A stretch of 64,000 nt of DNA. Source: a virus. Taxonomy: Duplodnaviria > Heunggongvirae > Uroviricota > Caudoviricetes. Below the pieces are notes generated by a model. That model did not search any database. It saw nothing but the letters and a program-made list of their open reading frames with translations, and had not been told where the DNA came from. A program made the position numbers and the translations under genes. Positions 1 through 64,000 of this stretch are shown here, in pieces; the first letter of the stretch is position 1, and each line of letters opens with the position of its first letter. The stretch lies in IMG/VR virus record IMGVR_UViG_3300021255_001602, positions 1-64,000 of that record; one strand, written 5' to 3'.

Positions 1-127
1 TTTAAAGAACACGGATTCTTATTTAATTTTAAGCGTCACCTGACCAATGAACAGATACATGTGATCCGACCTGTGGTCGAGGACAATTGGGATAGAATAA
101 TTAAGACAAACAGATGGGAGTTACAAG

Positions 128-364
128 ATGAGTTTGAAAGATAATGTATTAAACGCACGAGATATGCATGCAGTAACTAAAGTAATGAAAACACAGCTCA
201 TAGATACTAGTATTTATAATAATATTAGGAAACGAGCACTCGATGAATACTCTTATTATGTAACGAGTCATATTTCACCTGAAACAATTGCCTCATTAAG
301 AATACTGGGCTATAAGGTAACTGAGAGCCAAAGTGACGTTAGATGGGTGGTGATCGAGTGGTGA
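128..364 (+). CDS. small protein, member 1 of a 4-gene tandem paralog array (C-terminal LGYKV..W.V.EW motif)
   Basis: 78-aa ORF; clear similarity to ORFs at 343, 604, 841 (shared ...L(R/K)xLGYxV...W(V/I)(V/I)(E/R)W C-terminus); stop overlaps next start. Confidence 0.5.
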   Translation: MSLKDNVLNARDMHAVTKVMKTQLIDTSIYNNIRKRALDEYSYYVTSHISPETIASLRILGYKVTESQSDVRWVVIEW

Positions 365-594
365 GATTAGAATCGGCGCATAAAATGCATGAATTGGCCT
401 CTTCATATATTGAGCCGCATGAATTTGAAGATTACGTGCTTGAGGGTATCTATGAACAGGCAAAGCAAGGTAATTTTGTATATGGCTTTCAGGGTGAGTT
501 AAGCGAACCAATTATAGAGCAATTAAGAAAAATGGGCTATATAGTGGACGTGCGAAAGATATGTGATAAGACATTTACAAAGATTGGATGGTGA
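343..594 (+). CDS. small protein, paralog array member 2 (true start uncertain; in-frame ATG at 385 also possible)
   Basis: ORF track; AKQGNFVYGF...LRKMGYIVD...IGW aligns with member 4 AKQGEFEYSF...LKELGYDVQ...IRW. Confidence 0.45.
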   Translation: MGGDRVVRLESAHKMHELASSYIEPHEFEDYVLEGIYEQAKQGNFVYGFQGELSEPIIEQLRKMGYIVDVRKICDKTFTKIGW

Positions 595-603
595 GATATA
601 GAT

Positions 604-831
604 ATGAGTGTTACGGCAGAAAATTTAAGAAGGGTAGCTGATATAGTTAATGAATATGAAGAAGGTGATAATATTTTAAAAGAAATTAAAGAGCGCGCAT
701 TAAACGGGTATTACAACTATGCTTGCTATGACATTCTTACAAAGGATGAAAATAAATTGTTAAAATTGTTAGGATTTAAGGTAACAACCGGACAGAACGC
801 TGAAAATCATTGGTTTGTAGTTGAATGGTGA
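604..831 (+). CDS. small protein, paralog array member 3
   Basis: 75 aa; ends ...LLGFKVTTGQNAENHWFVVEW; ATG 9 nt after previous stop (TGGTGAGATATAGATATG). Confidence 0.5.
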   Translation: MSVTAENLRRVADIVNEYEEGDNILKEIKERALNGYYNYACYDILTKDENKLLKLLGFKVTTGQNAENHWFVVEW

Positions 832-840
832 GGTGAAGAT

Positions 841-1068
841 ATGAGTTTTAAAACAGCTGCCATGATGCGAGAAATAGCAGAAAAATTTATTGATTCTCAT
901 ATTGGAGAAATGGTAGAACGGATGGAAGAATGCGCAAAACAAGGGGAATTTGAATATTCTTTTGAAGGATCATTGACCGCTCTTCAGATAAAGAAGCTTA
1001 AAGAATTGGGCTATGATGTGCAGACAGGAAATCAGTACAATCAGCCGTGGGTTATTATAAGGTGGTAA
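841..1068 (+). CDS. small protein, paralog array member 4
   Basis: 75 aa; ends ...LKELGYDVQTGNQYNQPWVIIRW; same spacing pattern TGGTGAGGTGAAGATATG. Confidence 0.5.
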   Translation: MSFKTAAMMREIAEKFIDSHIGEMVERMEECAKQGEFEYSFEGSLTALQIKKLKELGYDVQTGNQYNQPWVIIRW

Positions 1069-1082
1069 TGAGGATATATAAT

Positions 1083-1289
1083 ATGAAAGAACTTAATCAA
1101 TATCAGTGTGAAATCTGTGGCATTGTATATAGAGATCGGTCTGCCGCAGAAAAATGTGAGGCTGCACACATCTTACCAAAAGCAAGGAAACCAATTACAG
1201 GATATAAGTTTTATAAAGAACAAAAGTATCCTGAATATATTATGATTGAATTTGAAGATGGGTCAATTGGGAAATATAAAAGGGCTTGA
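1083..1289 (+). CDS. small zinc-ribbon protein (CEICG...CEAAH)
   Basis: in-frame ATG at 1083 with GAGGA RBS; CxxC plus CxxxH motif. Confidence 0.45.
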   Translation: MKELNQYQCEICGIVYRDRSAAEKCEAAHILPKARKPITGYKFYKEQKYPEYIMIEFEDGSIGKYKRA

Positions 1290-1314
1290 AATGAGCATAA
1301 AAATATGCTATATT
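1286..1314 (+). promoter_or_regulatory. sigma-A-like promoter TTGAAA-17-TATATT with palindromic spacer GCATAAAAATATGC
   Basis: -35 TTGAAA at 1286, -10 TATATT at 1309, 17-nt spacer containing a perfect palindrome (possible operator); 19 nt upstream of gene at 1333. Confidence 0.45.
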
Positions 1315-1332
1315 ATGAGAGGTGATAATTAA

Positions 1333-1641
1333 ATGTCCGATAAATATGTTAAACTCGATGATGTTATTAAAATGTTTTGTTCGATTGAATGTGGCTACGC
1401 TCCTTCTCCTTGTGTAATTGATGAAGAATGTGCAGATATTAAGCGATTCCGCTCATTATCAACTATTGATGTTGAAACAGACAAACATCATTATTGTGAG
1501 TTTTGCGCAAATCATGAAGATGGTGACACTTTATATGAAATGAATGATTGGGATGGTGGTATCGGTTTTGATTATATTAGAGATATTCATTACTGCCCTA
1601 TTTGTGGTAAGAAACTGAAAGAGGAAAAACTGGAGTTTTAA
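1333..1641 (+). CDS. Cys-rich zinc-binding small protein (several CxxC pairs)
   Basis: 102 aa; CSIEC, CVIDEEC, CEFC, CPIC motifs; strong RBS GAGAGGTGA. Confidence 0.45.
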   Translation: MSDKYVKLDDVIKMFCSIECGYAPSPCVIDEECADIKRFRSLSTIDVETDKHHYCEFCANHEDGDTLYEMNDWDGGIGFDYIRDIHYCPICGKKLKEEKLEF

Positions 1642-1642
1642 T

Positions 1643-1834
1643 ATGATAGTCCATTGTAGAAATTGTAAAAATAGATACACAACTGACTGTCCTATGCTTT
1701 TTGAAGAATATGTGGAATGGGACGATGATGGTTATCATGAAAGCGATTATGTCGTACATGATAATACTGTAGATGCAGGATTTTGTGATCGTAGCGTATT
1801 AGATGAAAACGAGGGAAATATATATGCAACATAA
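1643..1834 (+). CDS. Cys-rich small protein
   Basis: 63 aa; CRNCKN...C...C; start 2 nt after previous stop. Confidence 0.4.
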   Translation: MIVHCRNCKNRYTTDCPMLFEEYVEWDDDGYHESDYVVHDNTVDAGFCDRSVLDENEGNIYAT

Positions 1835-2162
1835 TACTAAAGCAGATGACATTCAATTTTATATTCCACCTAATATTACGGTGCCGACAGGCTTGGTATT
1901 AATGGTAGATGGCATCCGTGTGGATTATGAGCATTATTATTATACAGAAGTATTTGATTTCTATATTGATACAACTGATAAAGAACTAGCTATGAAAATT
2001 GCTAATAAGATTGTTGCGCGTATTCAAAAAGAACATAACGATTTTAAACATGGTGTGACATGGCGTACTATTTATTTAAAGATAGTTACAGAAGATGATT
2101 ATATCGAGAGATACGGTATTATACGGATTATGTGGAAATATAGAGTAAAGGACAGCTATTAA
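1824..2162 (+). CDS. hypothetical protein
   Basis: in-frame ATG 1824 with GAGGG RBS (track start 1803 overlaps the upstream gene). Confidence 0.45.
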   Translation: MQHNTKADDIQFYIPPNITVPTGLVLMVDGIRVDYEHYYYTEVFDFYIDTTDKELAMKIANKIVARIQKEHNDFKHGVTWRTIYLKIVTEDDYIERYGIIRIMWKYRVKDSY

Positions 2163-2163
2163 C

Positions 2164-2577
2164 ATGAAAAATAAACAAGATACAATTAAATTGTTAAATG
2201 ATTTAAGACAAGACCTGATGTTGGAATATCGATCTAATCCGCTGTTATATAAGAATCCACCATATCCTAAAATTGAGGCACTTGATCAGGCAATTAATGC
2301 ATTGTGCGTGCTGGGACAGGTCGTTTGGGAACGTGATGTAGCTATCCAGCAGCTTGATGAATTAGGATACGGTCTGGCTGAGCGGACAAATGATAAGTAT
2401 AAATGTGACTTGTGCCTGTCCGCTGAAGACTTCACATGTGGAACGATGATGCTTACAAAAGCTGAATATAATACAGTAAAGCGAGTGACTAATCCAAATA
2501 ATTGGGATGATCTAGATGCAAATATGTGGAGTGGCCTTTTTAGCATTGAATGTGAGGAATTAGAGGAAAATGGCTGA
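2164..2577 (+). CDS. hypothetical protein (137 aa)
   Basis: ORF track; start 2 nt after previous stop. Confidence 0.45.
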   Translation: MKNKQDTIKLLNDLRQDLMLEYRSNPLLYKNPPYPKIEALDQAINALCVLGQVVWERDVAIQQLDELGYGLAERTNDKYKCDLCLSAEDFTCGTMMLTKAEYNTVKRVTNPNNWDDLDANMWSGLFSIECEELEENG

Positions 2578-2833
2578 ATATATAAAAAAGGAAGACGTAC
2601 TTGATGAAGCATATTGGCATGGTGATAGATATACCATGCAGAATCCTTATCCTAGCGGTGTAGAAGCAGTGGATGTAGAAGATATTGAGAAGATAGAAAC
2701 TATTAATATCGTAAAATGCAAAGATTGTAAATACCATATTTATGATGAAGATTTATGTTCTGACTGGTGTGAACACCCGTTTATGGCTGGAATAGTAAAA
2801 CCTGATTTTTATTGTGCTTGTGGACAGGAGTGA
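2570..2833 (+). CDS. hypothetical Cys-rich protein (CKDCKYH...CSDWCEH...CAC)
   Basis: 87 aa; ATGA overlap with upstream gene. Confidence 0.4.
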   Translation: MAEYIKKEDVLDEAYWHGDRYTMQNPYPSGVEAVDVEDIEKIETINIVKCKDCKYHIYDEDLCSDWCEHPFMAGIVKPDFYCACGQE

Positions 2834-2838
2834 AAGTT

Positions 2839-3108
2839 ATGAGAATTATCGATGCAGATGAACTTATAGAGCACGTATGGAGAGATAGACTTGATAGTCG
2901 TGAACGAATAGCGAATCTTGTTGAGTCAATGCCTACTGTGAAAGAAACAGAAGGGGTCTGGATAGTAGGTAAATTTACTGAGGACGCTCGTAAATATACT
3001 GATCGGTCATATAGATGCAATGAATGTAAGACATTTAGTTTTTTTGCAAGTAATTATTGTCCTAATTGTGGGACGAAAATGAAAGGGGTAAAGGTTATTG
3101 TAATATGA
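2839..3108 (+). CDS. small protein with C-terminal zinc ribbon (CNEC...CPNCG), paralog of 3105..3401
   Basis: ATG at 2839; N-terminal IIDADELIE and C-terminal CxxC-x-CxxC pattern mirrored in next gene. Confidence 0.45.
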   Translation: MRIIDADELIEHVWRDRLDSRERIANLVESMPTVKETEGVWIVGKFTEDARKYTDRSYRCNECKTFSFFASNYCPNCGTKMKGVKVIVI

Positions 3109-3401
3109 TTGAGTATATCAACAAACAAGCAGCAATCATTGAAATGATGGATAATGATATCGATCATACACAAGGAACAGATGGCAGAGAAGTTGTGCAG
3201 ATTTTAGAGGATATGCCCGCCGCAGATGTGACTCCGGTGGTACATGGGAGATGGTTGTCGATTGTATCATACAACAACACATATAAATGCTCAGAGTGCG
3301 GAAGGCTTCTTGTGGATATTGCGGACGGATTAAAGATGGTTGCCAAACATTATCCGTACTGTCACTGCGGGGCAAAGATGGACTCACAGGGAGAGGAGTG
3401 A
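3105..3401 (+). CDS. small protein with C-terminal zinc ribbon (CSECG...CHCG), paralog of 2839..3108
   Basis: ATG at 3105 overlapping upstream stop; similar architecture to previous gene. Confidence 0.45.
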   Translation: MIEYINKQAAIIEMMDNDIDHTQGTDGREVVQILEDMPAADVTPVVHGRWLSIVSYNNTYKCSECGRLLVDIADGLKMVAKHYPYCHCGAKMDSQGEE

Positions 3402-3453
3402 GCAGGATGGATTTCATTGAAAGATGTAATTCGGATATAAGGAGGCATAGGAT

Positions 3454-3735
3454 ATGACGATAGACGAAGCGATTATTCATTGTGAGGAAGTGGCTATTCG
3501 AAACCTTAAAAATGAAAACAATGCAAAGTGTGTTCAGTGTGGAGAAGAGCATGTTCAACTTGCAAAATGGCTTAAAGAACTTAAGGACTATAAAAACAGG
3601 GAAGATATTGTGGAGGTGATCAGATGCCGTTATTGCAAGCATTTTATGTCGCCTCACGCTTGTTCACATGATGACGGCATGATTACAGCACAGTCGAACG
3701 GATTTTGCAGTTACGGCGAAAGGAAGGAAGAATAG
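3454..3735 (+). CDS. zinc-ribbon small protein (CVQCG...CRYCKH)
   Basis: 93 aa; RBS GGAGG 8 nt upstream. Confidence 0.45.
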   Translation: MTIDEAIIHCEEVAIRNLKNENNAKCVQCGEEHVQLAKWLKELKDYKNREDIVEVIRCRYCKHFMSPHACSHDDGMITAQSNGFCSYGERKEE

Positions 3736-3920
3736 GATTGAACAATAATATTTTTACCGCAATCGGATTATTTATTACATCAGCACTCTCTTTTGCATTT
3801 GTAATAGCATGTTTTGGTGGTGTTGTAACTGATTTTGATAAAAATAATGCTTGGGGCATATTTGCGTGGTTTATGGGGTCTATAATATATGGTATTACCT
3901 TTGCGGTGTTTTGCATGTAA
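3705..3920 (+). CDS. small two-TM membrane protein (holin-like size; start uncertain, possibly TTG 3739)
   Basis: hydrophobic segments FTAIGLFITSALSFAFVIACFGG and GIFAWFMGSIIYGITFAVF. Confidence 0.3.
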   Translation: MQLRRKEGRIGLNNNIFTAIGLFITSALSFAFVIACFGGVVTDFDKNNAWGIFAWFMGSIIYGITFAVFCM

Positions 3921-4280
3921 GGAGTTAGAAGCATGGATATTACTGTTTTTATAGCATCACACGCCCATACAATAATTGGATTTGTAGCTGGTGCGTTGAT
4001 GTGGGACGCTGTGTCAGAAGTCCGTCCGAAAACTTGTGTCTGGGCACTTGCGTGCTTTGTAGTTGCAGTGTGTTTGGCGATCACATGATGGAGAGGAGTG
4101 ATAAGCATGAGATATAATGACCTTCCAGAGCAGTGTAAGTCCTGCCAAAACCTCAAAACGTGGGGACTCGATATGGGTGGCAATCATCTTGTTTCATGCA
4201 AAAAAGGAAGTTGGCGATTTTACATAGAGTGTGACAAGTATGAAGAGGAAGCCGATGGATGAGTATAGTGACAGAAAGGA

Positions 4281-4487
4281 GTGAGAAGCATGACATTAAA
4301 AAAGTTGATTAAGCAATTAAAAGATATGGAAACTCTTTATCAAGATGCGGTAATAACGGTTACGAATGAAAATGGAGAAGAATATTATATTACTTCAATA
4401 CAGGGATTTTATGGAGAAGTAAGACCACATGAATGTCCCGATCCGCATGTGGTAAATTTTAATATTAAAAGAATGAACAATAGATAA
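4281..4487 (+). CDS. hypothetical protein (68 aa)
   Basis: ORF track; RBS AAGGAGTGAG. Confidence 0.4.
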   Translation: MRSMTLKKLIKQLKDMETLYQDAVITVTNENGEEYYITSIQGFYGEVRPHECPDPHVVNFNIKRMNNR

Positions 4488-4498
4488 GGAGCAAGAGC

Positions 4499-4720
4499 AT
4501 GAAGAAAACTATTATAGCAATCATTGCATCTATCTTACTTGTTCTATCTCTCTGCGGATGGAAAGATGCTGAATATGGGTGGAGCAGGAATGATGATGTC
4601 ATAGTTTTTGTCGATGAGGCAACCAACGTTGAATATGTAGTAGTACGTGTGTCTCATGGTGTGGGCGTCTGTCCACGATATAATGCGGATGGAACGTTGA
4701 TGATCCACAAACAGAAATAA
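4499..4720 (+). CDS. putative lipoprotein (signal peptide plus lipobox LSLCG)
   Basis: MKKTIIAIIASILLVLSLCGW: positively charged N-terminus, hydrophobic core, L-S-L-C lipobox. Confidence 0.45.
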   Translation: MKKTIIAIIASILLVLSLCGWKDAEYGWSRNDDVIVFVDEATNVEYVVVRVSHGVGVCPRYNADGTLMIHKQK

Positions 4721-5245
4721 GGGGTAATGTATGGAATTTCTTAAAGCAATAATAGCTATGTGGCTATTTTCGGTTTTTATGTTGATTATGTTTTGTCATT
4801 CTACTAAGTTCCCGTCTCAGGATACACTAGTTTTGGCTCTTGCAATTGTGGCTGCGGGTGCATTAGCACATAGTGAAAAATAAGGAAAGAAATATATGAG
4901 TACTAAAAGCTGGGATTTAGTCATGTTTATTATAATTGTGCTTAATCTGTGGTGTTTAAATTTTAGAGAAAAAGATAATTTGGCAGGAATTCTAATGCAT
5001 ACAGGTGTTATTGTATTGGTAATTATTAATTTAGCATTAAATAATAGGGGGTAACATATGGCAAAAAAGAAGAAGCAGAAAATTAAGATTTATTTTTATG
5101 ATGGTAAGTCTGATATTATTCCACAGAAATATTGGGATGATTATGAAGTAAATGACGGGCTTTTTGTCGTAAAGAAGAATGAAGCATGGATCGCATTTTA
5201 TAATTTGAACATTATTGATTGTGTAGTGGTACATTGAGGTGTGAT

Positions 5246-6055
5246 ATGGGAACAAAATATATTATAGAGGTGGAAGACAAACCGTTTGAGCTGTTGAGTA
5301 AAGACGGTTTCACATCCGAAAAACTTTTTAGGGTAAAAGGGTTTAACAGTCTTGTGTTCGATTGGAATGGATTGAATATGCTAACGCCTTATACTGAATC
5401 CAATCTTGAGTTAATAAAGGAAAAGGCTCACACAAATGGGTACGGCGAAGGTTATCAAGATGGATACAGCGAAGGAATGAACGATTATTTACAAAACCCT
5501 GAAGTAAAGGAAGAATCGGATAGGGCATACGCACATGGCTACTCTGATGCAGAATCAAAGTTTAATGAAATTAGGAAAGAGGCATATGACAAAGGATTTG
5601 AGGACGGAAAAGAATTATGCCCTCTTCCAAAGGTTTGTCATAATAATGCTTATCAGAAGGGCTTGTCCGATGCTTGGGAGGCGGCGAGGAAGCTGTGGGA
5701 AATCGACATAAGTACATTACATAAGATTTTTTACAAAGAAACAAGAATGGACTGCTATATGTATTATACCGCCACTGACGTTGTTGCCAAAATCAAAGAG
5801 TATGAGGACAAGCAAGAGGAAATCAAGATTGGGAATGAAGTCAATGCGTTTGAAAAGAAACCGTTTATCGTGACAGGTTTTGGCTATGGCGACAATGAAG
5901 AAGACGTTTACTGTTACGGATTCGTAACGGAAAACGGGATATCCACAAGTGCCAAGAAGAATAGCTGCGTGAGGACAGGTCGCCATTTTCCTGAAATCGC
6001 CGCTATCTTTGAGAAAACGAGGAATGAGTCGAACGCACAAATTGACACTGAATAA
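5246..6055 (+). CDS. hypothetical protein (269 aa)
   Basis: long ORF; internal ATG 5246 likelier than track start 5219. Confidence 0.5.
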   Translation: MGTKYIIEVEDKPFELLSKDGFTSEKLFRVKGFNSLVFDWNGLNMLTPYTESNLELIKEKAHTNGYGEGYQDGYSEGMNDYLQNPEVKEESDRAYAHGYSDAESKFNEIRKEAYDKGFEDGKELCPLPKVCHNNAYQKGLSDAWEAARKLWEIDISTLHKIFYKETRMDCYMYYTATDVVAKIKEYEDKQEEIKIGNEVNAFEKKPFIVTGFGYGDNEEDVYCYGFVTENGISTSAKKNSCVRTGRHFPEIAAIFEKTRNESNAQIDTE

Positions 6056-6092
6056 TATTAAATTTAGTTGAACGAACAAGGGGGGATGATAT

Positions 6093-6437
6093 ATGATAAT
6101 TTCAGATCAACTTGAAGCACTAATAAAAAAATACGAGTGTGTACATATAGAACATGTAACTCCAAAAGAAGAATTGGATATTTGGGGTAAGACACTGAAC
6201 CCGCATAATTTAATTAATGAACATTCTAAGGATATTTATTATGACGATGAGATTGATCGTCTAACCATTAAGAGCGCTATGCATACCGCTATTATTAATG
6301 AGAAGGATGTGATTATTATTGAAGGATTTATTCCATCTAGAACGGTAATCTGTCCAAGTCGAGATTGGGAAGATGGTGTTACCGTTATTTTTGAACATAC
6401 AAATAATGCAACAACATCACTGGACTTCTTTAATTAA
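6093..6437 (+). CDS. hypothetical protein (114 aa)
   Basis: ORF track; RBS AAGGGGGGATGA. Confidence 0.45.
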   Translation: MIISDQLEALIKKYECVHIEHVTPKEELDIWGKTLNPHNLINEHSKDIYYDDEIDRLTIKSAMHTAIINEKDVIIIEGFIPSRTVICPSRDWEDGVTVIFEHTNNATTSLDFFN

Positions 6438-6627
6438 TCAAGGGGGCAACTATGTTCAAAATGTCTTCAAAGTTTTATCTTACTAAGTTTGCAACATGTG
6501 ATTCGTGTGGTAAAGCAAACGGTGCTGCTATAAAGACAGACATTATTAATGATAAGACAACCTACAAATTCTCCTTTATTTTATGTGAAAAATGTTGGAA
6601 ATCTTTAATTGACAGGAGATAATTAAA

Positions 6628-7002
6628 ATGTTAGTATATGTAATAGAAACGGGGCAATACAGTGATCGTCATGTGGTTGGCGTGACGGATAGTGAAGATA
6701 AAGCAAAAGAAATTTGCAAGGCAATTGAAGGGGGACGATTAATTTTTAAAAACAGCGCGACTTATACGCCATATGATACAGATCAATTTCAGACACAGAA
6801 GTTGCGATACACTGTAGATTTTAATGTGAAAAATGCCCCTGTCTGCGAATATGATTATGATGGATTCTATGATTATTATTATGAAAATGTAATGGAGTAC
6901 CCCGGCTTCTTCATTATTTATGCTGATACTCCAGAACAGGCAATTAAAATTGCATGTGACATGCGTGCTGAAGCGGAAGCAGAAAGGAATGGCCTATGTT
7001 AA
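6628..7002 (+). CDS. hypothetical protein (124 aa)
   Basis: ORF track; RBS GGAGATAA. Confidence 0.45.
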   Translation: MLVYVIETGQYSDRHVVGVTDSEDKAKEICKAIEGGRLIFKNSATYTPYDTDQFQTQKLRYTVDFNVKNAPVCEYDYDGFYDYYYENVMEYPGFFIIYADTPEQAIKIACDMRAEAEAERNGLC

Positions 7003-7247
7003 CTATTGAGGATATTAAGAATGGAATTCAGGATATCACGCTGTATTCTAAACATTTTGAGGGTAATAAAGAGGCTACTCTTCTCTTCTATTTTAATGTG
7101 TGTAAGGATGACGCATGGTATGAGGTTGAAGTAGGTGAATATGATCCATCTACGGATAGTTATCATGCTCTGGATGCACACAAATTCCGTTCAATTAAGA
7201 AAGCAATTGATTGGTGGAACAAGAATCTTGAGGGGGTTACAGAATGA
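6996..7247 (+). CDS. hypothetical protein (83 aa)
   Basis: overlapping start/stop with neighbours. Confidence 0.4.
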   Translation: MLTIEDIKNGIQDITLYSKHFEGNKEATLLFYFNVCKDDAWYEVEVGEYDPSTDSYHALDAHKFRSIKKAIDWWNKNLEGVTE

Positions 7248-7435
7248 CGTATAAAGAGCGGTATGAGCGTGATATGGATTATGCGTATGATCAGATTCAG
7301 AAAGCAACTGCTAATGCATGGAACCTGCCTGAATATAAAATGATTCAGGCATTAAATGTGGTTATGCGTTTAGTGGGCAGTACATATGAAATTGTTGCAG
7401 AGATTGGAGATAAACTAAATGGAGAATCAGAATAA
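7244..7435 (+). CDS. hypothetical protein (63 aa)
   Basis: ATGA overlap coupling. Confidence 0.35.
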   Translation: MTYKERYERDMDYAYDQIQKATANAWNLPEYKMIQALNVVMRLVGSTYEIVAEIGDKLNGESE

Positions 7436-7616
7436 AAAGCCAAATATTTATATTCCTCAGTGGCATGTAGAATCTATTTTATATTTTCTAAGAGGACATC
7501 TTATTGAGGGGGATTTAACTGCTAAGCAAATGGTATCAGCAATAGATAATTATTTAAGTGATGTAGAAAACGCAGAGACTGAAGAAATTGCAGTAACAAA
7601 GGAGAAGACAGTATGA
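7419..7616 (+). CDS. hypothetical protein (65 aa)
   Basis: ORF track. Confidence 0.35.
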   Translation: MENQNKKPNIYIPQWHVESILYFLRGHLIEGDLTAKQMVSAIDNYLSDVENAETEEIAVTKEKTV

Positions 7617-7706
7617 GTTTTATGATTGGATTCTTGTGTGGGGGATTTGTAACATTTGTTGGGGTGTTGGTTGGTCTTGTTATGTATCTTGAGAGAGAGG
7701 AAGCGA

Positions 7707-8207
7707 ATGAGGAATGATAGATTAGAAGTTTTAGTTCAGAAATATAAGGTAGAAGCAGATTGCCCTACTATTTTTTTGTCTGGTGCTATGACAGGATTGT
7801 CACAAAAAGAACAGACAGAATGGCGAGAAGTTCTAGAGAAACATTTTATGGGTCATTATCAATTCTTTGATCCAACTGTTTTTAATGCTGAGGACGAAAG
7901 TGATGAAGTTCAGCAGTTGGCTCATGAATATGATATTTGTGGAATTATTAATTGCAATTATTTTGTGGTGAATCTAAACAAAGCAAAAACATCTGTAGGT
8001 ACATGCCAAGAGATTATGTTGGCATGGCTACTAGGGAAAGAAATTATTGGATTTTTTGAAGAGCAGGATTTGGTTGAACCGCTTCATCCTTGGATTGAGA
8101 ACAAACTTAATAAGAAATTTGTAAGTATAAACACATTGATAATGTTCCTGACATTGGAATATTATAAGAAATGGTGGAAGGGAAGAAATGAAAGTAGAAG
8201 TATATAG
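7707..8207 (+). CDS. nucleoside 2-deoxyribosyltransferase-like protein
   Basis: IFLSGAMTG...VGTCQEIMLAWLLGKEIIGF resembles the NDT-family fold motifs (Rossmann-like, conserved Glu in the G-T-x-x-E-hG segment); internal ATG with GAGAGGAAG RBS. Confidence 0.45.
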   Translation: MRNDRLEVLVQKYKVEADCPTIFLSGAMTGLSQKEQTEWREVLEKHFMGHYQFFDPTVFNAEDESDEVQQLAHEYDICGIINCNYFVVNLNKAKTSVGTCQEIMLAWLLGKEIIGFFEEQDLVEPLHPWIENKLNKKFVSINTLIMFLTLEYYKKWWKGRNESRSI

Positions 8208-8433
8208 GAAGAGATTGATTAATAAGATTAAGTATTTTTTTAAGAGGTTATTTAATAAACAGTACCGTATTGAGTTGGGTAAAGAAGAGATGATTAAAAG
8301 ATGGCGTGCAAATCCTATGACTTTTGCACAGAATAGTTCGGGTAGTACTCTTCCACCCTTTGTGGGGCTGAGACTTAATGTAGCTGCTAAGATTATGGAG
8401 ATTGGAGATTGGAGAAATAGATATGGCAGATGA
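8188..8433 (+). CDS. hypothetical basic protein (81 aa)
   Basis: ORF track. Confidence 0.3.
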   Translation: MKVEVYRKRLINKIKYFFKRLFNKQYRIELGKEEMIKRWRANPMTFAQNSSGSTLPPFVGLRLNVAAKIMEIGDWRNRYGR

Positions 8434-8746
8434 CAAGAAACCTTTTAGAAAGTTGACATGGAGATTAGCCGCTATTGCACGTTGTAGACAATGCTCACTG
8501 AGTGCGGCAGAATCCAGAAAATGTACAGCAGAAGGGTGTGCTCTTTGGCCTTTTCGAACTGGTAAACCACCCGCTGAGGACGTAAACGCCCTTGATTTGC
8601 TTATCTTTTCTGACGATCCGACATCTGTTATTTTCAGAGCACGTAAACCCAAAGATGAAAACGATGATGGTATTTCTACTGTTAGGACTGAGTATCCTGC
8701 ATATATTGAAGATGACGATGAAGAGGATGAGGTAGACGATGATTAA
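8423..8746 (+). CDS. hypothetical protein with acidic C-terminal tail (EDDDEEDEVDDD)
   Basis: ATG 8423; Cys pair CRQC...C..C. Confidence 0.4.
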   Translation: MADDKKPFRKLTWRLAAIARCRQCSLSAAESRKCTAEGCALWPFRTGKPPAEDVNALDLLIFSDDPTSVIFRARKPKDENDDGISTVRTEYPAYIEDDDEEDEVDDD

Positions 8747-9059
8747 TAAAATATGCGAAACATGTGATACCAGAAATAGGTTGTGTTTATGTAATGGTGT
8801 TGAAGGGGATTTTAAATATTGTTTTCGTAAGGTTGGGTCGGTATATGATTTACAAGAAACCATTACTCCTTTTAATAATTTAGATGAATTATTTTTAAAT
8901 AAATGCGATTATATTAGGGATTTGGATAGAGAAACCCTGTATCTCTCAGACGAATATTATGGTAATAGTAAACATATGAGATTGTTATTTGGACGATTTT
9001 TGGGGGATTCAGGTAATTCATATGATAAAGGATATCCAGTTGGATTTGTTATTTGCTAA
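8739..9059 (+). CDS. hypothetical protein (CETCD..C.CNG motif)
   Basis: ATGA overlap with upstream gene. Confidence 0.4.
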   Translation: MINKICETCDTRNRLCLCNGVEGDFKYCFRKVGSVYDLQETITPFNNLDELFLNKCDYIRDLDRETLYLSDEYYGNSKHMRLLFGRFLGDSGNSYDKGYPVGFVIC

Positions 9060-9066
9060 AAAATGC

Positions 9067-9094
9067 TTGACTTTATTACATAACCCGCTATAAT
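9067..9094 (+). promoter_or_regulatory. strong sigma-A-like promoter TTGACT-16-TATAAT
   Basis: -35 TTGACT at 9067, -10 TATAAT at 9089; followed by RBS and gene at 9136; marks a transcription-unit boundary. Confidence 0.6.
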
Positions 9095-9135
9095 AGTTTT
9101 TGACAGTTGATAATTAAATACGAGGTATTAACAAC

Positions 9136-9345
9136 ATGGAAACCGAAATGAAAAACTTGATTCAGACACTGGAAGACACTAATGCAAACCTCAAGGACAT
9201 TAAGGAAGCGCTCAAGCCACCTGATATCGAATATTCGATATCTGACTTAAAAAAACGTATTAAGTACAGTAAATCTCCGATGGAGAGAAAAATGTATGAG
9301 CAGGAACTTAATCGGCTTTATAAAAAGAGGAAAGGCATGCGGTAA
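9136..9345 (+). CDS. hypothetical coiled-coil small protein
   Basis: 69 aa, charged heptad-like sequence. Confidence 0.4.
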   Translation: METEMKNLIQTLEDTNANLKDIKEALKPPDIEYSISDLKKRIKYSKSPMERKMYEQELNRLYKKRKGMR

Positions 9346-9349
9346 TTAA

Positions 9350-9625
9350 ATGATTAACGAAGAAAGACTTAAAGCGTTTATTAAAAGCAAGTGCTATGAT
9401 TTACTTAGTGTTAAACATTGTTATAAGTATGCCTGTGATTCTTTTCAGCACGCTGCTAACAATTATACGGTAGGGGTTCGTGCTTCTGATTCTATGACTA
9501 ACTGGTTAGAGAATCTGAAGCGTTGGGAAAGCAGATATACTGAGGAAGAATATCTGTTGAGCCAGTTCTGTCATCAACTTGGTGATGAGTATGTAGAGAT
9601 TTGGAATGAGATTGTGGGGGAATAA
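9350..9625 (+). CDS. hypothetical protein (91 aa)
   Basis: ORF track. Confidence 0.4.
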   Translation: MINEERLKAFIKSKCYDLLSVKHCYKYACDSFQHAANNYTVGVRASDSMTNWLENLKRWESRYTEEEYLLSQFCHQLGDEYVEIWNEIVGE

Positions 9626-10716
9626 TGTTAGAAGATACCAAAAAGACATGGAAAAATTATTTGGATGTGTTGTATTGTGTTTATATGCATGTAGCCCCCA
9701 ATGATAAGAGGTATATTGGTATAACGTCATTAAAGCCTGAAGTTAGATGGGCAAATGGAGAGGGATATCATACTCAAACTGTATTTTATAGGGCAATAAA
9801 AAAATATGGTTGGGATAATTTTAAACATATTATTTTGGAAGAAAAACTTTCTTTTGAACAAGCCTGTAAACGAGAACGCTATTATATTAAAAAATATAAA
9901 ACTAATTTAAACAGATGGCAACATCCTTCTTATGGATATAATCGAGATGATGGTGGTTATTCACATGTTGGTGTTCCTCTATCAGAAGATCATAAAGAAA
10001 AATTAAGAAATAATAAACATAATTTAGCTAAAAGAACTCCAATAGATTACTTTGATTTAAATGGTAAATACCTTGGTACGGCAATGACATATAATGAAGC
10101 ACAAGATATAACTGGCGTTAAAAAAACTAATATATTAAAAGTAGTTAAAGGTCGGCAATTAAGAGCTAGTAAATATATATTTCGGTATCATAAAGATACA
10201 CATGGAAATGATATCCCTGAATCAGAAATAAAAGGGATAAATAATATAATACGAAAAAAGTATAAGGCCAGTATTAAACAAATGATGCCATATGATGGAA
10301 TTGTGTATTGTTGGGATGTACATACCAAACAATTAATTGGAGTTTATGATGATGTTAGAGAAGCCGTGCATAGACTGTATTTAGGTACAGAAACTAATGA
10401 TACAGGCGCAAGACATCGTATATATCAATGTTTAAGAGGTGAAGTTCAAAGTGCTTGTGGCTTTCTGTGGACTAAAGATAAAAAACCACCAACGTTATCA
10501 AAAGATGACTATTCTGGTATGTTGCGTCCTGTTAATAAATATGATATAAACGGTAGTTATATTTGCACATTTAATTCTATAGCAGATGCTGGGCGCAATG
10601 TAGCAGAAGAAACCGGACAAAGTGCTGAAGCCGCACAAAGAAATATTAGGAAGGTATGTGATGGTATAAGGAGAAAATGCGGTGGTTTTGGATGGCAATG
10701 GGCAAATGCAAGTTAA
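9625..10716 (+). CDS. GIY-YIG homing endonuclease (free-standing), with NUMOD-like repeats
   Basis: VLYCVYMHV...KRYIGIT (GIY...YIG), YGWDNFKH, conserved R/E/N positions, C-terminal repeated DNA-binding-like modules; typical I-TevI/Seg-like architecture. Confidence 0.75.
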   Translation: MLEDTKKTWKNYLDVLYCVYMHVAPNDKRYIGITSLKPEVRWANGEGYHTQTVFYRAIKKYGWDNFKHIILEEKLSFEQACKRERYYIKKYKTNLNRWQHPSYGYNRDDGGYSHVGVPLSEDHKEKLRNNKHNLAKRTPIDYFDLNGKYLGTAMTYNEAQDITGVKKTNILKVVKGRQLRASKYIFRYHKDTHGNDIPESEIKGINNIIRKKYKASIKQMMPYDGIVYCWDVHTKQLIGVYDDVREAVHRLYLGTETNDTGARHRIYQCLRGEVQSACGFLWTKDKKPPTLSKDDYSGMLRPVNKYDINGSYICTFNSIADAGRNVAEETGQSAEAAQRNIRKVCDGIRRKCGGFGWQWANAS

Positions 10717-10733
10717 ATGAGGTATAATTAAAA

Positions 10734-11348
10734 ATGAACAAAACGAAAATTCTAATGGTAATTGATATGCAAAACGATTTTATCACTGGCATCCTTGGTA
10801 CTCCAGAAGCACAGGTGATTGTGCCAAAGGTTGTTGAGAAGATTAAGGTTAAAGATTATGACCGTTTAATTTTTACGATGGATATGCATGACGAAGATGA
10901 GTATCCGCAAACAAGAGAAGGACGTTATTTACCAATTCCACATTGCCAAAGTGATAGAGGGTGGAATATCGTGAATGATATTTTAGATACTGTTCATGCG
11001 ACTGGACGTCATCCATGGATTAAAGGAAAAGAAGGATATAATACTATTGTTAAAGAAAATTTCGCAATTGAGGGGAATGTTTGGAGAACGGTGGTTAATC
11101 TTTTGAATTCATTTTTGGATATGTATGTTCCTCTTGATTATAAGGGAGAAGACCTTGAATTTGAATTCATAGGTGTTTGTACAGATATCTGTGTGGTCTC
11201 TAACGCATTCGCAATTCGTCAAGCATTCCCTGAAGCTGAAATCACTATTGATGCATCGTGTTGCGCTGGTACTACTCCAGAACTTCATAGAGCAGCATTA
11301 ATGACTATGAAATCTTGTCAGATGAACATTATTAACGAGGACATTTAA
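10734..11348 (+). CDS. isochorismatase-family cysteine hydrolase (PncA nicotinamidase-like)
   Basis: ILMVIDMQNDF (catalytic Asp), ...HC... and GVCTDICV (catalytic Cys) arrangement typical of nicotinamidase/isochorismatase fold. Confidence 0.6.
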   Translation: MNKTKILMVIDMQNDFITGILGTPEAQVIVPKVVEKIKVKDYDRLIFTMDMHDEDEYPQTREGRYLPIPHCQSDRGWNIVNDILDTVHATGRHPWIKGKEGYNTIVKENFAIEGNVWRTVVNLLNSFLDMYVPLDYKGEDLEFEFIGVCTDICVVSNAFAIRQAFPEAEITIDASCCAGTTPELHRAALMTMKSCQMNIINEDI

Positions 11349-11576
11349 ATGGCTAAATATGAAGACCAATGCCTCTTCGCTATCACAGCTGATTATCGAC
11401 CAAACAATGAGAATAAACCAGTTTACTACGTTTTAGCACCAAATCGGCGTAAAGCAAAGAGTAAATTCAAAGAAACAATTACATGGCTGACGATTTATGA
11501 TTGTAAGCGCATTCGTCAGGAAGACAAGATTCAGGACATTATAGATCATCCAGAGAAACACATTATTATTAAATAA
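11349..11576 (+). CDS. hypothetical protein (75 aa)
   Basis: start 1 nt after previous stop. Confidence 0.4.
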   Translation: MAKYEDQCLFAITADYRPNNENKPVYYVLAPNRRKAKSKFKETITWLTIYDCKRIRQEDKIQDIIDHPEKHIIIK

Positions 11577-11736
11577 GGAGATATAAAATGAAGATTGCTA
11601 TAATTATTCTGTTTGTAATTGATATTATTTTTGGCGCTGAAATGTGGTCGTTGCATGATAGGATTGAGGCTCTGGAACAGGAAGTATATATTCGTAAGAT
11701 TGCGGATGAAGCAACATTGAAAGAAGGTGATGATAC

Positions 11737-12231
11737 GTGAGTACATTATATGAACTGACAAATGATTGGTTGATGCTCATGGAAATGGCTGAAGATCCAG
11801 ATATTGAAGAGGATGTCTTTATTGACACTCTTGAAGGAATTGAGGGCGAGATTGAGATTAAAGCCGATGGCTATGCGAAGATGATTAGACAGCTTGAGCA
11901 TGATGCTGAGGCATGCGGTGCTGAGGCAAAGCGCTTTACAGAAAAGAAGAAGTTCATTGAGAACAAAATTGATCGGATGAAGAAGTCGCTTCAGGGTGCT
12001 ATGGAAACTACTGGTAAGACAAAATTTAAGACAGAACTCTTCTCTTTCAATGTACAGAATAATCCTCCAAGTGTGGCGGTTGAAGTGGACATTGATAAGA
12101 TTCCTGAGAGGTATCTTAAACCAGTTGAGCCAAAGGTTGATAAGGAACTTATGAAGAAAGATTTAAAAGCTGGGATTGATCTGGATGGGGTCGCTCATCT
12201 GGTACAGACAAGGGGGCTGAGGATTAAGTGA
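11737..12231 (+). CDS. Sipho_Gp157-like protein
   Basis: MSTLYELTNDWLML... N-terminus and ~160-aa coiled-coil architecture characteristic of the Gp157 family of Firmicute siphophages. Confidence 0.5.
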   Translation: MSTLYELTNDWLMLMEMAEDPDIEEDVFIDTLEGIEGEIEIKADGYAKMIRQLEHDAEACGAEAKRFTEKKKFIENKIDRMKKSLQGAMETTGKTKFKTELFSFNVQNNPPSVAVEVDIDKIPERYLKPVEPKVDKELMKKDLKAGIDLDGVAHLVQTRGLRIK

Positions 12232-12515
12232 TATTATTAATAGGAAGTAACGCATATAATACCAGAGACCAGACAATGGAATATTATGGTGAAGCGGATA
12301 CACAAGAAGAATTATTTGCGCTTTGTAATAGATATTTAGACGATAACAATTATGACCAATATGGCTATAGGCGTTGGCTTTGTGACAAGACTCCATTGGG
12401 TAAGCCATTGTGGATAGTTGATTTCGGTAGTTGGAATCGGTTCTTTTATATATATGATTTAAACGGGCAGTTATTGGAAGATTGGAATAAAATGAATAAA
12501 GGGAATAACGAATGA
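12228..12515 (+). CDS. hypothetical protein (95 aa)
   Basis: ATGA overlap. Confidence 0.4.
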   Translation: MILLIGSNAYNTRDQTMEYYGEADTQEELFALCNRYLDDNNYDQYGYRRWLCDKTPLGKPLWIVDFGSWNRFFYIYDLNGQLLEDWNKMNKGNNE

Positions 12516-12656
12516 ATCCTGTATTTATATTTTTAGTGATTCTATTTGCCATCTTTCTTTGGGGAGCGCTAAATATTTTCTTCCCAATCATTGGAGATGT
12601 GCTTTTAGATATGTGGAATGATATTAAGAGAAGTTTGAATGAAAAGGAGTAAAGAG

Positions 12657-13604
12657 ATGAAAGGTATTGTTGGTGGCGTTTTTTCGGCTATTGTAATTGC
12701 CCTTGTGGTTATTTGTTGTTTCAAATGTACAGAGAGGATTCCTGCGGGCTATGTAGGTGTCGTGTATAAGATGAATGGTGGTATTGATGACGAGGTTTTG
12801 TCTCAGGGATGGCATGTTGTTTCACCTACTAAACAGATTACACTGTATTCTATTGGTATTGAGCAGTCTTATCTTACTGCTGGAGACGATGGGGATTCTG
12901 AGGGCGATGATAGCTTTGAGGCTCCTTCGAAGGATGGTAAAGGTCTGAGGGTTGATGAGACATTTACTTACAGATATGATCCTGAACGGGTCGCTGAAAT
13001 CTTTACAAGATTCAAAGGTCGTTCTGGTAAGGAAGTACTTCGTACATTTATTAGACCGAATGTAATGTCTTGGACTAAGGAAGTCACGCCCAGATATTAT
13101 ATGACAGAGATCATCGGTGAACAGCGTGGTGCGGTTAATATTGCTCTTACTGAATATCTGAAAGAGAAATTTGAGCCTTACGGAATTATCATCGAGAGTG
13201 CGTCACTGATTGATGTCAATGTAGATGAAGAAACAGATAAGGCAATTCAGAAGAAGATTCAGGCTCAGCAGGATTTGGAAGTTGCTAAGATTAATAAGCA
13301 GACAGCTTCTGTAGATGCTGAAAAGGAAAAGGAAGTTGCGCTTATTAATGCTGAGAAAGATAAAGAGACAGCTAAGATCAATGCAGAAAAGGCAAAGATT
13401 AAAGCTGAGGGTGATGCAGAAGCTAAGAGAATCGCTGCTGAAGCTGAGGCAGAGGCTAATAAGAAAGTTGCTGGTTCGTTGACTCCAGAACTTATTGAGA
13501 AACAGAAAATTGAAAAGTGGAATGGTACTGTTCCTCAGATTCAGGGTAGTTCCACTCCTATTGTAGACACACGTAATCTTACAACAACAGAGGAAGGTGA
13601 TTAA
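12657..13604 (+). CDS. SPFH/band-7 (prohibitin/stomatin-like) membrane protein
   Basis: N-terminal TM helix, SPFH core, long A/E/K-rich coiled-coil tail (AEKEKEVALINAEKDKETAKINAEKAKIKAEGDAEAKRIAAEAEAEA). Confidence 0.7.
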   Translation: MKGIVGGVFSAIVIALVVICCFKCTERIPAGYVGVVYKMNGGIDDEVLSQGWHVVSPTKQITLYSIGIEQSYLTAGDDGDSEGDDSFEAPSKDGKGLRVDETFTYRYDPERVAEIFTRFKGRSGKEVLRTFIRPNVMSWTKEVTPRYYMTEIIGEQRGAVNIALTEYLKEKFEPYGIIIESASLIDVNVDEETDKAIQKKIQAQQDLEVAKINKQTASVDAEKEKEVALINAEKDKETAKINAEKAKIKAEGDAEAKRIAAEAEAEANKKVAGSLTPELIEKQKIEKWNGTVPQIQGSSTPIVDTRNLTTTEEGD

Positions 13605-13675
13605 TATGAAATTTGAGTGCAAGAGTTATAATCATGCGCCTGAAGTAACATCAGTAATTGAGGAGGTTAGATCAA

Positions 13676-14044
13676 ATGGCTAAGGATAAACATGGTAAGC
13701 ACAAGGAATGGTGTAAGAACTATAAGGCAAGCGGACAGCGTGAAGTTAATAAGGTAAAGAAGCAGGAACGTCATGAAAAGCAACTTGCATATTTTGCAAA
13801 GCGCCGTGAAGAGGGTAAGACATATACTTATCAGAAGAATCCGTATGAAAAGGATTCTAGGGCGTGGCTGACTGAGCGTGCAAAACGTGCTGAGAAGACG
13901 CATAAAGATCCTAATGAGTATCGGCATTACGCAAAGGTGTTTGGGCGTCTTCAACGTGATCTTGACCGTGAATATGCTGAGGCACGTAAGGAAGAGATGA
14001 AGACTAAGAAACGTAATAAAAAGATTGACGCAAGTGATAATTAA
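13676..14044 (+). CDS. hypothetical basic protein
   Basis: K/R-rich, 122 aa from ATG 13676. Confidence 0.4.
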   Translation: MAKDKHGKHKEWCKNYKASGQREVNKVKKQERHEKQLAYFAKRREEGKTYTYQKNPYEKDSRAWLTERAKRAEKTHKDPNEYRHYAKVFGRLQRDLDREYAEARKEEMKTKKRNKKIDASDN

Positions 14045-14047
14045 AGC

Positions 14048-14075
14048 TTGACAAATAAGCGTGGTTTGATAGAAT
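14048..14075 (+). promoter_or_regulatory. sigma-A-like promoter TTGACA-16-TAGAAT with extended -10 (TGaTAGAAT)
   Basis: consensus -35 at 14048; TG-extended -10 at ~14070; upstream of 14227 gene pair. Confidence 0.6.
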
Positions 14076-14226
14076 ATAATTAAATGTGAGGTGATTGTAT
14101 GAACAGATTGTACAAAGAACTTGACAGGATATTGTGGTCTATCCGACCACGCTTTTATCTCTGTCGTGATGTAATTGTAGTTAGATGGATGAAGTATGAA
14201 TGGTTGATTAAAAGGAGACATATGTT

Positions 14227-14991
14227 ATGAAGATTCAAGTAAGAAATGGCGCTTGGGAGACAAATAGTAGCAGCATGCATTCGTTGCTTATTATGAAAAA
14301 GCGTCAGACAATGACTCAGGCAGAGATCAGGGATGAGTTCTATCTTGAAGATTGGTACAAGGAGCGTGGAAATATTCTGCGCTTGGATTCTTGGGACAAT
14401 GATTTTGGTAGAGAATTCAGGGTACTCACGTCATTTAGGGACAAGTTGTCTTACGCAATGGCTGCCATGCTTGGAAACTGCTATAACTTAAAGAATTATA
14501 TTAAGGCTGGCAATGAGTTTATGTACACCTTTGAGCCGATGTTGAAAAAGTTAGTTGGTGTGGATGAAGTTGAAATGCCGATGGAGTCTGAGTTCTTTAG
14601 AGTTTACAGTGATACTGTAACAGATGATGTTGAGCAGGATTACGAGACTTATGAAGAAGTGCCCTATGAGGATTTGGTTTACGATGAGACCAAAGAGTAT
14701 GGGCGTTATAAGGAAGTTTGTAAGTCCGGTCGTAAGCAGATGGGGATTTATCTGGAAGTGCCGAAATTTGGTAGTATCGATCATCAATCCATGGGCTTGT
14801 TCCAGATGTTTCTTAGGAAGTATGGAATTACTATTGAAGAGTATTTAATTCGTAAGGATATCGTGGTCGTAGTAGATGGTGATGAGACTTGTATCTTTGG
14901 CACTATGATGGACGCTGGCCTTGTAGATAAGGATGCGATTCAGGTCTTATATTCTGTTAGCAAGTCTTATGAGAAGAAGGTGAAATCATGA
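14227..14991 (+). CDS. hypothetical protein, 'WETNSSSMHS' family paralog A
   Basis: N-terminal MKIQVRNGAWETNSSSMHS shared with the next gene. Confidence 0.5.
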   Translation: MKIQVRNGAWETNSSSMHSLLIMKKRQTMTQAEIRDEFYLEDWYKERGNILRLDSWDNDFGREFRVLTSFRDKLSYAMAAMLGNCYNLKNYIKAGNEFMYTFEPMLKKLVGVDEVEMPMESEFFRVYSDTVTDDVEQDYETYEEVPYEDLVYDETKEYGRYKEVCKSGRKQMGIYLEVPKFGSIDHQSMGLFQMFLRKYGITIEEYLIRKDIVVVVDGDETCIFGTMMDAGLVDKDAIQVLYSVSKSYEKKVKS

Positions 14992-15479
14992 GAAAGCAGA
15001 TTAGGTTAAGTGTGTGGGAAACAAATAGTAGTAGTGTGCATAGTTTCTGTTTCAATAAAAAAGGATTAGAGAAATGCCATATGAAAATCCATGAAGACGG
15101 CTATGTGCATATTACTTTGGATCAGTATTTTGGTAAGGATGAAGAACAGTTCTTTAATCAAAAAACTAAATTAAAGTATATCGTTACATGGTTGTATGCT
15201 TATTATGATTTTGATAAAGCAAAAATCAGAGATGAGGGATATGTTTTCAATAATTTTAATGAAGCATTCGGCAAGTATGTAACAGAACACAATGGCGTTT
15301 TGTGTCGTGGCGTTAAAGTAGATGAGTGTAAATGGGAAGGGGCTTATGATTATTTTGATCATCAACAGCTGAGTAGCGGTTGGTGGGATGATAATTGTAT
15401 AGTGAACCTTTGGGACTCTGAAGCATGTGTTGAGTTTATTTTTAATAAGTACGTTGGATTGGAGACAGGGTGTGATTAA
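14988..15479 (+). CDS. hypothetical protein, 'WETNSSSVHS' family paralog B
   Basis: N-terminal MRKQIRLSVWETNSSSVHS; ATGA overlap with paralog A. Confidence 0.5.
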   Translation: MRKQIRLSVWETNSSSVHSFCFNKKGLEKCHMKIHEDGYVHITLDQYFGKDEEQFFNQKTKLKYIVTWLYAYYDFDKAKIRDEGYVFNNFNEAFGKYVTEHNGVLCRGVKVDECKWEGAYDYFDHQQLSSGWWDDNCIVNLWDSEACVEFIFNKYVGLETGCD

Positions 15480-16517
15480 ATGATTAAAACCAGAGATGAT
15501 ATTGGTAATATGTTGGCTTTTGATGAACGTTATAGTTTTCTTGGCAAAGAGCCTCTTGTGGGAAATATTGTTCTTTTAGGACTTGGTGGTAGTTATGCCT
15601 ATGGTACTAACAATGAAGACAGTGATATTGATATTCGTGGTATAGCTACTCATAATGCTCAGGACATTTTGACCCGTAAAGGATTTGAGCAGGTGGTTAA
15701 CGAGGAAACTGATACAACTATTTATTCTCTTGAAAAGATTGTGAACCTTCTTTCTAATTGTAATCCTAATACAATTGAGATTCTTGGCCTTGAGCCTTGG
15801 CAGTATTTCTATGTAACAGATATCGGTCAGGCGCTCATTGATAATAGAGATATGTTTCTTTCTAAGCGTGCCATCCATTCATTTGGAGGTTATGCGGGAA
15901 GCCAGCTTAGACGTTTAGAGAATCGGGCTGCTAGAACTATGGAGCAATCTAAGCGTGAGGAGTTTATTTTGCGCAGCATTGAAAATGCTAAATATACATT
16001 CCCCGCAAAGTTTTTTGAACATCCAGAAGACGCAATTAAGCTATATCTTGATGAAGCAGTAAATCCTGATTATGATACAGAGATTTTTATGGATGTTGAT
16101 TTAAAGCATTATCCCCTTCGAGATTATAAATCAATGTGGTCAGAGATGCTTGCAATTGTCAAAGAGTATGCAAAAATCGGGGCTAGGAATCGTAAAGCAA
16201 TTGAACGTGGTAAGCTAGGTAAGCACATGATGCATCTGGTTCGGCTTTATCTGATGTGTTTTGATATTCTTGAAAAAGGCGAGATTATTACTTATCGTGA
16301 GAAAGAGCATGACTTTCTTATGGATATTAGGAATGGTAAGTATCTTGATGATGAAGATCATCCGGTCGCAGAATTCTATGATATTGTAGATGATTTAGAA
16401 AATAAGTTACAATATTGGAAAGAACATACAAGTCTTCCCGCAAATCCTGATTATGATAGGATTAATAAGTTTCTTGCCGAGGCAAACTGGGCAGTGGTTA
16501 AGGAGTATAAAAAATGA
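15480..16517 (+). CDS. Pol-beta-superfamily nucleotidyltransferase with helical C-terminal domain
   Basis: LLGLGGSYAYGTNNEDSDIDIRGI = GS-x(9-13)-[DE]h[DE]h NTase signature (as in KNTase/minimal NTases/CD-NTases); start 1 nt after upstream stop. Confidence 0.55.
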   Translation: MIKTRDDIGNMLAFDERYSFLGKEPLVGNIVLLGLGGSYAYGTNNEDSDIDIRGIATHNAQDILTRKGFEQVVNEETDTTIYSLEKIVNLLSNCNPNTIEILGLEPWQYFYVTDIGQALIDNRDMFLSKRAIHSFGGYAGSQLRRLENRAARTMEQSKREEFILRSIENAKYTFPAKFFEHPEDAIKLYLDEAVNPDYDTEIFMDVDLKHYPLRDYKSMWSEMLAIVKEYAKIGARNRKAIERGKLGKHMMHLVRLYLMCFDILEKGEIITYREKEHDFLMDIRNGKYLDDEDHPVAEFYDIVDDLENKLQYWKEHTSLPANPDYDRINKFLAEANWAVVKEYKK

Positions 16518-17434
16518 AAGAGTTAGCACAATATCAGAATGGTAATACAATTACTACCATTTACGATGATGGAACAAAGATTCATGTAACAGAAGATGAT
16601 GATTTCCGCTTTCAGTACAGTGAATCCTGTGATATTCAAATCTCACAGTGCTGTGATAATGGGTGTGAGTTTTGTTATGCAGGTTGCTCTCCTACTGGTA
16701 AGCATGGTGATTTGACCAGTTGGAGATTCTTGCATACCATGCATCCTTATACGGAGATTGCTATCAATCTTCAGTTTCCTACTCCACCTGATTTGATGGA
16801 ATTCCTGTATACTATGAAAGCACAGAATGTATTTGTGAATGCCACCATTAATCAGAAGCATTTTATGAGCGATTACGGTCGGCAGTTTGTGCGTTTTCTT
16901 ATGAAGATGGGACTGATTAAAGGGATTGGTATTTCATTGGTTGATCCTACACAGGAAGGATTCATTGAAGCCATTAAAGAATTTCCAAATGCTATCATCC
17001 ATGTAATTGCTGGGGTTATTAATCCTGAGGATATTAATGCTCTGGGTGATCATGATTTGAAGATTCTTATTCTGGGATATAAGCAGAAGGGTCGTGGTCT
17101 TCCTTATTATAAGGATAATAACCAAATGATTCTGGATAATATTGCATGGCTTGAGTCTGGGATTGTAGAGCTTGCTGACAAATTTGAAATCGTGTCCTTT
17201 GATAATTTGGCGCTTGAACAGCTTCATATGAGAGATAAGCTTACAGATGAAGAGTGGGAACTGTATTATGCAGGTGAAGACGGGACAGTTACTTTTTATA
17301 TTGATTTGGTAAGTGGAACATTCGCAAGAAGTAGTCTTTCTGAAATCCATTACCCTATTGGTAATAAGAGCATTGATGATATGTTTCAGATTGTAAGAGA
17401 GGAAGTTATGAATGAGTCAAAGGAATTGTCCTAA
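16514..17434 (+). CDS. radical SAM enzyme (CxxxCxxC)
   Basis: SQCCDNGCEFCYAG: C-x3-C-x2-C cluster near N-terminus in a ~300-aa protein; ATGA overlap with NTase gene. Confidence 0.55.
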   Translation: MKELAQYQNGNTITTIYDDGTKIHVTEDDDFRFQYSESCDIQISQCCDNGCEFCYAGCSPTGKHGDLTSWRFLHTMHPYTEIAINLQFPTPPDLMEFLYTMKAQNVFVNATINQKHFMSDYGRQFVRFLMKMGLIKGIGISLVDPTQEGFIEAIKEFPNAIIHVIAGVINPEDINALGDHDLKILILGYKQKGRGLPYYKDNNQMILDNIAWLESGIVELADKFEIVSFDNLALEQLHMRDKLTDEEWELYYAGEDGTVTFYIDLVSGTFARSSLSEIHYPIGNKSIDDMFQIVREEVMNESKELS

Positions 17435-17750
17435 CTGTGGGGCACCATACAAAACAGAATTAAATACTTGTCCATATTGTGGAACTTCGTATTTTGATAT
17501 GAGTGCTATTGATGTCAGTGAGAATAAGCCATTTTATTTGAAACTGAAAATGAATGGTATGGTATTTACTTCTAAAGTTATTGCTGAGCCTGATATACAG
17601 ATAGAAGTTAATCAAGATGATTATTGTGCTTATAATCATAATGGAGACAAGATATATAGAATTGTAGCGAATCGATATTTAGATATAGATATGCATTTTA
17701 CATCTGTACATGATTTTAAAGAACCATTATATACTGTGGAGGTTAAATAA
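17412..17750 (+). CDS. zinc-ribbon protein (CPNCG...CPYCG)
   Basis: 112 aa; overlaps upstream gene end. Confidence 0.45.
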   Translation: MSQRNCPNCGAPYKTELNTCPYCGTSYFDMSAIDVSENKPFYLKLKMNGMVFTSKVIAEPDIQIEVNQDDYCAYNHNGDKIYRIVANRYLDIDMHFTSVHDFKEPLYTVEVK

Positions 17751-17947
17751 TGACTTGGTTTGAAACGAAACTGGATGGCTATGATTTTTGTGTGCAGTCT
17801 GGAGATTACGAGGTAAGACGTAAGGGTGAACAGGTCGGATTGTATTATTATGATCATAGAATTGGTTGGTGCAACGATGTTAAAAAGGGAATGTTTAGAG
17901 CATGGGTTCTTGAGTTGTATGGGAGAAAAAGAAATGGATACTGTTGA
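17750..17947 (+). CDS. hypothetical protein (65 aa)
   Basis: ORF track. Confidence 0.3.
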   Translation: MTWFETKLDGYDFCVQSGDYEVRRKGEQVGLYYYDHRIGWCNDVKKGMFRAWVLELYGRKRNGYC

Positions 17948-18527
17948 GTACAATAAAGTATTGGTTCAAAAGTACCCTTGGCTTTATCCACATTATCAAT
18001 GGAGTGGTGAAAAAGTTGAGGACTATGATTATACATGGACTGAATTAGATGCATTGTCTGAAGGTTGGCGTGAAGCGTTCGGGGAATTGCTTTGTGAGGA
18101 AATTCAAGAAGAGTTAGAGAAGTTTGATTACGCAGATAAATATAGTATTGCACAGATAAAAAGCAAATTCGGTGAAATGCGCTGGTATGATAATGGATGT
18201 CCTGATAAATGTAGAGTCCATGAAATTATTGAGAATTATGCGGCTATAAGTGGTTATATTTGTGAAGCATGTGGTGAACTTGATGTACCTAGTACTGACG
18301 GCTGGATTATGCCAGTGTGTAAAGAATGCATTAAAAAGATGAATTATAAAGACCCTGATGCATATTGGGAGCAGATTAGTAAAGAACAGTTTCCTCATAC
18401 TCTCCCGCTTACACGTAGGTATAGACGGTGGTCTCCTGACAAGGATGAGTGGGAAGAGTTTGTTGTAGATTTGACACCAACAGTTCAGAAGATTCGGAAG
18501 CGATATGCAGAAAGGCATGGTGATTGA
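17934..18527 (+). CDS. hypothetical Cys-rich protein (CEACG...CKEC)
   Basis: ATG 17934 overlapping previous stop. Confidence 0.4.
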   Translation: MDTVEYNKVLVQKYPWLYPHYQWSGEKVEDYDYTWTELDALSEGWREAFGELLCEEIQEELEKFDYADKYSIAQIKSKFGEMRWYDNGCPDKCRVHEIIENYAAISGYICEACGELDVPSTDGWIMPVCKECIKKMNYKDPDAYWEQISKEQFPHTLPLTRRYRRWSPDKDEWEEFVVDLTPTVQKIRKRYAERHGD

Positions 18528-19745
18528 ATGTCAGCGTCACTTTATTTTGATAATGCTGCTACTATGCAGCCTGATGAAAAAATGATACAGGAGTATGGCT
18601 CCTTGTGTAGGGAATATTGGTGGAACCCCTCTTCTATCTCTCAGGGATCGATGGAGACACGACAGGCTATTGAGGATGTACGACAGGATATTTTGAAGCG
18701 TATTAATGGTCAGGATGGTGATAAAATTATTTTCACATCTGGAGGTACAGAAGCCAATAATCTAGCGATTAAGGGGTGGTGTTGTGAGAAGTATCATCAT
18801 TGGAATGCTCCTCGTGGGTCTTCTAAGATGTTTGATTATTATCGTTTAACACCATCAATTTTTGTCTCAAGTCTTGAGCATCCTTCTGTTATTAATCCCG
18901 CTGTATGGCTTTATGAAATGGGGATTGCCAATAGTGTGAATATAGTGAAATGTCATGATAGCGGTATGGTTGATTTAGAATCATTAGAGGAGCGTATTCG
19001 TTATACACCAAATGTCAAACAATATCCAATTCTTGTGTCAATTATGATGGCAAATAATGAAATTGGGTCAATTAATGATATTAAGGCAATTAGTAAAATT
19101 GTACACAAGTATGATGGAGTGTTGCATGTAGATGCAGTTCAGGCATTTACACATATGAAAATTGATGTACAAGATATGGGTATTGATATGATGTCGGTAT
19201 CTGGTCATAAATTTGGTGCGCCTCATGGGGTCGGCTTTTTGTATGTGCGAAATGGTATTGAAATTAATCCTCTTCTGCATGGTGGTGGTCAGGAAAAAGG
19301 AATGCGGTCAGGCACTGAAGATGCGCCCTCTATTATTATGATGGGTCGGGCTATGGATCAAGCATACGAAAATATGGATAAAGATAATAGGAATTTGAAA
19401 AGATGTAAAAGTCTTTTGTTGGATTTCCTAATGACAAGATATGACGTAAAGATTAATAGTCCTTATAACGGATTGGCGAATATTGTCAATGTTACTTTTA
19501 ATGGTATTGATAATGAACAGCTGATAACTAATCTAGATATTTTTGAAGGTTGCCAAGTGTCTGCTGGTAGTGCTTGTCATGCGGGGGTTAAAGAACCTAG
19601 TAAGGTATTGCAGGAAATTGGGTTAACAGAAAAAGAGATTAATAGCACTATTCGTATTAGTATGGATAGGGACGTGACTGAAAACGAACTTCAGTTGTTT
19701 GTGCTTGGTCTACAAACTCAAATTAATAAGCTTAAATTGCTATAA
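18528..19745 (+). CDS. cysteine desulfurase (class V aminotransferase, NifS/IscS-like)
   Basis: SGGTEANN, PLP-lysine SVSGHKFGAPHGVGFLY, catalytic Cys loop SAGSACHAG; 405 aa. Confidence 0.8.
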   Translation: MSASLYFDNAATMQPDEKMIQEYGSLCREYWWNPSSISQGSMETRQAIEDVRQDILKRINGQDGDKIIFTSGGTEANNLAIKGWCCEKYHHWNAPRGSSKMFDYYRLTPSIFVSSLEHPSVINPAVWLYEMGIANSVNIVKCHDSGMVDLESLEERIRYTPNVKQYPILVSIMMANNEIGSINDIKAISKIVHKYDGVLHVDAVQAFTHMKIDVQDMGIDMMSVSGHKFGAPHGVGFLYVRNGIEINPLLHGGGQEKGMRSGTEDAPSIIMMGRAMDQAYENMDKDNRNLKRCKSLLLDFLMTRYDVKINSPYNGLANIVNVTFNGIDNEQLITNLDIFEGCQVSAGSACHAGVKEPSKVLQEIGLTEKEINSTIRISMDRDVTENELQLFVLGLQTQINKLKLL

Positions 19746-19765
19746 ACAAAGGAGGCCAAAGATGC

Positions 19766-22408
19766 ATGGGTGAATACGGAATAAAAATTAAAAACATCGT
19801 TGTCGGAAGCCTTTTAGAGAAAAATGCTGGTGTCCGTGATCATATTGATATGACGGACGCCATGTTGTGTAATAGTCTTTTTCTTGATTACATGAAGAAA
19901 CATGGGCTTGATATATATAAAGATACATCAACCAGAGACGTAATTGTTCTTGATTTTAAATATGGCACACGTAGCTATGAACAAGAAAAGGCGCATTTAA
20001 AGAAATGCATTAAAGATACAGAGAAGAATGATAAGTTAACTGAAGAAGAAAAAACACAAAAGATACAATATTTTAATGAGTTATTAGTGAGAGCTGAAGA
20101 AAATCAGGACAAGTATGTTAGATATAATCGGGCTGAAGCAAGGGATAAGGTTTATACCGAGGGTGTTGATGTGACTTATCCTGCCGCTCGTAAAAATCAG
20201 GAACCACAGACAATACATTATAAGAGGTTGTTCAGGACACCGGGCAAGGCTAAAAAGGGAACTGTTGATTTTATTAGAGAAGAATTGTATGACATAGCTA
20301 AAGAATATTTATATATGGGGATTGATTTAGATGAATATGAAAATCCTCTTCTGGTTGAAGCTGAAGCATATTCTTCTTTGGCAACTAGTACTATTATTGG
20401 GAAGATTAAGGTTAATCCCTATGATATATTAGTACTTGATGATTATGATTCTTTTTGTTTTAAAGATATTATAAGCATTGAAAAGGGTGATGATGGACAT
20501 GTTCATGCAGTAAAACGTGAAAATGCTAAAATTGGTAATTCAATGTTTGACGGGCAAGGTTTAATTGATCATAACTTTGTTCATGCGCAGTTTCCTAAAA
20601 CGAATGGATTTGTTCTTTTAAGAAATCACTTTTGTAAAATGGCGTGTTTTGACACAGATATTCAGGGTTTTTTTAGAGATTATGCTGCTGATCATGATAT
20701 TGATTATGAGACATGGAAGCTGACAGATATATTTGGTCATGAGCATTTGGTTAAAGACGTAAAAATTATTTGCCATGAATCTGCAATGAAATGGTGCAAA
20801 TTTATAAATGATAGAATTAATTATGATTATTGGTGTCAACGAGTTATTGAAGATAATGATAGTTATTTTGGAATTGTTAAGACGGCGAAAAAATCTAAGT
20901 TGGGTGATGTTCAGAAAATGAGTTATCAGCATGTAAACTGCATGTCTGAGAATATTATGGAAGATGTAATTCAATGTACAAAAGAATATATTAAGGAATT
21001 AAAAACAAATAACGAAGCGTTTCTTGACTATCTAAAAAAGGGACAAAATTTTTCCAATGATTATGAAGTATTAATTGCTTTGGTTAAACACAATCCAGAT
21101 TTTATTAATTCTAGTTATTTCCGAGATCGTAGGAAATTAATTATTAATACATATGCTAAAATGGCGAAAACAGGGCGAATTATTAATGAGGGAGATAATA
21201 TGGTTATTGTTGGGTCTCCTTATGCCGAGTTGTTGTTTGCTGTTGGAGAAGACCCAGAAAGTGACCCAACCTTTGAACAAGAAGAATTGGCTATCCAGTG
21301 TTATAGTGAAAGATTTAAAGATGGAGAATACTTAGCAGAATTTCGTAGCCCATTTAATTCGCAAAATTCATTGGGGTATTTACACAATCATTTAGATTGG
21401 AGGATGAAAAAGTATTTTTATTTGGGTGAGAATTGTATTGCTATTAATATGAGACAAAATGATTTTCAAGACGCTAATAATGGCAGCGATCAGGATTCTG
21501 ACACAATTTTAACGTTAAACCATTTATCGATTGTAGGCCATGCTAAATATTGTCAAACGGCTTTTCCAACTGTGAAGAATAATATTCCAAAAGATACTAC
21601 CCGCTACAAAAATACAGCATTAGATTTATCATATATAGATAATAAATTAATGTCAAGTCAGATGGGTATTGGATTGTCTAGTAACTTGGCACAAATAGCC
21701 CTCTCCTATTCTTATTCATTTCCAGATCAAAAATATAAAGATTATGTTTGTATTCTGGCTGTACTTGCTCAGATATACATAGATTCTAGCAAACGTGCTT
21801 ATGATATTGATTTAAATGAGGAAACGGACAGGATACGCAGAGATTTGAATATTAAACAAAATGGATATCCCATGTTTCTTAAACCTATTCAAAAATATAA
21901 TAATAAACGTCTTGGAATGAGTACGGCTAAAATTAAAGAAGGACGTTATAATCCATCGTTGAATTGTCCTATGAATTATTTGTATAACGCTGATATTAAT
22001 CCCGCTATGACATATGAAAGAGAGATTCCTATGGATTATTTTTTTATTAGGCATGATAGGGACTTACCAGTGAGGCGCAGTAAGAAAATAGAAAAGCTGA
22101 TAGAAAAGTATAGTTTTAAATTGGGACAATATCAACAAAATATAGTAGATGATTCTGATGAAGATATTTTATTATTAAGAAATGATTTTGATGAATTAAT
22201 TAATGACATTAAAGAAATTAGTTTAACAAAGAAATATCAAGGATTAATGTCTTTTTTAATTGATCGTGCTTTTTGTATCACACCTTATTTAAAAAGGAAC
22301 AGAGCATTGGTTGCAAGTAAGATGAATAATAATCGTGCATTATTGCTTAAAGTATTATACACAATATCTCCAGAACAATTTTTAGAATGTTTTAAAGGCT
22401 GTAATTAA
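19766..22408 (+). CDS. large hypothetical protein (880 aa), no recognisable motif
   Basis: uninterrupted ORF with strong RBS AAGGAGG; His/Cys-containing blocks (DGHVHAV, HESAMKWC) but no motif I can assign. Confidence 0.6.
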   Translation: MGEYGIKIKNIVVGSLLEKNAGVRDHIDMTDAMLCNSLFLDYMKKHGLDIYKDTSTRDVIVLDFKYGTRSYEQEKAHLKKCIKDTEKNDKLTEEEKTQKIQYFNELLVRAEENQDKYVRYNRAEARDKVYTEGVDVTYPAARKNQEPQTIHYKRLFRTPGKAKKGTVDFIREELYDIAKEYLYMGIDLDEYENPLLVEAEAYSSLATSTIIGKIKVNPYDILVLDDYDSFCFKDIISIEKGDDGHVHAVKRENAKIGNSMFDGQGLIDHNFVHAQFPKTNGFVLLRNHFCKMACFDTDIQGFFRDYAADHDIDYETWKLTDIFGHEHLVKDVKIICHESAMKWCKFINDRINYDYWCQRVIEDNDSYFGIVKTAKKSKLGDVQKMSYQHVNCMSENIMEDVIQCTKEYIKELKTNNEAFLDYLKKGQNFSNDYEVLIALVKHNPDFINSSYFRDRRKLIINTYAKMAKTGRIINEGDNMVIVGSPYAELLFAVGEDPESDPTFEQEELAIQCYSERFKDGEYLAEFRSPFNSQNSLGYLHNHLDWRMKKYFYLGENCIAINMRQNDFQDANNGSDQDSDTILTLNHLSIVGHAKYCQTAFPTVKNNIPKDTTRYKNTALDLSYIDNKLMSSQMGIGLSSNLAQIALSYSYSFPDQKYKDYVCILAVLAQIYIDSSKRAYDIDLNEETDRIRRDLNIKQNGYPMFLKPIQKYNNKRLGMSTAKIKEGRYNPSLNCPMNYLYNADINPAMTYEREIPMDYFFIRHDRDLPVRRSKKIEKLIEKYSFKLGQYQQNIVDDSDEDILLLRNDFDELINDIKEISLTKKYQGLMSFLIDRAFCITPYLKRNRALVASKMNNNRALLLKVLYTISPEQFLECFKGCN

Positions 22409-22574
22409 ATATATATTGAGCGACTTAATTTTTTTAACATTCAAAAAACCCTTATATTATAAGCACTTTTTAAATATGCTAAAATAAATATATATGAAAG
22501 AAGACTTATATGATATCATATACGTTTTCAGATATAGAAACAAATAGATTACATTGAGTAAAGGAGAAAAAATT

Positions 22575-22850
22575 ATGGTAAATAAGCAGGATTTTATTTC
22601 TAAGATTGCAGAGAAGACTGGCTTCACAAAGGTTGACACTAAGGCATTCCTTCAGGGTATGGAGGATGTTATCTTTGATGTCATGGGTGAGCATGAGGAT
22701 ATTCGTCTGATGAATGGTCTTACTCTGTCTGTTAAGGATGTTGCTGCAAGAGTCGGTCGCAATCCTATGACTGGTGAGACGATTCAGATTCCCGCACGTA
22801 AGAAGGTCTCTGCCAAGATTGGCAAGGCGCTCAAGGATGCGGCGAACTGA
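22575..22850 (+). CDS. hup: HU-family DNA-binding protein
   Basis: MVNKQDFISKIAEKTGFTK...GRNPMTGETIQIPARKKVSAKIGKALKDA: classical HU/IHF fold sequence including the R-N-P-x-T-G arm. Confidence 0.8.
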   Translation: MVNKQDFISKIAEKTGFTKVDTKAFLQGMEDVIFDVMGEHEDIRLMNGLTLSVKDVAARVGRNPMTGETIQIPARKKVSAKIGKALKDAAN

Positions 22851-22931
22851 ATAACGGAACCTATCACGCCTCTGTAAAAACAAGCGTACCACGATAGGTA
22901 TATAGATACAATTGAATATCGAATAAATAGA

Positions 22932-22970
22932 GCCTATCAAGATGTCAAAGTCTTGGTAGGCATTTTTTGT
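22932..22970 (+). terminator. rho-independent terminator (11-bp stem GCCTATCAAGA/TCTTGGTAGGC, loop TGTCAAAG, ATTTTTTGT)
   Basis: near-perfect hairpin followed by T-run directly downstream of HU gene. Confidence 0.7.
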
Positions 22971-22987
22971 ATAGAAAGGGGATGCTT

Positions 22988-24544
22988 ATGAGCGAAAGAA
23001 TTATTGATGTATCTGAGCATCAAGGTAAGATCGATTGGAAGCGTGCTAAAGATTATATTGACGGCGCTATTCTTCGTACTGGATATGGAGATGATATTAA
23101 GTCTCAGGATGATAAATATTATAAATATAATGTAGAACAATGTGAAAAATACGGCATTCCCTATGGTACATATCTTTATAGTTATGCTGGTAATGAGAAT
23201 CAAATCAAGAGTGAAATTGCTCACGAAAAACGATTGACAGAGGGAAAGAATGTTGTATCGCATTGGCTCGATTTGGAAGAATGGAATTTAAGGCATTTAA
23301 ATAAAAAAGCAGCTACTGCATGGCTTAAAGAATTTGGTAATGATTCTGGAGTTTATGCAGGACAGGCTTTTTGGCGTGACCCGTTAAAAGGATTTGAATG
23401 TCGTAGATGGATTCCTGCTTATGGCACAAATTCTGGCAAGCAAGAAGCTAAGTATAAACCATCATTTTCTATGGATGGTTGGCAGTTTACTTCAAGAGCA
23501 CATATTCCCGGCATTTCTGGAAATGTAGATGAATCTATATGGTATGTCCCGTTTAATAATAGGAAGAAAGACACATCAAATACTCAGCCTGTTAAGGAAA
23601 AGAAAATTTATCGTGTGTATAAGAAAGAAGTGGCTGCTTTAATTATGAGACATTTGTGTACTCATAAAGATCACGGTTATACACAGGATATGGATAAAAG
23701 ATTTGGCACAGGTACTGAGACTATAGATATCTATGGTCATAAATATACTATCAAATCTGGAGATAGAGATTGCTCTTCTGCTGTTATATCTGCATTTGAA
23801 GCCGCTGGCATTAGTTGCGGTGGTGCTACTTATACTGGCAATATGCGTCAGTGTATGACAGGTACTGGAAATTTTAAATGGCGTCCTATGTCCTTTATTG
23901 CTCAAATGGGTGATGTTTATCTTAATGAGAAATGTCATACAGCTATGTGTTTGTCGGCTGAGCCCGATGTGTTAATGGAATTCAGCATTAATGAGAAGGG
24001 TACAGCAAATGGTGGCAAAGTCGGTGATCAGAAACAGGTAGGTAATTATGATGAGCAATACGGACGTGGCGAAAGTCATTTGAAGATGTATTACTCTTAT
24101 CCTTGGAACGGTATTCTTGAATGTGTGAATGATGAAGTGGCTTTTGAGATTGAATATGAGGTTGAAAAGACTGGTTCTAAATCTCAGGTTGTTTCTGAAA
24201 AAATCGTAGAAAAGAATATTAAACCTGTAGTTAATAAGGCTATTGTAAAGAATACGAAAGAAGTAACGCCTGAAATCATTGCAGACGTATATCGTGGTAA
24301 ATATGGTAATGGTGCTGTTGATGGGTCGGAGCGTTTTACTAAATTAACTAAAGCAGGATATGACGCAGTTGCAGTACAGAATAAAGTCAATTGGGTATAT
24401 AAGGTTGCTAAGGGTTTATATACTGGTGATAAAGCCATTGATCATAAGTACGGTTCTGGCGAACAAAGACGTAAAACTCTTGGAACTTGGTATGATGTAG
24501 TGCAAAAAGAAATCAATGTCCTTGCTGGAATTGATAAATGGTAA
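22988..24544 (+). CDS. endolysin: N-terminal GH25 muramidase plus Cys/His peptidase-like module plus C-terminal binding region
   Basis: IIDVSEHQGKIDWKRAKDYIDGAILRTGYG matches GH25 (lysozyme) N-terminus; downstream GDRDCSSAV...KCHTAMC Cys...His module. Confidence 0.75.
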   Translation: MSERIIDVSEHQGKIDWKRAKDYIDGAILRTGYGDDIKSQDDKYYKYNVEQCEKYGIPYGTYLYSYAGNENQIKSEIAHEKRLTEGKNVVSHWLDLEEWNLRHLNKKAATAWLKEFGNDSGVYAGQAFWRDPLKGFECRRWIPAYGTNSGKQEAKYKPSFSMDGWQFTSRAHIPGISGNVDESIWYVPFNNRKKDTSNTQPVKEKKIYRVYKKEVAALIMRHLCTHKDHGYTQDMDKRFGTGTETIDIYGHKYTIKSGDRDCSSAVISAFEAAGISCGGATYTGNMRQCMTGTGNFKWRPMSFIAQMGDVYLNEKCHTAMCLSAEPDVLMEFSINEKGTANGGKVGDQKQVGNYDEQYGRGESHLKMYYSYPWNGILECVNDEVAFEIEYEVEKTGSKSQVVSEKIVEKNIKPVVNKAIVKNTKEVTPEIIADVYRGKYGNGAVDGSERFTKLTKAGYDAVAVQNKVNWVYKVAKGLYTGDKAIDHKYGSGEQRRKTLGTWYDVVQKEINVLAGIDKW

Positions 24545-24562
24545 TGATATGGGGGTATAGAT

Positions 24563-24946
24563 ATGGGCTATATAAATTATAATCCGAATCCCGCTCGTAA
24601 GTTAGTTGGTGATTGTGTTATACGAGCCATATCAAAAGTGACTGAACAATCTTGGGAAGATACTTATTTAGGTTTAATGTTACAAGGTTTTGCTATGAAT
24701 GACATGCCGTCCTCAAACGATGTTTGGGGGCGGTATTTATTTGAGCATGGATTCAGGAGATATATTATTCCTGACACATGCCCAGATTGTTATACGGTTA
24801 GGCAATTTTGTGCAGACAATCCTCAATTAACAGGTATTTTAGCCACTGGAACGCATGTTATCGCAGTAGGTGAAGGTGGAAATTATTTTGATACTTGGGA
24901 TTCGGGAGATGAAGTTCCAATTTATTATTGGAGAAGGGAAGATTAA
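24563..24946 (+). CDS. hypothetical protein with Cys...His arrangement (possible papain-like peptidase)
   Basis: GDCVIRAIS ... GTHVIAVGEGGNYFDTWD; speculative. Confidence 0.4.
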   Translation: MGYINYNPNPARKLVGDCVIRAISKVTEQSWEDTYLGLMLQGFAMNDMPSSNDVWGRYLFEHGFRRYIIPDTCPDCYTVRQFCADNPQLTGILATGTHVIAVGEGGNYFDTWDSGDEVPIYYWRRED

Positions 24947-25342
24947 ATGGCTTATAACAACAATGGATTTCCAATGAATTATCAGCAATATTATCCTTAT
25001 AGTTATACACAGGTGCAACCACAGATAAGTCAACCTGTACAACCAGCACAGAATGAAAGTGGTATTCTGTGGGTTCAGGGTGAAGCAGGTGCAAAATCTT
25101 GGGCTGTAGCACCGGGCAAGAGTGTAATGCTTATGGATAGTGAATCAAATACTTTTTATATTAAATCATCAGATAATAGTGGTATGCCAATGCCGCTTAG
25201 AATTTTTGACTATACAGAACGGACTCAACAGAATGGAGCGCCCACCGAAATTGCTCAGGCAGCTACGTCTCCTCAATATGTAACGAAAGAAGAACTTACT
25301 GAGATTCTTAGTGGCTTTGTTACAAGGAAGGAGATTGAGTGA
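24947..25342 (+). CDS. hypothetical Gln/Tyr/Pro-rich N-terminus protein
   Basis: MAYNNNGFPMNYQQYYPYSYTQVQPQISQPVQPAQ low-complexity N-term. Confidence 0.4.
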   Translation: MAYNNNGFPMNYQQYYPYSYTQVQPQISQPVQPAQNESGILWVQGEAGAKSWAVAPGKSVMLMDSESNTFYIKSSDNSGMPMPLRIFDYTERTQQNGAPTEIAQAATSPQYVTKEELTEILSGFVTRKEIE

Positions 25343-25343
25343 T

Positions 25344-25562
25344 ATGAACCCTTTGTTTAATTTACTAGGTGGACAGCAACAGATGCAGAATCCGATGACA
25401 AATATGTTTTCACAATTAAATCAGTTTAGGCAAACTTTTCATGGTGATCCTAAACAACAAGTTCAACAATTATTAAATAGTGGTAGGATGTCGCAAGCAC
25501 AGTACAATCAATTGTCACAGATGGCTACGCAAATTCAGAATATGTTGATTAACAGGAGATAA
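25344..25562 (+). CDS. hypothetical Gln/Asn-rich small protein
   Basis: MNPLFNLLGGQQQMQNPMTNMFSQLNQF...; ATG 25344. Confidence 0.35.
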   Translation: MNPLFNLLGGQQQMQNPMTNMFSQLNQFRQTFHGDPKQQVQQLLNSGRMSQAQYNQLSQMATQIQNMLINRR

Positions 25563-25644
25563 TTATATTTCGTTAAAAAACCATTGCGCAAGGTTTTCAA
25601 ATATTACAAACAGTCATAAATTAAATGTCAGGAGGAAATGTAAT

Positions 25645-25747
25645 ATGAGTTTAACAGATGGAAATGGTAACGATATGGTTATGCCTGTAACCCCAATGAA
25701 CGGGAATGGCGGCTCTGGCATGGGCTGGGGTGGTTCTGATGGATGGT
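25645..25747 (+). CDS. exon 1 of split Gly-rich/Cys-rich protein gene (MSLTDGNGNDMVMPVTPMNGNGGSGMGWGGSDGW)
   Basis: strong RBS CAGGAGGAAATG; Gly-rich reading frame continues thematically (GNGGWGGYGNGGG) ~735 nt downstream in another frame after an intron-like gap. Confidence 0.45.
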
Positions 25748-26480
25748 AAGGTAATTTGCCATCGTTAAATCGCGGGATTAAGCGGGAAGGCTGAAATGCT
25801 AATCCGAACCGAAGGCTACACTAAGTGTAGTCAGGGGCAACGCATAGAGAGTGAAAAGATATAATCTCTCCACGAGACCGCGACATTGTTTATATTAAAG
25901 GAGAATTAGTTATGGGATTTCCAACATTCACAATAGATGATTATGAAATTACTCGTAATGGAGATATTTTTAATAAAAGGAATGGGCATCAAGTTAAACC
26001 TCAACCAAACGGGAAGGGATATTTACGTGTATCAATTGGAGGTAAATTACGTTTTGTTCATCGATTGGTTGCTGAAAAATATATTCCTAATCCAGATAAT
26101 TTACCACAAGTGAATCATAAAGATGGCAATAAATTAAATAATTCAGTTGATAATTTGGAATGGGTCTCTAATCAACAAAATCGTGATCACGCAATAAAAA
26201 ATGGGTTGCATCTTTGTGGAGAAAAATGCTCTTGGGCAAAATTAACATGGGATGATGTTAATTATATTAGAGAGCACGCAGAATTGTCTAATGCCGAATT
26301 ATCCAAAAAATATCATGTTGCTGTTACAACTATTAGGGGTATAAGAAATTATAGGTCTTGGAAATATAAACAATGAAAAGATATGCTGAACTTATACGAA
26401 TGAAAAAGTATAAGAAGTAAAAGATAAAAAGCTTTTACGATAACAAAATGGGATTATCCTTCTCTTCCTGTTTGCATTTG
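25748..26480 (+). mobile_element. candidate group I intron carrying an HNH homing endonuclease ORF
   Basis: P-like GCGGGAAGGCTG and Q-like AATCCGAACC at ~25783-25809, S-like AAGATATAATCTC ~25856; HEG ORF in peripheral loop; proposed 5' exon ends in U (25747) and omega G at 26480 gives in-frame joining. Confidence 0.55.
25912..26376 (+). CDS. HNH homing endonuclease (HNH_3 type) with C-terminal HTH
   Basis: FVHRLVAEKYIPNPDNLPQVNHKDGNKLNNSVDNLEWVSNQQN is the canonical phage HNH_3 motif; intron-embedded. Confidence 0.85.
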   Translation: MGFPTFTIDDYEITRNGDIFNKRNGHQVKPQPNGKGYLRVSIGGKLRFVHRLVAEKYIPNPDNLPQVNHKDGNKLNNSVDNLEWVSNQQNRDHAIKNGLHLCGEKCSWAKLTWDDVNYIREHAELSNAELSKKYHVAVTTIRGIRNYRSWKYKQ

Positions 26481-27154
26481 GCAACGGTGGCTGGGGAGGC
26501 TACGGAAATGGTGGCGGTTCCATGGGCGCAGAGGTACAGCGTGGTTTTGATCAGTCTGCTGTAATGTCTGGTGTTTCTGGAATTCAGTCTGGTATTTCTG
26601 GTCTTTCTACTCAACTTTGTAATGGATTTGCTGGCGTTAGTGCTGGTTTTGCTAATGCTGAAACTGCGGCAACCGCTCGTCAGATGGCTAATATGAACCA
26701 AGCTTTTGCAGCTCAGACGGCTGTAACTCAGGGCATTAATCAGCTTGCGTCTCAATTTGCAGATTGCTGCTGTGAGAATAGATTAGCTTCTGCTAACCTT
26801 CAGAATGTTATTCAGTCTGAAAACTGTGCAGATAGAACAGCGCTGAATGATGGAATTCGTGATATTCTTCAGAATCAGAATGCTGGTATTCAGCGTATTC
26901 TTGATACTATGTGTCAGGATAAGATTGATGCTAAGAATGAGAGAATCGCAGACCTTGAAAGGCAACTTACAATGGCTAATCTGGCTGCGTCTCAGGGTGC
27001 TCAAACGGCTGCTATTCTGGCTAATAATGAAGCACAGACCGCAGCTCTTGAGAGATACCTCGCTCCTACTCCAGTTCCTGCATATACAGTTCCTAACCCG
27101 AATTGTTGCGGACAAAACTTTGGCACATGTGGATGTGGTTGTGGCGTAGCTTGA
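26481..27154 (+). CDS. exon 2 of split Gly-rich protein; C-terminus Cys-rich (NCCGQNFGTCGCGCGVA)
   Basis: ORF-track 26522..27154 extends in frame upstream to 26444; GNGGWGGYGNGGG continues exon-1 theme; exact 3' splice site inferred. Confidence 0.5.
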
Positions 27155-27167
27155 TGGAGGTGTAATT

Positions 27168-27632
27168 ATGGCAGAATATTTAACCAGAGATGCAGTTGAA
27201 AGCGTAGCGCTTAATGCTGCAATTCCTTTTGTGGATTCTATCCCCTGTAATCGTGGTTACATTTTTCACCAAAGTGGAACGGGGATTTTTGTTCTGCGTG
27301 GTATCGTTAATAATCCTACCGCATGTTTTGCACGCTATAATGTTGAATTTACAGGTAATATAGCAATTCCTGAAGGTGGAGCAATTACTCCTATAGCGAC
27401 CGCTATCGTGGTCTCAGGGGAAAGTCGTGATGGCAGTAGAAGTATTTTTACCCCTTCTGCCGTTGATGAATATGGGAATGTAACTTCAAGGGCTACTGTA
27501 GATGTTCCTCGTGGATGTTGTTTTACGGTTTCAGTAGAATATGTAAATGGCACTGTTAATGATTCGGCAACAACTCCTACTCCATTAATTAATGTGGTTG
27601 ATGGTAGTTTGAGTATTAGCAGAACGGCTTGA
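27168..27632 (+). CDS. hypothetical beta-rich protein (T/S/V/G-rich, CC pair)
   Basis: 154 aa; RBS GGAGGTG. Confidence 0.45.
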   Translation: MAEYLTRDAVESVALNAAIPFVDSIPCNRGYIFHQSGTGIFVLRGIVNNPTACFARYNVEFTGNIAIPEGGAITPIATAIVVSGESRDGSRSIFTPSAVDEYGNVTSRATVDVPRGCCFTVSVEYVNGTVNDSATTPTPLINVVDGSLSISRTA

Positions 27633-27648
27633 AAGGAGGGACAAGAGT

Positions 27649-28191
27649 ATGGGACTTTCTAAACATTATGATCAACTCAAAGAACTCCTTGATGATCAGA
27701 TTTGTAAGATTCTGAAAAAAGGTGATATTACTCCTCAGGAACTTGATAGTCTGTATAAAGCGTCTGCTATTATGCTTGACATGGAGACAGAAAAGGCTAT
27801 GAAAGAGTCTGGTGGTAGCGAAGAATATGAAATGAGTCACAGAGGTGATTCTTATAATAACATGGGTGGTAATTCTAATCATTATCCTTGGTTTATGTAT
27901 CATAACAATGATATGAGTCATCAAGGGAATTCTTATAGAATGCCAATGGATCAAATGAGCAATACTTATAACCATGCTTATGATGGTGCTTATGCAGGTG
28001 CGTATGATGCGTCTCAGGATAATGAATATTCTGAACGTAGAGGACGTAGCGCAAGGACTGGACGTTATGTAAGTCGTGATTCTGAAAAAGAACGCATGAT
28101 TGGAAAGCTTGAAGACATGATGGACAATGTTTCATCTGAGAAAGAGCGTAGAGCGCTCCAGCAATGTATAGATAAATTGGAACAACAGTAA
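27649..28191 (+). CDS. hypothetical protein with Tyr/His/Asn/Met-rich low-complexity centre
   Basis: HRGDSYNNMGGNSNHYPWFMYHNNDMSHQGNSYRMPMDQMSNTYNHAYDGAYAGAYD. Confidence 0.45.
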   Translation: MGLSKHYDQLKELLDDQICKILKKGDITPQELDSLYKASAIMLDMETEKAMKESGGSEEYEMSHRGDSYNNMGGNSNHYPWFMYHNNDMSHQGNSYRMPMDQMSNTYNHAYDGAYAGAYDASQDNEYSERRGRSARTGRYVSRDSEKERMIGKLEDMMDNVSSEKERRALQQCIDKLEQQ

Positions 28192-28202
28192 TTATTATTG
28201 AA

Positions 28203-28236
28203 AGGAGTCGGCTTTATGCTGACTCCTTTCTTAATT
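28203..28236 (+). terminator. possible intrinsic terminator (AGGAGTC...GACTCCT hairpin, weak T-tract)
   Basis: 7-bp stem, 11-nt loop, followed by TTCTTAATT. Confidence 0.35.
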
Positions 28237-28252
28237 ATAAAGGAGGATTCTT

Positions 28253-29059
28253 TTGGATTTTTATAAAGGTTATAAAAGAATCGAAGGGGACACTAAGTAT
28301 ATAAATACAATGCTTTCCCCTGAAAATTATAAAAATTGGTGTATTAATGAATATGCCATTATTAAAAATACGGACACTGGGCAGGAATTTGAAATGAGAT
28401 TTACAGGTGACAAGTTTGTAAATCTTAAACTTCCTGACAGCAAATATATAAAAGGGAAAAATGCAGAACAGAGGTGTGCTCTTGATGCATTAAATGATGA
28501 TAAAATTACTGCCGTTGCTTTGCTAGGAACATACGGGTCGGGAAAGACAATGCTTGCTACCGCTATGGCTCTTGACAGTGTTAAAAGAAAAGGTACGCAA
28601 TCAAAAATATTGTGTGTACGTGAAGCTTGGGGAGAAGGACGTGAAATTGGTTTCCTGCCCGGTGATGTCTCAGATAAGATAGGTTTATTTCAACTCCCGT
28701 TTATTCAGCAATTAAATGGAGGAGAGTTTGAATATAAAAGCCTAGTACAGCAAGGGGTAATTGATTCTACTGTTCTTTATTATATGAAAGGTACAACATA
28801 TAATGAAACAGTCATGCTTTGTGATGAAGCAGAGGACTTGACAGAAAAGCAAATTAAATTAGTAGGAACAAGGGTGGGCACAAATAGTAAAATATATTTT
28901 TCAGGGGATTATAAACAGTCATTGTTAGACAGCACTGAGTTTAACCCTTTATTACGCATGTGCGAAAAACTTAAAGGAAATCCACTTTTCGCGTGTGTAT
29001 ATCTGTCAGAAGATGTGCGTAGTGAGACTTCTAAAATGTTTGCTGATTTATTTGATTAA
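28253..29059 (+). CDS. phoH: PhoH-like ATPase
   Basis: TTG start with AAGGAGG RBS; Walker A LLGTYGSGKTMLATAMAL, Walker B-like VMLCDEAED; size and order typical of phage PhoH. Confidence 0.75.
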   Translation: MDFYKGYKRIEGDTKYINTMLSPENYKNWCINEYAIIKNTDTGQEFEMRFTGDKFVNLKLPDSKYIKGKNAEQRCALDALNDDKITAVALLGTYGSGKTMLATAMALDSVKRKGTQSKILCVREAWGEGREIGFLPGDVSDKIGLFQLPFIQQLNGGEFEYKSLVQQGVIDSTVLYYMKGTTYNETVMLCDEAEDLTEKQIKLVGTRVGTNSKIYFSGDYKQSLLDSTEFNPLLRMCEKLKGNPLFACVYLSEDVRSETSKMFADLFD

Positions 29060-29083
29060 AGGAATTAAAAGGAGGAAACGTGT

Positions 29084-29725
29084 ATGGCTGAACTTGCATT
29101 ACTCCCTGAAGTGGGAAATGAATTTTCTTATATTGAAGAAATGGGCGCAGATGTATACGATGAATTAATGAAATTTTATACGGGTAAACGGGTTCTGATC
29201 TTTAATAAAGATATTGATAGTACTATTATTGAATCCTATGCTATTCGTATTTTGAAGTGGAATGAAGAGGATAAGAATATCGCTCCTGATTTAAGGAAGC
29301 CTATTACTATCCTTATTAATAGTTGTGGTGGCGACTTATTTAGTACACTGTTTTTTATTGATATTCTTAAACAATCTAAGACGCCTATTAGAACAGTAGG
29401 TATGGGATTTGTAGCATCGGCTGCTTACTATATCTATATTAACGGGCATGACAGAATTGCATTTGAAAATACAACATTCCTTCAGCATGACGGAACCATC
29501 GATATTGCTGGTTCTAATTCCAAGGTTAAGGATTTCATTGCTTTTAATGACTATACCGAGGAAAGAATCAAGAAAATGATTTTGTCTGTAACCAAAATTG
29601 ATCCAGAGTTCTATGATAAGACTTTTGATAAGGAATATTACTTCTTTGCTGATAAGGGTAAGGACTTGGGTGTTGTAGATAAGATTATTGGGCAGGATGT
29701 TGAACTGACTTATATTTTTGAATGA
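29084..29725 (+). CDS. ClpP-family serine protease
   Basis: ILINSCGGDLFSTL (cf. ClpP INSPGG) and GMGFVASAAYYI (Ser nucleophile in G-x-A-S-A), His/Asp downstream. Confidence 0.7.
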   Translation: MAELALLPEVGNEFSYIEEMGADVYDELMKFYTGKRVLIFNKDIDSTIIESYAIRILKWNEEDKNIAPDLRKPITILINSCGGDLFSTLFFIDILKQSKTPIRTVGMGFVASAAYYIYINGHDRIAFENTTFLQHDGTIDIAGSNSKVKDFIAFNDYTEERIKKMILSVTKIDPEFYDKTFDKEYYFFADKGKDLGVVDKIIGQDVELTYIFE

Positions 29726-29734
29726 GGATAATAT

Positions 29735-30958
29735 ATGGATAAACAATTATTAAATAAATTACCTACTGAATCAGAAGAACAATATATTTGGAGAATTGGG
29801 CATTATATTGGTGACGGGCTGATTGATTCATGGAAAGACGTGGCTGATACAGTAAATGCTCAGTTATATACAGATGAAAGCCAATGGAAAAATAGCGATA
29901 CTTATAGACGTCAAGTTTCTACTGCTAAAAGATATTATGATAATGTATTTAGTGCTATGGTTTCAGATGCTGAATACGATCCTAATATTCAGAAGCAACT
30001 TGAGGAACTTAGACGTGAAAGAATTAAAATACAGACGTTAAATGTTGAGCGCAACAGGATTGATAGAGAACAGGCTCGTAGGGAATTATTCTTTGAACAA
30101 ATTCATAACTTGGCTCAGACTATTCCTGTGCCAGAGTTTGAAGCGGTTCAGGTTAACGATGACAGTGAAGAGGCATACGTTTTGTGTCTTGCAGATATTC
30201 ATGCAGGTGCAAAGTTTACATCTTTAACTAATGAATATTCATTGGATATTATGAAGGATAGATTTGATCTGTTGGTTGTGGATATTGTGAACTTTATTCG
30301 TTCTCATAAGGTTAAAGAATTGACGGTACTTGGTTTGGGTGATTTTGTTCAAGGTCTCATTCATGCTAATGATTTAAAGATTAATGATTCTTCTATGGTG
30401 GTTGCTGTTGTTGAAGTATCTAAGACTGTGGCTGCATTCTTAACAGAATTGTCTAAATATGCTTATATTAAATATTATCATGTAGGCTCTTCTAATCATT
30501 CTCAGCTTAGGGTACTTGGTACAAGACCTAATGAGCTGATGGACGAAGACGTGGAATATATTATCGGGCATTATATTGAAGATTTGTGTGTACCAAATAA
30601 GCGGATTACAGTTAATACCCCTAAAGAGGGGGAATGGTTTACTAAAATTGATGTGACTGGATTCAATGTAATTGCAATGCATGGTCATCAGATTAAGAGT
30701 TTTGAGAATGCGTTAAGTATGTTGTCTGTTAAACAGGATGAGATGGTTGATTACCTTATTATTGGGCATACGCATACCAGTAAAGAAATCAGTGGTTCTG
30801 AAGGATGCTGTCATGATACTGAGGTTTTAGTGTGTCCTAGTTTTGTGGGATGTGATCCTTATGCAGATAGTATTTTTAAAGGTAGTAAACCTGCTGTAAA
30901 GATTTTTGGTTTTCATCATATTTATGGTCATAATGAATCATACAAATTTATATTATAA
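29735..30958 (+). CDS. calcineurin-like metallophosphoesterase (SbcD/Mre11-like nuclease or phosphatase)
   Basis: motifs LADIHAG (D-x-H), GLGDFVQG (GDxxD), SSNHS (GNH[DE]), AMHGH, IIGHTH in canonical order. Confidence 0.65.
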   Translation: MDKQLLNKLPTESEEQYIWRIGHYIGDGLIDSWKDVADTVNAQLYTDESQWKNSDTYRRQVSTAKRYYDNVFSAMVSDAEYDPNIQKQLEELRRERIKIQTLNVERNRIDREQARRELFFEQIHNLAQTIPVPEFEAVQVNDDSEEAYVLCLADIHAGAKFTSLTNEYSLDIMKDRFDLLVVDIVNFIRSHKVKELTVLGLGDFVQGLIHANDLKINDSSMVVAVVEVSKTVAAFLTELSKYAYIKYYHVGSSNHSQLRVLGTRPNELMDEDVEYIIGHYIEDLCVPNKRITVNTPKEGEWFTKIDVTGFNVIAMHGHQIKSFENALSMLSVKQDEMVDYLIIGHTHTSKEISGSEGCCHDTEVLVCPSFVGCDPYADSIFKGSKPAVKIFGFHHIYGHNESYKFIL

Positions 30959-30962
30959 ATAG

Positions 30963-30998
30963 GAAGAGATGCGTGTGAACGTGTCTCTTCTTTATTAT
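30963..30998 (+). terminator. intrinsic terminator (GAAGAGA...TCTCTTC hairpin plus TTTATTATAT)
   Basis: 7-bp stem flanking GC-rich loop, followed by T/A-rich tract, immediately upstream of tRNA. Confidence 0.45.
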
Positions 30999-31000
30999 AT

Positions 31001-31077
31001 CGCGGGATGGAGAAGTTCGGTTTAACTCACTAGCTTCATGGGCTAGAGATTCGGGGGTTCAAATCCCCCTCCCGTTA
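31001..31077 (+). tRNA. tRNA with anticodon CAT (Met / possibly Ile2-lysidine type)
   Basis: cloverleaf: acceptor CGCGGGA/TCCCGTT (pos1 mismatch), anticodon stem CTAGC/GCTAG with loop TTCATGG, T-arm GGGGG-TTCAAAT-CCCCC; boundaries +/-2 nt. Confidence 0.55.
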
Positions 31078-31129
31078 TTTCGTATGTAACTTTTAATGAA
31101 TCAAACAGATAAAAAAGGAAGGTGATTGC

Positions 31130-32227
31130 ATGGCTTATCTTCGTGAGGTTAAGAGCCAAGAAGCTGTAAAAAAAATGAGAGTGGGCGATTTGCGAAACGA
31201 ATATAATGCTCTTGCAGAACGCTATACAAGAATCACGAAATGTGATGATTTGGTGTGTCCTTCTTGTGGACGATTAAAATCTGCAAAGAGAGAAAACTTT
31301 TATGCAGATAGAAATACAATACATGGGTTTTATCCATATTGTAAAGAGTGTGTCTTTAGAGATGCAGAGAATATAGAGAAGCCCACGGATCAGCCTAAAG
31401 AGACTAAATTGTCTGTCCAAAGAGTTTTACGGAAAATGGATAGACCTTTTATTGAAAGTTTATATATCAGTTGTGTTAATGCATATAACAATGAAGAATC
31501 TAATGATTCTGGTAAAGCAAAAATGATGCCATTCCAAAGATATATGACTCAGATAAATAGTTTCCCAGCATATAAAGATAAAACATGGGAGAACTCTGAA
31601 TGGGGTGAAAAGCTTGTTACTAAGCAACCAGATAGGATTGATATAGTCGATGAAGACCAAGAGATAATTAAACGTGGTCGTAAAAGATTTGGCGCTTATT
31701 CTGCTGAAGAACTATATCAACTTGAAAGTGCTTATGAAGACTGGGTGTCCAGATATCCTGCCGAAGCTAAGGCTCAAGAGGTTTTGTTTGAGCAGTTGTG
31801 CATACAAGATATGAGAGCCAGACAATTAGCTAAAGAGGGGTCAGATCCTAAAGATGCTATTAAATCTTGTCAGGATATTATGACAAGTTTAGGAATTAAG
31901 CCTACACAGAATTCTACTGATGCCATGACTGATCAAAAAAGTTTCGGTGAATTAATTAAAGCTTGGGAGATGGAAAGACCAATTCCTGAACCAGAGGGTG
32001 AATGGGCTGATGTGGATAGGATTGGCTTGTTAATTGATGTGTTCTTTAAAGGACACTTGGCTAAAATGCTTAATTTAAAAAATGCTTTTTCTTCTATATA
32101 TGAAAGATTTATTGGTAAATTTACTGTGACACGTCCTGAATATGAAGAGGGCGATGATACAGAAGCTATTTTTGACGAAATTTTCGGAAATAAAATGGCT
32201 CAAGAATTTGAATCGGATGATGAATAA
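31130..32227 (+). CDS. putative DNA-packaging protein (terminase small subunit candidate) with zinc ribbon
   Basis: position immediately upstream of large terminase, ATGA-coupled; CPSCG...CKEC; acidic C-terminus; function positional only. Confidence 0.35.
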   Translation: MAYLREVKSQEAVKKMRVGDLRNEYNALAERYTRITKCDDLVCPSCGRLKSAKRENFYADRNTIHGFYPYCKECVFRDAENIEKPTDQPKETKLSVQRVLRKMDRPFIESLYISCVNAYNNEESNDSGKAKMMPFQRYMTQINSFPAYKDKTWENSEWGEKLVTKQPDRIDIVDEDQEIIKRGRKRFGAYSAEELYQLESAYEDWVSRYPAEAKAQEVLFEQLCIQDMRARQLAKEGSDPKDAIKSCQDIMTSLGIKPTQNSTDAMTDQKSFGELIKAWEMERPIPEPEGEWADVDRIGLLIDVFFKGHLAKMLNLKNAFSSIYERFIGKFTVTRPEYEEGDDTEAIFDEIFGNKMAQEFESDDE

Positions 32228-34005
32228 TGGCTGAATTTATAGAAGAAACTAGAAGTATAGATGAAGTTAAAGAAGAAAAGCATAACAAATTAATGAAAAC
32301 CATTGCTTGGCGTGCTGGATATTATCGAGCAAATCCACAAAGATTTGTAAAGGATGTATTACAATTTAAAACTATTCGGTTGCGATGGTTTCAGGAATTA
32401 TTATTATGGGCAATGATGCATAATAATTACGTCCTCTACTTAGCCGCAAGGGGTCAGGGCAAAACTATGTTAGTTGCACTCGTGGCAACAATATATTGTA
32501 TTTTATATCCCGGTTCTAAAGTTATAATAACAGCACCTGTACTAAAACAGGCCGCTGAATCGTTGTTAAAAATTAGAGATGAATTTTGTCCCCAAAGTAG
32601 CTTTTTAAGAAATGAAATAGCTAAAATCAGTATAGGGCAGAATGATGGTTCAGTATATTTTAAAAATGATAGTTGGATTAAAATAACTACTAGTACAGAC
32701 AATGCACGTTCCGCTCACTGTAATATTATTATAGTAGACGAATATGTTAAAACAGATAAACGTATTATTGATAGTGTTATTCGTGAATTTTTGAAAGCCC
32801 CTCGATCACCGGGCTACCTTAGTAAACCAGAATATTCCCATCTTCAAGAACGTAACAAAGAAATATATATGTCTTCTGCATGGTTAAAATCAAGCTGGGG
32901 TTATGATAAATTTTTAGCGTATTTTAAAAACTTCATTAATCCAAAAAGAAAATATTTTGTTTGTGGTCTTCCTTATCAGATATCTATTCTTGAGGGTTTA
33001 TTAATGAGAGATGAAGTTGAAGACCGTATGTCAGAAGACGATTTTGATGAAGTTGCTTTTCATATGGAAGATGATTGTTTTTGGTATGGTGATAATGAAG
33101 GTGGTGTGTTTAGTTTTGATGAAGCCACCCGACTTAGAGTAAATAAAAAAGGATTACTACCTTTGAAGTTTTACTCTAAAGATAATCCTGTACCATTGGC
33201 TCCTAGAAATGGAGAACGTATATTGTCAGTTGACGTTGCACTTATGGCTTCTACTAAAAAGAAAAAAAATGACGCCGCCGCTATATATATTAATGACGCA
33301 ATTAAAACTACAGATACAAAATATAAAGCCCACTTTATATTTGGTGATACTTTTGAGGGACTTACTACAGATGAATTGGCTTTAATTGTTATGAGATATT
33401 TTTATGAGTATGGTTGTACATATTTAGTACTTGATACCAACGGGAGTGGCTTAGGAGTTTATGATTATATTATAAAAGACCAATATGATCCTGAAACAGG
33501 GAATACTTATAAAGCTTTGACTTGCTGTAATAATGATGAAATGGCACAGCGTTGTAAAGTTCGTGATGCTAAAAAAGTTGTTTATTCTGTTAAAGCGTCA
33601 GCCGATTCTAATAGTGTATATTGTCTCTTACTCCGTAATGCAATTCAGAATGGCAATGTTGATTTCTTAGTATCTGAGAATGATGCGGAAATATATCTTT
33701 CTAAAGAGTTTAAAGGCTATAAGAAATTAACCGTATATGAAAAGGGTGAATTGCTTAAATCATATGCAGAAACATCTGCTGCTATTTTTGAGTTGGTAAA
33801 ATTAAAAGGCTATTATAAAGATGGCAAACTTAAAGTGTATGAGACTAAAGGTAATCGAAAAGACCGTTACTCTTCTCTGTCATATAATTACTGGTGTATG
33901 AAACAATTAGAATTGCAATTAAAACCTAATATGTCTGATGTGGAACAGCTTGTATATAGTCTTCCTATTAGAAGAGGACGTACAAGAAATAATAGAGTTA
34001 TTTGA
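32227..34005 (+). CDS. terL: terminase large subunit
   Basis: Walker A LAARGQGKTML, Walker B IIIVDEY, C-terminal RNaseH-like nuclease region; 592 aa. Confidence 0.8.
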   Translation: MAEFIEETRSIDEVKEEKHNKLMKTIAWRAGYYRANPQRFVKDVLQFKTIRLRWFQELLLWAMMHNNYVLYLAARGQGKTMLVALVATIYCILYPGSKVIITAPVLKQAAESLLKIRDEFCPQSSFLRNEIAKISIGQNDGSVYFKNDSWIKITTSTDNARSAHCNIIIVDEYVKTDKRIIDSVIREFLKAPRSPGYLSKPEYSHLQERNKEIYMSSAWLKSSWGYDKFLAYFKNFINPKRKYFVCGLPYQISILEGLLMRDEVEDRMSEDDFDEVAFHMEDDCFWYGDNEGGVFSFDEATRLRVNKKGLLPLKFYSKDNPVPLAPRNGERILSVDVALMASTKKKKNDAAAIYINDAIKTTDTKYKAHFIFGDTFEGLTTDELALIVMRYFYEYGCTYLVLDTNGSGLGVYDYIIKDQYDPETGNTYKALTCCNNDEMAQRCKVRDAKKVVYSVKASADSNSVYCLLLRNAIQNGNVDFLVSENDAEIYLSKEFKGYKKLTVYEKGELLKSYAETSAAIFELVKLKGYYKDGKLKVYETKGNRKDRYSSLSYNYWCMKQLELQLKPNMSDVEQLVYSLPIRRGRTRNNRVI

Positions 34006-34015
34006 GGAGGTGCAT

Positions 34016-35608
34016 ATGGCACGTAAAAGAAGAAAAAATCGCAATGTGTCGAGCACAGCCCAGACACGAGAGTCAATTAATACTCAGCATGGAGTAAAGA
34101 CAGTTTCAGAATTACAGTCTTTTTATAATGATAATTATAACAAGATAAAGAATTTCGAAGCTGCTGAGAATTCATTTAAACAAATTACAGATGTGACTAA
34201 GAATACCAGAAAAGCAATTCCTACGTTTAATAAGGAAAAACTTCTTACTTATTTAAAGAATATCAGTAATAATGAAAAGAACCTCAGGAATCTTTCTTGG
34301 TATCTTTATTATAGGTCACAGATGTATAAGAAACTTATTAATTATAATGCGACTATGTTTGAATTGGATGCAAGGCGCATTATACCAAATTATGATGTAA
34401 CTGCTAATACACAAAATGATAAGAAGATATTAAAAGAATATGCTGAAACAGCTAAATTTATTGATAGCCTTGATCTTCAACAGAAATTCTTAATGATATA
34501 TCTTATCTGTTTTCTTCAAGATGTGTTTTATGGCTGCGCATATTATGACGATAATGGCCTGTTTATTCTTCCACTTGATCCTGATTATTGTAGGATTGCG
34601 GGTAGATTTGCAAGTGGTGATTTCGCCTTTGCTATGGACATGTCATATTTTACAGGAACTTATAATTATTTATTAGAGTATTGGGGTGAACCTTTTGAAA
34701 GTATGTATCGTCAGTATGAATCTGGTGGTGATGATTTTAGATGGCAGATATTTCCAGAAGAATATACTGTATGTTTAAAATTAAATACTGAAGACTGGAG
34801 AGTTATTGTCCCATATTATTCTGGTTTATTTGCAGAATTAATTAATCTGGAAGATGTTAAAGATTTTCAAGCTATTGCAGATGAACAGGATATTTATAAG
34901 TTAATCTGGTTAGAGATGGAAACTATCTCTGGCAGTAAAAATATAGACGACTGGAAAGTTGATCCTGAGATTATTATTCAATACTTTAATAGAATGTGTG
35001 AAGAGGCATTACCTGATTATACTTCTGCTGCTATTGTGCCCGGAAAATTAAATACCATTGGATTTAGTGATAATGATGCTACGACTAATAGCAATAAAGT
35101 TACTAAAGCTACAGAAAATGTACTTAATTCTGGTATGGGTGGACAAGTACTGAATAGTATATCTATTACAGGTACAACTGGTCTGAAACTGGCAATGAAG
35201 GTTGATACAGAATTGGCAATCAGTTCTTTACTTGGACAGACTCAGGGATGGGTTAATAGATATGCAACTTATAATCTGAGTACACCTTGTAAAGTAGTGT
35301 TCTTCCCTATTAGTGCTTATACAAAAGAGGACTTTAGGAAAGAATTACTGGAGAATGGTACTTATGGTCTTCCTGTAAAACTTGCACTTAATGCGCTCAA
35401 TGGCATTAGTGAATATGAGTCATTAGCTACTAATTATCTTGAAGAAAATATTCTTGGTCTGTCTGAAAAGTTTAATAGTCCTCTTGCATCTAGTCATACG
35501 TCCTCTGGTAATAGTGATGGTGAGGTTGGTAGACCAGAGTCTGACGACTCAGATTTGAGCAATGACGGGGAAATTTCAAGAGAAAAAAGAGACAGATCAA
35601 ACGAATAA
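34016..35608 (+). CDS. portal protein
   Basis: ~530 aa directly after terL; RBS GAGGAGG; N-terminal basic segment (MARKRRKNRN), acidic Ser-rich C-terminus typical of portals; positional plus compositional. Confidence 0.6.
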   Translation: MARKRRKNRNVSSTAQTRESINTQHGVKTVSELQSFYNDNYNKIKNFEAAENSFKQITDVTKNTRKAIPTFNKEKLLTYLKNISNNEKNLRNLSWYLYYRSQMYKKLINYNATMFELDARRIIPNYDVTANTQNDKKILKEYAETAKFIDSLDLQQKFLMIYLICFLQDVFYGCAYYDDNGLFILPLDPDYCRIAGRFASGDFAFAMDMSYFTGTYNYLLEYWGEPFESMYRQYESGGDDFRWQIFPEEYTVCLKLNTEDWRVIVPYYSGLFAELINLEDVKDFQAIADEQDIYKLIWLEMETISGSKNIDDWKVDPEIIIQYFNRMCEEALPDYTSAAIVPGKLNTIGFSDNDATTNSNKVTKATENVLNSGMGGQVLNSISITGTTGLKLAMKVDTELAISSLLGQTQGWVNRYATYNLSTPCKVVFFPISAYTKEDFRKELLENGTYGLPVKLALNALNGISEYESLATNYLEENILGLSEKFNSPLASSHTSSGNSDGEVGRPESDDSDLSNDGEISREKRDRSNE

Positions 35609-35623
35609 AAGGAGGTTTCAAAA

Positions 35624-35812
35624 ATGGAAAAAATGCCGTTTATTAAAACCTCTGATGAAGAGGTGGCTGAGTTATTTAGACAAGCTGGTTATCCTGAAAT
35701 GGAGAAAGAGGGAAGCCAGTTTGTATTTGTTAATATAGGTCGTTTTGAAAATGGGGAGTTCAGTACTGTCCCTGTAGATAAATGCACCTTCTCAAGAACG
35801 GTATGTCTGTAA
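35624..35812 (+). CDS. hypothetical small protein
   Basis: 62-aa ORF with RBS AAGGAGG between portal and scaffold genes. Confidence 0.25.
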   Translation: MEKMPFIKTSDEEVAELFRQAGYPEMEKEGSQFVFVNIGRFENGEFSTVPVDKCTFSRTVCL

Positions 35813-35823
35813 GGGGGTGTGTT

Positions 35824-37488
35824 ATGTTTATTAGTATAGATGCTTTTTATGATTATTTAGTAAATAAGGGAACCAATCTTAAATTTTCTAAAGATGAGTT
35901 TGGTGCCTCATTTGTAGCAGTCGGTCTTGAGGGATCGCTGTCTTTTAGCAATGACACGTCTAAAGATGGTCTTGTAAGGGCGCATCTGCAAGCTGCCCAT
36001 GTTGGTAAGAATAGAAATAGAAGTCAGATCACTTATAATTCTATGAAGAAGAATCTCAAGAGTATTAAGAATCGACCTATTTTAGCGTACATTCACCAGT
36101 TGGAAATCGATGGAGAAGAAAAGAATGTATTTGGTTGGCATGCAATGCATGAAGGTGATAATGGAGAAGTCGTATATGACGAGATTCCTGTTGGTCATGT
36201 TCCTGCCGATGCAAAGCCTGAATTAGTTTATGACGCTGATAATGATAAGGAATATATTGAAACTGATGCTTATCTTTATGAGGGTTATACAAAGGCACCT
36301 GACATTTTAATGGACGCCGAAGGGAAGTGCCCAGTGTCTGTTGAAATTGATGTCTATGATTTTTCATATGATGCCAAGGAAAAGATATTAAATATTGATG
36401 ATTTTGTATTTAAGGGAATCACAATTCTTGGTTATTATGAAGATGGCTCTGTAGTTGAGCCAGCTATGGAAGGTGCTAACATATCTTTATTAAATTTCAA
36501 TGTGGATAAAGCCACATTTGAGATAGATCAAAATTCTATGAAAGGAGGAAAAGATGAAATGGGCTTATTTGAGCAACTTTTAGAACAGTACAATGTAACT
36601 GCTGAAGATGTCACATTTGAGCATGAGAATCTGACAGATGAAGAGCTGAAAGCTAAATTCGAAGAGATGTTTGGTAGCGCTGAGGCCGATCCTGCTCCTG
36701 AATCGAATTTTGAAGATGAAGCTGATTCTGATTCTGCTGAAGGTGGTGAGGCTGAAGCTGACAACGAGCCTGAAGCTGAAGAGGAAGACACCGAGCCTGA
36801 AGTTGAGGAATCTGAGACTGAGCCGCAAGAAGAGACTCCAGCTGTTCAGGATGATGAACCCGTTAAGAAGGTCGAGAATTCTATTACTTACAGTGTTAAT
36901 GGCAAAGAGTTTGCTGTGTCTCTGAATGATAAGATTTATGCGCTTGGTACACTGGTAAATGATACTTACTCTGAATCTGATAATGCTTATTACAGTGTTC
37001 TTGTTTATGACAAAGAACTTGTAATGGTTGATGTATGGGCTGGTTCTGCTTATCGTCAAGCTTATAGTGAGCGTGCTGGCGTGTTCTCTCTCAAGGGTGA
37101 CAGAGTTCCTGTGCATGCAATTTATGTGACAGACACTGAAGAGGCCGAGATTGAAAATATTCGCTCTAAGTATTCTGCTGTATCTGAAGAACTGGCTAAG
37201 TATCAGAAAGCCGCTGAAGATTCCCGTAAAGAAGAGATTATTAATTCTGACGAATGGAAACTGATTTCTGATTCTGCTGAGTTTGCACAGATTAAGGAAA
37301 AGGTCACTGAATTCTCTGCTGATGAGATTCAGGCTAAATGCGATGCTCTTCTGCTCTCTTATATTAAGAATAATAGTAAGAAAGAGCATGTTTCAAAAGA
37401 TACTAATCAGCATACATTCTCTTTCTTCAGAGTTCCTGAAGGAAAGAGTGCTGAAACCAGTAAGAGATATGGAAATATCTTTGACTAA
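35824..37488 (+). CDS. putative scaffolding/prohead-protease fusion protein with extremely acidic central linker
   Basis: position between portal and capsid; central D/E-rich tract (EADPAPESNFEDEADSDSAEGGEAEADNEPEAEEEDTEPEVEESETEPQEE); coiled-coil C-terminus. Confidence 0.45.
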   Translation: MFISIDAFYDYLVNKGTNLKFSKDEFGASFVAVGLEGSLSFSNDTSKDGLVRAHLQAAHVGKNRNRSQITYNSMKKNLKSIKNRPILAYIHQLEIDGEEKNVFGWHAMHEGDNGEVVYDEIPVGHVPADAKPELVYDADNDKEYIETDAYLYEGYTKAPDILMDAEGKCPVSVEIDVYDFSYDAKEKILNIDDFVFKGITILGYYEDGSVVEPAMEGANISLLNFNVDKATFEIDQNSMKGGKDEMGLFEQLLEQYNVTAEDVTFEHENLTDEELKAKFEEMFGSAEADPAPESNFEDEADSDSAEGGEAEADNEPEAEEEDTEPEVEESETEPQEETPAVQDDEPVKKVENSITYSVNGKEFAVSLNDKIYALGTLVNDTYSESDNAYYSVLVYDKELVMVDVWAGSAYRQAYSERAGVFSLKGDRVPVHAIYVTDTEEAEIENIRSKYSAVSEELAKYQKAAEDSRKEEIINSDEWKLISDSAEFAQIKEKVTEFSADEIQAKCDALLLSYIKNNSKKEHVSKDTNQHTFSFFRVPEGKSAETSKRYGNIFD

Positions 37489-37523
37489 TTTAAATTAAAT
37501 TTATAGAAAGGAGATTTAAAGCT

Positions 37524-37991
37524 ATGATTGATATTGCTTTCACTTTTACACACAATGAAGCGTTCCCCTCTAGGCTGCTTGCGGCTAATGGCGGTGGACA
37601 TATTTTTGATATCGAGCTGACTGCTGATCATGACAATGGCGTTCTGGTTGGTCGTGGTGAATATATTAAGCTTGGTACTTACAAAGAAGCGGCTGCTCCT
37701 AATACTTTTGCAGGTAAGATTGTTGAGCAGGCTGCTAATGGTAATTGGTATGTTGAGGTTACTGATGCTACAGAGGCACTTTGGATTCTGATGCCTGAGA
37801 TTTCCCCTTATGAGGCTATTCCTCAGACCCTTGACCCTAAGGCATGGGTGAACAAAAAGGGTGACGTGGTTAAGGGTTATTCTCTGGTTAAGGGCGATAT
37901 CTTTGAGATGTCTGTTGAGGGATTCCAAGGCGAACCCGCTGTTGGCAAGGCAGTTTCTTTTGCAGACGGCAAGTATGTCGTTGCAGCGTAA
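37524..37991 (+). CDS. hypothetical capsid-associated protein (decoration/scaffold candidate)
   Basis: 155 aa immediately upstream of the capsid gene. Confidence 0.4.
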   Translation: MIDIAFTFTHNEAFPSRLLAANGGGHIFDIELTADHDNGVLVGRGEYIKLGTYKEAAAPNTFAGKIVEQAANGNWYVEVTDATEALWILMPEISPYEAIPQTLDPKAWVNKKGDVVKGYSLVKGDIFEMSVEGFQGEPAVGKAVSFADGKYVVAA

Positions 37992-38018
37992 TAGACTAAG
38001 AAAGGAGGATAAAGCGAT

Positions 38019-39122
38019 ATGATTAAGGTATTTTCTACAGAACATCTGAGAAGCATCTTTGCGGAGACTCCTTATGAGTCTGTTCGTAATCTGATGTTTG
38101 ATCTTGCTATGGGTAATGATATTGTTGATGATGGCAAGATTATTGGCAAGCAGGAAGCTAATGACAAGCTGAGAAAGTTTGTTTATCAGATTCTTGACAT
38201 TCATGAAGAGAAGCCCTCTAAACGCACTCTGCATCGTGCAATGCGTAAGCATGGTGAAGAGCTGTTTGAGGTTATCGAGGAAGTTGTTGACCTGAAGATT
38301 GAGGAAGGACTTCGTGAGAATGATTTCTTCATGCAGTATGTTGACAGACGTTCCATCGCTAATGATGACGTTATTGAGTTCGTGACTAATGATGATACTC
38401 TGCTGAGTGTTGCTAAGGTTTCTGGTCAGCATCATGATTTCGTGCTTCAGAGACTTGGCAGAGGTGAAAGATTTACTGTTAAACAGGAAGTCTATGGTGC
38501 TGCTGTTGGTGCTCAGATTGACCGTTATCTTGTAGGTCAGGATGATTGGGCTGCTCTGGTTAATGCTGTTGCTAAGGCATTCCAGAATGAACTTATTAAT
38601 CAGATTTATGCTGCTTTTGGCGATGCATATAAGAAGCTTCCCGCTTCTCCTACTCTGATTGGTAATAATACTCTGGTTAAGGACACCTTTGATGAGATCA
38701 TTTCTAATGTTGAAGCTATCAATGGTTGCCCCGCTGTTATTGTTGGTACAAAGACTGCTCTGAAGAAGCTGAATGCTCTGACTGATGTTGATTGGAGAGC
38801 ACAGTCTCAGAAGGAAAGCGTTGCCAATACTGGTAGGCTGGGTACTTATGAGGGTACTGAACTGGTTGAGATTCCTCAGCGTTTCCTTGACAAGACCCTG
38901 ACTCAGAAAGCTTTTGATGATAAGATTCTGCTTATTCTGCCCGTTATGGAAGATAAGTTTGTCAAGGTTGTTGATCAGGGTGAGACCGAGATTTATCAGG
39001 TCACCGAGAAGGGTGAAGAGAACGGTCGTTGGGATGATGTTATGAAGTATGAAATGACCCGTGGCTTCGGTGTCGGCGTCCAGCTTGGTCGCTACTTCGG
39101 TATGTGGACTCTTCCCGCTTGA
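38019..39122 (+). CDS. major capsid protein (candidate)
   Basis: 367 aa, position after scaffold, strong RBS AAAGGAGGA, terminal ...FGVGVQLGRYFGMWTLPA; composition consistent with HK97-fold MCP. Confidence 0.55.
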   Translation: MIKVFSTEHLRSIFAETPYESVRNLMFDLAMGNDIVDDGKIIGKQEANDKLRKFVYQILDIHEEKPSKRTLHRAMRKHGEELFEVIEEVVDLKIEEGLRENDFFMQYVDRRSIANDDVIEFVTNDDTLLSVAKVSGQHHDFVLQRLGRGERFTVKQEVYGAAVGAQIDRYLVGQDDWAALVNAVAKAFQNELINQIYAAFGDAYKKLPASPTLIGNNTLVKDTFDEIISNVEAINGCPAVIVGTKTALKKLNALTDVDWRAQSQKESVANTGRLGTYEGTELVEIPQRFLDKTLTQKAFDDKILLILPVMEDKFVKVVDQGETEIYQVTEKGEENGRWDDVMKYEMTRGFGVGVQLGRYFGMWTLPA

Positions 39123-39159
39123 TAAAATTAATTTTATGGAATAAAAGGAGTAAATAATT

Positions 39160-39726
39160 ATGGCTAGAAGTGCTAAAAGAACGCAGGTCATACCTGCACC
39201 TACTATTGCTGAGAATGTTGTGATTGAACCAGAGGTTAAAGAAACAGCCCAGAAGAAGAAGTTTGCATCTGATGATAGGATTCCTTGCAAGGCTATTCTT
39301 ACTGGTAAGACGCATCTTCTTGGTAAAAGAACTAATATGATTTACACATTTTTAGGTATGGGCGATATCATTGGGATTGAATATCAGGATTTGGTTGCTG
39401 AAGTGCGTGCTGGAACCAGTCTGTTGTTCCGTCCTATGATTGTTGTCGAGGATCAGGATTTTATTGATGAGTTTCCTAAACTGAAAGAATTTTACACAAA
39501 ACTTTATCCGGTATCGGATTTGAGGGAATTGCTTCAAAGACCGACAAGGGAAATTCAGGCTATTATTCCTAACCTACCTATTGGTGTTGTAGACAGTCTT
39601 AAAAGCATCGCTGCTGAAATGGTCAGGAATGGTGAACTTGACAGTATTTCCACTATTAGAGCCTTGGATGGCATGTGGGGAACTGACTTGGCGATTCTGA
39701 CTGGACTGAATAGTGATGTACAGTAA
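39160..39726 (+). CDS. hypothetical head-tail connector region protein 1
   Basis: 188 aa, RBS AAAGGAG. Confidence 0.4.
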   Translation: MARSAKRTQVIPAPTIAENVVIEPEVKETAQKKKFASDDRIPCKAILTGKTHLLGKRTNMIYTFLGMGDIIGIEYQDLVAEVRAGTSLLFRPMIVVEDQDFIDEFPKLKEFYTKLYPVSDLRELLQRPTREIQAIIPNLPIGVVDSLKSIAAEMVRNGELDSISTIRALDGMWGTDLAILTGLNSDVQ

Positions 39727-39746
39727 GTAAATAGGAGGTAACTAAC

Positions 39747-40313
39747 ATGCCTACTATTACATACGATGAATTGATCTCCTCCTTTCTTCGGAAGGGGGAG
39801 ATTTTAAATCTGTTTACAGAAGAGATTACTGACGAGTACAGAAATGAATTTTTATGGGGTTTGATTTATTCCAGCCTTAGTGATCCGTATGTAAGCAGAT
39901 TGTTTAACAGTCTTTCTATCGTAGACCCAACTGAACAGTTGGACGAAGATGGAGAGATTGTAATAGATGAAGAAACAGGTGAGCCTGTTATTATTGAAGG
40001 ACATATTGAATATGAATTGGTGAGACCTATTAATGAAAGCTTGGATAAATTATTTATTATGGATGTAGTTGGATATGGAATGATTGTCCAGTGGATGACT
40101 CCTTTGGTGTTTAGCACTGTAAATCTGATGCAGATGTATGGTACGAGCGCTGAGAAATTTTATGCACAAGCTAATCATAATTCCGTTAATAATGAAATCC
40201 TTGATAAGGCTATTTATCTGCAAAGAAAACTTATCAGAGATAGAGGACTTACAAATAATTCATATATTGATGGTTCTTCAGCTTCATCGTTCCTTAGAGG
40301 AGGTGAATCCTAA
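39747..40313 (+). CDS. hypothetical head-tail connector region protein 2
   Basis: 188 aa, RBS TAGGAGG. Confidence 0.4.
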   Translation: MPTITYDELISSFLRKGEILNLFTEEITDEYRNEFLWGLIYSSLSDPYVSRLFNSLSIVDPTEQLDEDGEIVIDEETGEPVIIEGHIEYELVRPINESLDKLFIMDVVGYGMIVQWMTPLVFSTVNLMQMYGTSAEKFYAQANHNSVNNEILDKAIYLQRKLIRDRGLTNNSYIDGSSASSFLRGGES

Positions 40314-40645
40314 TGGAATACCTCTATGGAACATTCAGTGATTCCCAAATTGCTGATTTTAAAGAAAAACTCCATAAAAAATTATTTTGGCTATTACTCT
40401 ATAAAGACCCTAAAACAGCAGATAAATATACAAATGTAGATTTCAAAAAGTATTTTGTGAATCTAATGAAAGAGATAGACGGATTGAACGAATTACTTTT
40501 CTATCCTGAACCCATTGTAGAGATTTGTTGTAAACTGCAAGCCGCTTATAACGAAGCATGTTCTGAGCGGTTTGATTATCAAGTATATAGAAAGTTTGTG
40601 TTAGACTCGCATAATTTAGTGGATAAAATTAATTCAAAGGATTGA
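40313..40645 (+). CDS. hypothetical head-tail connector region protein 3
   Basis: ATG overlapping upstream stop. Confidence 0.4.
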   Translation: MEYLYGTFSDSQIADFKEKLHKKLFWLLLYKDPKTADKYTNVDFKKYFVNLMKEIDGLNELLFYPEPIVEICCKLQAAYNEACSERFDYQVYRKFVLDSHNLVDKINSKD

Positions 40646-40651
40646 TGCGGT

Positions 40652-41917
40652 TTGATTACACAAGATATGTATAAATCAATGTTGACCAGTAGAGGTAGGA
40701 ATTTGTCACAGGCTAGACGGAATCAGTCAGATATGATCATGAATGCTACCTTTACTGGTGATACAGGATACAAACGAGTATATATACTTGATCCTGAAAG
40801 AGGATGGCATTATGAAGATGCTAAATATTCTAAACACGCAACAGTGTCGATTTTAAAAGATGCTGTTGACTATTATCTTCAGTTTAGACCTAATACTCAT
40901 TATCAAATAGGATTATATGTATTTATACCTGATGACGTGAGTGATGATATTGGGTTTAAAGAATTTGAGCCTATTGATCCATTTCAAGATGAAGGGTTCG
41001 ATATGAATAAGCTGTGGATGATTGTTAATAAAAATGATGATGCACAGTTTGTTAGATATAATATTTTAAAGTGTAATTGGGATTTTAGATGGATATGCAA
41101 AGTCCATGGTAAGATGGAGTTAATGCATATTATCGGGTGTAGCAGGAACGCTAACTCATACACGAGTGGTATTTGGGCTGCTGATTATACAGTTGGTCTT
41201 GATAACATTACAAGTGGCTGGGTGCCTGATACTCATTATCTTTATGGTGATGAGGGACTTAAACGCTTCAATCTTTGTGACACTCGATATATGGAGCATG
41301 AACAGCGTTTTGTTATGTCTCATAATAAAATAAATCCTAAAGTTTATGAAATTACGAAAGTAGTTGACCTTAATCCTATGGGTGTTATTAACTTAACTCT
41401 CAAGCAGGATGAATGGGATGAAAAGCGTGATAACAAAGAACTGTTGATTTGTAACTATTATGATGATACAGGCGAAACGCAAATTGTTATTCCAGAAGCT
41501 GAACCTCAAGATACTACTTTAACCAGTTATATTTACACAGCTCATATCAATGAAGATGGCGAGTTAGAATTAGATTTAGTCGATCAGGAAACTAGAGATA
41601 GAGATTATAACAAATTAGAAATCAATGGAACGTATTATTTTGTGGCTGAATACTATACAGGAACCGTTGGTGGGGAACAGGTAATTGAACCTGAAAGGAA
41701 ATCAGAATGGAAGCTTAATTTAAAAGATACTGATGGATTAACAGATGCTGAAATTAAACACTTAGATAATATGATGGTAATGGAGACAATAGATGATAAT
41801 GTTATATCCATTCATCCTAAGCGTGCGAAGACGTTAATCGGTCATACTTTTACGCTTACTGTTACTGATATGACAGGCGAAAGTCGCTCTACCATGGATG
41901 TGGAGGTAATAGGATGA
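40652..41917 (+). CDS. hypothetical structural protein with C-terminal Ig-like (Big_2-like) domain
   Basis: C-terminal TLIGHTFTLTVTDMTGESRSTMDVEVIG resembles bacterial Ig-like domain seen on virion surface proteins. Confidence 0.45.
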   Translation: MITQDMYKSMLTSRGRNLSQARRNQSDMIMNATFTGDTGYKRVYILDPERGWHYEDAKYSKHATVSILKDAVDYYLQFRPNTHYQIGLYVFIPDDVSDDIGFKEFEPIDPFQDEGFDMNKLWMIVNKNDDAQFVRYNILKCNWDFRWICKVHGKMELMHIIGCSRNANSYTSGIWAADYTVGLDNITSGWVPDTHYLYGDEGLKRFNLCDTRYMEHEQRFVMSHNKINPKVYEITKVVDLNPMGVINLTLKQDEWDEKRDNKELLICNYYDDTGETQIVIPEAEPQDTTLTSYIYTAHINEDGELELDLVDQETRDRDYNKLEINGTYYFVAEYYTGTVGGEQVIEPERKSEWKLNLKDTDGLTDAEIKHLDNMMVMETIDDNVISIHPKRAKTLIGHTFTLTVTDMTGESRSTMDVEVIG

Positions 41918-42537
41918 AAAGAGATATAGCCAATATAAAACGAGATTTGGATAATCGTAATAGTAATGACATAATTTATAAAAAAGATCAGCTTATGAAA
42001 GTATTTAACGAAGACCCAGATCTCAAAGAGGTATTAGGTGCTAAACAACCTAAGCCTCTGAATAAATACAGGGATAAAGATAATCCCACAGAAGAAGAAT
42101 TAAAGAAACGTCAGGAAATATTAGATTACAATGAAGCGATTAAGCATGATCAGATTGTGCCTTGGATTAAGTTAAATGGGGTACAGAAGGAAGTGCTTAA
42201 TTTTATTATGTTTGATATATGGGATCAGACAGATAGATATGATCGTGGTGGTAAAGCTGTTAAAAATGAACTTATCGAAGTATATTGTGTTGTTCACGAA
42301 GATGATATGGATACTGAATATGGTATCGCACGCACTGACCTGCTGAGTTATATCATTCGTGACCTGTTGTGTTGGACAAATGCATTAGGGAGGCAACTTA
42401 GATGTTATGAAGATAAGCCTATGATTATTGATGCACAATATTATATCCGTAGAATGAGATTCTTTATGAAAGCGCCTAATGTCGTCAATGGGCATATGGG
42501 CACGAATAATATTTACGATGACTTCAGTCAATTCTAA
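41914..42537 (+). CDS. hypothetical head-tail joining protein
   Basis: ATGA overlap. Confidence 0.4.
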   Translation: MKRDIANIKRDLDNRNSNDIIYKKDQLMKVFNEDPDLKEVLGAKQPKPLNKYRDKDNPTEEELKKRQEILDYNEAIKHDQIVPWIKLNGVQKEVLNFIMFDIWDQTDRYDRGGKAVKNELIEVYCVVHEDDMDTEYGIARTDLLSYIIRDLLCWTNALGRQLRCYEDKPMIIDAQYYIRRMRFFMKAPNVVNGHMGTNNIYDDFSQF

Positions 42538-43369
42538 TATTACTCAGCTTCAATTGTTCTACGGAGATGATTATGTCGTTAATGATTTCATTACTATTCA
42601 TCAGCCTACTATTGGGGATATTTTGGAATACGATAAACAATATGGTGAATTCAGTTTCTGGACGATGCTGAACGTGTTTACAGCTAATCCTACTAGTTAT
42701 CGCTTGTTCCTTTGGAAAGACATGAATATTGATTGGACTTTTTTAAATGATTATCAGTTGTTTTTAATTCTTTACAGGACTCTGAGTATAGAGCAGACCC
42801 GATTGATTTTTGGAGACTTGGACTTTTCTAAGTTCGAAATATATACTCTGCCTGAAGAAGAATGGACAAATATTGATGAAAAAGGAATTACAGATATTAT
42901 CAAAGTCTTACGAAATTCGACCCTCTATAATCCTGAATTGAAATTTGAGTTAGATGAAGATAGTTACAATGTAATTGTTTATTATTTAAGAAGTGCTTTT
43001 AATATGTTTCCTAAAATAGAAAAAGCAAAGGATCGTACTACTAAAGAATGGATGATTGAAGAAGAGGAAATGAAATTAAATGCTAAAAAAGATGAAGAAA
43101 CAAGTTCTACATCTTATCTTCTACCACTAATATCTGGCTGTATAAATCATCCCGGTTTCAAGTATAACAAACAAGAATTAAAAAACGTAAACTATTATGA
43201 ATTTATGGACAGTGTGCAAAGATTGCAAATCATTGAATCTACAAGTGCTTTGTTACACGGTTCGTATTCAGGTTTTGCTGATGTTTCTAAAGTAGATAAA
43301 GAGCAATTCAACTTCATGCGTGAGATTAAACATGAATATGATAGGGGAATTGCTAAAAATAAAAAATAA
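42479..43369 (+). CDS. hypothetical tail-completion region protein
   Basis: 296 aa ORF immediately upstream of the major tail protein locus. Confidence 0.45.
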   Translation: MSSMGIWARIIFTMTSVNSNITQLQLFYGDDYVVNDFITIHQPTIGDILEYDKQYGEFSFWTMLNVFTANPTSYRLFLWKDMNIDWTFLNDYQLFLILYRTLSIEQTRLIFGDLDFSKFEIYTLPEEEWTNIDEKGITDIIKVLRNSTLYNPELKFELDEDSYNVIVYYLRSAFNMFPKIEKAKDRTTKEWMIEEEEMKLNAKKDEETSSTSYLLPLISGCINHPGFKYNKQELKNVNYYEFMDSVQRLQIIESTSALLHGSYSGFADVSKVDKEQFNFMREIKHEYDRGIAKNKK

Positions 43370-43390
43370 CAAGAAAGGAAGGTAATTGCT

Positions 43391-43409
43391 ATGGCTTTTA
43401 AACTTGGTT
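43391..43409 (+). CDS. proposed exon 1 of major tail protein (MAFKLG..)
   Basis: good RBS GAAAGGAAGG 9 nt upstream of ATG 43391, but reading frame stops after 7 codons; downstream MTP body has no RBS of its own. Confidence 0.35.
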
Positions 43410-43777
43410 ATTAAATAGCCACTTTATACGGTAACGTATATCGCTTATGTTGGTGAACATATATTTATATGGTGTGTAATTCACTTTTGGAATCGTAGGA
43501 AATGACGATGAAGAATTATGCTAACAGGGGAAGCCTAAGTTGTTTTAGCGTAGACAATATGGTAATCCTGTGCCAAGCCTATTTATATAGGAAGGTCAAA
43601 CGATCATCCCGAAGGCAGTGAAATTCTGCAACAGGAGTAGGGCTAAGTGAAATTCTTAGTGGGTGAGAATCCCTTAAATCGAAGTGCCAACTATCCATTA
43701 TAATAAATGGATAAAGATATGATCTATTCCCTAATAAATATTACGAAAGTAAGGGTGTATAAAGGATTTAATTATTG
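43410..43777 (+). mobile_element. candidate group I intron 1 in major tail protein gene (no ORF)
   Basis: P-like CAGGGGAAGCCTAAG ~43524, Q-like GGTAATCCTG ~43561, R-like GGTCAAACGATCATCCCG ~43590, block AGTGGGTGAGAATCCCTTAAAT 43658-43679, S-like AAGATATGATC ~43707; 19-nt exon ending in U plus omega-G at 43777 restores frame. Confidence 0.55.
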
Positions 43778-44400
43778 ATAGAATTTCCATGGGTTATGCC
43801 GAGAAATTTGATGGCACACCTCTTTATGTCCTGACTCAGCTTTCTGAGGCTTCTATTGAGATTTCTGCAGAGTCTCGTGACGCTGTTGATAAGGACGGTA
43901 CGCTGATTAAGCGTTTCTGGAACGCAAAAACTGGTGAGTTTACTGCGACTAACGCAATGCTCAACCTGAACGTTATGGCAGCTCAGTCTGGTAACGATGC
44001 TAATATCGCTACTGCTGATAATGTTATTGTCATGCCTAAGATTATCACTGTTAAGAGTGGTACTACTGTCGATCTGGAGGGCTTTGTTACTGGTAATCGT
44101 ATCAGTGTGAATGCTCTGGGTACCAATGGTGCTATGGGTAAGGCTTATACTCAGGGTACTGCTGCTTCTGCGACTGAGTTTGGTCTGAATGGTACTAAAC
44201 TGACTCCTCCTACAGATACAACTGAGGCTCAGTATGTTGTTAAATATGATCGTCAGGTTACTGAGGGTGTTGATATTCTTAACTCTGCTGACAAGTTCCC
44301 GGCTACTGTTCGTCTGACTCTCAAGGGTCTCTGTGTCGATCCCTGTGAGGCCGATGTGCTGCGCGCTTTGTCGCATATTTATAATGATTTTTTCGTTTAT
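43778..44400 (+). CDS. major tail protein, exon 2 (ORF track 43789..44409)
   Basis: KFDGTPLYVLTQLSEASIEISAESRDAVDKDG... typical of Firmicute siphovirus major tail proteins; no SD upstream of its ATG; exon boundaries approximate. Confidence 0.6.
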
Positions 44401-44700
44401 AATATGTAAATGACGATTATAGAGTAATCTATATACACTTGCACATCGTTAAAATAAAATAAGTGTCAATAACAGCTATATCAGGGGAAGCCCAGAGATG
44501 GGTAATCCTGAGGAAAGACTTGGTAATATTATCAAGAATCCGCAACGACTACAGGATAAGACAACCAATTGTTTTATCGAAGCTGTTGCCCACAAGAATG
44601 ATGTGGGATGATATATAGTCTGAACTCACGCAATAATCTAAATAAGAAACGTGAGAGATAGGTAGAAATTCCTATCCGCTATAGTAATATAGTCAGTACC
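44401..44700 (+). mobile_element. candidate group I intron 2 in major tail protein gene (no ORF)
   Basis: P-like CAGGGGAAGCCCAGAG 44482, Q-like GGGTAATCCTG 44500, S-like GATATATAGTCTG ~44612; same P/Q pattern as intron 1. Confidence 0.5.
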
Positions 44701-44894
44701 CAATAAGCACTGGGGAAAGTAACAGTTTGGTTTACATCGTGCTTCCGTCCTTCCAGCCTAGCCCTGAGACCACTATCGCTCTGAATAGTGATAATCCTAC
44801 TCTGGACTTCAACGGCAGCTTGCAGGTTGACTACTGCTCGACTGATAAGGCACTGTATCATGTTTACTATGCAACAGCTGATGCTGAGCAGTAA
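44701..44894 (+). CDS. major tail protein, exon 3 (C-terminal ...LVYIVLPSFQPSPETTIALNSDNPTLDFNGSLQVDYCSTDKALYHVYYATADAEQ*)
   Basis: stop-free, protein-like frame (open from 44688) ending TAA 44892-44894, not preceded by any start codon/RBS; start approximate. Confidence 0.5.
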
Positions 44895-44897
44895 TAC

Positions 44898-44925
44898 TTG
44901 ACACATGTCTTTTACATGTTATAAT
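44898..44925 (+). promoter_or_regulatory. consensus-like promoter TTGACA-16-TATAAT with ACATGT...ACATGT symmetric spacer
   Basis: perfect -35 and -10 hexamers 4 nt after the MTP stop codon. Confidence 0.5.
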
Positions 44926-44941
44926 TAAATATAACTAATGG

Positions 44942-44976
44942 CATGGTGGGTGTCACAGCCCACCATGTTTTTATTT
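44942..44976 (+). terminator. strong intrinsic terminator (CATGGTGGGT/GCCCACCATG 10-bp stem, TTTTTATTT)
   Basis: GC-rich hairpin plus T-run only ~16 nt downstream of the promoter -10. Confidence 0.7.
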
Positions 44977-45022
44977 CAGAGTTTCAGGGAGGAAGAAGGG
45001 AAAATGTGAAAAGGAGTATTAT

Positions 45023-46264
45023 ATGCGAAAATGTGATTTGACAAAGGTTCCTAAAATTCTGAAAAATGGTAAAGAAGCCTGTGATTGGAGAAAAACTATT
45101 GGATTAAGTATACCATTTGAGTATGATGGTTTAAAGGATAGTTTTAAAATTGTGGGCTTCGAATCAAGAGATAAAGTATATGTGATATATAGAAATAAAA
45201 AATATATGCTTTATGGGAAATATATAAAAAAAGGCAGAATTGCCAAAATATTTGGGCAAACAATAGAATGGAAATATGCTGAAGGTGATATAATTAAAGA
45301 TCATATTGGTTCACATGATAGAAATATATTAATAACCGCAAGAAAATACGTTGAAATAAATAATAATCCAAATAATAGAAATCATAAATATTATCAATAC
45401 AGATGTTTAATATGTGGATATGATTGCGCTATGGATGATTTCTGGGTTAATGAGGCAGATTTAAGAGACGGTAAAGGATGCGGTTGTTGTGCGGGGACTA
45501 AGGTTATTGTAGGTGTAAATGATATATCTACTACCATACCTTGGGCTGTTCCTTATATTGATGATATTAATTATGTTCATACACATACTAAGACCAGTAA
45601 TAAAAAAACTGATATGACATGTCCTATTTGTGGTTTTAAAAAGAAAATGTGTGTGAGCAATTTATATTTTCAATCTTTTGCATGTCCTAAGTGTTCTGAT
45701 GGGTTTAGTTATCCAGAAAAATTTTTTCTTAATATTTTAGAGCAAGTAGGGGTAAAATATAAGACTCAATTAAATAAATCTGATTTTGAATGGTGTGAAA
45801 AATATCGGTATGATTTTTATTTGCCAGAATACCATTGTATTGTAGAAACGAATGGCGCACAACATTATGAAGACGGATGGCATAAAATAGAACTGCAAAG
45901 AAAGATTGATAAACAAAAGAAAGAATTAGCTTTGCAAAATGGAATTAAACACTATATTGAGTTAGATTGTAGTCGTTCTGAAAAAGATTATATCATACAA
46001 TCTTTAATTAAATCTAATATACCATTTGATTATTCTAATGTTGATTTTAATAAAGCCGACTTAGCAGCACAAAAAAATGTGTTAATTGCAACTTGTAAAT
46101 TATATAAGAATAATCCTAATATGACTCTTGCTAATATTGCAGATGAATACCATGTTCATATTAGTACTGTGGTGCGATATTTACAGAAAGGGAGAGAATT
46201 AGGATTATGTGATTATCGAGAATCTTTAAAAGGTAATCATAAGAAACGAAACAAAGGAGCGTAA
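45023..46264 (+). CDS. free-standing homing-endonuclease-like protein (zinc ribbons plus PD-(D/E)XK-like core plus C-terminal NUMOD1-like HTH)
   Basis: CLICG/CPICG/CPKC zinc knuckles; YDFYLPEYHCIVETNGAQHY (D...E.T/K nuclease-like); C-terminal TLANIADEYHVHISTVVRYLQKGRELG HTH; located between MTP and TMP where HEGs often sit. Confidence 0.5.
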   Translation: MRKCDLTKVPKILKNGKEACDWRKTIGLSIPFEYDGLKDSFKIVGFESRDKVYVIYRNKKYMLYGKYIKKGRIAKIFGQTIEWKYAEGDIIKDHIGSHDRNILITARKYVEINNNPNNRNHKYYQYRCLICGYDCAMDDFWVNEADLRDGKGCGCCAGTKVIVGVNDISTTIPWAVPYIDDINYVHTHTKTSNKKTDMTCPICGFKKKMCVSNLYFQSFACPKCSDGFSYPEKFFLNILEQVGVKYKTQLNKSDFEWCEKYRYDFYLPEYHCIVETNGAQHYEDGWHKIELQRKIDKQKKELALQNGIKHYIELDCSRSEKDYIIQSLIKSNIPFDYSNVDFNKADLAAQKNVLIATCKLYKNNPNMTLANIADEYHVHISTVVRYLQKGRELGLCDYRESLKGNHKKRNKGA

Positions 46265-46268
46265 AAAT

Positions 46269-46694
46269 ATGGGAAAATATGATAGAACTTGTGTCGTATG
46301 TGGAAAACATTATGAATACTGCACAAATTGTGATAGATTTCTTAATTATCCTTCATATATGACAATGTATTGTAGTAAGGAGTGCGTAGATTTGTTTGAC
46401 GTACTTTCCTCTTTTGAAGCGGGACAAACCTCTAAAGAAGATGCCCGTAAGGTGCTTCAAGGAATGGATCAGGGTAAAATGAAAATGCTTAAAAACTCTA
46501 TGGCTGGCAGCTATAAAAAGATTATGGCTGAAGACCAGAAACCTGTAGAAGAGTCTGAATCCGAACCTGTTAAAGAAGAGGTTGAAAAACAGATTGCGGG
46601 CGACACAGTTAAGAAAGCGGTCTATGATTCCACTCGTGAATCTAGTAAAAACATTCCTCGCTCAATCGCTTATCGTAATGGTAAGAAGCATTAA
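46269..46694 (+). CDS. hypothetical zinc-binding protein (CVVCG...CTNC...C..C)
   Basis: 141 aa, RBS AAAGGAG. Confidence 0.45.
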   Translation: MGKYDRTCVVCGKHYEYCTNCDRFLNYPSYMTMYCSKECVDLFDVLSSFEAGQTSKEDARKVLQGMDQGKMKMLKNSMAGSYKKIMAEDQKPVEESESEPVKEEVEKQIAGDTVKKAVYDSTRESSKNIPRSIAYRNGKKH

Positions 46695-46794
46695 TTATTT
46701 TTGAATGAACAGTGATTATTATTTTGACTTTTGACAAACACTATCCTATTACTAGTTTTTTATTACATAATAGAGGATAGTTATATTGATAAAA

Positions 46795-46839
46795 GGGCAT
46801 AGCTTACGCTGTTCAGGCGAGGTTATGCCCTTTTTTTGT
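46795..46839 (+). terminator. intrinsic terminator (GGGCATA...TATGCCC hairpin plus TTTTTTTGT)
   Basis: 7-bp GC-rich outer stem enclosing a secondary stem, followed by 7 T. Confidence 0.6.
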
Positions 46840-46859
46840 ACGGCAAAAGGAGAACAACT

Positions 46860-47060
46860 ATGTTTTATAGAGAAAATAATTCATATAAGGTAACGAATGG
46901 ATTCTATATACGCCATAAGCAACACAGCGATTTACAGATCGGTATGCAAAATTTGGATGTGGATAGAGTTTATATCTATCTTTATAATCCAGAAACTGGT
47001 AGACATGAAGGTCAATGGGTTTGTCCCAAGGACTATTTAAATAAGAAGAGAGAGGAATAA
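46860..47060 (+). CDS. hypothetical small protein (start at ATG 46860 rather than TTG 46836 inside terminator T-run)
   Basis: RBS AAAAGGAGAACAACTATG. Confidence 0.35.
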   Translation: MFYRENNSYKVTNGFYIRHKQHSDLQIGMQNLDVDRVYIYLYNPETGRHEGQWVCPKDYLNKKREE

Positions 47061-47063
47061 ATT

Positions 47064-47312
47064 ATGTTTGGACATGATCTTATTACGCCTAATCTTCATC
47101 CACGACCTTATTATCCATCTGAAGTAGTACGGATAGTTAATTCGAAGCAATTTAAATTATATATAGCGAATGGGATTTATCCTATTGATGTGTATACAGG
47201 TATGGACAGGAAGACAGGCAAGACGATTTTAGTAATGATTTTCTTAAAAGAGGAAACTAAAGAAGCCTATGAGTTATGGTGCAAGTATGAACTTGAGGAG
47301 GATACGATATGA
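47064..47312 (+). CDS. hypothetical protein (82 aa)
   Basis: ORF track, ATGA overlap downstream. Confidence 0.4.
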   Translation: MFGHDLITPNLHPRPYYPSEVVRIVNSKQFKLYIANGIYPIDVYTGMDRKTGKTILVMIFLKEETKEAYELWCKYELEEDTI

Positions 47313-47779
47313 CTACTCTTCTATCTCTTGACACCAGTACTACATCTACGGGATGGGCTATTTTCAAAGATGGTGAATATCAAGAATCTGGTGTCATTGA
47401 TGATTTTAAAAAAGTAAAGAATGGCTATGAACGTCTTAAATTAATGACAAAAGAGTTATTAGATAGTATTGGACAATTAAAGCCCGATATTATTGTTATT
47501 GAAAAAGATGTTGTGTTTGGAAATATGAAAGTTATAGATATGCTCATGAAAATTATTGGAGCGGTCTATGGTTTTTGTTTATTTAATGGAATTACATATT
47601 ATGAATTTGCGCCCAGTGAATGGCGTAAGTATGTGAAGCTTCAGGCATTTGGTAGAAAACGAGATGAGTTTAAGAAAGCTTCAATTAAATATATTAAGGA
47701 TAATCTTAATATGGATGTAAATGATGACGAAGCAGATGCTATATGTATTGGGCTGGCATACTGCAAAAAGTTTGGATAA
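47309..47779 (+). CDS. RuvC-like Holliday junction resolvase
   Basis: LLSLDTSTTSTGWAIF (cf. RuvC ILGIDPGSRVTGYGV), catalytic acidic residues (VIEKD..., ...DDEADA) in RuvC-like spacing; 156 aa. Confidence 0.7.
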   Translation: MTTLLSLDTSTTSTGWAIFKDGEYQESGVIDDFKKVKNGYERLKLMTKELLDSIGQLKPDIIVIEKDVVFGNMKVIDMLMKIIGAVYGFCLFNGITYYEFAPSEWRKYVKLQAFGRKRDEFKKASIKYIKDNLNMDVNDDEADAICIGLAYCKKFG

Positions 47780-47801
47780 AGGAAGAAAAGGAGATTAAAT
47801 T

Positions 47802-48413
47802 ATGGCAAAGAATACAAATCAGAATCAGGAACCTAAGGTAAGACAGTATTTTACTGCTGATGATAATAACATGATTAAATATGTGACCGCTAAGGATTTT
47901 GTAAAGTCACTGAAGAACCGTTCATCTGATGACGCAAGACGTGTTTATCTTGAGGGTACACTTGCCATTAAAGAATATGAGCGATATGAAGTGGTATGCG
48001 CTATTTGTGACCAGATTATAGCGGCTAGTTATTTTACAGCAGATGGACAATTTAAGGTTGATTCCTGCAAGAAATATTTGTTGTATGTGAGTGCGTTGCT
48101 TAACACATATACAAATATCGTAATGGATAAAGAAGATTCATTGGGCGACTTTAACCTGTTGCAGAAATATGGACTGGTTGATGTGATTATTAGCTATATC
48201 CCTGAAGCGCAGGTAGCTATGTTTGATAGTGTGCTTAATATGAAAAGTAATGATATCATGACAAATTATTATGAGCCACATGCTTTTGTCAGGGAACAGG
48301 TAGTGAAATTTGCTCCGTTTATTCATGCTTGGGTTGACAACTTCTTAGGTGCTGCTGAGGGGGTGCTTGAGGAAGTTAATATGGATAAGGTGAAAGAGAT
48401 TGTGAAGAAGTAA
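47802..48413 (+). CDS. hypothetical protein (tail assembly chaperone candidate by position)
   Basis: 203 aa, RBS AAAGGAGA; upstream of TMP. Confidence 0.4.
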   Translation: MAKNTNQNQEPKVRQYFTADDNNMIKYVTAKDFVKSLKNRSSDDARRVYLEGTLAIKEYERYEVVCAICDQIIAASYFTADGQFKVDSCKKYLLYVSALLNTYTNIVMDKEDSLGDFNLLQKYGLVDVIISYIPEAQVAMFDSVLNMKSNDIMTNYYEPHAFVREQVVKFAPFIHAWVDNFLGAAEGVLEEVNMDKVKEIVKK

Positions 48414-48422
48414 AAGAAGAAA

Positions 48423-48445
48423 AGGACGCAAAGCCGTCCTTTTTT
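48423..48445 (+). terminator. intrinsic terminator (AGGACG-CAAAGC-CGTCCT plus TTTTTT)
   Basis: 6-bp stem, 6-nt loop, T6. Confidence 0.6.
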
Positions 48446-48468
48446 AGTATAAAAGGAGGGCTATTATT

Positions 48469-48888
48469 ATGGGAAAATTTGATCAAGCAATTAATGATTG
48501 GTGTACAAGATTTGAACAGGCTGTTGCTGAAGAGGCGACAAGAGTTTTAATGGAACAAGCGGCTATAGTAATGCAAGAAGATTATTATGATGAATATGAA
48601 CCAATTATATATGATAGAATAGAGAATTTTAAAGATAATTCTTATTCTCCTTATACGACTAGTAATGAAGGTGGAGTGCGATTTTCAGCTGGTGGTATGT
48701 CGGATTATCCTAAAATGGGGAAAGGATTTACAAAAGAGTCAATTTTTGAATCAAATATGAGTGGTGAGCACGGTGGAATGTATCAAGGGACATCACCTTA
48801 TGATTCTTTAAAAAGGTTTGCAGGTTCAATGGCAACATTATCCAGTGTAGCAGATGTTGCGGTGAAAAAAGCAGGAAAAATATTTTGA
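48469..48888 (+). CDS. hypothetical protein immediately upstream of TMP (chaperone candidate)
   Basis: 139 aa, RBS AAAAGGAGGG. Confidence 0.4.
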   Translation: MGKFDQAINDWCTRFEQAVAEEATRVLMEQAAIVMQEDYYDEYEPIIYDRIENFKDNSYSPYTTSNEGGVRFSAGGMSDYPKMGKGFTKESIFESNMSGEHGGMYQGTSPYDSLKRFAGSMATLSSVADVAVKKAGKIF

Positions 48889-48904
48889 ATAGGAGGAATA
48901 AGAT

Positions 48905-51900
48905 ATGGCTCAAGGTACATTTGAAGGTGGTACAGTTACAATAAGAGGGGATGCTTCCCAATTAAAGAACGAATTGTTAGAAGTTAGTGAACTGTTAACC
49001 ACGTTAGAAAAAAGTAAGGTAAAATTAAAACCCGAAATTGATGTAAAAGATATAAAAAATCAAATCAACAAATTAGGACAGTATATGGAGGGTAGATTTG
49101 GAGCACTTGATTTTAGTAAAGTATATTCTGGTTTAATGTCGAGTGCTCAAAAGGATGGTAATAGATTTGCTAGTCAATTAAGCAGTACTATACGCAGCTT
49201 GAATTTATTAGATCAAGCTGTTAAACCAGAAGATGTAAGTAAACTAGCAGCGGCTTCAGCTGATGAAATTTCTAATCTTGTTGATGGAATAAATGGATTA
49301 TCACCTAAAACCAAACCAACTAGTAATTTAATTACTAAGAGATTACAAGCCCTTTATGATAAATATCCTAATGGTATCGAAGGATTAGGTGGTTCTGGTA
49401 AAGGTGGCGGTTTTGGTGCGTCTGAAGAAGCATTAAATAGAATTGGAGACACTTTAGATCGAATAGACGCTAATGTCCAAGGTATTACTGAATCTATTCG
49501 TAATGGTACTGGTACGTTAAAGGTAGCATCTCAAGACGCAGAAAAATATGCTGGAAGCATGGAAAAAGCTGAGACAGCGGCTAATAAGATGCAGACAGCA
49601 GTTGATAAGATGAAGCAAAAACAACAAAGTGTCAAAAATGCTTTAGAAGGTGAAAAAGTTGAAGCAGATTGGGATTGGACTTTACAGTATCTTAATGGGA
49701 CAAAAACGCCTACCTCGAAAAAGATTTCTAAACCTAAAACTCAAGTATCTGAAGCCCAACCTGAAATAAAAGTTTCTGCTCCTGATGTAACGCCGATAAA
49801 AAATGTGGTTAAAGCAGAAGAAGAGTTACATAATGCTGTGGAAGGTGCTACTGATGCTTTAAGAGAGCAGAATGACGCATTGCAAAACAACAGTATTTCC
49901 GTTCCTTCAACGGATAAAAAAGGATTAAGTTTTACAAAGGCAGTTGAACAAATTGGGGCACCAAAAGAAATTGCCAAATATTTAAAAGACCCGAAAAGTA
50001 TTAAGACCATTTTAAAAGGATTAGATGATGATAGTCTTAAAGGATTAGATATAGATCAGATACTTACTAATTTTTCAAATGATGATGATGCAAAATTAAA
50101 TAAAGCGTTAAATGATAAAATGAGAAGAGCTGCAATGTATGTTCAACAGATTGCGGCGATGTTCCCTGATGATTGGGAGGATATGTTTTCTGGTTTTTCA
50201 ATTTTTTCGCAAGGAGTAATGGGCAACTGGGCAGATGACATTGCTGCATTTTTTGAACAAACCAATGATTTAGTGGATGAAGCAACTGGTGATATTGATG
50301 ATAGTCGAGTAGAAGGATTGAAAATTACTTATGATAAATTAGTCGAAATAATGCAAGAATGGGCTGATTTATATAATACTGTTCGTCCAATGCTTGACAA
50401 AGGTATGTCTAAACAAGATATCGACACACGCTTAGATTTAATGAAGGGGTTTACTGAAGAAGATGTAAAAAGCAGTGAGTTGGGTACTTCTGGAACTGTT
50501 GATTTATATTCTCAAAAAATTGAGCAAACTCAACAACGACTTGATCAAATGGCTGAATTAAAATCATTATTAGATCAAGAAGAAGCGGCAGGACGAGTGC
50601 TGTCTGATCGGGAACTTATCTTTTTAAATAATTATCAAGAGTATGTAAATAAAGGCAACGCTATAGTTCAAAACGCAACAACAAGAAAAACCGCTTTAGA
50701 AAATCCTGAAGCTGTGCGTGAAGTGGCTCGTCAAAAAGTAGAACAAAGACAGCAAGAAAGTCAAATTAATTTTGAACAAGAAACATTAGAGGCAGCTAAG
50801 GCACAAGAAGAATTAGCAAAATCAGTAAGAGAGGCTAATAATGCCTTAAAGGAACAGAATGATGTTGGTAAAGATAATATCATGTATCACATGGGCAACT
50901 TGTCTGCTTCGAAAACTAAAGAAATTAGTCACCCATTTGGAGATGAATTTAAAGCGTGGTTTGAAGGGATTTATGATTCTGGAAGAGGTTGGGGTGATGG
51001 AACTGGTTTATATATGACCAGAAATAGAGATGAATACGCTCCCGAAATCGACCAGAAATCTTTAGAGAATTTTTATGCTATTGATACTTCAGGATTAAAT
51101 CTTTATGAAGCACACACAGAAGAAGCCGCTCAAGATTTTTACAATTTTATTCATCATATTGAACAATTATGTTTGCAAATTGGTACAGGAACAGAGAAAT
51201 TTGATGATAATTTAAAAGATATTGATTCAGAAAGTTTGTATACAGACTTTCAACGGGTATTTCCTAATATTCAGTTGTCATTTGAGCAATTTGATGATTT
51301 TATTACTAATATGTCTACAATGCTTGCTGATTCTGGACTTGATGAGAATGGTATTGCTGATGCTCAAAAATTAAATGCTTTTAAACAGAAATTCGGCAGC
51401 GATGATATAAAAACACGATTCCTTAAAATGCTTGGATATCAAGGTACAGATTTAAGTGGCACATCTTATGGTGGACTGCAATCAGGAAATGTGGTATTTG
51501 ACCCATTGGATAAAAATCGTATTATTGCTCAAGGTAAAAATATTGAGCAAGTTGCCCAAGAAGCTGTACAAAAAACAAAACAAGCATCAGAAGAAGCAAA
51601 GAAAAACGCAGATGATGCTAAAAAGGCGGCTGAAGAAGGTAAGAAAGCTGTAGAGGAAACTAAAGATAACAAAGAAAAAGCTGATGCCGTAATTCCTACT
51701 TCTGAATCTGCCCCTGATCTACAATCTACTATAGACAATGCTAATCAAGCAAATACCGAAACTGAAAAGCAGGTAATGTATGTAGAGCGTTCTTTCGATA
51801 CACTTAATAATTATTTAAGACAATATACTCAGGAATTAGCACAAAAGAAGCAAGAACGAGATGCGTTATTACAACAAATTCAATCTCTTCAAGATGGTAC

Positions 51901-54900
51901 TTTTGATACTTCTCAAAGGATGCCGGGTGCTACTACAACTTTTGATAGTGCAATAGAAGACAGTGGGCAATCAAGAGAAGACTTTTTGAAAGGAAAATTA
52001 GAATACGATACTCAACAATTAGAAACTATTGAACAACAGATCATAAAGAAACAGGCTCAAGTATTGCGTGTTAATAAAGAACATGCTGAAGTCGAGGAAT
52101 TAGTAAAGCAAGGATATGATATACAAGAAAAACAAAAGCCAGTCAAAAAAAATAAAAAAGGTGTTATTATTACTCAAGTAAAAGATGAAATTAAAGCTGA
52201 AGAAGATGATATCAAAGAAGCAGAAAAGATAATTGAAGAAGAAAGACAAGAAGCTGAAAGATTAGCGGCAGAAAAAAGAGCTAAAGACGAAGTTTTGCAA
52301 CAAATGATAAACGATGCCGGAGGGTCAACCAAAGGTCATAGTAAAAACAGTGAATTTAATTTTGGTGCTAAACTTGAGGGTGGTGAAACTGCAAGACAAA
52401 AACAACAAAGAGGTGGAGCGACTATTAGGGGTGGTAATCTTCCGAACTATAGCACACCGGGAACAAGAGGTGGTAATGCTAATACCGGTGTTTCAGGTGG
52501 AGCGCAACAAGTTAAAGTAGTTTATCAAGTAGAAACTACTTTGGAAGACGTTAAAGATACTAATAAACAATTAAAAGCTTTAAAAAAGACAAACACTGAA
52601 TTAACAACTTCAGCTAATCAAGCAGCTGACGCAATCCAGAAGGAAGCTGAAGCACTTAGCAAGATGGCTGAGACATTAACCACTATTGGAGAAATTGGCA
52701 GTAAAGTTGCGACTGTTAATCAAGAAATTAAAGATGTTACTACTAAAACTGTTAATCAGACCTTAACTCCTGAGCAATCCCAAATACCGACTAAACCCTT
52801 AACTAGGCCATCAGTAAAACCTAAAGCTACAGCAGTTAAAACATCCGATGAAATAAAAAAAACAAAAGAACAAATTGAACAATTACAAAAAGCAAAAGAC
52901 GATGCTGAACAGAACTTAAAGAGTATTACATTAGACGATTCCACATTTGATGTTGGCGAAAAATATCAAAAACGCAATGCTTATTCTCAAGTTAAACAAT
53001 GGGCAGATGATTTAAAAAAAGCGCAAGAAGAAGTTAATAGCTTAGGTAAAGATGCTGATCCACAAAAGGCACAAGAAGTATTAGACAATTACGATAAAAT
53101 GCGGATTGGTTTTTCTAAGGCATTTAAAATAGCAGACAATCTTGATGTTGGTTCTTCTAAAAATTTTGCAAAGCCAATGGAAGAATTTAAAGAACTGTAT
53201 CAGAATTTAGGAGAACCGAGTAGCGATTTTAAACAAGTCGAAGAACGATTCGCTCAGGCGTCCACTCAAGCTGCGGAACGGGCAAAAGCACAATTTGAAC
53301 AACAAAAGCAACAAGCTGAAGTAATAATGGCTAGATTGCAAGCACGTTTGGAAGAATTGCAATCTAAAGAAAAAACTACTGCCCCTGCTCCAGAAAAGCC
53401 GAAGGTAACTACTGAGCCGAAACCTTCTAAACCAGTTGAAAATAAACCTGATTTAGGCGGTAATCAGACAGGTAATGGTGTTCAAACTGAAGGTGATAAA
53501 GCCGTTGATGCAGCTGCTAAAATGCAAGAATTGGCTGATGCTAAAAAACAAGTAACTGAAGCTAATCAAAATTTAGCTCAGAGTGCTCAAAATACAACAA
53601 GTGCTCTTAATGGTGAAGGTGGGGCTGGTGCTAATGCGAGTAAAGCTTTTCAAGATCAGATTGATGCTCAGAAAAAGGCATTAGAAGAACAGAAAAAAAT
53701 AATAGAAGATCAGCAAAAAGCCATTGATGATTTACAAAAGAAACAAGAAGAGGCTACAAATAAAAAGATTGAAAATTTACAGAAAGAAAATGATGCTTTT
53801 ACTGCTCAACAACAACAAGATTTACAAAGATACAAGGATGCTGAATTACAGACCCAAATGATGCTTGCTCTTCAAAAACAAGCGGCAGAACAAGAGGCTA
53901 AAGTTCGTGAAGAGCAAGAAGCTAAAGCCGCACAAAAAGCTAAAGAGCAAGCAGAAAAGGCTGCTCAAAAAGCGCAGACCAAAGCTGATGATAAAGAATT
54001 AGCACAAGCATACGGAAATTATGGTAAAGATTTTAATGCTGTTCTTAATGCGAAATCAATTCAGGAATTTGATACGGCTGTCGCTCATTTAACAGAAACA
54101 GAGCGTATTTTCTGGGATGCAAGATTAAAGAATATGGGTGATAATTATACCCCGAATTCTAATATGTATGCTCAAAACGATTTACCAGCGGATTATAAAA
54201 AATCTACCGAAGCACAAACTAAAGGTTTAAAACAGAGGCAAATGCAAATTGCCGCATTTACCGCTTCATTAATTGCTGAAGCAGAAAAACAGCAAGCAGC
54301 CTTTGAAAAAATGGATACGGCTTATAAAACTAATACACAAAATCCTGCAAAGGGACATCTTGATTTTATTACTAGCACAAAAGTAGATGATAAGCAAGCC
54401 CGGTCTTATATGTCCGCTGTAGACGGTGTTACAGAATCTTTACAGAAATTGCAGTCTGTTGCAGAGTCAATGAAAAATGGCACCTTTGATTTTGGTGATA
54501 CTAATGCTTTAAGAGAATTGCTTGAGTTGCGCCAAACTTTAGATTCTCAAATGAGTACGCTAAAAGTCGAAGATAAAGGTTATAAGACTGCTCAATCCGA
54601 ATTAGAGGCAAATGCGAACAAGACTGCTGAAGGTTTAAAAAAATCACTTTCTGGAGTCGCGGATCAAATTGAAGGTATTCAAAAAAAGAGCAAAAAATTA
54701 ATTAATCCCGATCAAGAATACCAAGGACAGTTACAAGCGTCAGAGCAATTACTACAAGTAATCAAAGAACTTATTGCGGATATTAATAATAATCCTCTTC
54801 AGTTTATGGATGAAGGTAATGTTAAAGGGTTTAGATTATTAGTTGATGCAATGAAGGAAGATGTTGGTGATTTTCAAGATAGATTTGATTCTCAACAAGG

Positions 54901-56314
54901 TATTCAAGGACGTATCAACACTTATTTTACTAGTTATAAAGGTGCCTATACAAGCTTCTTTAGAGAAATAAAAGATTCCTTTAAGTCTCAGGCATTAGGC
55001 GAATTGCAGAATGAAATTGATCGTACATTTCAGACATTTGAAGATAGTATCACAAATCTTAATCGTGCTACTGGATTAAATCAAGGTGATTTTCTTAATA
55101 AAAATCTTAACACCAATGGTGGCAAAGCTACTGCTGGTCAGATTGAACAGCAACAAAAAATCAGAAATGCTATTGCTGAAAGTTATCGTGGATTAATTAC
55201 AGATATTTCTGATGAACTTACTAAAGTTCAAGACAGAATGGGTAACGTTTTAGGCGAAGGATTTTTAAGTCAGGATTACTTTAAGAATTTTGGTGAAAAA
55301 TTCACTGCTGGATTGGGTGATGCAAGTGAGTTTAAAGAATTTCAAAATAATGCACAAGGTGCTGTTGATTCATTAAATGAATTGCAAAAAATTCAAGAAC
55401 GCATGGCTAATGGCAGTCTTGATTTGACTCAACTAGCACCTGATAAATTAAAAGATCAGATTCAAGAAATTGTTAAATTATTTGCTGATCTTAATAAAAA
55501 TTATGCTGAAGTAGTTGAAAAGTCTAAGCAGTTTACTTTTGCTGATGTGGGGGATATTGAAAGACAAAGGGCGGGTATTACTCAGTTTATGAAGAGTAAT
55601 CCGGGTATCAGTGCTGATGCTAAAGCACAATTACAAGGATACTTTGATCAATTACAACAAGGAATAAGTCAAGCAGATTTTACAAAATTATCAGATGGAT
55701 GGAAACAAGTTGCGGATGCTGAACAAGCCGCTGGTAGGACTGGTGCTACATTTATGTCTGAACTCCAGACTCGTTTCAAATCCTTAGGCGCTTATCTCCT
55801 GTCCTTTGTTTCATTCTACAGAGTAATCGGTGTTTTCAAAGATGGTATTAATATTATCCATGAACTTGATGACGCTTTGACGGAAATGCAAAAAGTTTCA
55901 GATGAAAGTCTGAGTAGTTTAAGAGAATATCAAAAGAGTACATTTGATACAGCAAATCAGATCGGTACGACTGCGGCTCAGTTACAGACAAGTACTGCTG
56001 ATTGGATGAGGCTTGGTGAAGATTTACAAACAGCATCTCAATCTGCACAAACCGCAAACGTACTGTTTAATGTTTCTGAATTCGATAATATTAATGACGC
56101 AACAACTGCATTAGTTGCTATGAGTGCTGCGTATGCTGATGCGGAAGAAGGTATCGATAAGATGGACATCGTAGATAGATTGAATCTTATTGGTAATAAT
56201 TATGCAATAGCAACTGATGAATTGGCAACTGCTCTTCAGGATGGTGCAGCTGCATTACAAACAGCAGGGAATGATCTTGATGAAGCTATTGCTTTGACAA
56301 CAGCAGGTGAGATT
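48905..56314 (+). CDS. tail tape measure protein, exon 1 (~2470 aa; long coiled coils, Pro/Thr/Lys-rich linkers, conserved TMP core begins at its end)
   Basis: giant K/E/Q-rich coiled-coil ORF; C-terminal ...AMSAAYADAEEGIDKMDIVDRLNLIGNNYAIATDELATALQDGAAALQTAGNDLDEAIALTTAGEI resembles TP901-family TMP core; reading frame then hits a stop inside intron-like sequence. Confidence 0.6.
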
Positions 56315-56947
56315 AAATTGCCTGAATGCGTGGCGACACGTATATAGAACACATCTAATTGCTGGAAATCCTATTAGGATAATTAGCAGCGAAGCCATAT
56401 TGACATATGTTAATTAAAACGTATAATATATATGGAACGTTCAACGACTATTCCCGTGTCGGGGTTAGGACTAGAGAATACATATCCTAATCAATAGAAG
56501 TACGGCTCAATCGCAAATGGAGTGGGTGAGAATCCCTTAAATGGAAATGGTGTGCTCTCTTTTATTAAAGAGATGAAGATATAGTCTGATCCTACGAGTA
56601 ATCGTAGAAACAATATGTATTAATTAAATAAGCATATTAACAGTTATATCTTGCGAATATAACTGAACGTAAATGAATTTAATCACACAAGACGCCTCTA
56701 AAACGGGTAAACATTTGCCCTTAGATAACTATATCGGTTAAAAGCTGGGGACAGTTAAGACCGAGGTAACTCATAATAAAATGAGGCACCGTAGAGACTG
56801 CGGGGTATTATAGGTAACTATAATGCTGAAGTTATCCGTTATTTTAATAACGTAATATACAGTCCGATCTCACGATATAATCTAATTAATGAAACGTGAG
56901 ACATAGCCGGAAATGACTATGCGCCATATTTATATGGTCAGTAAGCG
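56315..56947 (+). mobile_element. candidate group I intron (TMP intron 1, ORF-less, ~630 nt)
   Basis: R-like GTTCAACGACTATTCCCGTG ~56446, 49-nt block AGTACGGCTCAATCGCAAATGGAGTGGGTGAGAATCCCTTAAATGGAAA 56499-56547, S element AAGATATAGTCTG ~56576; in-frame rejoining at U 56314 / G 56947 gives ...TTAGEI|KAESNRMKGVRTIALRL. Confidence 0.55.
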
Positions 56948-57280
56948 AAAGCTGAAAGTAACAGAATGAAAGGTGTTCGTACAATCGCCCTTCGTTTAAC
57001 AGGTACTAAAGAAGCGGCAGAAGAACTTGAAGAAATGGGTGAAGATACCTCTGACATGATAGTATCTCAATCCAAAATGCGTGAACTGATTATGAATGCT
57101 ACAAAGGTAGCTTCAAATAATTACAAAGGATTTGATATACAAGACGAGTTAGGTCGCTACAAATCAACTTATGAGATAATGTTGGGTCTCTCCCAAATCT
57201 GGGACGAAATTCGTCAAGCCGACCTTAAAACAGGCGATAACCGTCAGAACTTATTGCTTGAATCAATTGCAGGTAAATTT
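56948..57280 (+). CDS. tail tape measure protein, exon 2 (ORF-track 56966..57340 region; ...GVRTIALRLTGT...LLLESIAGKF)
   Basis: TMP-core-like sequence continues in frame with exon 1; no RBS; ends in intron. Confidence 0.55.
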
Positions 57281-58864
57281 TTGCCTGAAATATATGGAAA
57301 CATATATTTTAGAATGCGTTTAAATGCGTTGATTACCTAAAGCCTTATGCCACAATATAGGAGAAATCACTATATGAAGGATTAACAAGTTAAGGATGAT
57401 ACAATGGTTAATTCGCAGCGAAGCGCCTAAGTATGTTTTAATTAAATATATATGGTGAACGTTCAGAGACTATCCCCGTGTAGGGGTCTTAATAGACCAA
57501 TAGGAGTACGGCTCAATCGCAAATGGAGTGGGTGAGAATCCCTTAAATGGAAACAGCGCATATCCTAACAGATCAAGCTGAGGATAAAGAAATAGTCCGT
57601 GCTTGTGTGAAAGCATAAGAATAATGAATATTAATAGACAAGGAGCAATTATGGCAACAAGAATTTCAAAAGAATTAATTCAAATAATGTATGAAAAATA
57701 TGATAGTGGAATGACTATTGTTGATATATCTAAAGAAACAGGTGTAGGACAAGATACTGTTCGTAAATATATACGAAAAAGTGGACGCAAGCGTAGACCG
57801 TCAATAGAAAAACGGATCGGAGAAGAAGGAATTAAACAGATATGTAATTTATATACTCAAGATGCAATGGATGAGATACGTAGGCTATATCCTGATCTTA
57901 CTAAACAGCAAATATATAGCATTGCCAGTCGGCATCAAGTTAAAAATACTAATTATTTTTGGAGTCAAGAAGAGGTAGAATTTCTAGTTAATAATTTTGG
58001 CATTCTGTCTTATGATGAAATAGCGGCTCATTTTAATAATAGACATAACGTAAAAGCTATATCTACTAAAGCTATAAAACTTGGATTAACGACCTCTCAA
58101 CATTGGACTAAAGAAGAAGAGGATATTATAATTAAATATTACCCTCATATTCCATTAAACGAGGTGTTACAAATGCTTCCTCGCAGAAGTGCAAATGGTT
58201 TAAAGATACACGCTCTAAAAATGGGTGTTAAAGGGCTACAATATCTTTCTGAAAAATATTCAGATGAACAAAAACAATTTATTCTCGATAACTATGTGCT
58301 AATGTCTGACGAAGAAATTGCAAAAGTACTTGGTAAAACACCAGTTGGAATAAAAGAACAAAAACGGAAACTTGGCATTTATCAATTTAATAAAGAATAT
58401 CAAGGGTATGAAAGTTTGAGTAAATTACTTAGAGGTCAAATATCGACTTGGAAAAGATTAAGTTGTGAGCAGTGTGGTTATCAATGTGTTTTAACTGGGT
58501 CTAAAAACTTTGAAATACATCATTTATATAGTTTCAATAAGATATTGCAAGAAGCATTTGAAAGATGTAATGAACAAGGACTATTAAAATCTTATAATAT
58601 AGAAGATTACACCAAAGAAGAGTTGGATGTTATTATTCAACTTTTTTTAGATATACACGAAACCTATCCTTTAGGCGTATGTGTTGAAAAAGACTTACAT
58701 AAATTATTTCATGATATTTATGGTACAGGTGGCAATGTGCCAGAACAATGGGATGATTTTGTAAACAGATATAAAAAAGGTGAGTTTAATAATGTAAAAG
58801 CATCTTAGTTAATATTCATTATTAGGTAGATTTGCGACCTACCTTAACATTTCAAAAAAATAGG
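57281..58864 (+). mobile_element. candidate group I intron (TMP intron 2, ~1.58 kb) carrying an HNH homing endonuclease
   Basis: R element GTTCAGAGACTATCCCCGTG ~57468, identical 49-nt block 57505-57553, S element AAGAAATAGTCCG ~57590, then HEG ORF; exon 3 frame open from 58826. Confidence 0.55.
57651..58808 (+). CDS. intron-encoded HNH homing endonuclease with multiple N-terminal HTH repeats
   Basis: C-terminal CEQCGYQCVLTGSKNFEIHHLYSFNKILQE...H = C-x2-C...HH...N...H HNH motif; N-terminal repeated helix-turn-helix-like segments; ATG 57651 with AAGGAG RBS. Confidence 0.7.
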   Translation: MATRISKELIQIMYEKYDSGMTIVDISKETGVGQDTVRKYIRKSGRKRRPSIEKRIGEEGIKQICNLYTQDAMDEIRRLYPDLTKQQIYSIASRHQVKNTNYFWSQEEVEFLVNNFGILSYDEIAAHFNNRHNVKAISTKAIKLGLTTSQHWTKEEEDIIIKYYPHIPLNEVLQMLPRRSANGLKIHALKMGVKGLQYLSEKYSDEQKQFILDNYVLMSDEEIAKVLGKTPVGIKEQKRKLGIYQFNKEYQGYESLSKLLRGQISTWKRLSCEQCGYQCVLTGSKNFEIHHLYSFNKILQEAFERCNEQGLLKSYNIEDYTKEELDVIIQLFLDIHETYPLGVCVEKDLHKLFHDIYGTGGNVPEQWDDFVNRYKKGEFNNVKAS

Positions 58865-61800
58865 GCGTCCATAGCCAGCAGTATCCTGCAAAATCCAGAT
58901 GTTCTTCAATCCGTTTATGAAGACTCTTCCACTAAATCCGCAGGTTCTGCACTGGAAGAAAATCAGAAATATTTAGATAGTATCTCAGGTCACCTTGCAA
59001 AACTCCAAAATGCTTGGCAAGAACTTTGGGCAAATGCTGCTAATCGTGATGTCATCAACATGTTCATTGACTTAGGCACCACAATCCTTAACTTAATCAA
59101 CGATGTTGGTGGACTTCAGTCTGCTTTTACACTCCTTTGGGGTGGTGCAATTGTTAAAGGATTAGCAACAGCCGATAGCTGGTTAGTTAAATTTGTCCGT
59201 GGGTTAGATGCGGCTAAGGCATCAAGCCAAGGTTTGGGGAATACATTAAGTAATATATTTACTAATTTAGCTGGAAAAACTGATTCTAATAAAGAAACAC
59301 GTTGGAAAGGGCTTGCTCAGATTCAAAAGGATCGTGAAAACGCAAGTCAACAGGCTACTCAAGCTGTAGATAATGTATCTGAAGCAGCGTCTGATATAAC
59401 CGCAAAAGCGGCTAAAGACGCCAAGACACAGTCTACAATTGCTTCCGCACAGGCAACTGGACAAGAAGTTGCAGCTCAAGGGCAATTAGTATCTTCAGAT
59501 ACAGAAGTCACGGGAGCTGAAGGTGCTGAAGCTACGGCAAAAGCAAATAGTACAGCTGAAAGCCAACAAGCGGCTCAAGCATATGTTCAAGAAGCCGAAT
59601 CTGCAAAATTAGCAGCTGATGCTATTAGAGATAAGGCAAATGCTGAAGTCGAATCTTATATTAAAGACGAAGCAAAAGGTCTTAGTCGCACAAAGAAGAA
59701 AGCACTTAAAGGTCAGCGTGGTGATCTTGTAAATGCTGATATCGAATTCTTAACAGATATCAGACCCGAAGCAGACATGGATTGGACAATGATGTATGCT
59801 GAAGGTTTTGAAGATGTTGCTGAAGCGGCTAGTAGTGTTGATGATGTTGTAGTTCAAGAAATTGTCCCGGCTGTTAATGGAGCGACACAACAAATCGGCC
59901 TTATGTCAGTTATGGCTGGTCAAGTTGGAGAAGGATTTGCGGGCATAGGCGCTAGTTTAGCTGGACTTGCTGTTAATCCTATGACGTGGCTTATTGGTAT
60001 TCCAATACTTATTAATGGAATAACTATGGGTATTTCCATGATAAAGAAGCATCAACAAGATATAATTGATCAAGCTCATGAAGCCACAACTTCTTGGGAA
60101 GAAACCAAAACTTCTCTCTCTGATTATGGAACACAATTAACAGAATTACGCACACAATTAAATCAACCAAATCTTTCTGATGCAGAACAATTAAATATTA
60201 AAGAACAAATATTTGATTTACAAAAGAAAATTACAGCTGAATATGGTAAGGCCGCTGAAGGAATAGATTTTGTAAATGGAAATTTAGACACACAATTACA
60301 AAAACTAAGAGAGATTAGTGTTGAAGAAGCTAGGTCTAATTTACGCAATAACAAAGGTTGGGAAAATGCTAGTAATAGGATGAATCAGACAGGTACATAT
60401 AGAATGCTTGTAGGTAATAATCCTAATGCAATCAAAGATGTAATTGGACAATTTGGAGATACTTTTAAATTAGACGAGCCATATAATGGTGGAAATTATT
60501 CTATCGAATTATCAGCGGAATTAAATGTTTATGATGCTGAAAAGAAACTGGAAGAATTATATGATAAATTATATGATTTAAAATCTTCAATGACAGACGA
60601 AGATTGGGCTAAGTCTGGATTAGCCACGAGTTTCCTTTCAGTATCGGCTCAATTACAAGAAATACAAAAAATAACAGATCAAAATAAAGCAGATGCTAAA
60701 GCATATCTAGAAAATAAGCTTATAGCAGAGCAAGATACTACAGGAAAAGATTTATATTATAATTATCAAAAAGCTACAGATGACTATAATAAAGCATTGC
60801 TTATTGGCAATCAAGAGGAAATTGCCAAGACAGAAACCGCATGGCAACGATTGAGTGATCAAAAAGATAAATATTTAAGTAAACATTCCGACTATACGCC
60901 TTTATTTAATGATATAGATGAATCATTAAACGAAACAGCGATTCGTTCTCGTGAATTATATAAGAAAATGACTTCTGAAGAGGGACGGACAGCAATAGAA
61001 GCAACTTTTGGTACTATTAAAGAGAATAAAAAAGTTGGAAAAGACACACAAAAAGAATTGATATCTGCCGCTAAAAACTATTTAAAAGAAAGAAAGAAAA
61101 TTGCTTCTGGTAAAGATGTTGGAGTTACTGAAAATATAGAAACATTACAAAAACTTGAAACGGCTGCACAAAAAGCTGACATTCCGATTAAATCTGTTGT
61201 AGATATGTTAAATAATACTAATTCTATTTCAGGTTTAAAAGACATGCTTGCAAATACGGCTGTTACAGCTGAAGATGTTAGCAATGCACTCATGGGTGCG
61301 AACGATGAGGCTAGTCGAGCAATAGCAGGATTGGCTCAAGATTTTGGTCTTGATTTACATTCTCCTAGAGAAGAGATTGATGCTTTTACAAATTATCTTG
61401 CTGAAATGGGTCATGTTGTGACTTCAACATCAAATACATCTCAAGATTCATTGAATGCTTTCTTTACAGACGTGTCTGGTAAAATTGATAAGCTTAATAC
61501 CTTGACATCCGTTGTTCAAAAAGGACTATCACAAACTGGATTAAGTTTTACAAAGCTTACAGATGAAAAAGGAAACCCGTTACAGAGTGAAGTATCTCAA
61601 ATTATAGACGCTTATAAAAATCTAGAGGGTTATGATCTTGGTTCTTTATTTGAAGAAACGGCGAATGGTATTCAATTAAACATGGACGCTTATCGGGCAT
61701 TGTCTCAGGAAGAAGAAGCCGAAACTAAGCGTCAATATATGCTTGAAAGGGCACGATTAGAAAACGATTTGGCGCATGCGGCTCCTGAAGATCAGAAAGC

Positions 61801-64000
61801 TATTCAACAACAAATCGTTGAACTTGATATGTTGTCTTCTGCTTATGATGGTGCTACTTCTGCGCTTCAAAAATATCTGAATCAACAAAATGCTGCTGAT
61901 TATGGTGATACCTATGCTATGTTGAGGGATACGACATTTAAACGTGGTGATGAATTGTTAAATCAGCATATGATTGGAACTGAAGAGTTCAGAAGTATCG
62001 CTCAATTATTTTCTAATAAATCTTTGGCGACTGCGTCCGTTGATGATGTTGTAGAAGCTTATAAAACTGGTACACAAAATATAAAGAAATATTTTACTGA
62101 AGACGCTGTTGACGGTGTGTATCAGTTTGCCCTTGATATAGAAGGATTAGGAGATAAATTCGGAAATGTCACTCGCTCTATTAATGAACAGGGTGAAGAG
62201 GTTTTTGATTTTTCGTATACAGATGAGCAGGTAAAGAATCTTGCCGATCATCTTCAGGTTTCGGTTGATGTAGTCGAATCGCTGTTTGACCAAATGAGAG
62301 CAACTGGAGCATCTATTTACAGATGGAGAGATGGTGGTTTTAATACTTTCGATGAATTAAATGCAAATATTAATGCCTCTAGAGACAGCCTCAAAGAATT
62401 AGCAAAAGAATCAAATGATCCGAATCTAGTGAACTTAGATATTGATGCCAATGATCTTAATACTGTTGATAAGTTAAAAGAACAAATATCCAGTATGGAA
62501 GATTTAAAAGCAAACTTAGATGTTAATTCTGATGCTTACAAAGAAGCAGAACGTTATATTGATGAGTTAAAAGCTAAGCTTAAAGAATATGAACAAGCTG
62601 CTGAAGATGCTAATAAGCCATTAACTGTAGAAGATTATTCTTCTGCAAATGATATGCTTGATCAAATGAAACAATCATTCGCAGAAATTGCCAAATATAA
62701 AAACGAGGATGGGACATATAAATTTAATATTGAAGAGGGTGGCAGCACTACCCTAACTGAATTAGCTAATCAGATTGCTTTATTGCCACCTGAGATTCAA
62801 GAGGAAATGAAATTTGAGGCTACCACAGACCCTGATGAAATACTTGCCCAAATGCAACAGAAATTTAATGAGCAATATGTTGATGTTCCGGTAGGTGCAG
62901 ATACAGCCCAAGCACAACAAGATGTTGCTCAAATGACAGACACTATGGCTGGCGCAGATGTTCCAATTGATTTATATGCTAATACTGGGCAAATTCAGCA
63001 ACAAGTTGACGAAGTAGCCAACTCATCTGGTACTGTAGATATTGATGCTCAAGTTACAGGCGATAAACCTCTCATTTTGCAATGGATTGATGGAATAAAA
63101 AGTACTCTTGTTATGGAGGCAGATGCTTCAGAAATAGATGCGGCTCGGCAACAGGCCGAACAACCATTAGAAGTTCAAGTGGGCGCTAATACGTCTCAAG
63201 CTCAAAATGATATTAATAATTTGGGAACAGGGGAAAACTCGCCCACAATTACACCACAGGTTGATTCTTCTCAAGCGAAAAGTGATTTAAACAACATTAC
63301 CAATAATGGTGAAACCACGATGATGCATGTTGATGCAGACACATCACAAGCTGACTCAAAGGTTGATGCTGTAATATCTAAAGTCACTTCCCCCATCACG
63401 GCAATCGTAGGCATGGAAGTTGAAGCGTCTGAGGTTGAAACTGCTCGTGCTAACGCTGAAAAGCCTATTGAAACTCCCGTAACGTTTAAAGCAACTAATG
63501 ATATGCAACAAGTAGCTAATGGTGCTGGTGCTCAAGGTGTTACAGCTACTAAGACAGAAAATGTTATTAAGAATGAGCAGACAAATGTAACCGTTAATGC
63601 AAACACTGGACAGTTATCTACTGCTCAGGGTGATATTGACAGATTTAAAGCTAATGATGGCGCATCTGTTAATATGTCTGTTGGCGTATCTGGTGTCGAT
63701 AGCGTTACCCAAGCTTCTGATAAGGTAGACGCTTTAGCGGCTAAAAATGGCAAAAAGGTTAACATTACTATTGGTGGTAATACGGCGGCGTTCAATAAAA
63801 CAATTACCAACGCAACTACTCAATTAAATACCTTAAATAAGAAAACGACTAATCCTGCTATCAAAGCTGATAACAGTAAATTAAAATCTGCTGTAAGCGA
63901 GGCTAAAAGTAAACTTGATACCATTAAAAGTAAAAGTATTACAATTAGTGCTCATAGTAGCGGTTTTGGTTCAATTCTTTCTGAATATAGACAACTAAAA
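58865..64000 (+). CDS. tail tape measure protein, exon 3 (partial; >1700 aa, runs off window end without stop)
   Basis: stop-free frame from 58826 to 64000; begins ...SILQNPDVLQSVYEDSSTKSAGSALEENQKYLDSISGHLAKLQNAWQELW (TMP-core-like), has hydrophobic segment (LMSVMAGQVGEGFAGIGASLAGLAVNPMTWLIGIPILINGITMGI) typical of TMPs; not in ORF track because no stop in window. Confidence 0.6.

Follow-up and report, generated by a model that had tools for sequence, protein, structure and literature searches.

We consider it likely, from its sequence, that the window analyzed here (a 64,000-nt stretch of viral DNA) holds one late gene for a structural protein, a TP901-type tail tape-measure protein, of a large SPbeta-like siphovirus that is uncultured, and that three group I introns (A, B, and C) divide this gene into four exons (Table 1). 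Joined, these exons, the last of which would run to approximately position 68113, would give a product of 5,666 amino acids. An earlier note on this DNA had proposed one giant tape-measure gene split by two group I introns. Matches to Rfam and the TIGR01760 match of the joined product bear out the single gene and the kind of intron, but the number of introns is three. The gene appears to belong to a structural module in which a terminase gene is followed by a gene for a tube-like protein and then by the tape-measure gene. The tube-like gene, at 43789 and downstream of the terminase gene, matches phrog_2729 (YomU_Tube in the related locus L001). A resolvase gene and an endonuclease gene intervene, and two small ORFs before the tape-measure gene showed no family match.

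Table 1. Predicted exons and introns of the tape-measure gene and features embedded in them (positions counted from the first letter of the window)
Feature	Position	Strand	Description
Exon 1	48905..56308	+	2,468 codons; ends ...AIALTTAG, on the complete codon GGT
Conserved domain	50858..51565	+	Inside exon 1, aa 652-887; globular-looking, no assigned function
Intron A	56309..56675	+	Group I, IA2-like phage type; 367 nt; without ORF
Exon 2 (micro-exon)	56676..56708	+	33 nt, 11 codons; NLITQDASKTG
Intron B	56709..56968	+	Compact 260-nt group I intron of a family different from A and C; without ORF
Exon 3	56969..57274	+	306 nt, 102 codons; KGVRTIALRL to LLLESIAG; from tblastn with uninterrupted homologues and alignment A1
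Intron C	57275..58855	+	Group I; 1,581 nt; ribozyme core 57275-57619
Intron-encoded endonuclease gene	57651..58808	+	385 aa; ORF 57603-58808; likely start ATG 57651 after AAGGAG
Exon 4	58856..64000, continuing beyond the window	+	Starts KNRASIASSILQN; stop-free frame

The start of exon 1 is preceded by an AGGAGG ribosome-binding site 8 nt 5' of the ATG, and its frame, including the read-through into intron A, appears in the ORF list as 48905-56347. With uninterrupted homologues as queries, tblastn alignments stopped exactly at the last base of exon 1 (...ALTTAG), not at approximately 56314 as previously proposed. The micro-exon is identical to the corresponding uninterrupted stretch of L001 (NLITQDASKTGKGIRTIALRLTG) and colinear with all homologues. 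The 633-nt ORF-less gap formerly taken for one intron consists of two introns around a 33-nt exon, and KAESNRM, formerly read as exon sequence, is intron read-through. Corrections were also needed around the third intron: exon 3 ends with ...ESIAG, the following KF being intronic, and the boundary given for the last exon has to be moved to the start listed in Table 1. Frame 2 is free of stops at 56945-57337 and from 58826 to the end of the window, and within the window the joined frame comprises 4,296 codons. A near-identical contig, L003 (gene at 11182-20463), differs from the window by 5 mismatches in 16,350 nt and carries the frame on for 4,113 nt before a stop, so that exon 4 has 3,085 codons there. 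The frame thus continues past 64000, a point that the earlier note had asked to check, and its estimate of more than 4,300 aa is exceeded. The predicted exon junctions are (a slash marks the junction, here and below) ACAGCAGGT/AATTTAATC, AAAACGGGT/AAAGGTGTT, and ATTGCAGGT/AAAAATAGG, and the predicted peptides spanning them are ...AIALTTAGNLITQDASK, TGKGVR, and ...QNLLLESIAGK.

The tape-measure core is complete only in the joined product. Indeed, TIGR01760 matched the joined product with 74.3 bits (cut-off, 28.8) in a single stretch covering profile positions 4-326 of 349, while in exon 1 alone the last 170 aa matched positions 4-163 of 349, and the later exon pieces taken alone gave no match to this profile. 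PF10145 matched only the joined core (43.9 bits; cut-off, 33.2). The earlier note had suggested searching the spliced product with these two profiles and had claimed a core split across exons, which agrees with these results. Inclusion of the micro-exon lifted the TIGR01760 score from 61.8-62.5 to 74.3 bits; its skipping would keep the frame at a loss of 11 aa, but the score drops to 61.8 bits. Furthermore, 14 homologues and the giant single-ORF proteins P0338, P0250, and P0252 aligned without gaps through all three junctions. Uninterrupted homologues of 4,000-6,026 aa match the joined product colinearly, and in single ORFs of 4,110-6,026 aa the order of N-terminal domain, core, and C-terminal blocks is unchanged. 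The core shares only 24-31% identity with YomI of the SPbeta group and with large Firmicutes siphoviruses, and in 50,697 phage records a search for near-identical nucleotide sequence brought up only intron-core segments of 60-100 nt, in AR9/PBS1-type phages. An in-frame TAA in the N-terminal part of the tape-measure gene of L001 counts against our main explanation.

Introns A and C exceeded the RF00028 gathering threshold of 50 bits (79.4 bits, E 1.6e-18, span 56299-56608, full model 1-253, and 70.2 bits, E 8.9e-16, span 57264-57619, respectively). Within both spans lie R/S-type core sequences, in line with the R and S elements reported before; the two introns share the conserved sequences GUUCA.(C/A)GACUA and AAGA.AUAGUC. 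For each of the three introns, P1 is predicted to form between the end of the upstream exon and the internal guide sequence, with U.G as the wobble pair at the cut, and the intron would then be expected to be removed by two guanosine-initiated transesterifications, as is usual. Introns A and C, of related phage type, would use one guide (GCCUG, versus exon ...GCAGGU) at two different ...GCAGGT sites, whereas intron B, of a separate compact family, would target ...ACGGGT. We infer that all three introns are spliced.

In intron A, P1 is formed by 56304-08 (CAGGU) and 56320-24 (GCCUG), with the wobble U56308.G56320 at the 5' splice site. Its P10 consists of 7 bp between 56313-19 and 56676-82, and the last intron base, G56675, precedes AAUUUAA. 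The micro-exon was located because the guide sequence predicted an exon with this very start. At this site, the related locus L051 contains a copy of intron A with 91% identity, which ends AAAUG/AAU and is followed by an uninterrupted exon. For the first gap, a 3' splice site after G56947 (ALTTAG/KAESNRM...) was considered and rejected, since the product would be 4 aa shorter than all homologues and the site is poorly conserved.

Intron B scored only 19.9 bits against RF00028 (E 0.0064 in a 401-nt search), under the gathering threshold; a paralogue in the tube gene scored 38.9 bits, many relatives were found by nhmmer, and L040 has intron B at the same site. P1 is formed by 56705-08 (GGGU) and 56717-20 (GCCC), with U56708.G56717 at the cut, and the last base is G56968. 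In the family of 12 members, tested against a structure drawn from the window sequence itself, 82.7% of the cells were paired, compared to 66.6% after shuffling (reached in 0 of 500 shuffles) and 31-38% after sliding. P3, P4, and P7 were 100% paired with compensatory changes, and double changes occurred in 57 of the 71 pairs. This covariation supports a group I fold for intron B, with the core helices P3-P9 and, among them, the P3/P7 pseudoknot.

In intron C, P1 (57270-74 with 57283-87; U57274.G57283) is contiguous with a perfect 6-bp P10 (57277-82 with 58856-61). The ribozyme core is followed by a 15-bp stem (57620-34 with 58809-23), which holds the endonuclease ORF in its loop, and then by a terminal UUGCGA hairpin. 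Because of the invariant AGKNR junction and the perfect P10 pairing, the 3' splice site has to be placed in a run of A residues, so that the last intron base is A58855 and not the omega G. The same ...CAA/AAAAA end is present in seven related loci (L003, L004, L126, L127, L128, L130, and L132), and at least four distinct related introns share it. The members of this A-ending clade come from phage contigs of several different samples, and their endonucleases are 73-100% identical. In L005 and L129, the intron C site is occupied by a more distant homologous intron, which has the canonical G as its last base (...UUUUG/AA). By analogy with Tetrahymena G414 mutants, a missing terminal G should cripple exon ligation. 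Since the canonical G is missing, splicing of intron C cannot be presumed, and a literature search on natural non-G terminal nucleotides in group I introns gave nothing usable. We tentatively propose, while regarding the opposite as the better bet, that this endonuclease-carrying clade splices accurately with a 3'-terminal adenosine instead of guanosine; the unusually strong P10 pairing on the A-run may make this possible.

It is conceivable, though unlikely, that introns A and B splice but that intron C cannot ligate its exons. Either two polypeptides would then be made, one of approximately 2,600 aa ending in intron read-through and a separate C-terminal part, or a cryptic 3' site at G58864 would be used. 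The A at the last position in the window and in all seven related loci fits such a failure, and so does P7, which reads AGAGACUA/UAGUCC: its guanosine-binding pair is of the usual G-C type near the Rfam consensus, and nothing visible compensates. For this reason, an altered guanosine-binding pocket as an adaptation of the A-ending clade was dismissed. However, the A-ending form persists even though the endonucleases of these introns share only 73-91% identity, and directly after the A-run both the frame of the exon and the invariant KNR are undamaged. P8 also shows a compensatory change from UCCU/AGGA in the window to UCCA/UGGA in L126, which indicates that the intron C ribozyme is still under selection. 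Upstream of exon 4, there is no conserved start codon with a ribosome-binding site. The cryptic site would give the in-frame junction ESIAG/ASIASS, though at the cost of the invariant KNR; it was rejected as a solution for the clade, because L126 lacks a nearby downstream G that is in frame. An artefact, in the form of a chimeric contig or of a homopolymer error at the A-run, might be suspected in a metagenomic sequence whose critical site is a run of seven A, but is most improbable: an ENA contig of a different sample departs from the window at just 5 of 16,350 positions, the stretch 57524-58948 with the A-run recurs unchanged in a Logan contig of a third run, and diverged relatives end in the same way.

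A complete lack of splicing, with each of the four frames either a gene of its own or a pseudogene fragment that selfish insertions left behind, would agree with gene callers, which list separate ORFs of 2,480, 124, 385, and 3,093 aa. We regard it as highly improbable, considering that start signals are missing from the 33-nt and 306-nt exons, that the conserved domain is complete only when the exons are joined and single-ORF homologues are colinear with the product, that the ribozyme cores are conserved with covariation, and that the same phage was recovered from several samples. A more serious, if still rather doubtful, alternative is that the joined protein is real but multifunctional, only a part of it measuring the tail and the rest having other activities. 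In favor of this is the non-coiled conserved domain inside exon 1, common to approximately 100 giant proteins: HMMER found 102 matches in 1.84 billion representatives, nearly all located 400-1,700 aa from the N terminus in proteins of 1,200-6,026 aa. Conserved C-terminal blocks, choline-binding repeats at exon-4 aa 2876-2921, and the precedent of Thermus phage P23-45 (PMC10770324) point in the same direction. However, Pfam and PDB searches give none of these domains a function. For the exon 1 domain, the searches of Pfam, PDB sequences, PDB profiles, and word-indexed homologues returned nothing, and the single-sequence AF2 model had a pLDDT of 42 and was unusable. Multifunctionality is compatible with the gene being one spliced tape-measure gene and alters only the tail-length prediction. 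Calculated at 0.15 nm per residue, the tail would measure approximately 0.85 micrometre (approximately 850 nm) if the full protein length sets the tail length. The role as a tape is an assumption over most of the protein, as neither the 2,300 aa before the core nor a large part of the 3,085-aa last exon belongs to a recognized family.

The ORF that the earlier note had placed in the gap of approximately 1.58 kb was confirmed, but its designation as an HNH endonuclease was not. In the protein, helix-turn-helix and Myb-like DNA-binding repeats at the N terminus are followed by a nuclease-like domain at the C terminus. The protein had no match to Pfam HNH or to other Pfam or NCBIfam nucleases, even when the C-terminal domain was searched alone, and the PHROG "HNH" matches are confined to the DNA-binding region at the N terminus. 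By its fold, the protein matches the phage T5 nicking endonuclease SciA (PDB 9qgx and 9qgv) at a sequence identity of 14-16%. SciA is a small free-standing enzyme, whereas the intron C protein has approximately 250 aa of additional helix-turn-helix and Myb-like repeats; a literature search on the enzyme class of SciA gave nothing usable. We infer that the intron C protein is active, probably as a site-specific nicking endonuclease, which would spread intron C into intron-less alleles by homing. The predicted intron-less site is ...GAATCAATTGCAGGTAAAAATAGGGC....

In line with mobility, intron C is present in L126-L128, L130, and L132 and absent from L001, L002, L040, and L051, of which L002 is an intron-less allele and the other three have introns at other sites. 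Introns A and B are similarly patchy among relatives. They carry no endonuclease gene, whereas related introns in L001 contain ORFs of 334 and 429 aa. Because many of the matches in a 14-mer scan of viral contigs arise by chance, nhmmer was applied to them as a filter. Close relatives carry differing subsets of introns at no fewer than 10 sites within approximately 260 codons of the tape-measure core. The core is thus an extreme intron hot spot, with at least 10 sites, two intron families, and guides that have been redirected to ...GGT sites resembling one another.

Group I introns in tape-measure genes, phage genes with several introns, and giant tape measures are already known, and the present locus is a notable variant. 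In prophages of the Bacillus cereus group, the group I introns TMP-IVS1, IVS2, and IVS3 occupy three sites of tape-measure genes (Tourasse and Kolsto 2008, PMC2504315). Like the introns described here, they are of IA type, use several alternative sites in the conserved TP901-type part, comprise related introns retargeted via P1 and the guide, and have a mosaic distribution among related phages; in both cases, there is also an intron in the tail-tube gene. However, those proteins have approximately 1,200 aa or more with at most two introns each, while here 5,666 aa are encoded and three introns are present, of which two are separated by 33 nt. There are also at least 10 sites across relatives, one intron below the Rfam threshold, and one without a terminal G. 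Similar cases are orf142 of Staphylococcus phage Twort and split genes of Bastillevirinae (Landthaler and Shub 1999, as cited in PMC11878797): three group I introns are found in one phage gene, and in the ribonucleotide reductase gene of phiNIT1 a very small exon separates two introns. The scope for exon skipping is alike, whereas the host genes differ.

Thermus phages P23-45 and P74-26 have a giant tape measure of 5,002 aa (PMC10770324 and PMC10034513), the N terminus of which is an RNA polymerase in P23-45 (PMC10770324). They share with the present phage a tape measure of several thousand residues, an implied tail near 1 micrometre, and additional conserved domains embedded in the protein. 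In contrast, their gene is not reported to be split by introns and their protein is shorter than the one predicted here and than those of its relatives (up to 6,026 aa). Unlike in P23-45, the additional domains here have no assigned function. The same TP901-type core is found in YomI of the SPbeta group and in Enterocloster phage PMBT24, Brevibacillus phage Sundance, and the Lactococcus phage 949 group; L001 has a YomU-like tube gene upstream, and the genomes are of approximately 100 kb or more.

Giant split genes of this kind are easily missed: gene callers give four unrelated ORFs and no tape measure, and a standard Rfam scan overlooks one of the three introns. The locus adds a family of tape measures of 4,000-6,000 aa, reaching beyond the 5,002-aa P23-45 protein that has been called giant, and predicts tails near 1 micrometre in uncultured phages, for which the cell-wall-binding repeats suggest Gram-positive hosts. 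The tape-measure core, as an intron hot spot, offers a natural system for studies of intron spread and exon skipping. With the A-ending clade, the requirement for a terminal G becomes directly testable in a natural ribozyme; if A-terminal splicing is true, a rule held to apply to all group I introns would have an exception in nature.

The ORF at 48905-56347 begins with an ATG preceded 8 nt upstream by AGGAGG, and its frame is open again at 56945-57337 and then, free of stops, from 58826 to the window end. This continuity across the pieces and the ORF within the second gap, both reported in the earlier note, were borne out. When exons were searched singly, the C-terminal 170 aa of exon 1 matched only positions 4-163 of the 349 in TIGR01760, the middle and last pieces gave no TIGR01760 match, and no exon matched Pfam. 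In contrast, TIGR01760 spanned the conceptually spliced core as a single stretch (positions 4-326), and the joined core reached 43.9 bits with PF10145 (cut-off, 33.2 bits). Therefore, the core motif is incomplete within any single exon, and the outcome named in the earlier note as refuting its proposal of splicing did not arise. We consider a four-exon, three-intron model likely; the earlier observation stands, and the correction improves it. The tape-measure gene appears to be part of a structural module.

Features of the tape-measure region, with exons and introns as predicted
Feature	Coordinates	Remarks
tRNA gene	31001-31077	Rfam 46 bits; directly upstream of terminase region
Large terminase	32227	structural module
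Tube-like protein	43789	phrog_2729; L001 counterpart is YomU_Tube
Candidate tube-gene intron	44401-44729	exons 43789-44400 and 44730-44893
413-aa ORF	45023-46264	between tube gene and resolvase
RuvC-like resolvase	47309-47779
Two small ORFs		directly upstream of tape measure; without assignment
Exon 1	48905-56308
Intron A	56309-56675
Exon 2 (micro-exon)	56676-56708
Intron B	56709-56968
Intron B 5' helices		by eye: P1, P3 (GAUAACU/AGUUAUC), P4, P5, P6
Intron B P7		by eye: GACUG/CAGUC plus bulged A; P7.1 hairpin between P7 and P3 3' strand
Intron B 3' part		by eye: P8, P9, P9.1 capped by GAAA
Exon 3	56969-57274
Intron C	57275-58855
Exon 4	58856 to ~68113	extends past window end
Choline-binding-type repeats	L003 19831-19968	window-equivalent ~67481-67618, past window end

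An Rfam scan of the whole window at the gathering threshold revealed group I introns at 56299-56608 (79.4 bits, E 1.6e-18) and 57264-57619 (70.2 bits, E 8.9e-16), a tRNA gene being the sole further match. Two introns had been claimed, and both have their RF00028-type match, but the first gap, taken earlier as one, holds two introns around a 33-nt exon, giving three in all. In introns A and C, the upstream exon end ...GCAGGU pairs with the internal guide GCCUG, with a U.G wobble at T56308 and T57274, each closing a codon. Joining 56308 to 56948, the earliest in-frame position that follows a G, would give the previously suggested ...TTAG|KAESNRM...; it was rejected because the product would fall 4 aa short of every homologue and be poorly conserved right at the join. 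The intron A guide at 56313-19 (UUAAAUU) predicts a 3' exon starting AAUUUAA, which is found at 56676, immediately 3' of ...AAAUG. The 33 nt from there encode NLITQDASKTG, the same as in the uninterrupted sequence of the related locus L001 (NLITQDASKTGKGIRTIALRLTG). The micro-exon end ...ACGGGU pairs with GCCC at 56717-20 in P1 of intron B, and exon 3 begins with KGVRTIALRL after ...GAAUG. In the related locus L051, an intron A at the same site (91% identical) ends AAAUG|AAU and is followed by an intact exon. Furthermore, TIGR01760 scored 74.3 bits with the micro-exon, 62.5 with the earlier junction and 61.8 with the micro-exon skipped. The L051 boundary and this gain support the two-intron reading of the first gap.

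RF00028 gave intron B only 19.9 bits (56699-56853). Its relatives argue for a genuine group I intron under-scored by Rfam. The tape-measure gene of L001 has two homologues at other sites, and P6 of one of these holds a 429-aa ORF; a viral contig scan followed by nhmmer yielded dozens more. In a 12-member alignment, 82.7% of the cells were paired versus 66.6% after shuffling (0 of 500 shuffles reached the observed value); slid partners gave 31-38%, a control over which the fold, taken from the window sequence, is favoured. P3, P4 and P7 were 100% paired across the 12 members, with compensatory changes.

At the second gap, the exon boundary had been placed in ESIAGKF. The exon closes with ESIAG (57260-74), and the downstream exon opens at 58856 with KNRASIASSILQN. 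Since ...AGKNR... is invariant in 14 of 14 aligned homologues and the guide at 57277-82 (AUUUUU) pairs perfectly with 58856-61 (AAAAAU), contiguous with P1, the 3' splice site of intron C falls at 58855|58856. This lies within a run of seven As, so the terminal base is A, the canonical one being G. The same run is present in L003, near-identical and from another sample, and in L004, a Logan contig; L126, L127 and L128 (endonuclease identity to the window, 73%, 82% and 91%) also end in A, as do L130 and L132. Thus, the A is not a single error. In a more distant homologue of the intron, inserted at this site in L005, L129, L133 and L134, the end reads ...AAAAUUUUG|AA; a terminal G is also present in two unrelated introns there (L038, L125). 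A cryptic in-frame G at 58864 in the window would remove KNR and was rejected as a general 3' site for the clade, having no counterpart in L126. The intron C ribozyme shows a compensatory change in P8 between the window and L126; P7 of the A-ending clade has the usual form, with no visible compensation for the A. Either these introns join their exons despite a terminal nucleotide other than G, or ligation is impaired; we regard the former as possible, if somewhat doubtful.

The putative endonuclease ORF of intron C lies in the loop closed by a 15-bp stem (57620-34 with 58809-23), and its most likely start is ATG 57651, after AAGGAG. The 385-aa product is a member of a large, uncharacterised family of ~380-aa proteins, with a helix-turn-helix and Myb-like repeats in the first ~250 residues and invariant C279, H290, H291, C344, H350 and H354 in the C-terminal domain. 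Upstream of the tape measure, the 413-aa ORF matches homing-/HNH-endonuclease PHROGs 559 and 9084 and, weakly, DUF4379. The whole segment is absent in L001, where similarity resumes on either flank, and looks like a free-standing homing-endonuclease insertion.

The tube-like gene appears to be split by a further element, a candidate fourth group I intron. It is a paralogue of intron B (nhmmer, 62 bits; RF00028, 38.9 bits at 44388-44632), with a proposed P1 of UUUAU with GUAAA and the 5' splice site after T44400; its last base is G44729, followed by an in-frame 54-codon second exon. The first exon matches phrog_2729 only up to profile position 192 of 252. This same intron is present in L001 (1693-1947).

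Between L003 (ENA ERZ12302814, 69 kb) and the window, 5 of 16,350 positions differ. Four differences (56495, 56498, 56507, 56521) lie within 27 nt in the peripheral region of intron A between P7 and P3', and the fifth is at 56143. The frame, whose continuation beyond 64000 the earlier note wanted checked, stays open in L003 until a stop 4,113 nt further, giving a last exon of 3,085 codons. The predicted joined product has 2,468 + 11 + 102 + 3,085 = 5,666 aa and would span ~850 nm at 0.15 nm per residue, if the whole chain measures the tail. That the exons form one gene is supported most strongly by colinear single-ORF homologues, including P0252 (5,974 aa), P0263 (6,026), P0285 (5,349), P0262 (5,055), P0316 (4,932), P0338 (4,604) and P0250 (4,110). 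Each has the same block order (N-terminal domain, tape-measure core, C-terminal blocks ~4,260-4,420 and 4,870-5,300), and P0338, P0250 and P0252 are gap-free across all three junctions. In L001, gene calling splits the N-terminal part into two ORFs (1,746 and 676 aa); one in-frame TAA at ~9940-9945 breaks an otherwise continuous frame (...EEILQRIL*LEQKVAL...), which may reflect a sequencing error, read-through or a pseudogene.

A full HMMER search with a conserved segment of exon 1 (aa 652-887) yielded 102 relatives, nearly all inside proteins of 1,200-6,026 aa. This domain (50858-51565), common to ~100 giant proteins, carries motifs such as YH.G, G.G.Y, YAID.S.L.LY and D.I.TRF.K.LGYQG and had no match in Pfam or PDB. 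It might be an enzymatic passenger, by analogy with P23-45, whose 5,002-aa tape measure has an RNA polymerase as its N-terminus (PMC10770324). The C-terminal end carries choline-binding-type cell-wall repeats (PF19127, E 5.7e-10) resembling those of pneumococcal LytA, a hint of a Gram-positive host and a wall-binding role of the tape-measure tip.

The nearest cultured phages (Enterocloster PMBT24, Brevibacillus Sundance, the SPbeta group and the Lactococcus 949 group) share only 24-31% core identity, and among 50,697 phage records there was no near nucleotide match apart from short intron segments. Intron sets vary among close relatives: L002 has none, L001 four (LQTAG|N, RLTG|T, YEI|M, SISG|H), L040 two (core positions 156, 181) and L051 three (170, 250, 328). 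Truncated database proteins and viral contigs added sites 72, 131, ~198 and GFDI|Q. Several sites follow a ...GGT codon, in agreement with the intron guides. All A- and C-type introns have, 10-14 nt upstream of the 3' splice site, a hairpin whose loop is a conserved UUGCGA or UUACGA (window 56639-56663 and 58825-58843; also L001, L005, L126, L127). The stems of this hairpin covary (CAGUUAUAU/AUAUAACUG in the window versus CAACUAUAU/AUAUAGUUG in L051), and it is probably a conserved peripheral element. The segment GUACGGCUCAAUCGCAAAUGGAGUGGGUGAGAAUCCCUUAAAUGGAAA is identical between introns A and C (56492-56551, 57500-57577). At ~85% identity, it also matches introns of three jumbo Bacillus phages (AR9, PBS1 and Goe21) and part of Vibrio phage pVco-5, the sole near-identity matches in the phage collection.

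The kind of system is already known from several precedents. Bacillus cereus-group prophages likewise have group I introns at three alternative tape-measure sites and in one tube gene, with related introns retargeted via P1 (PMC2504315). According to PMC11878797, Twort orf142 similarly holds three group I introns in one phage gene, with exon skipping, and phiNIT1 has a comparable small exon between two introns; P23-45 shares the giant tape measure. What is new is the predicted scale (5,666 aa, in a family of up to 6,026), the intron density, including a 33-nt exon, a compact intron family under the Rfam threshold and, above all, a conserved intron clade without a terminal G.

Follow-up and report, generated by a model that had tools for sequence, protein, structure and literature searches.

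Staphylococcus phage Twort reportedly contains a gene with three self-splicing introns, described, it is said, by Landthaler and Shub in 1999, and the Twort ribozyme is said, in work of Golden et al. from 2005, to have an IA2 architecture with a P7.1–P7.2 subdomain between P7 and P3′.

Prophages of the Bacillus cereus group carry two group IA2 introns, TMP-IVS1 and TMP-IVS2, in their tape-measure (TMP) gene, with a guide sequence adapted to each site (Tourasse & Kolsto 2008, PMC2504315). The locus reported here adds to this known type, the B. cereus prophage introns having come first. As in B. cereus (PMC2504315), group I introns have settled at a number of positions in one tape-measure gene; two of these hold related IA2 introns whose core is more conserved than P1, P2, P8 and P9, a site may be shared by different introns and a tail-tube gene contains an intron too. 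In contrast to the B. cereus introns, the two related introns studied here, denoted A and C, are only about 55% alike (against 80%) and yet perfectly conserved in P7.2; they use one P1 guide and one 5′ exon hexamer instead of adapted guides; 8 intron sites, counted across relatives, fall within about 200 TMP codons; one exon is a 33-nt mini-exon; and one intron appears to lack a terminal G.

Nuclear ribosomal DNA offers a further comparison. According to PMC3984707, which also cites the Twort ribozyme structure, Bhattacharya et al. (2005) attributed related group I introns at different rDNA sites to reverse splicing. These introns resemble ours in occupying several sites of one gene, with target similarity confined to the 4–6 nt that pair with the guide, and differ in that our host is a phage protein-coding gene whose sites carry homing endonuclease genes (HEGs) of differing families.

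Introns of the tape-measure gene

The window analysed here is a 64,000-nt stretch of a tailed-phage record (IMGVR_UViG_3300021255_001602). A megablast search with 25 kb of it against INPHARED phages gave no match, and the phage has no catalogued close relative. Related loci are identified by L numbers. The TMP gene is laid out as follows:

48905–56308, plus strand: TMP exon 1, a 2480-aa open reading frame (ORF) ending ...ALTTAG, codon GGT
56309–56675, plus strand: intron A, assigned to group I (IA type), without HEG; Rfam RF00028 match at 56299–56608, 79.4 bits
56676–56708, plus strand: mini-exon of 33 nt between introns A and B, coding for NLITQDASKTG
56709–56968, plus strand: intron B, a short member of a second group I family, precisely missing from L012
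56969–57274, plus strand: TMP exon KGVRTIALRL...LLESIAG, last codon GGT, mapped by tblastn and alignment to intronless alleles
57275–58855, plus strand: intron C, assigned to group I (IA type), with an ORF in the P9.1 loop; RF00028 match at 57264–57619, 70.2 bits
57651–58808, plus strand: putative homing endonuclease ORF of 385 aa, inside intron C
58856–64000, plus strand: TMP exon starting AAAAATAGGGCG (KNRA), running off the window

Introns A and C, which both score above the RF00028 gathering threshold of 50 bits, are assigned from sequence as group I introns and predicted to be self-splicing. The Rfam gathering search, applied to 10 related loci, caught only 5 of many exon-mapped introns and was not taken as a census. 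Intron B, whose P1 pairs CGGGU with GCCC and which ends in G56968, matches RF00028 weakly (19.9 bits, E 0.38); it is homologous to the second intron of the major tail gene and is kept at 97–99% identity in L002 and L003. The initial annotation had treated 56315–56947 as a single intron, a stretch that resolves into intron A, the mini-exon and intron B.

The exons join into a stop-free TMP product of more than 4296 aa, in which the PF10145 (PhageMin_Tail) match spans the intron-rich core and to whose exon 1 the homologs L001–L016 align. L001 and L004 are intronless at every TMP site, with precise absence of the introns and a restored reading frame: their protein is identical to the mini-exon product, which in L012 is joined to the next exon, and at the intron C site the intronless alleles read ESIAG-KNR-ASIA. 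Two intron families fill the 8 TMP sites, nearly all of which follow a GGT glycine codon matching the guide.

The repeated block and its predicted fold

The 49-nt segment AGTACGGCTCAATCGCAAATGGAGTGGGTGAGAATCCCTTAAATGGAAA is present exactly twice in the window, both copies on the plus strand and verbatim, as the initial annotation had it; no third copy was found in the window with up to 3 mismatches (shuffles expect 0). A shorter version had also been noted in a major-tail-gene intron, and a 22-mer indeed recurs at 43658 as well as at 56521 and 57527. The similar R-like blocks upstream were likewise located, at 56439–56464 (A) and 57461–57486 (C). The block and its major-tail counterpart lie at:

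56499–56547, plus strand: block copy 1, assigned as the P7.2 domain of intron A
57505–57553, plus strand: block copy 2, assigned as the P7.2 domain of intron C
43636–43684, plus strand: corresponding P7.2 block of the first major-tail-gene intron

In both Rfam alignments the block falls in an unmodelled stretch inserted after the R element (the P7 5′ strand) and before the P3′ strand, and the P3 strands around it differ between A and C and compensate. The extra helices P7.1–P7.2 thus lie between the P7 5′ strand and P3′, which places the introns in class IA (IA2-like), an assignment made on the modelled P7-to-P3′ region. The block comprises the joining strand J7.1/7.2 (AGUA), a P7.2 three-way junction and the joining strand J7.2/3 (GAAA). 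The junction is closed by a two-pair base helix (C5:G45 and G6:U44, block numbering) and bears two hairpins: H1 (7–25), with a stem of 7–10/22–25 and an 11-nt loop, and H2 (26–38), with a GGG/CCC stem and a UGAGAAU loop. Across 90 distinct family sequences, 97.8% of the cells at 9 pairs are paired and 138 are double changes, and the covariation of the three-way junction was reached by 0 of 500 shuffles; the 5:45 pair is GC in 53 of the sequences and CG in the other 37, so that all are paired there. The block of the first major-tail intron has the alternative closing pair G5:C45, a differing H1 and the identical H2 22-mer, and nhmmer matches intron A to 43590–43730 (E 1.3e-6). By Rfam alignment and covariation, then, the block is a P7.2 peripheral domain and neither of the P7 or P3 strands that had been raised as a possibility for it.

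Minimum-free-energy (MFE) folding, applied both to the block and to the R-to-S regions, did not recover the junction and gave no significant z-scores, and the isolated 49-mer folded no better than its shuffles (z = 0.1). MFE folding was set aside as evidence for either side.

Family members such as AGUAGGGCUCAAGUGAGCUCGAAAC match what we take to be the P7.2 frame of Twort. Unlike in Twort, P7.2 of the window's subfamily would form a three-way junction through the extra hairpin H2, with a long H1 loop. Shorter members, for example the Twort-like AGUAGGGCUCAAGUGAGCUCGAAA, preserve the frame without H2.

Conservation across the intron family

Family comparisons used nhmmer, BLAST and anchored regular expressions. 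At least 118 viral contig stretches contain a 19-mer core of the block. The 20-mer of H1 is present in 44 metagenome stretches and in 8 stretches of bacterial genomes, the majority of the latter from gut Clostridia, and these stretches are mostly TMP genes; among 65 loci with TMP homology, most lie within TMP homologs. Because these database scans required exact seeds, the estimates of conservation are biased by ascertainment. Throughout, the block occupies a constant place, from P7.1 to P3′, in the intron cores of many genomes. The exact 49-mer is also found in introns of L261 and L269, whose flanks are unrelated; introns at TMP sites S327 and S498 carry it with 1 change, and orthologs of intron A that are 85–95% identical hold it with at most 2. 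Elsewhere it varies more: its identity is 84% when intron C is compared with the C-like intron at S340 in L016, the H2 stem is variable in other contigs and the GNRA-type H2 loop is frequently A/G polymorphic family-wide. As the block does mutate over time, its perfect identity in lineages about 55% alike sits at the high end of what conservation by itself would predict.

Against INPHARED phages, the intron region gave short core pieces only, in AR9, PBS1, Goe21 and pVco-5. These Bacillus phages (AR9, PBS1 and vB_BsuM-Goe21) and the Vibrio phage pVco-5 have group I introns in which the block region is 84–87% identical; unlike those of the window, they lie in other genes, such as that for the AR9 RNA polymerase beta subunit.

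Relationship and histories of introns A and C

Outside the block, introns A and C are 0.49–0.62 identical per segment, gaps counted, below the roughly 70% that had been put on the flanks; these values come from anchor-defined segments, as a global alignment had mis-registered the 5′ halves. The two align well only at the R/P7.1 and S core elements. The initial annotation had held that similarity confined to the 49 nt would speak against a common intron core. Positions 69–317 of intron A align with 57406–57636 in nhmmer (E 6e-24), and the homology therefore reaches past the block.

With the block masked, BLAST overlap between A and C is limited to the R region, and the best matches of each are other introns. 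The 5′ half of intron C is 78% identical to L237 over 219 nt and 76% to the S340 intron of L016 over 142 nt. Judged by these matches, A and C are not sisters, each having closer relatives elsewhere, whereas paralogy at the level of the family, with movement between TMP sites, is supported. Mosaic structure is evident in the S340 intron of L016, which combines a C-like 5′ half with P7.2a features resembling those of A, and in the introns at S327 and S498, in which a stretch of about 87 nt from R to the block is identical and the flanks are 60–80% identical.

Orthologs of intron A, 85–95% identical, are present in L012, L011, L013, L014, L006 and L244; several of them sit in relatives without C, with the block already there. 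Those of intron C occur in L012, L238 and L234/L260. Compared with L012, intron C is 100% and its HEG 99.8% identical, the flanking exons 93.8% and 90.6%, and intron A 95.1%. On these figures intron A evolves at the rate of its exons, and intron C, being 100% identical to that of L012 while the exons differ by 6–9%, is a recent mobile arrival by horizontal transfer. A C-like intron also occupies a third site, GCAGGC|AAA, in L282. Population data from the relatives show introns and HEGs gained and lost at these TMP sites, in keeping with the gain–loss cycle that the initial annotation had envisaged.

Origin of the shared block

We consider it probable (roughly 0.78) that the repeated 49 nt are the P7.2 domain in two distinct members of one group I (IA, Twort/td-like) subfamily and reflect a shared consensus, not recent copying: A and C would be identical in the block because both hold the consensus of the subfamily, which seems to reside preferentially in the conserved core of phage tape-measure genes. 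In the folded intron, the AGUA and GAAA joining strands would lead P7.1 into the P3′ strand, and P7.2, by analogy with IA introns, may pack on and stabilise the P3–P7 catalytic core. Such a role would explain why the loops and junctions are near-invariant while P1, P2, P5, P6, P7.1, P3, P8 and P9 drift or co-vary. Intron A would be an old, HEG-less resident of the site TTAG|N, inherited vertically, and intron C a HEG-bearing, recently mobile intron at the site SIAG|K, its 5′ half probably coming from a lineage that occupies TTAG|N in other phages. Since GCAGGT at both sites matches the common guide GCCUG, movement from site to site was probably guided by P1 pairing, through reverse splicing or an equivalent route.

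The identity could also be recent without the introns being recent copies, if a short recombination patch had homogenised the P7.2 block locally after C arrived. The H2 loop is GAGA in the co-resident A and C of the window, L012 and L238, and GAAA both in the C of L234, which lacks A, and in the A of L011, L013, L014 and L006, which lack C; the introns, moreover, are clearly mosaic (S340 of L016; S327/S498). Set against this, L244 has an A with GAGA and yet no C, the co-resident introns of L013 and L014 have different versions of the block (GAAAAC in one, GAAAAT in the other), and the signal comes down to one position of a GNRA-type loop in which A/G polymorphism is frequent across the family; every lineage has the remainder of the block unchanged, which makes it uninformative. 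We rejected GAGA versus GAAA as proof of gene conversion, one site with a counter-example in L244 being too weak; the sharing of the GAGA loop hints at some local exchange, and conversion as the source of the identity is unlikely. We think it more improbable still that the block is a regulatory or protein-binding site common to the introns, acting at the DNA or RNA level, in place of ribozyme architecture: sequence conservation of the loop and junction nucleotides and the lack of signal in MFE folding would suit it, but strong covariation at 9 base pairs, the constant position between P7.1 and P3′ in many genomes and the shorter members that keep the frame without H2 would not.

The initial annotation had called the introns paralogous through recent duplication or ectopic homing within the TMP gene, C having kept its HEG and A having lost it. 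That the two belong to one structural family of group I introns stands, and the 49-nt identity, the similar R/P7.1 blocks and the same guide (IGS) and 5′ exon hexamer are what favour a recent copy. Nevertheless, identity outside the block is 50–62%, the two are not reciprocal best relatives in the masked comparison, intron A predates the arrival of C, the exact 49-mer is present in unrelated introns too and the HEG that the A lineage carries in L006 bears no relation to the C ORF, which, with the closed P9.1 loop of intron A, also counts against one HEG retained and lost; we give this origin hardly any credence. The preferred reading, a consensus shared within the subfamily, carries a caution: when two group I introns share a long exact repeat, the repeat can be a structural module under extreme conservation and not evidence of a recent copy. 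The P7.2 three-way junction offers a defined target for structure–function work on IA introns.

Guide sequence and splice sites

The sites of A and C have one 5′ exon hexamer, GCAGGT, paired by the common IGS GCCUG. By inspection, P1 pairs CAGGU (56304–08) with GCCUG (56320–24) in intron A and CAGGU (57270–74) with GCCUG (57283–87) in intron C, placing a U.G pair at each 5′ splice site. L237 shows a compensatory change, with GGCUG as its IGS and GCAGCT in the exon (P1, CAGCU with GGCUG). P10 would join AUUAAAUU (56312–19) to AAUUUAAU of the mini-exon in intron A, and AUUUUU (57277–82) to AAAAAU (58856–61) in intron C. The R elements lie at 56439–50 and 57461–72, respectively. The locus provides a natural data set on how introns choose new sites and informs the minimum length of an exon between two group I introns, here 33 nt.

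The last base of intron A is G56675. Intron C would end ...UUUCAA, with A58855 as its last base, provided that the exon begins at 58856, where homologs, P10 and the intronless alleles place it (intronless site, GCAGGT|AAAAATAGGGC); it appears, on this placement, to lack a terminal G. An in-frame alternative 3′ site after G58864 would drop KNR. The P7 guanosine-binding pair of intron C is a canonical G:C. We tentatively entertain, while thinking it rather doubtful, that intron C spreads actively without a terminal guanosine and that, with KNR kept, its 3′ site follows an adenosine (…UUUCAA|AAAAAU). If so, either ligation takes place after an omega-A or G58864 is used, deleting three conserved residues of an essential protein, and a functional phage intron would be unusual in doing either. 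A literature search for natural introns without a terminal G found no usable precedent.

Endonuclease genes of the introns

The 385-aa ORF of intron C lies in the P9.1 loop, flanked by complementary arms of 15 bp (57620–34 with 58809–23). It has N-terminal HTH/Myb-like repeats and, by eye, a C-terminal CxxC...HH motif; Pfam found no nuclease domain in it and gave only sub-threshold HTH matches, and among PHROGs it matches phrog_323 at 1.4e-25, with weak matches to HNH families in the DNA-binding part. A search of viral contigs for its relatives returned the L012 contig alone. It is unrelated to the HEGs of other TMP sites and to that of the intron A ortholog in L006 (phrog_559, DUF4379). Because related ribozymes carry unrelated HEGs, ribozymes and endonuclease genes appear to associate independently, a question for which this locus should be useful. 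In intron A the P9.1 loop is closed and measures 33 nt.

Architecture of the tape-measure gene

The window carries a gene for a giant tape-measure protein (TMP), whose exons we mapped against intronless relatives found in viral contigs. The spliced product exceeds 4,296 amino acids without a stop, already exceptionally long among TMPs, and runs beyond the end of the window (48905–64000); a PF10145 match spans its intron-rich core. Two intronless relatives, L001 and L004, read ...ALTTAG NLITQDASKTG KGIRTIALRL...ESIAG KNR ASIA..., and on this reading what the initial annotation had taken as a single first intron resolves into three elements: intron A, a mini-exon and intron B.

48905–56308 and onward, + strand: TMP ORF, giant tape-measure protein
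56309–56675, + strand: intron A, terminal base G
56676–56708, + strand: mini-exon, 33 nt, encoding NLITQDASKTG
56709–56968, + strand: intron B, terminal base G, of a different, smaller intron family
57275–58855, + strand: intron C, with the same P1 as intron A and a 6-bp P10 (AAAAAU/AUUUUU)
57651–58808, + strand: ORF of intron C, 385 amino acids, in the P9.1 loop, with 15-bp complementary arms on either side

In the closest relative, L012, A and C are present and B is precisely absent. The Rfam group I model RF00028 (gathering score 50) matches intron A at 56299–56608 (79.4 bits) and intron C at 57264–57619 (70.2 bits), each match containing one copy of a 49-nt block. P1 of intron A is CAGGU/GCCUG, and its P10 with the mini-exon comprises 8 bp (AAUUUAAU/AUUAAAUU). 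Lying between group I introns of different families, the mini-exon does double duty: it is this P10 partner of A and also supplies the 5′ strand for P1 in B.

Structure and conservation of the 49-nt block

As originally described, the block occurs as exact copies at 56499–56547 and 57505–57553, both on the + strand, and a 22-nt part of it recurs at 43658; chance alone would yield no copy, and we found no third full one in the window with three mismatches allowed. Both Rfam alignments place the block in an unmodelled insertion, with the R element (the P7 5′ strand) on one side and the P3′ strand on the other; the P3 strands bounding it are not the same in A and C, and their differences are compensatory. 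P7.1 and P7.2 of subgroup IA introns sit between these same two elements (PMC3984707).

We aligned 90 distinct block versions from family members and counted their pairs. Position pair 5:45 is G:C in 53 versions, C:G in 37 and unpaired in none, pair 6:44 is G:U, and two hairpin stems co-vary, H1 (7–10/22–25) and H2 (26–28/36–38). Overall, 97.8% of cells are paired, with changes on both sides in 138; none of 500 shuffles reached the observed value, and slid controls fell to 31–57% paired. The block is thus made up of J7.1/7.2 (AGUA), J7.2/3 (GAAA) and, between them, a P7.2 three-way junction. Minimum-free-energy folding did not recover the three-way junction.

The block is widespread. The H2 19-mer is found in at least 118 viral contig stretches, and a pattern from which H2 was excluded (R...AGTASGGC) in at least 120 further ones, among which the H2 stems show covariation and H2 is missing from some members. 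The H1 20-mer occurs in 44 metagenome stretches, human-gut contigs included, and in 8 bacterial genome stretches, the majority from gut Clostridia; most H1 carriers lie inside TMP homologues, and 65 of all fetched loci show TMP homology. Within the TMP clade, the block is kept with at most two differences in introns at four sites (S327, S340 (intron A), S453 (intron C) and S498), and it is still present in A orthologues only 85% identical overall. Two further loci, L261 and L269, likewise have the exact 49-mer, in introns with flanks that bear no relation to A or C.

Origins and movement of the introns

The shared block had been read as a sign of recent duplication, one copy having lost its homing endonuclease gene (HEG). 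With gaps scored as differences, identity between A and C is about 0.5 over P1–P6, 0.62 over R, P7.1 and P7.2a, 1.00 over the block, 0.55 over P3′–P8–P7′ and 0.57 over P9; with the block masked, the sole match is 43 nt around R. The nearest sequences to the 5′ half of C are in L237 (78% identity over 219 nt) and in the L016 intron at S340 (76% over 142 nt). A and C are thus not recent copies of each other. Nor is A simply C without its HEG, because the A orthologue of L006 contains a HEG (383 amino acids, phrog_559) unrelated to the ORF of C; the A lineage is known in forms with and without a HEG. A GAGA loop variant common to co-resident A and C gives a weak hint of local exchange between them, but L244 is a counter-example to this association.

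Against L012, intron A is 95.1% identical and its exons 94.4% and 93.8%, the same rate of change, whereas identity reaches 100% for intron C (L012 7075–8655) and 99.8% for its ORF, between flanking exons of 93.8% and 90.6%. On these figures A is a long-term resident and C a recently mobile element. Such near-identity in two phages whose flanking exons differ by 6–9% indicates that C was transferred horizontally in the very recent past, with little co-conversion.

Relatives have eight intron sites in about 200 codons of TMP core sequence (S302, S327, S340, S351, S421, S452, S453 and S498), each polymorphic for presence, and the HEGs involved are of several unrelated families (L001–L016, L234–L276). 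The introns belong to two families, and L016 alone has at least four introns. A GGT glycine codon, pairing with the guide (the intron strand of P1), precedes nearly all sites, and at most of them an A-rich (Asn/Lys) codon comes next. A C-like lineage occupies S453 in the window clade, S340 in L016 and L237 (in L237, guide GGCUG opposite exon GCAGCT is a compensatory change) and, in L282, a third site between GCAGGC and AAA. Since a guide-matching hexamer is the sole common feature of these targets, the lineage may have moved by guide-directed ectopic insertion. In L282 (6990–7420; Clostridiales MAG JAGZJZ010000014.1), the sole boundaries that restore the frame and have a terminal G place C, not U, at the 5′ splice site, which would make P1 CAGGC/GCCUG and give it a C-G pair.

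The TMP introns are also mosaic. Between the S327 and S498 introns, about 87 nucleotides from R through the block are identical (L002 4425–4515; L013 8962–9052), yet identity over P1–P6 is just 60%, a contrast that points to mosaic evolution.

The 3′ end of intron C

All other TMP introns examined have a terminal G. In the region 58840–58870, intron C ends in ...CAUUUCAA, directly before AAAAAUAGG, which encodes the conserved KNR and forms P10; distant intronless TMP genes have this stretch as uninterrupted coding sequence, GCAGGTAAAAATAGGGC. The KNR codons, P10 and the intronless alleles together place the predicted 3′ splice site after A58855, without a terminal G. Splicing after G58864 instead would stay in frame but delete KNR. 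The same 3′ sequence is present in three assemblies (including L012 8640–8670 and L260, reverse strand), one orthologue being 91% identical, and the guanosine-binding pair in P7 of intron C is canonical.

Comparison with known systems and other elements

TMP genes of Bacillus cereus prophages carry group I introns at three sites, related IA2 introns with a better conserved core at two of them, and a tail-tube intron is also present (Tourasse and Kolsto, PMC2504315). The introns described here form the same kind of system in a phage that belongs to an uncatalogued lineage, set apart by a larger number of sites, a mini-exon and the sharp conservation of the P7.2 domain.

The major tail gene of the window has two introns, neither reported by the Rfam search at E up to 1. 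The first (43410–43788), in which P7 is GAUCA/UGAUC and the closing pair G5:C45, belongs to the family that bears the block, and the second (44381–44725) to the family of intron B (nhmmer E 1e-13). Adjoining this gene downstream, a free-standing 413-amino-acid ORF (45023–46264) matches homing/HNH endonuclease PHROGs (phrog_4538, phrog_559) and is 33% identical over 87 amino acids to the HEG of the L006 site-A intron. A tRNA gene (31001–31077; RF00005, 46 bits) lies upstream of ORFs at 31130–35608.
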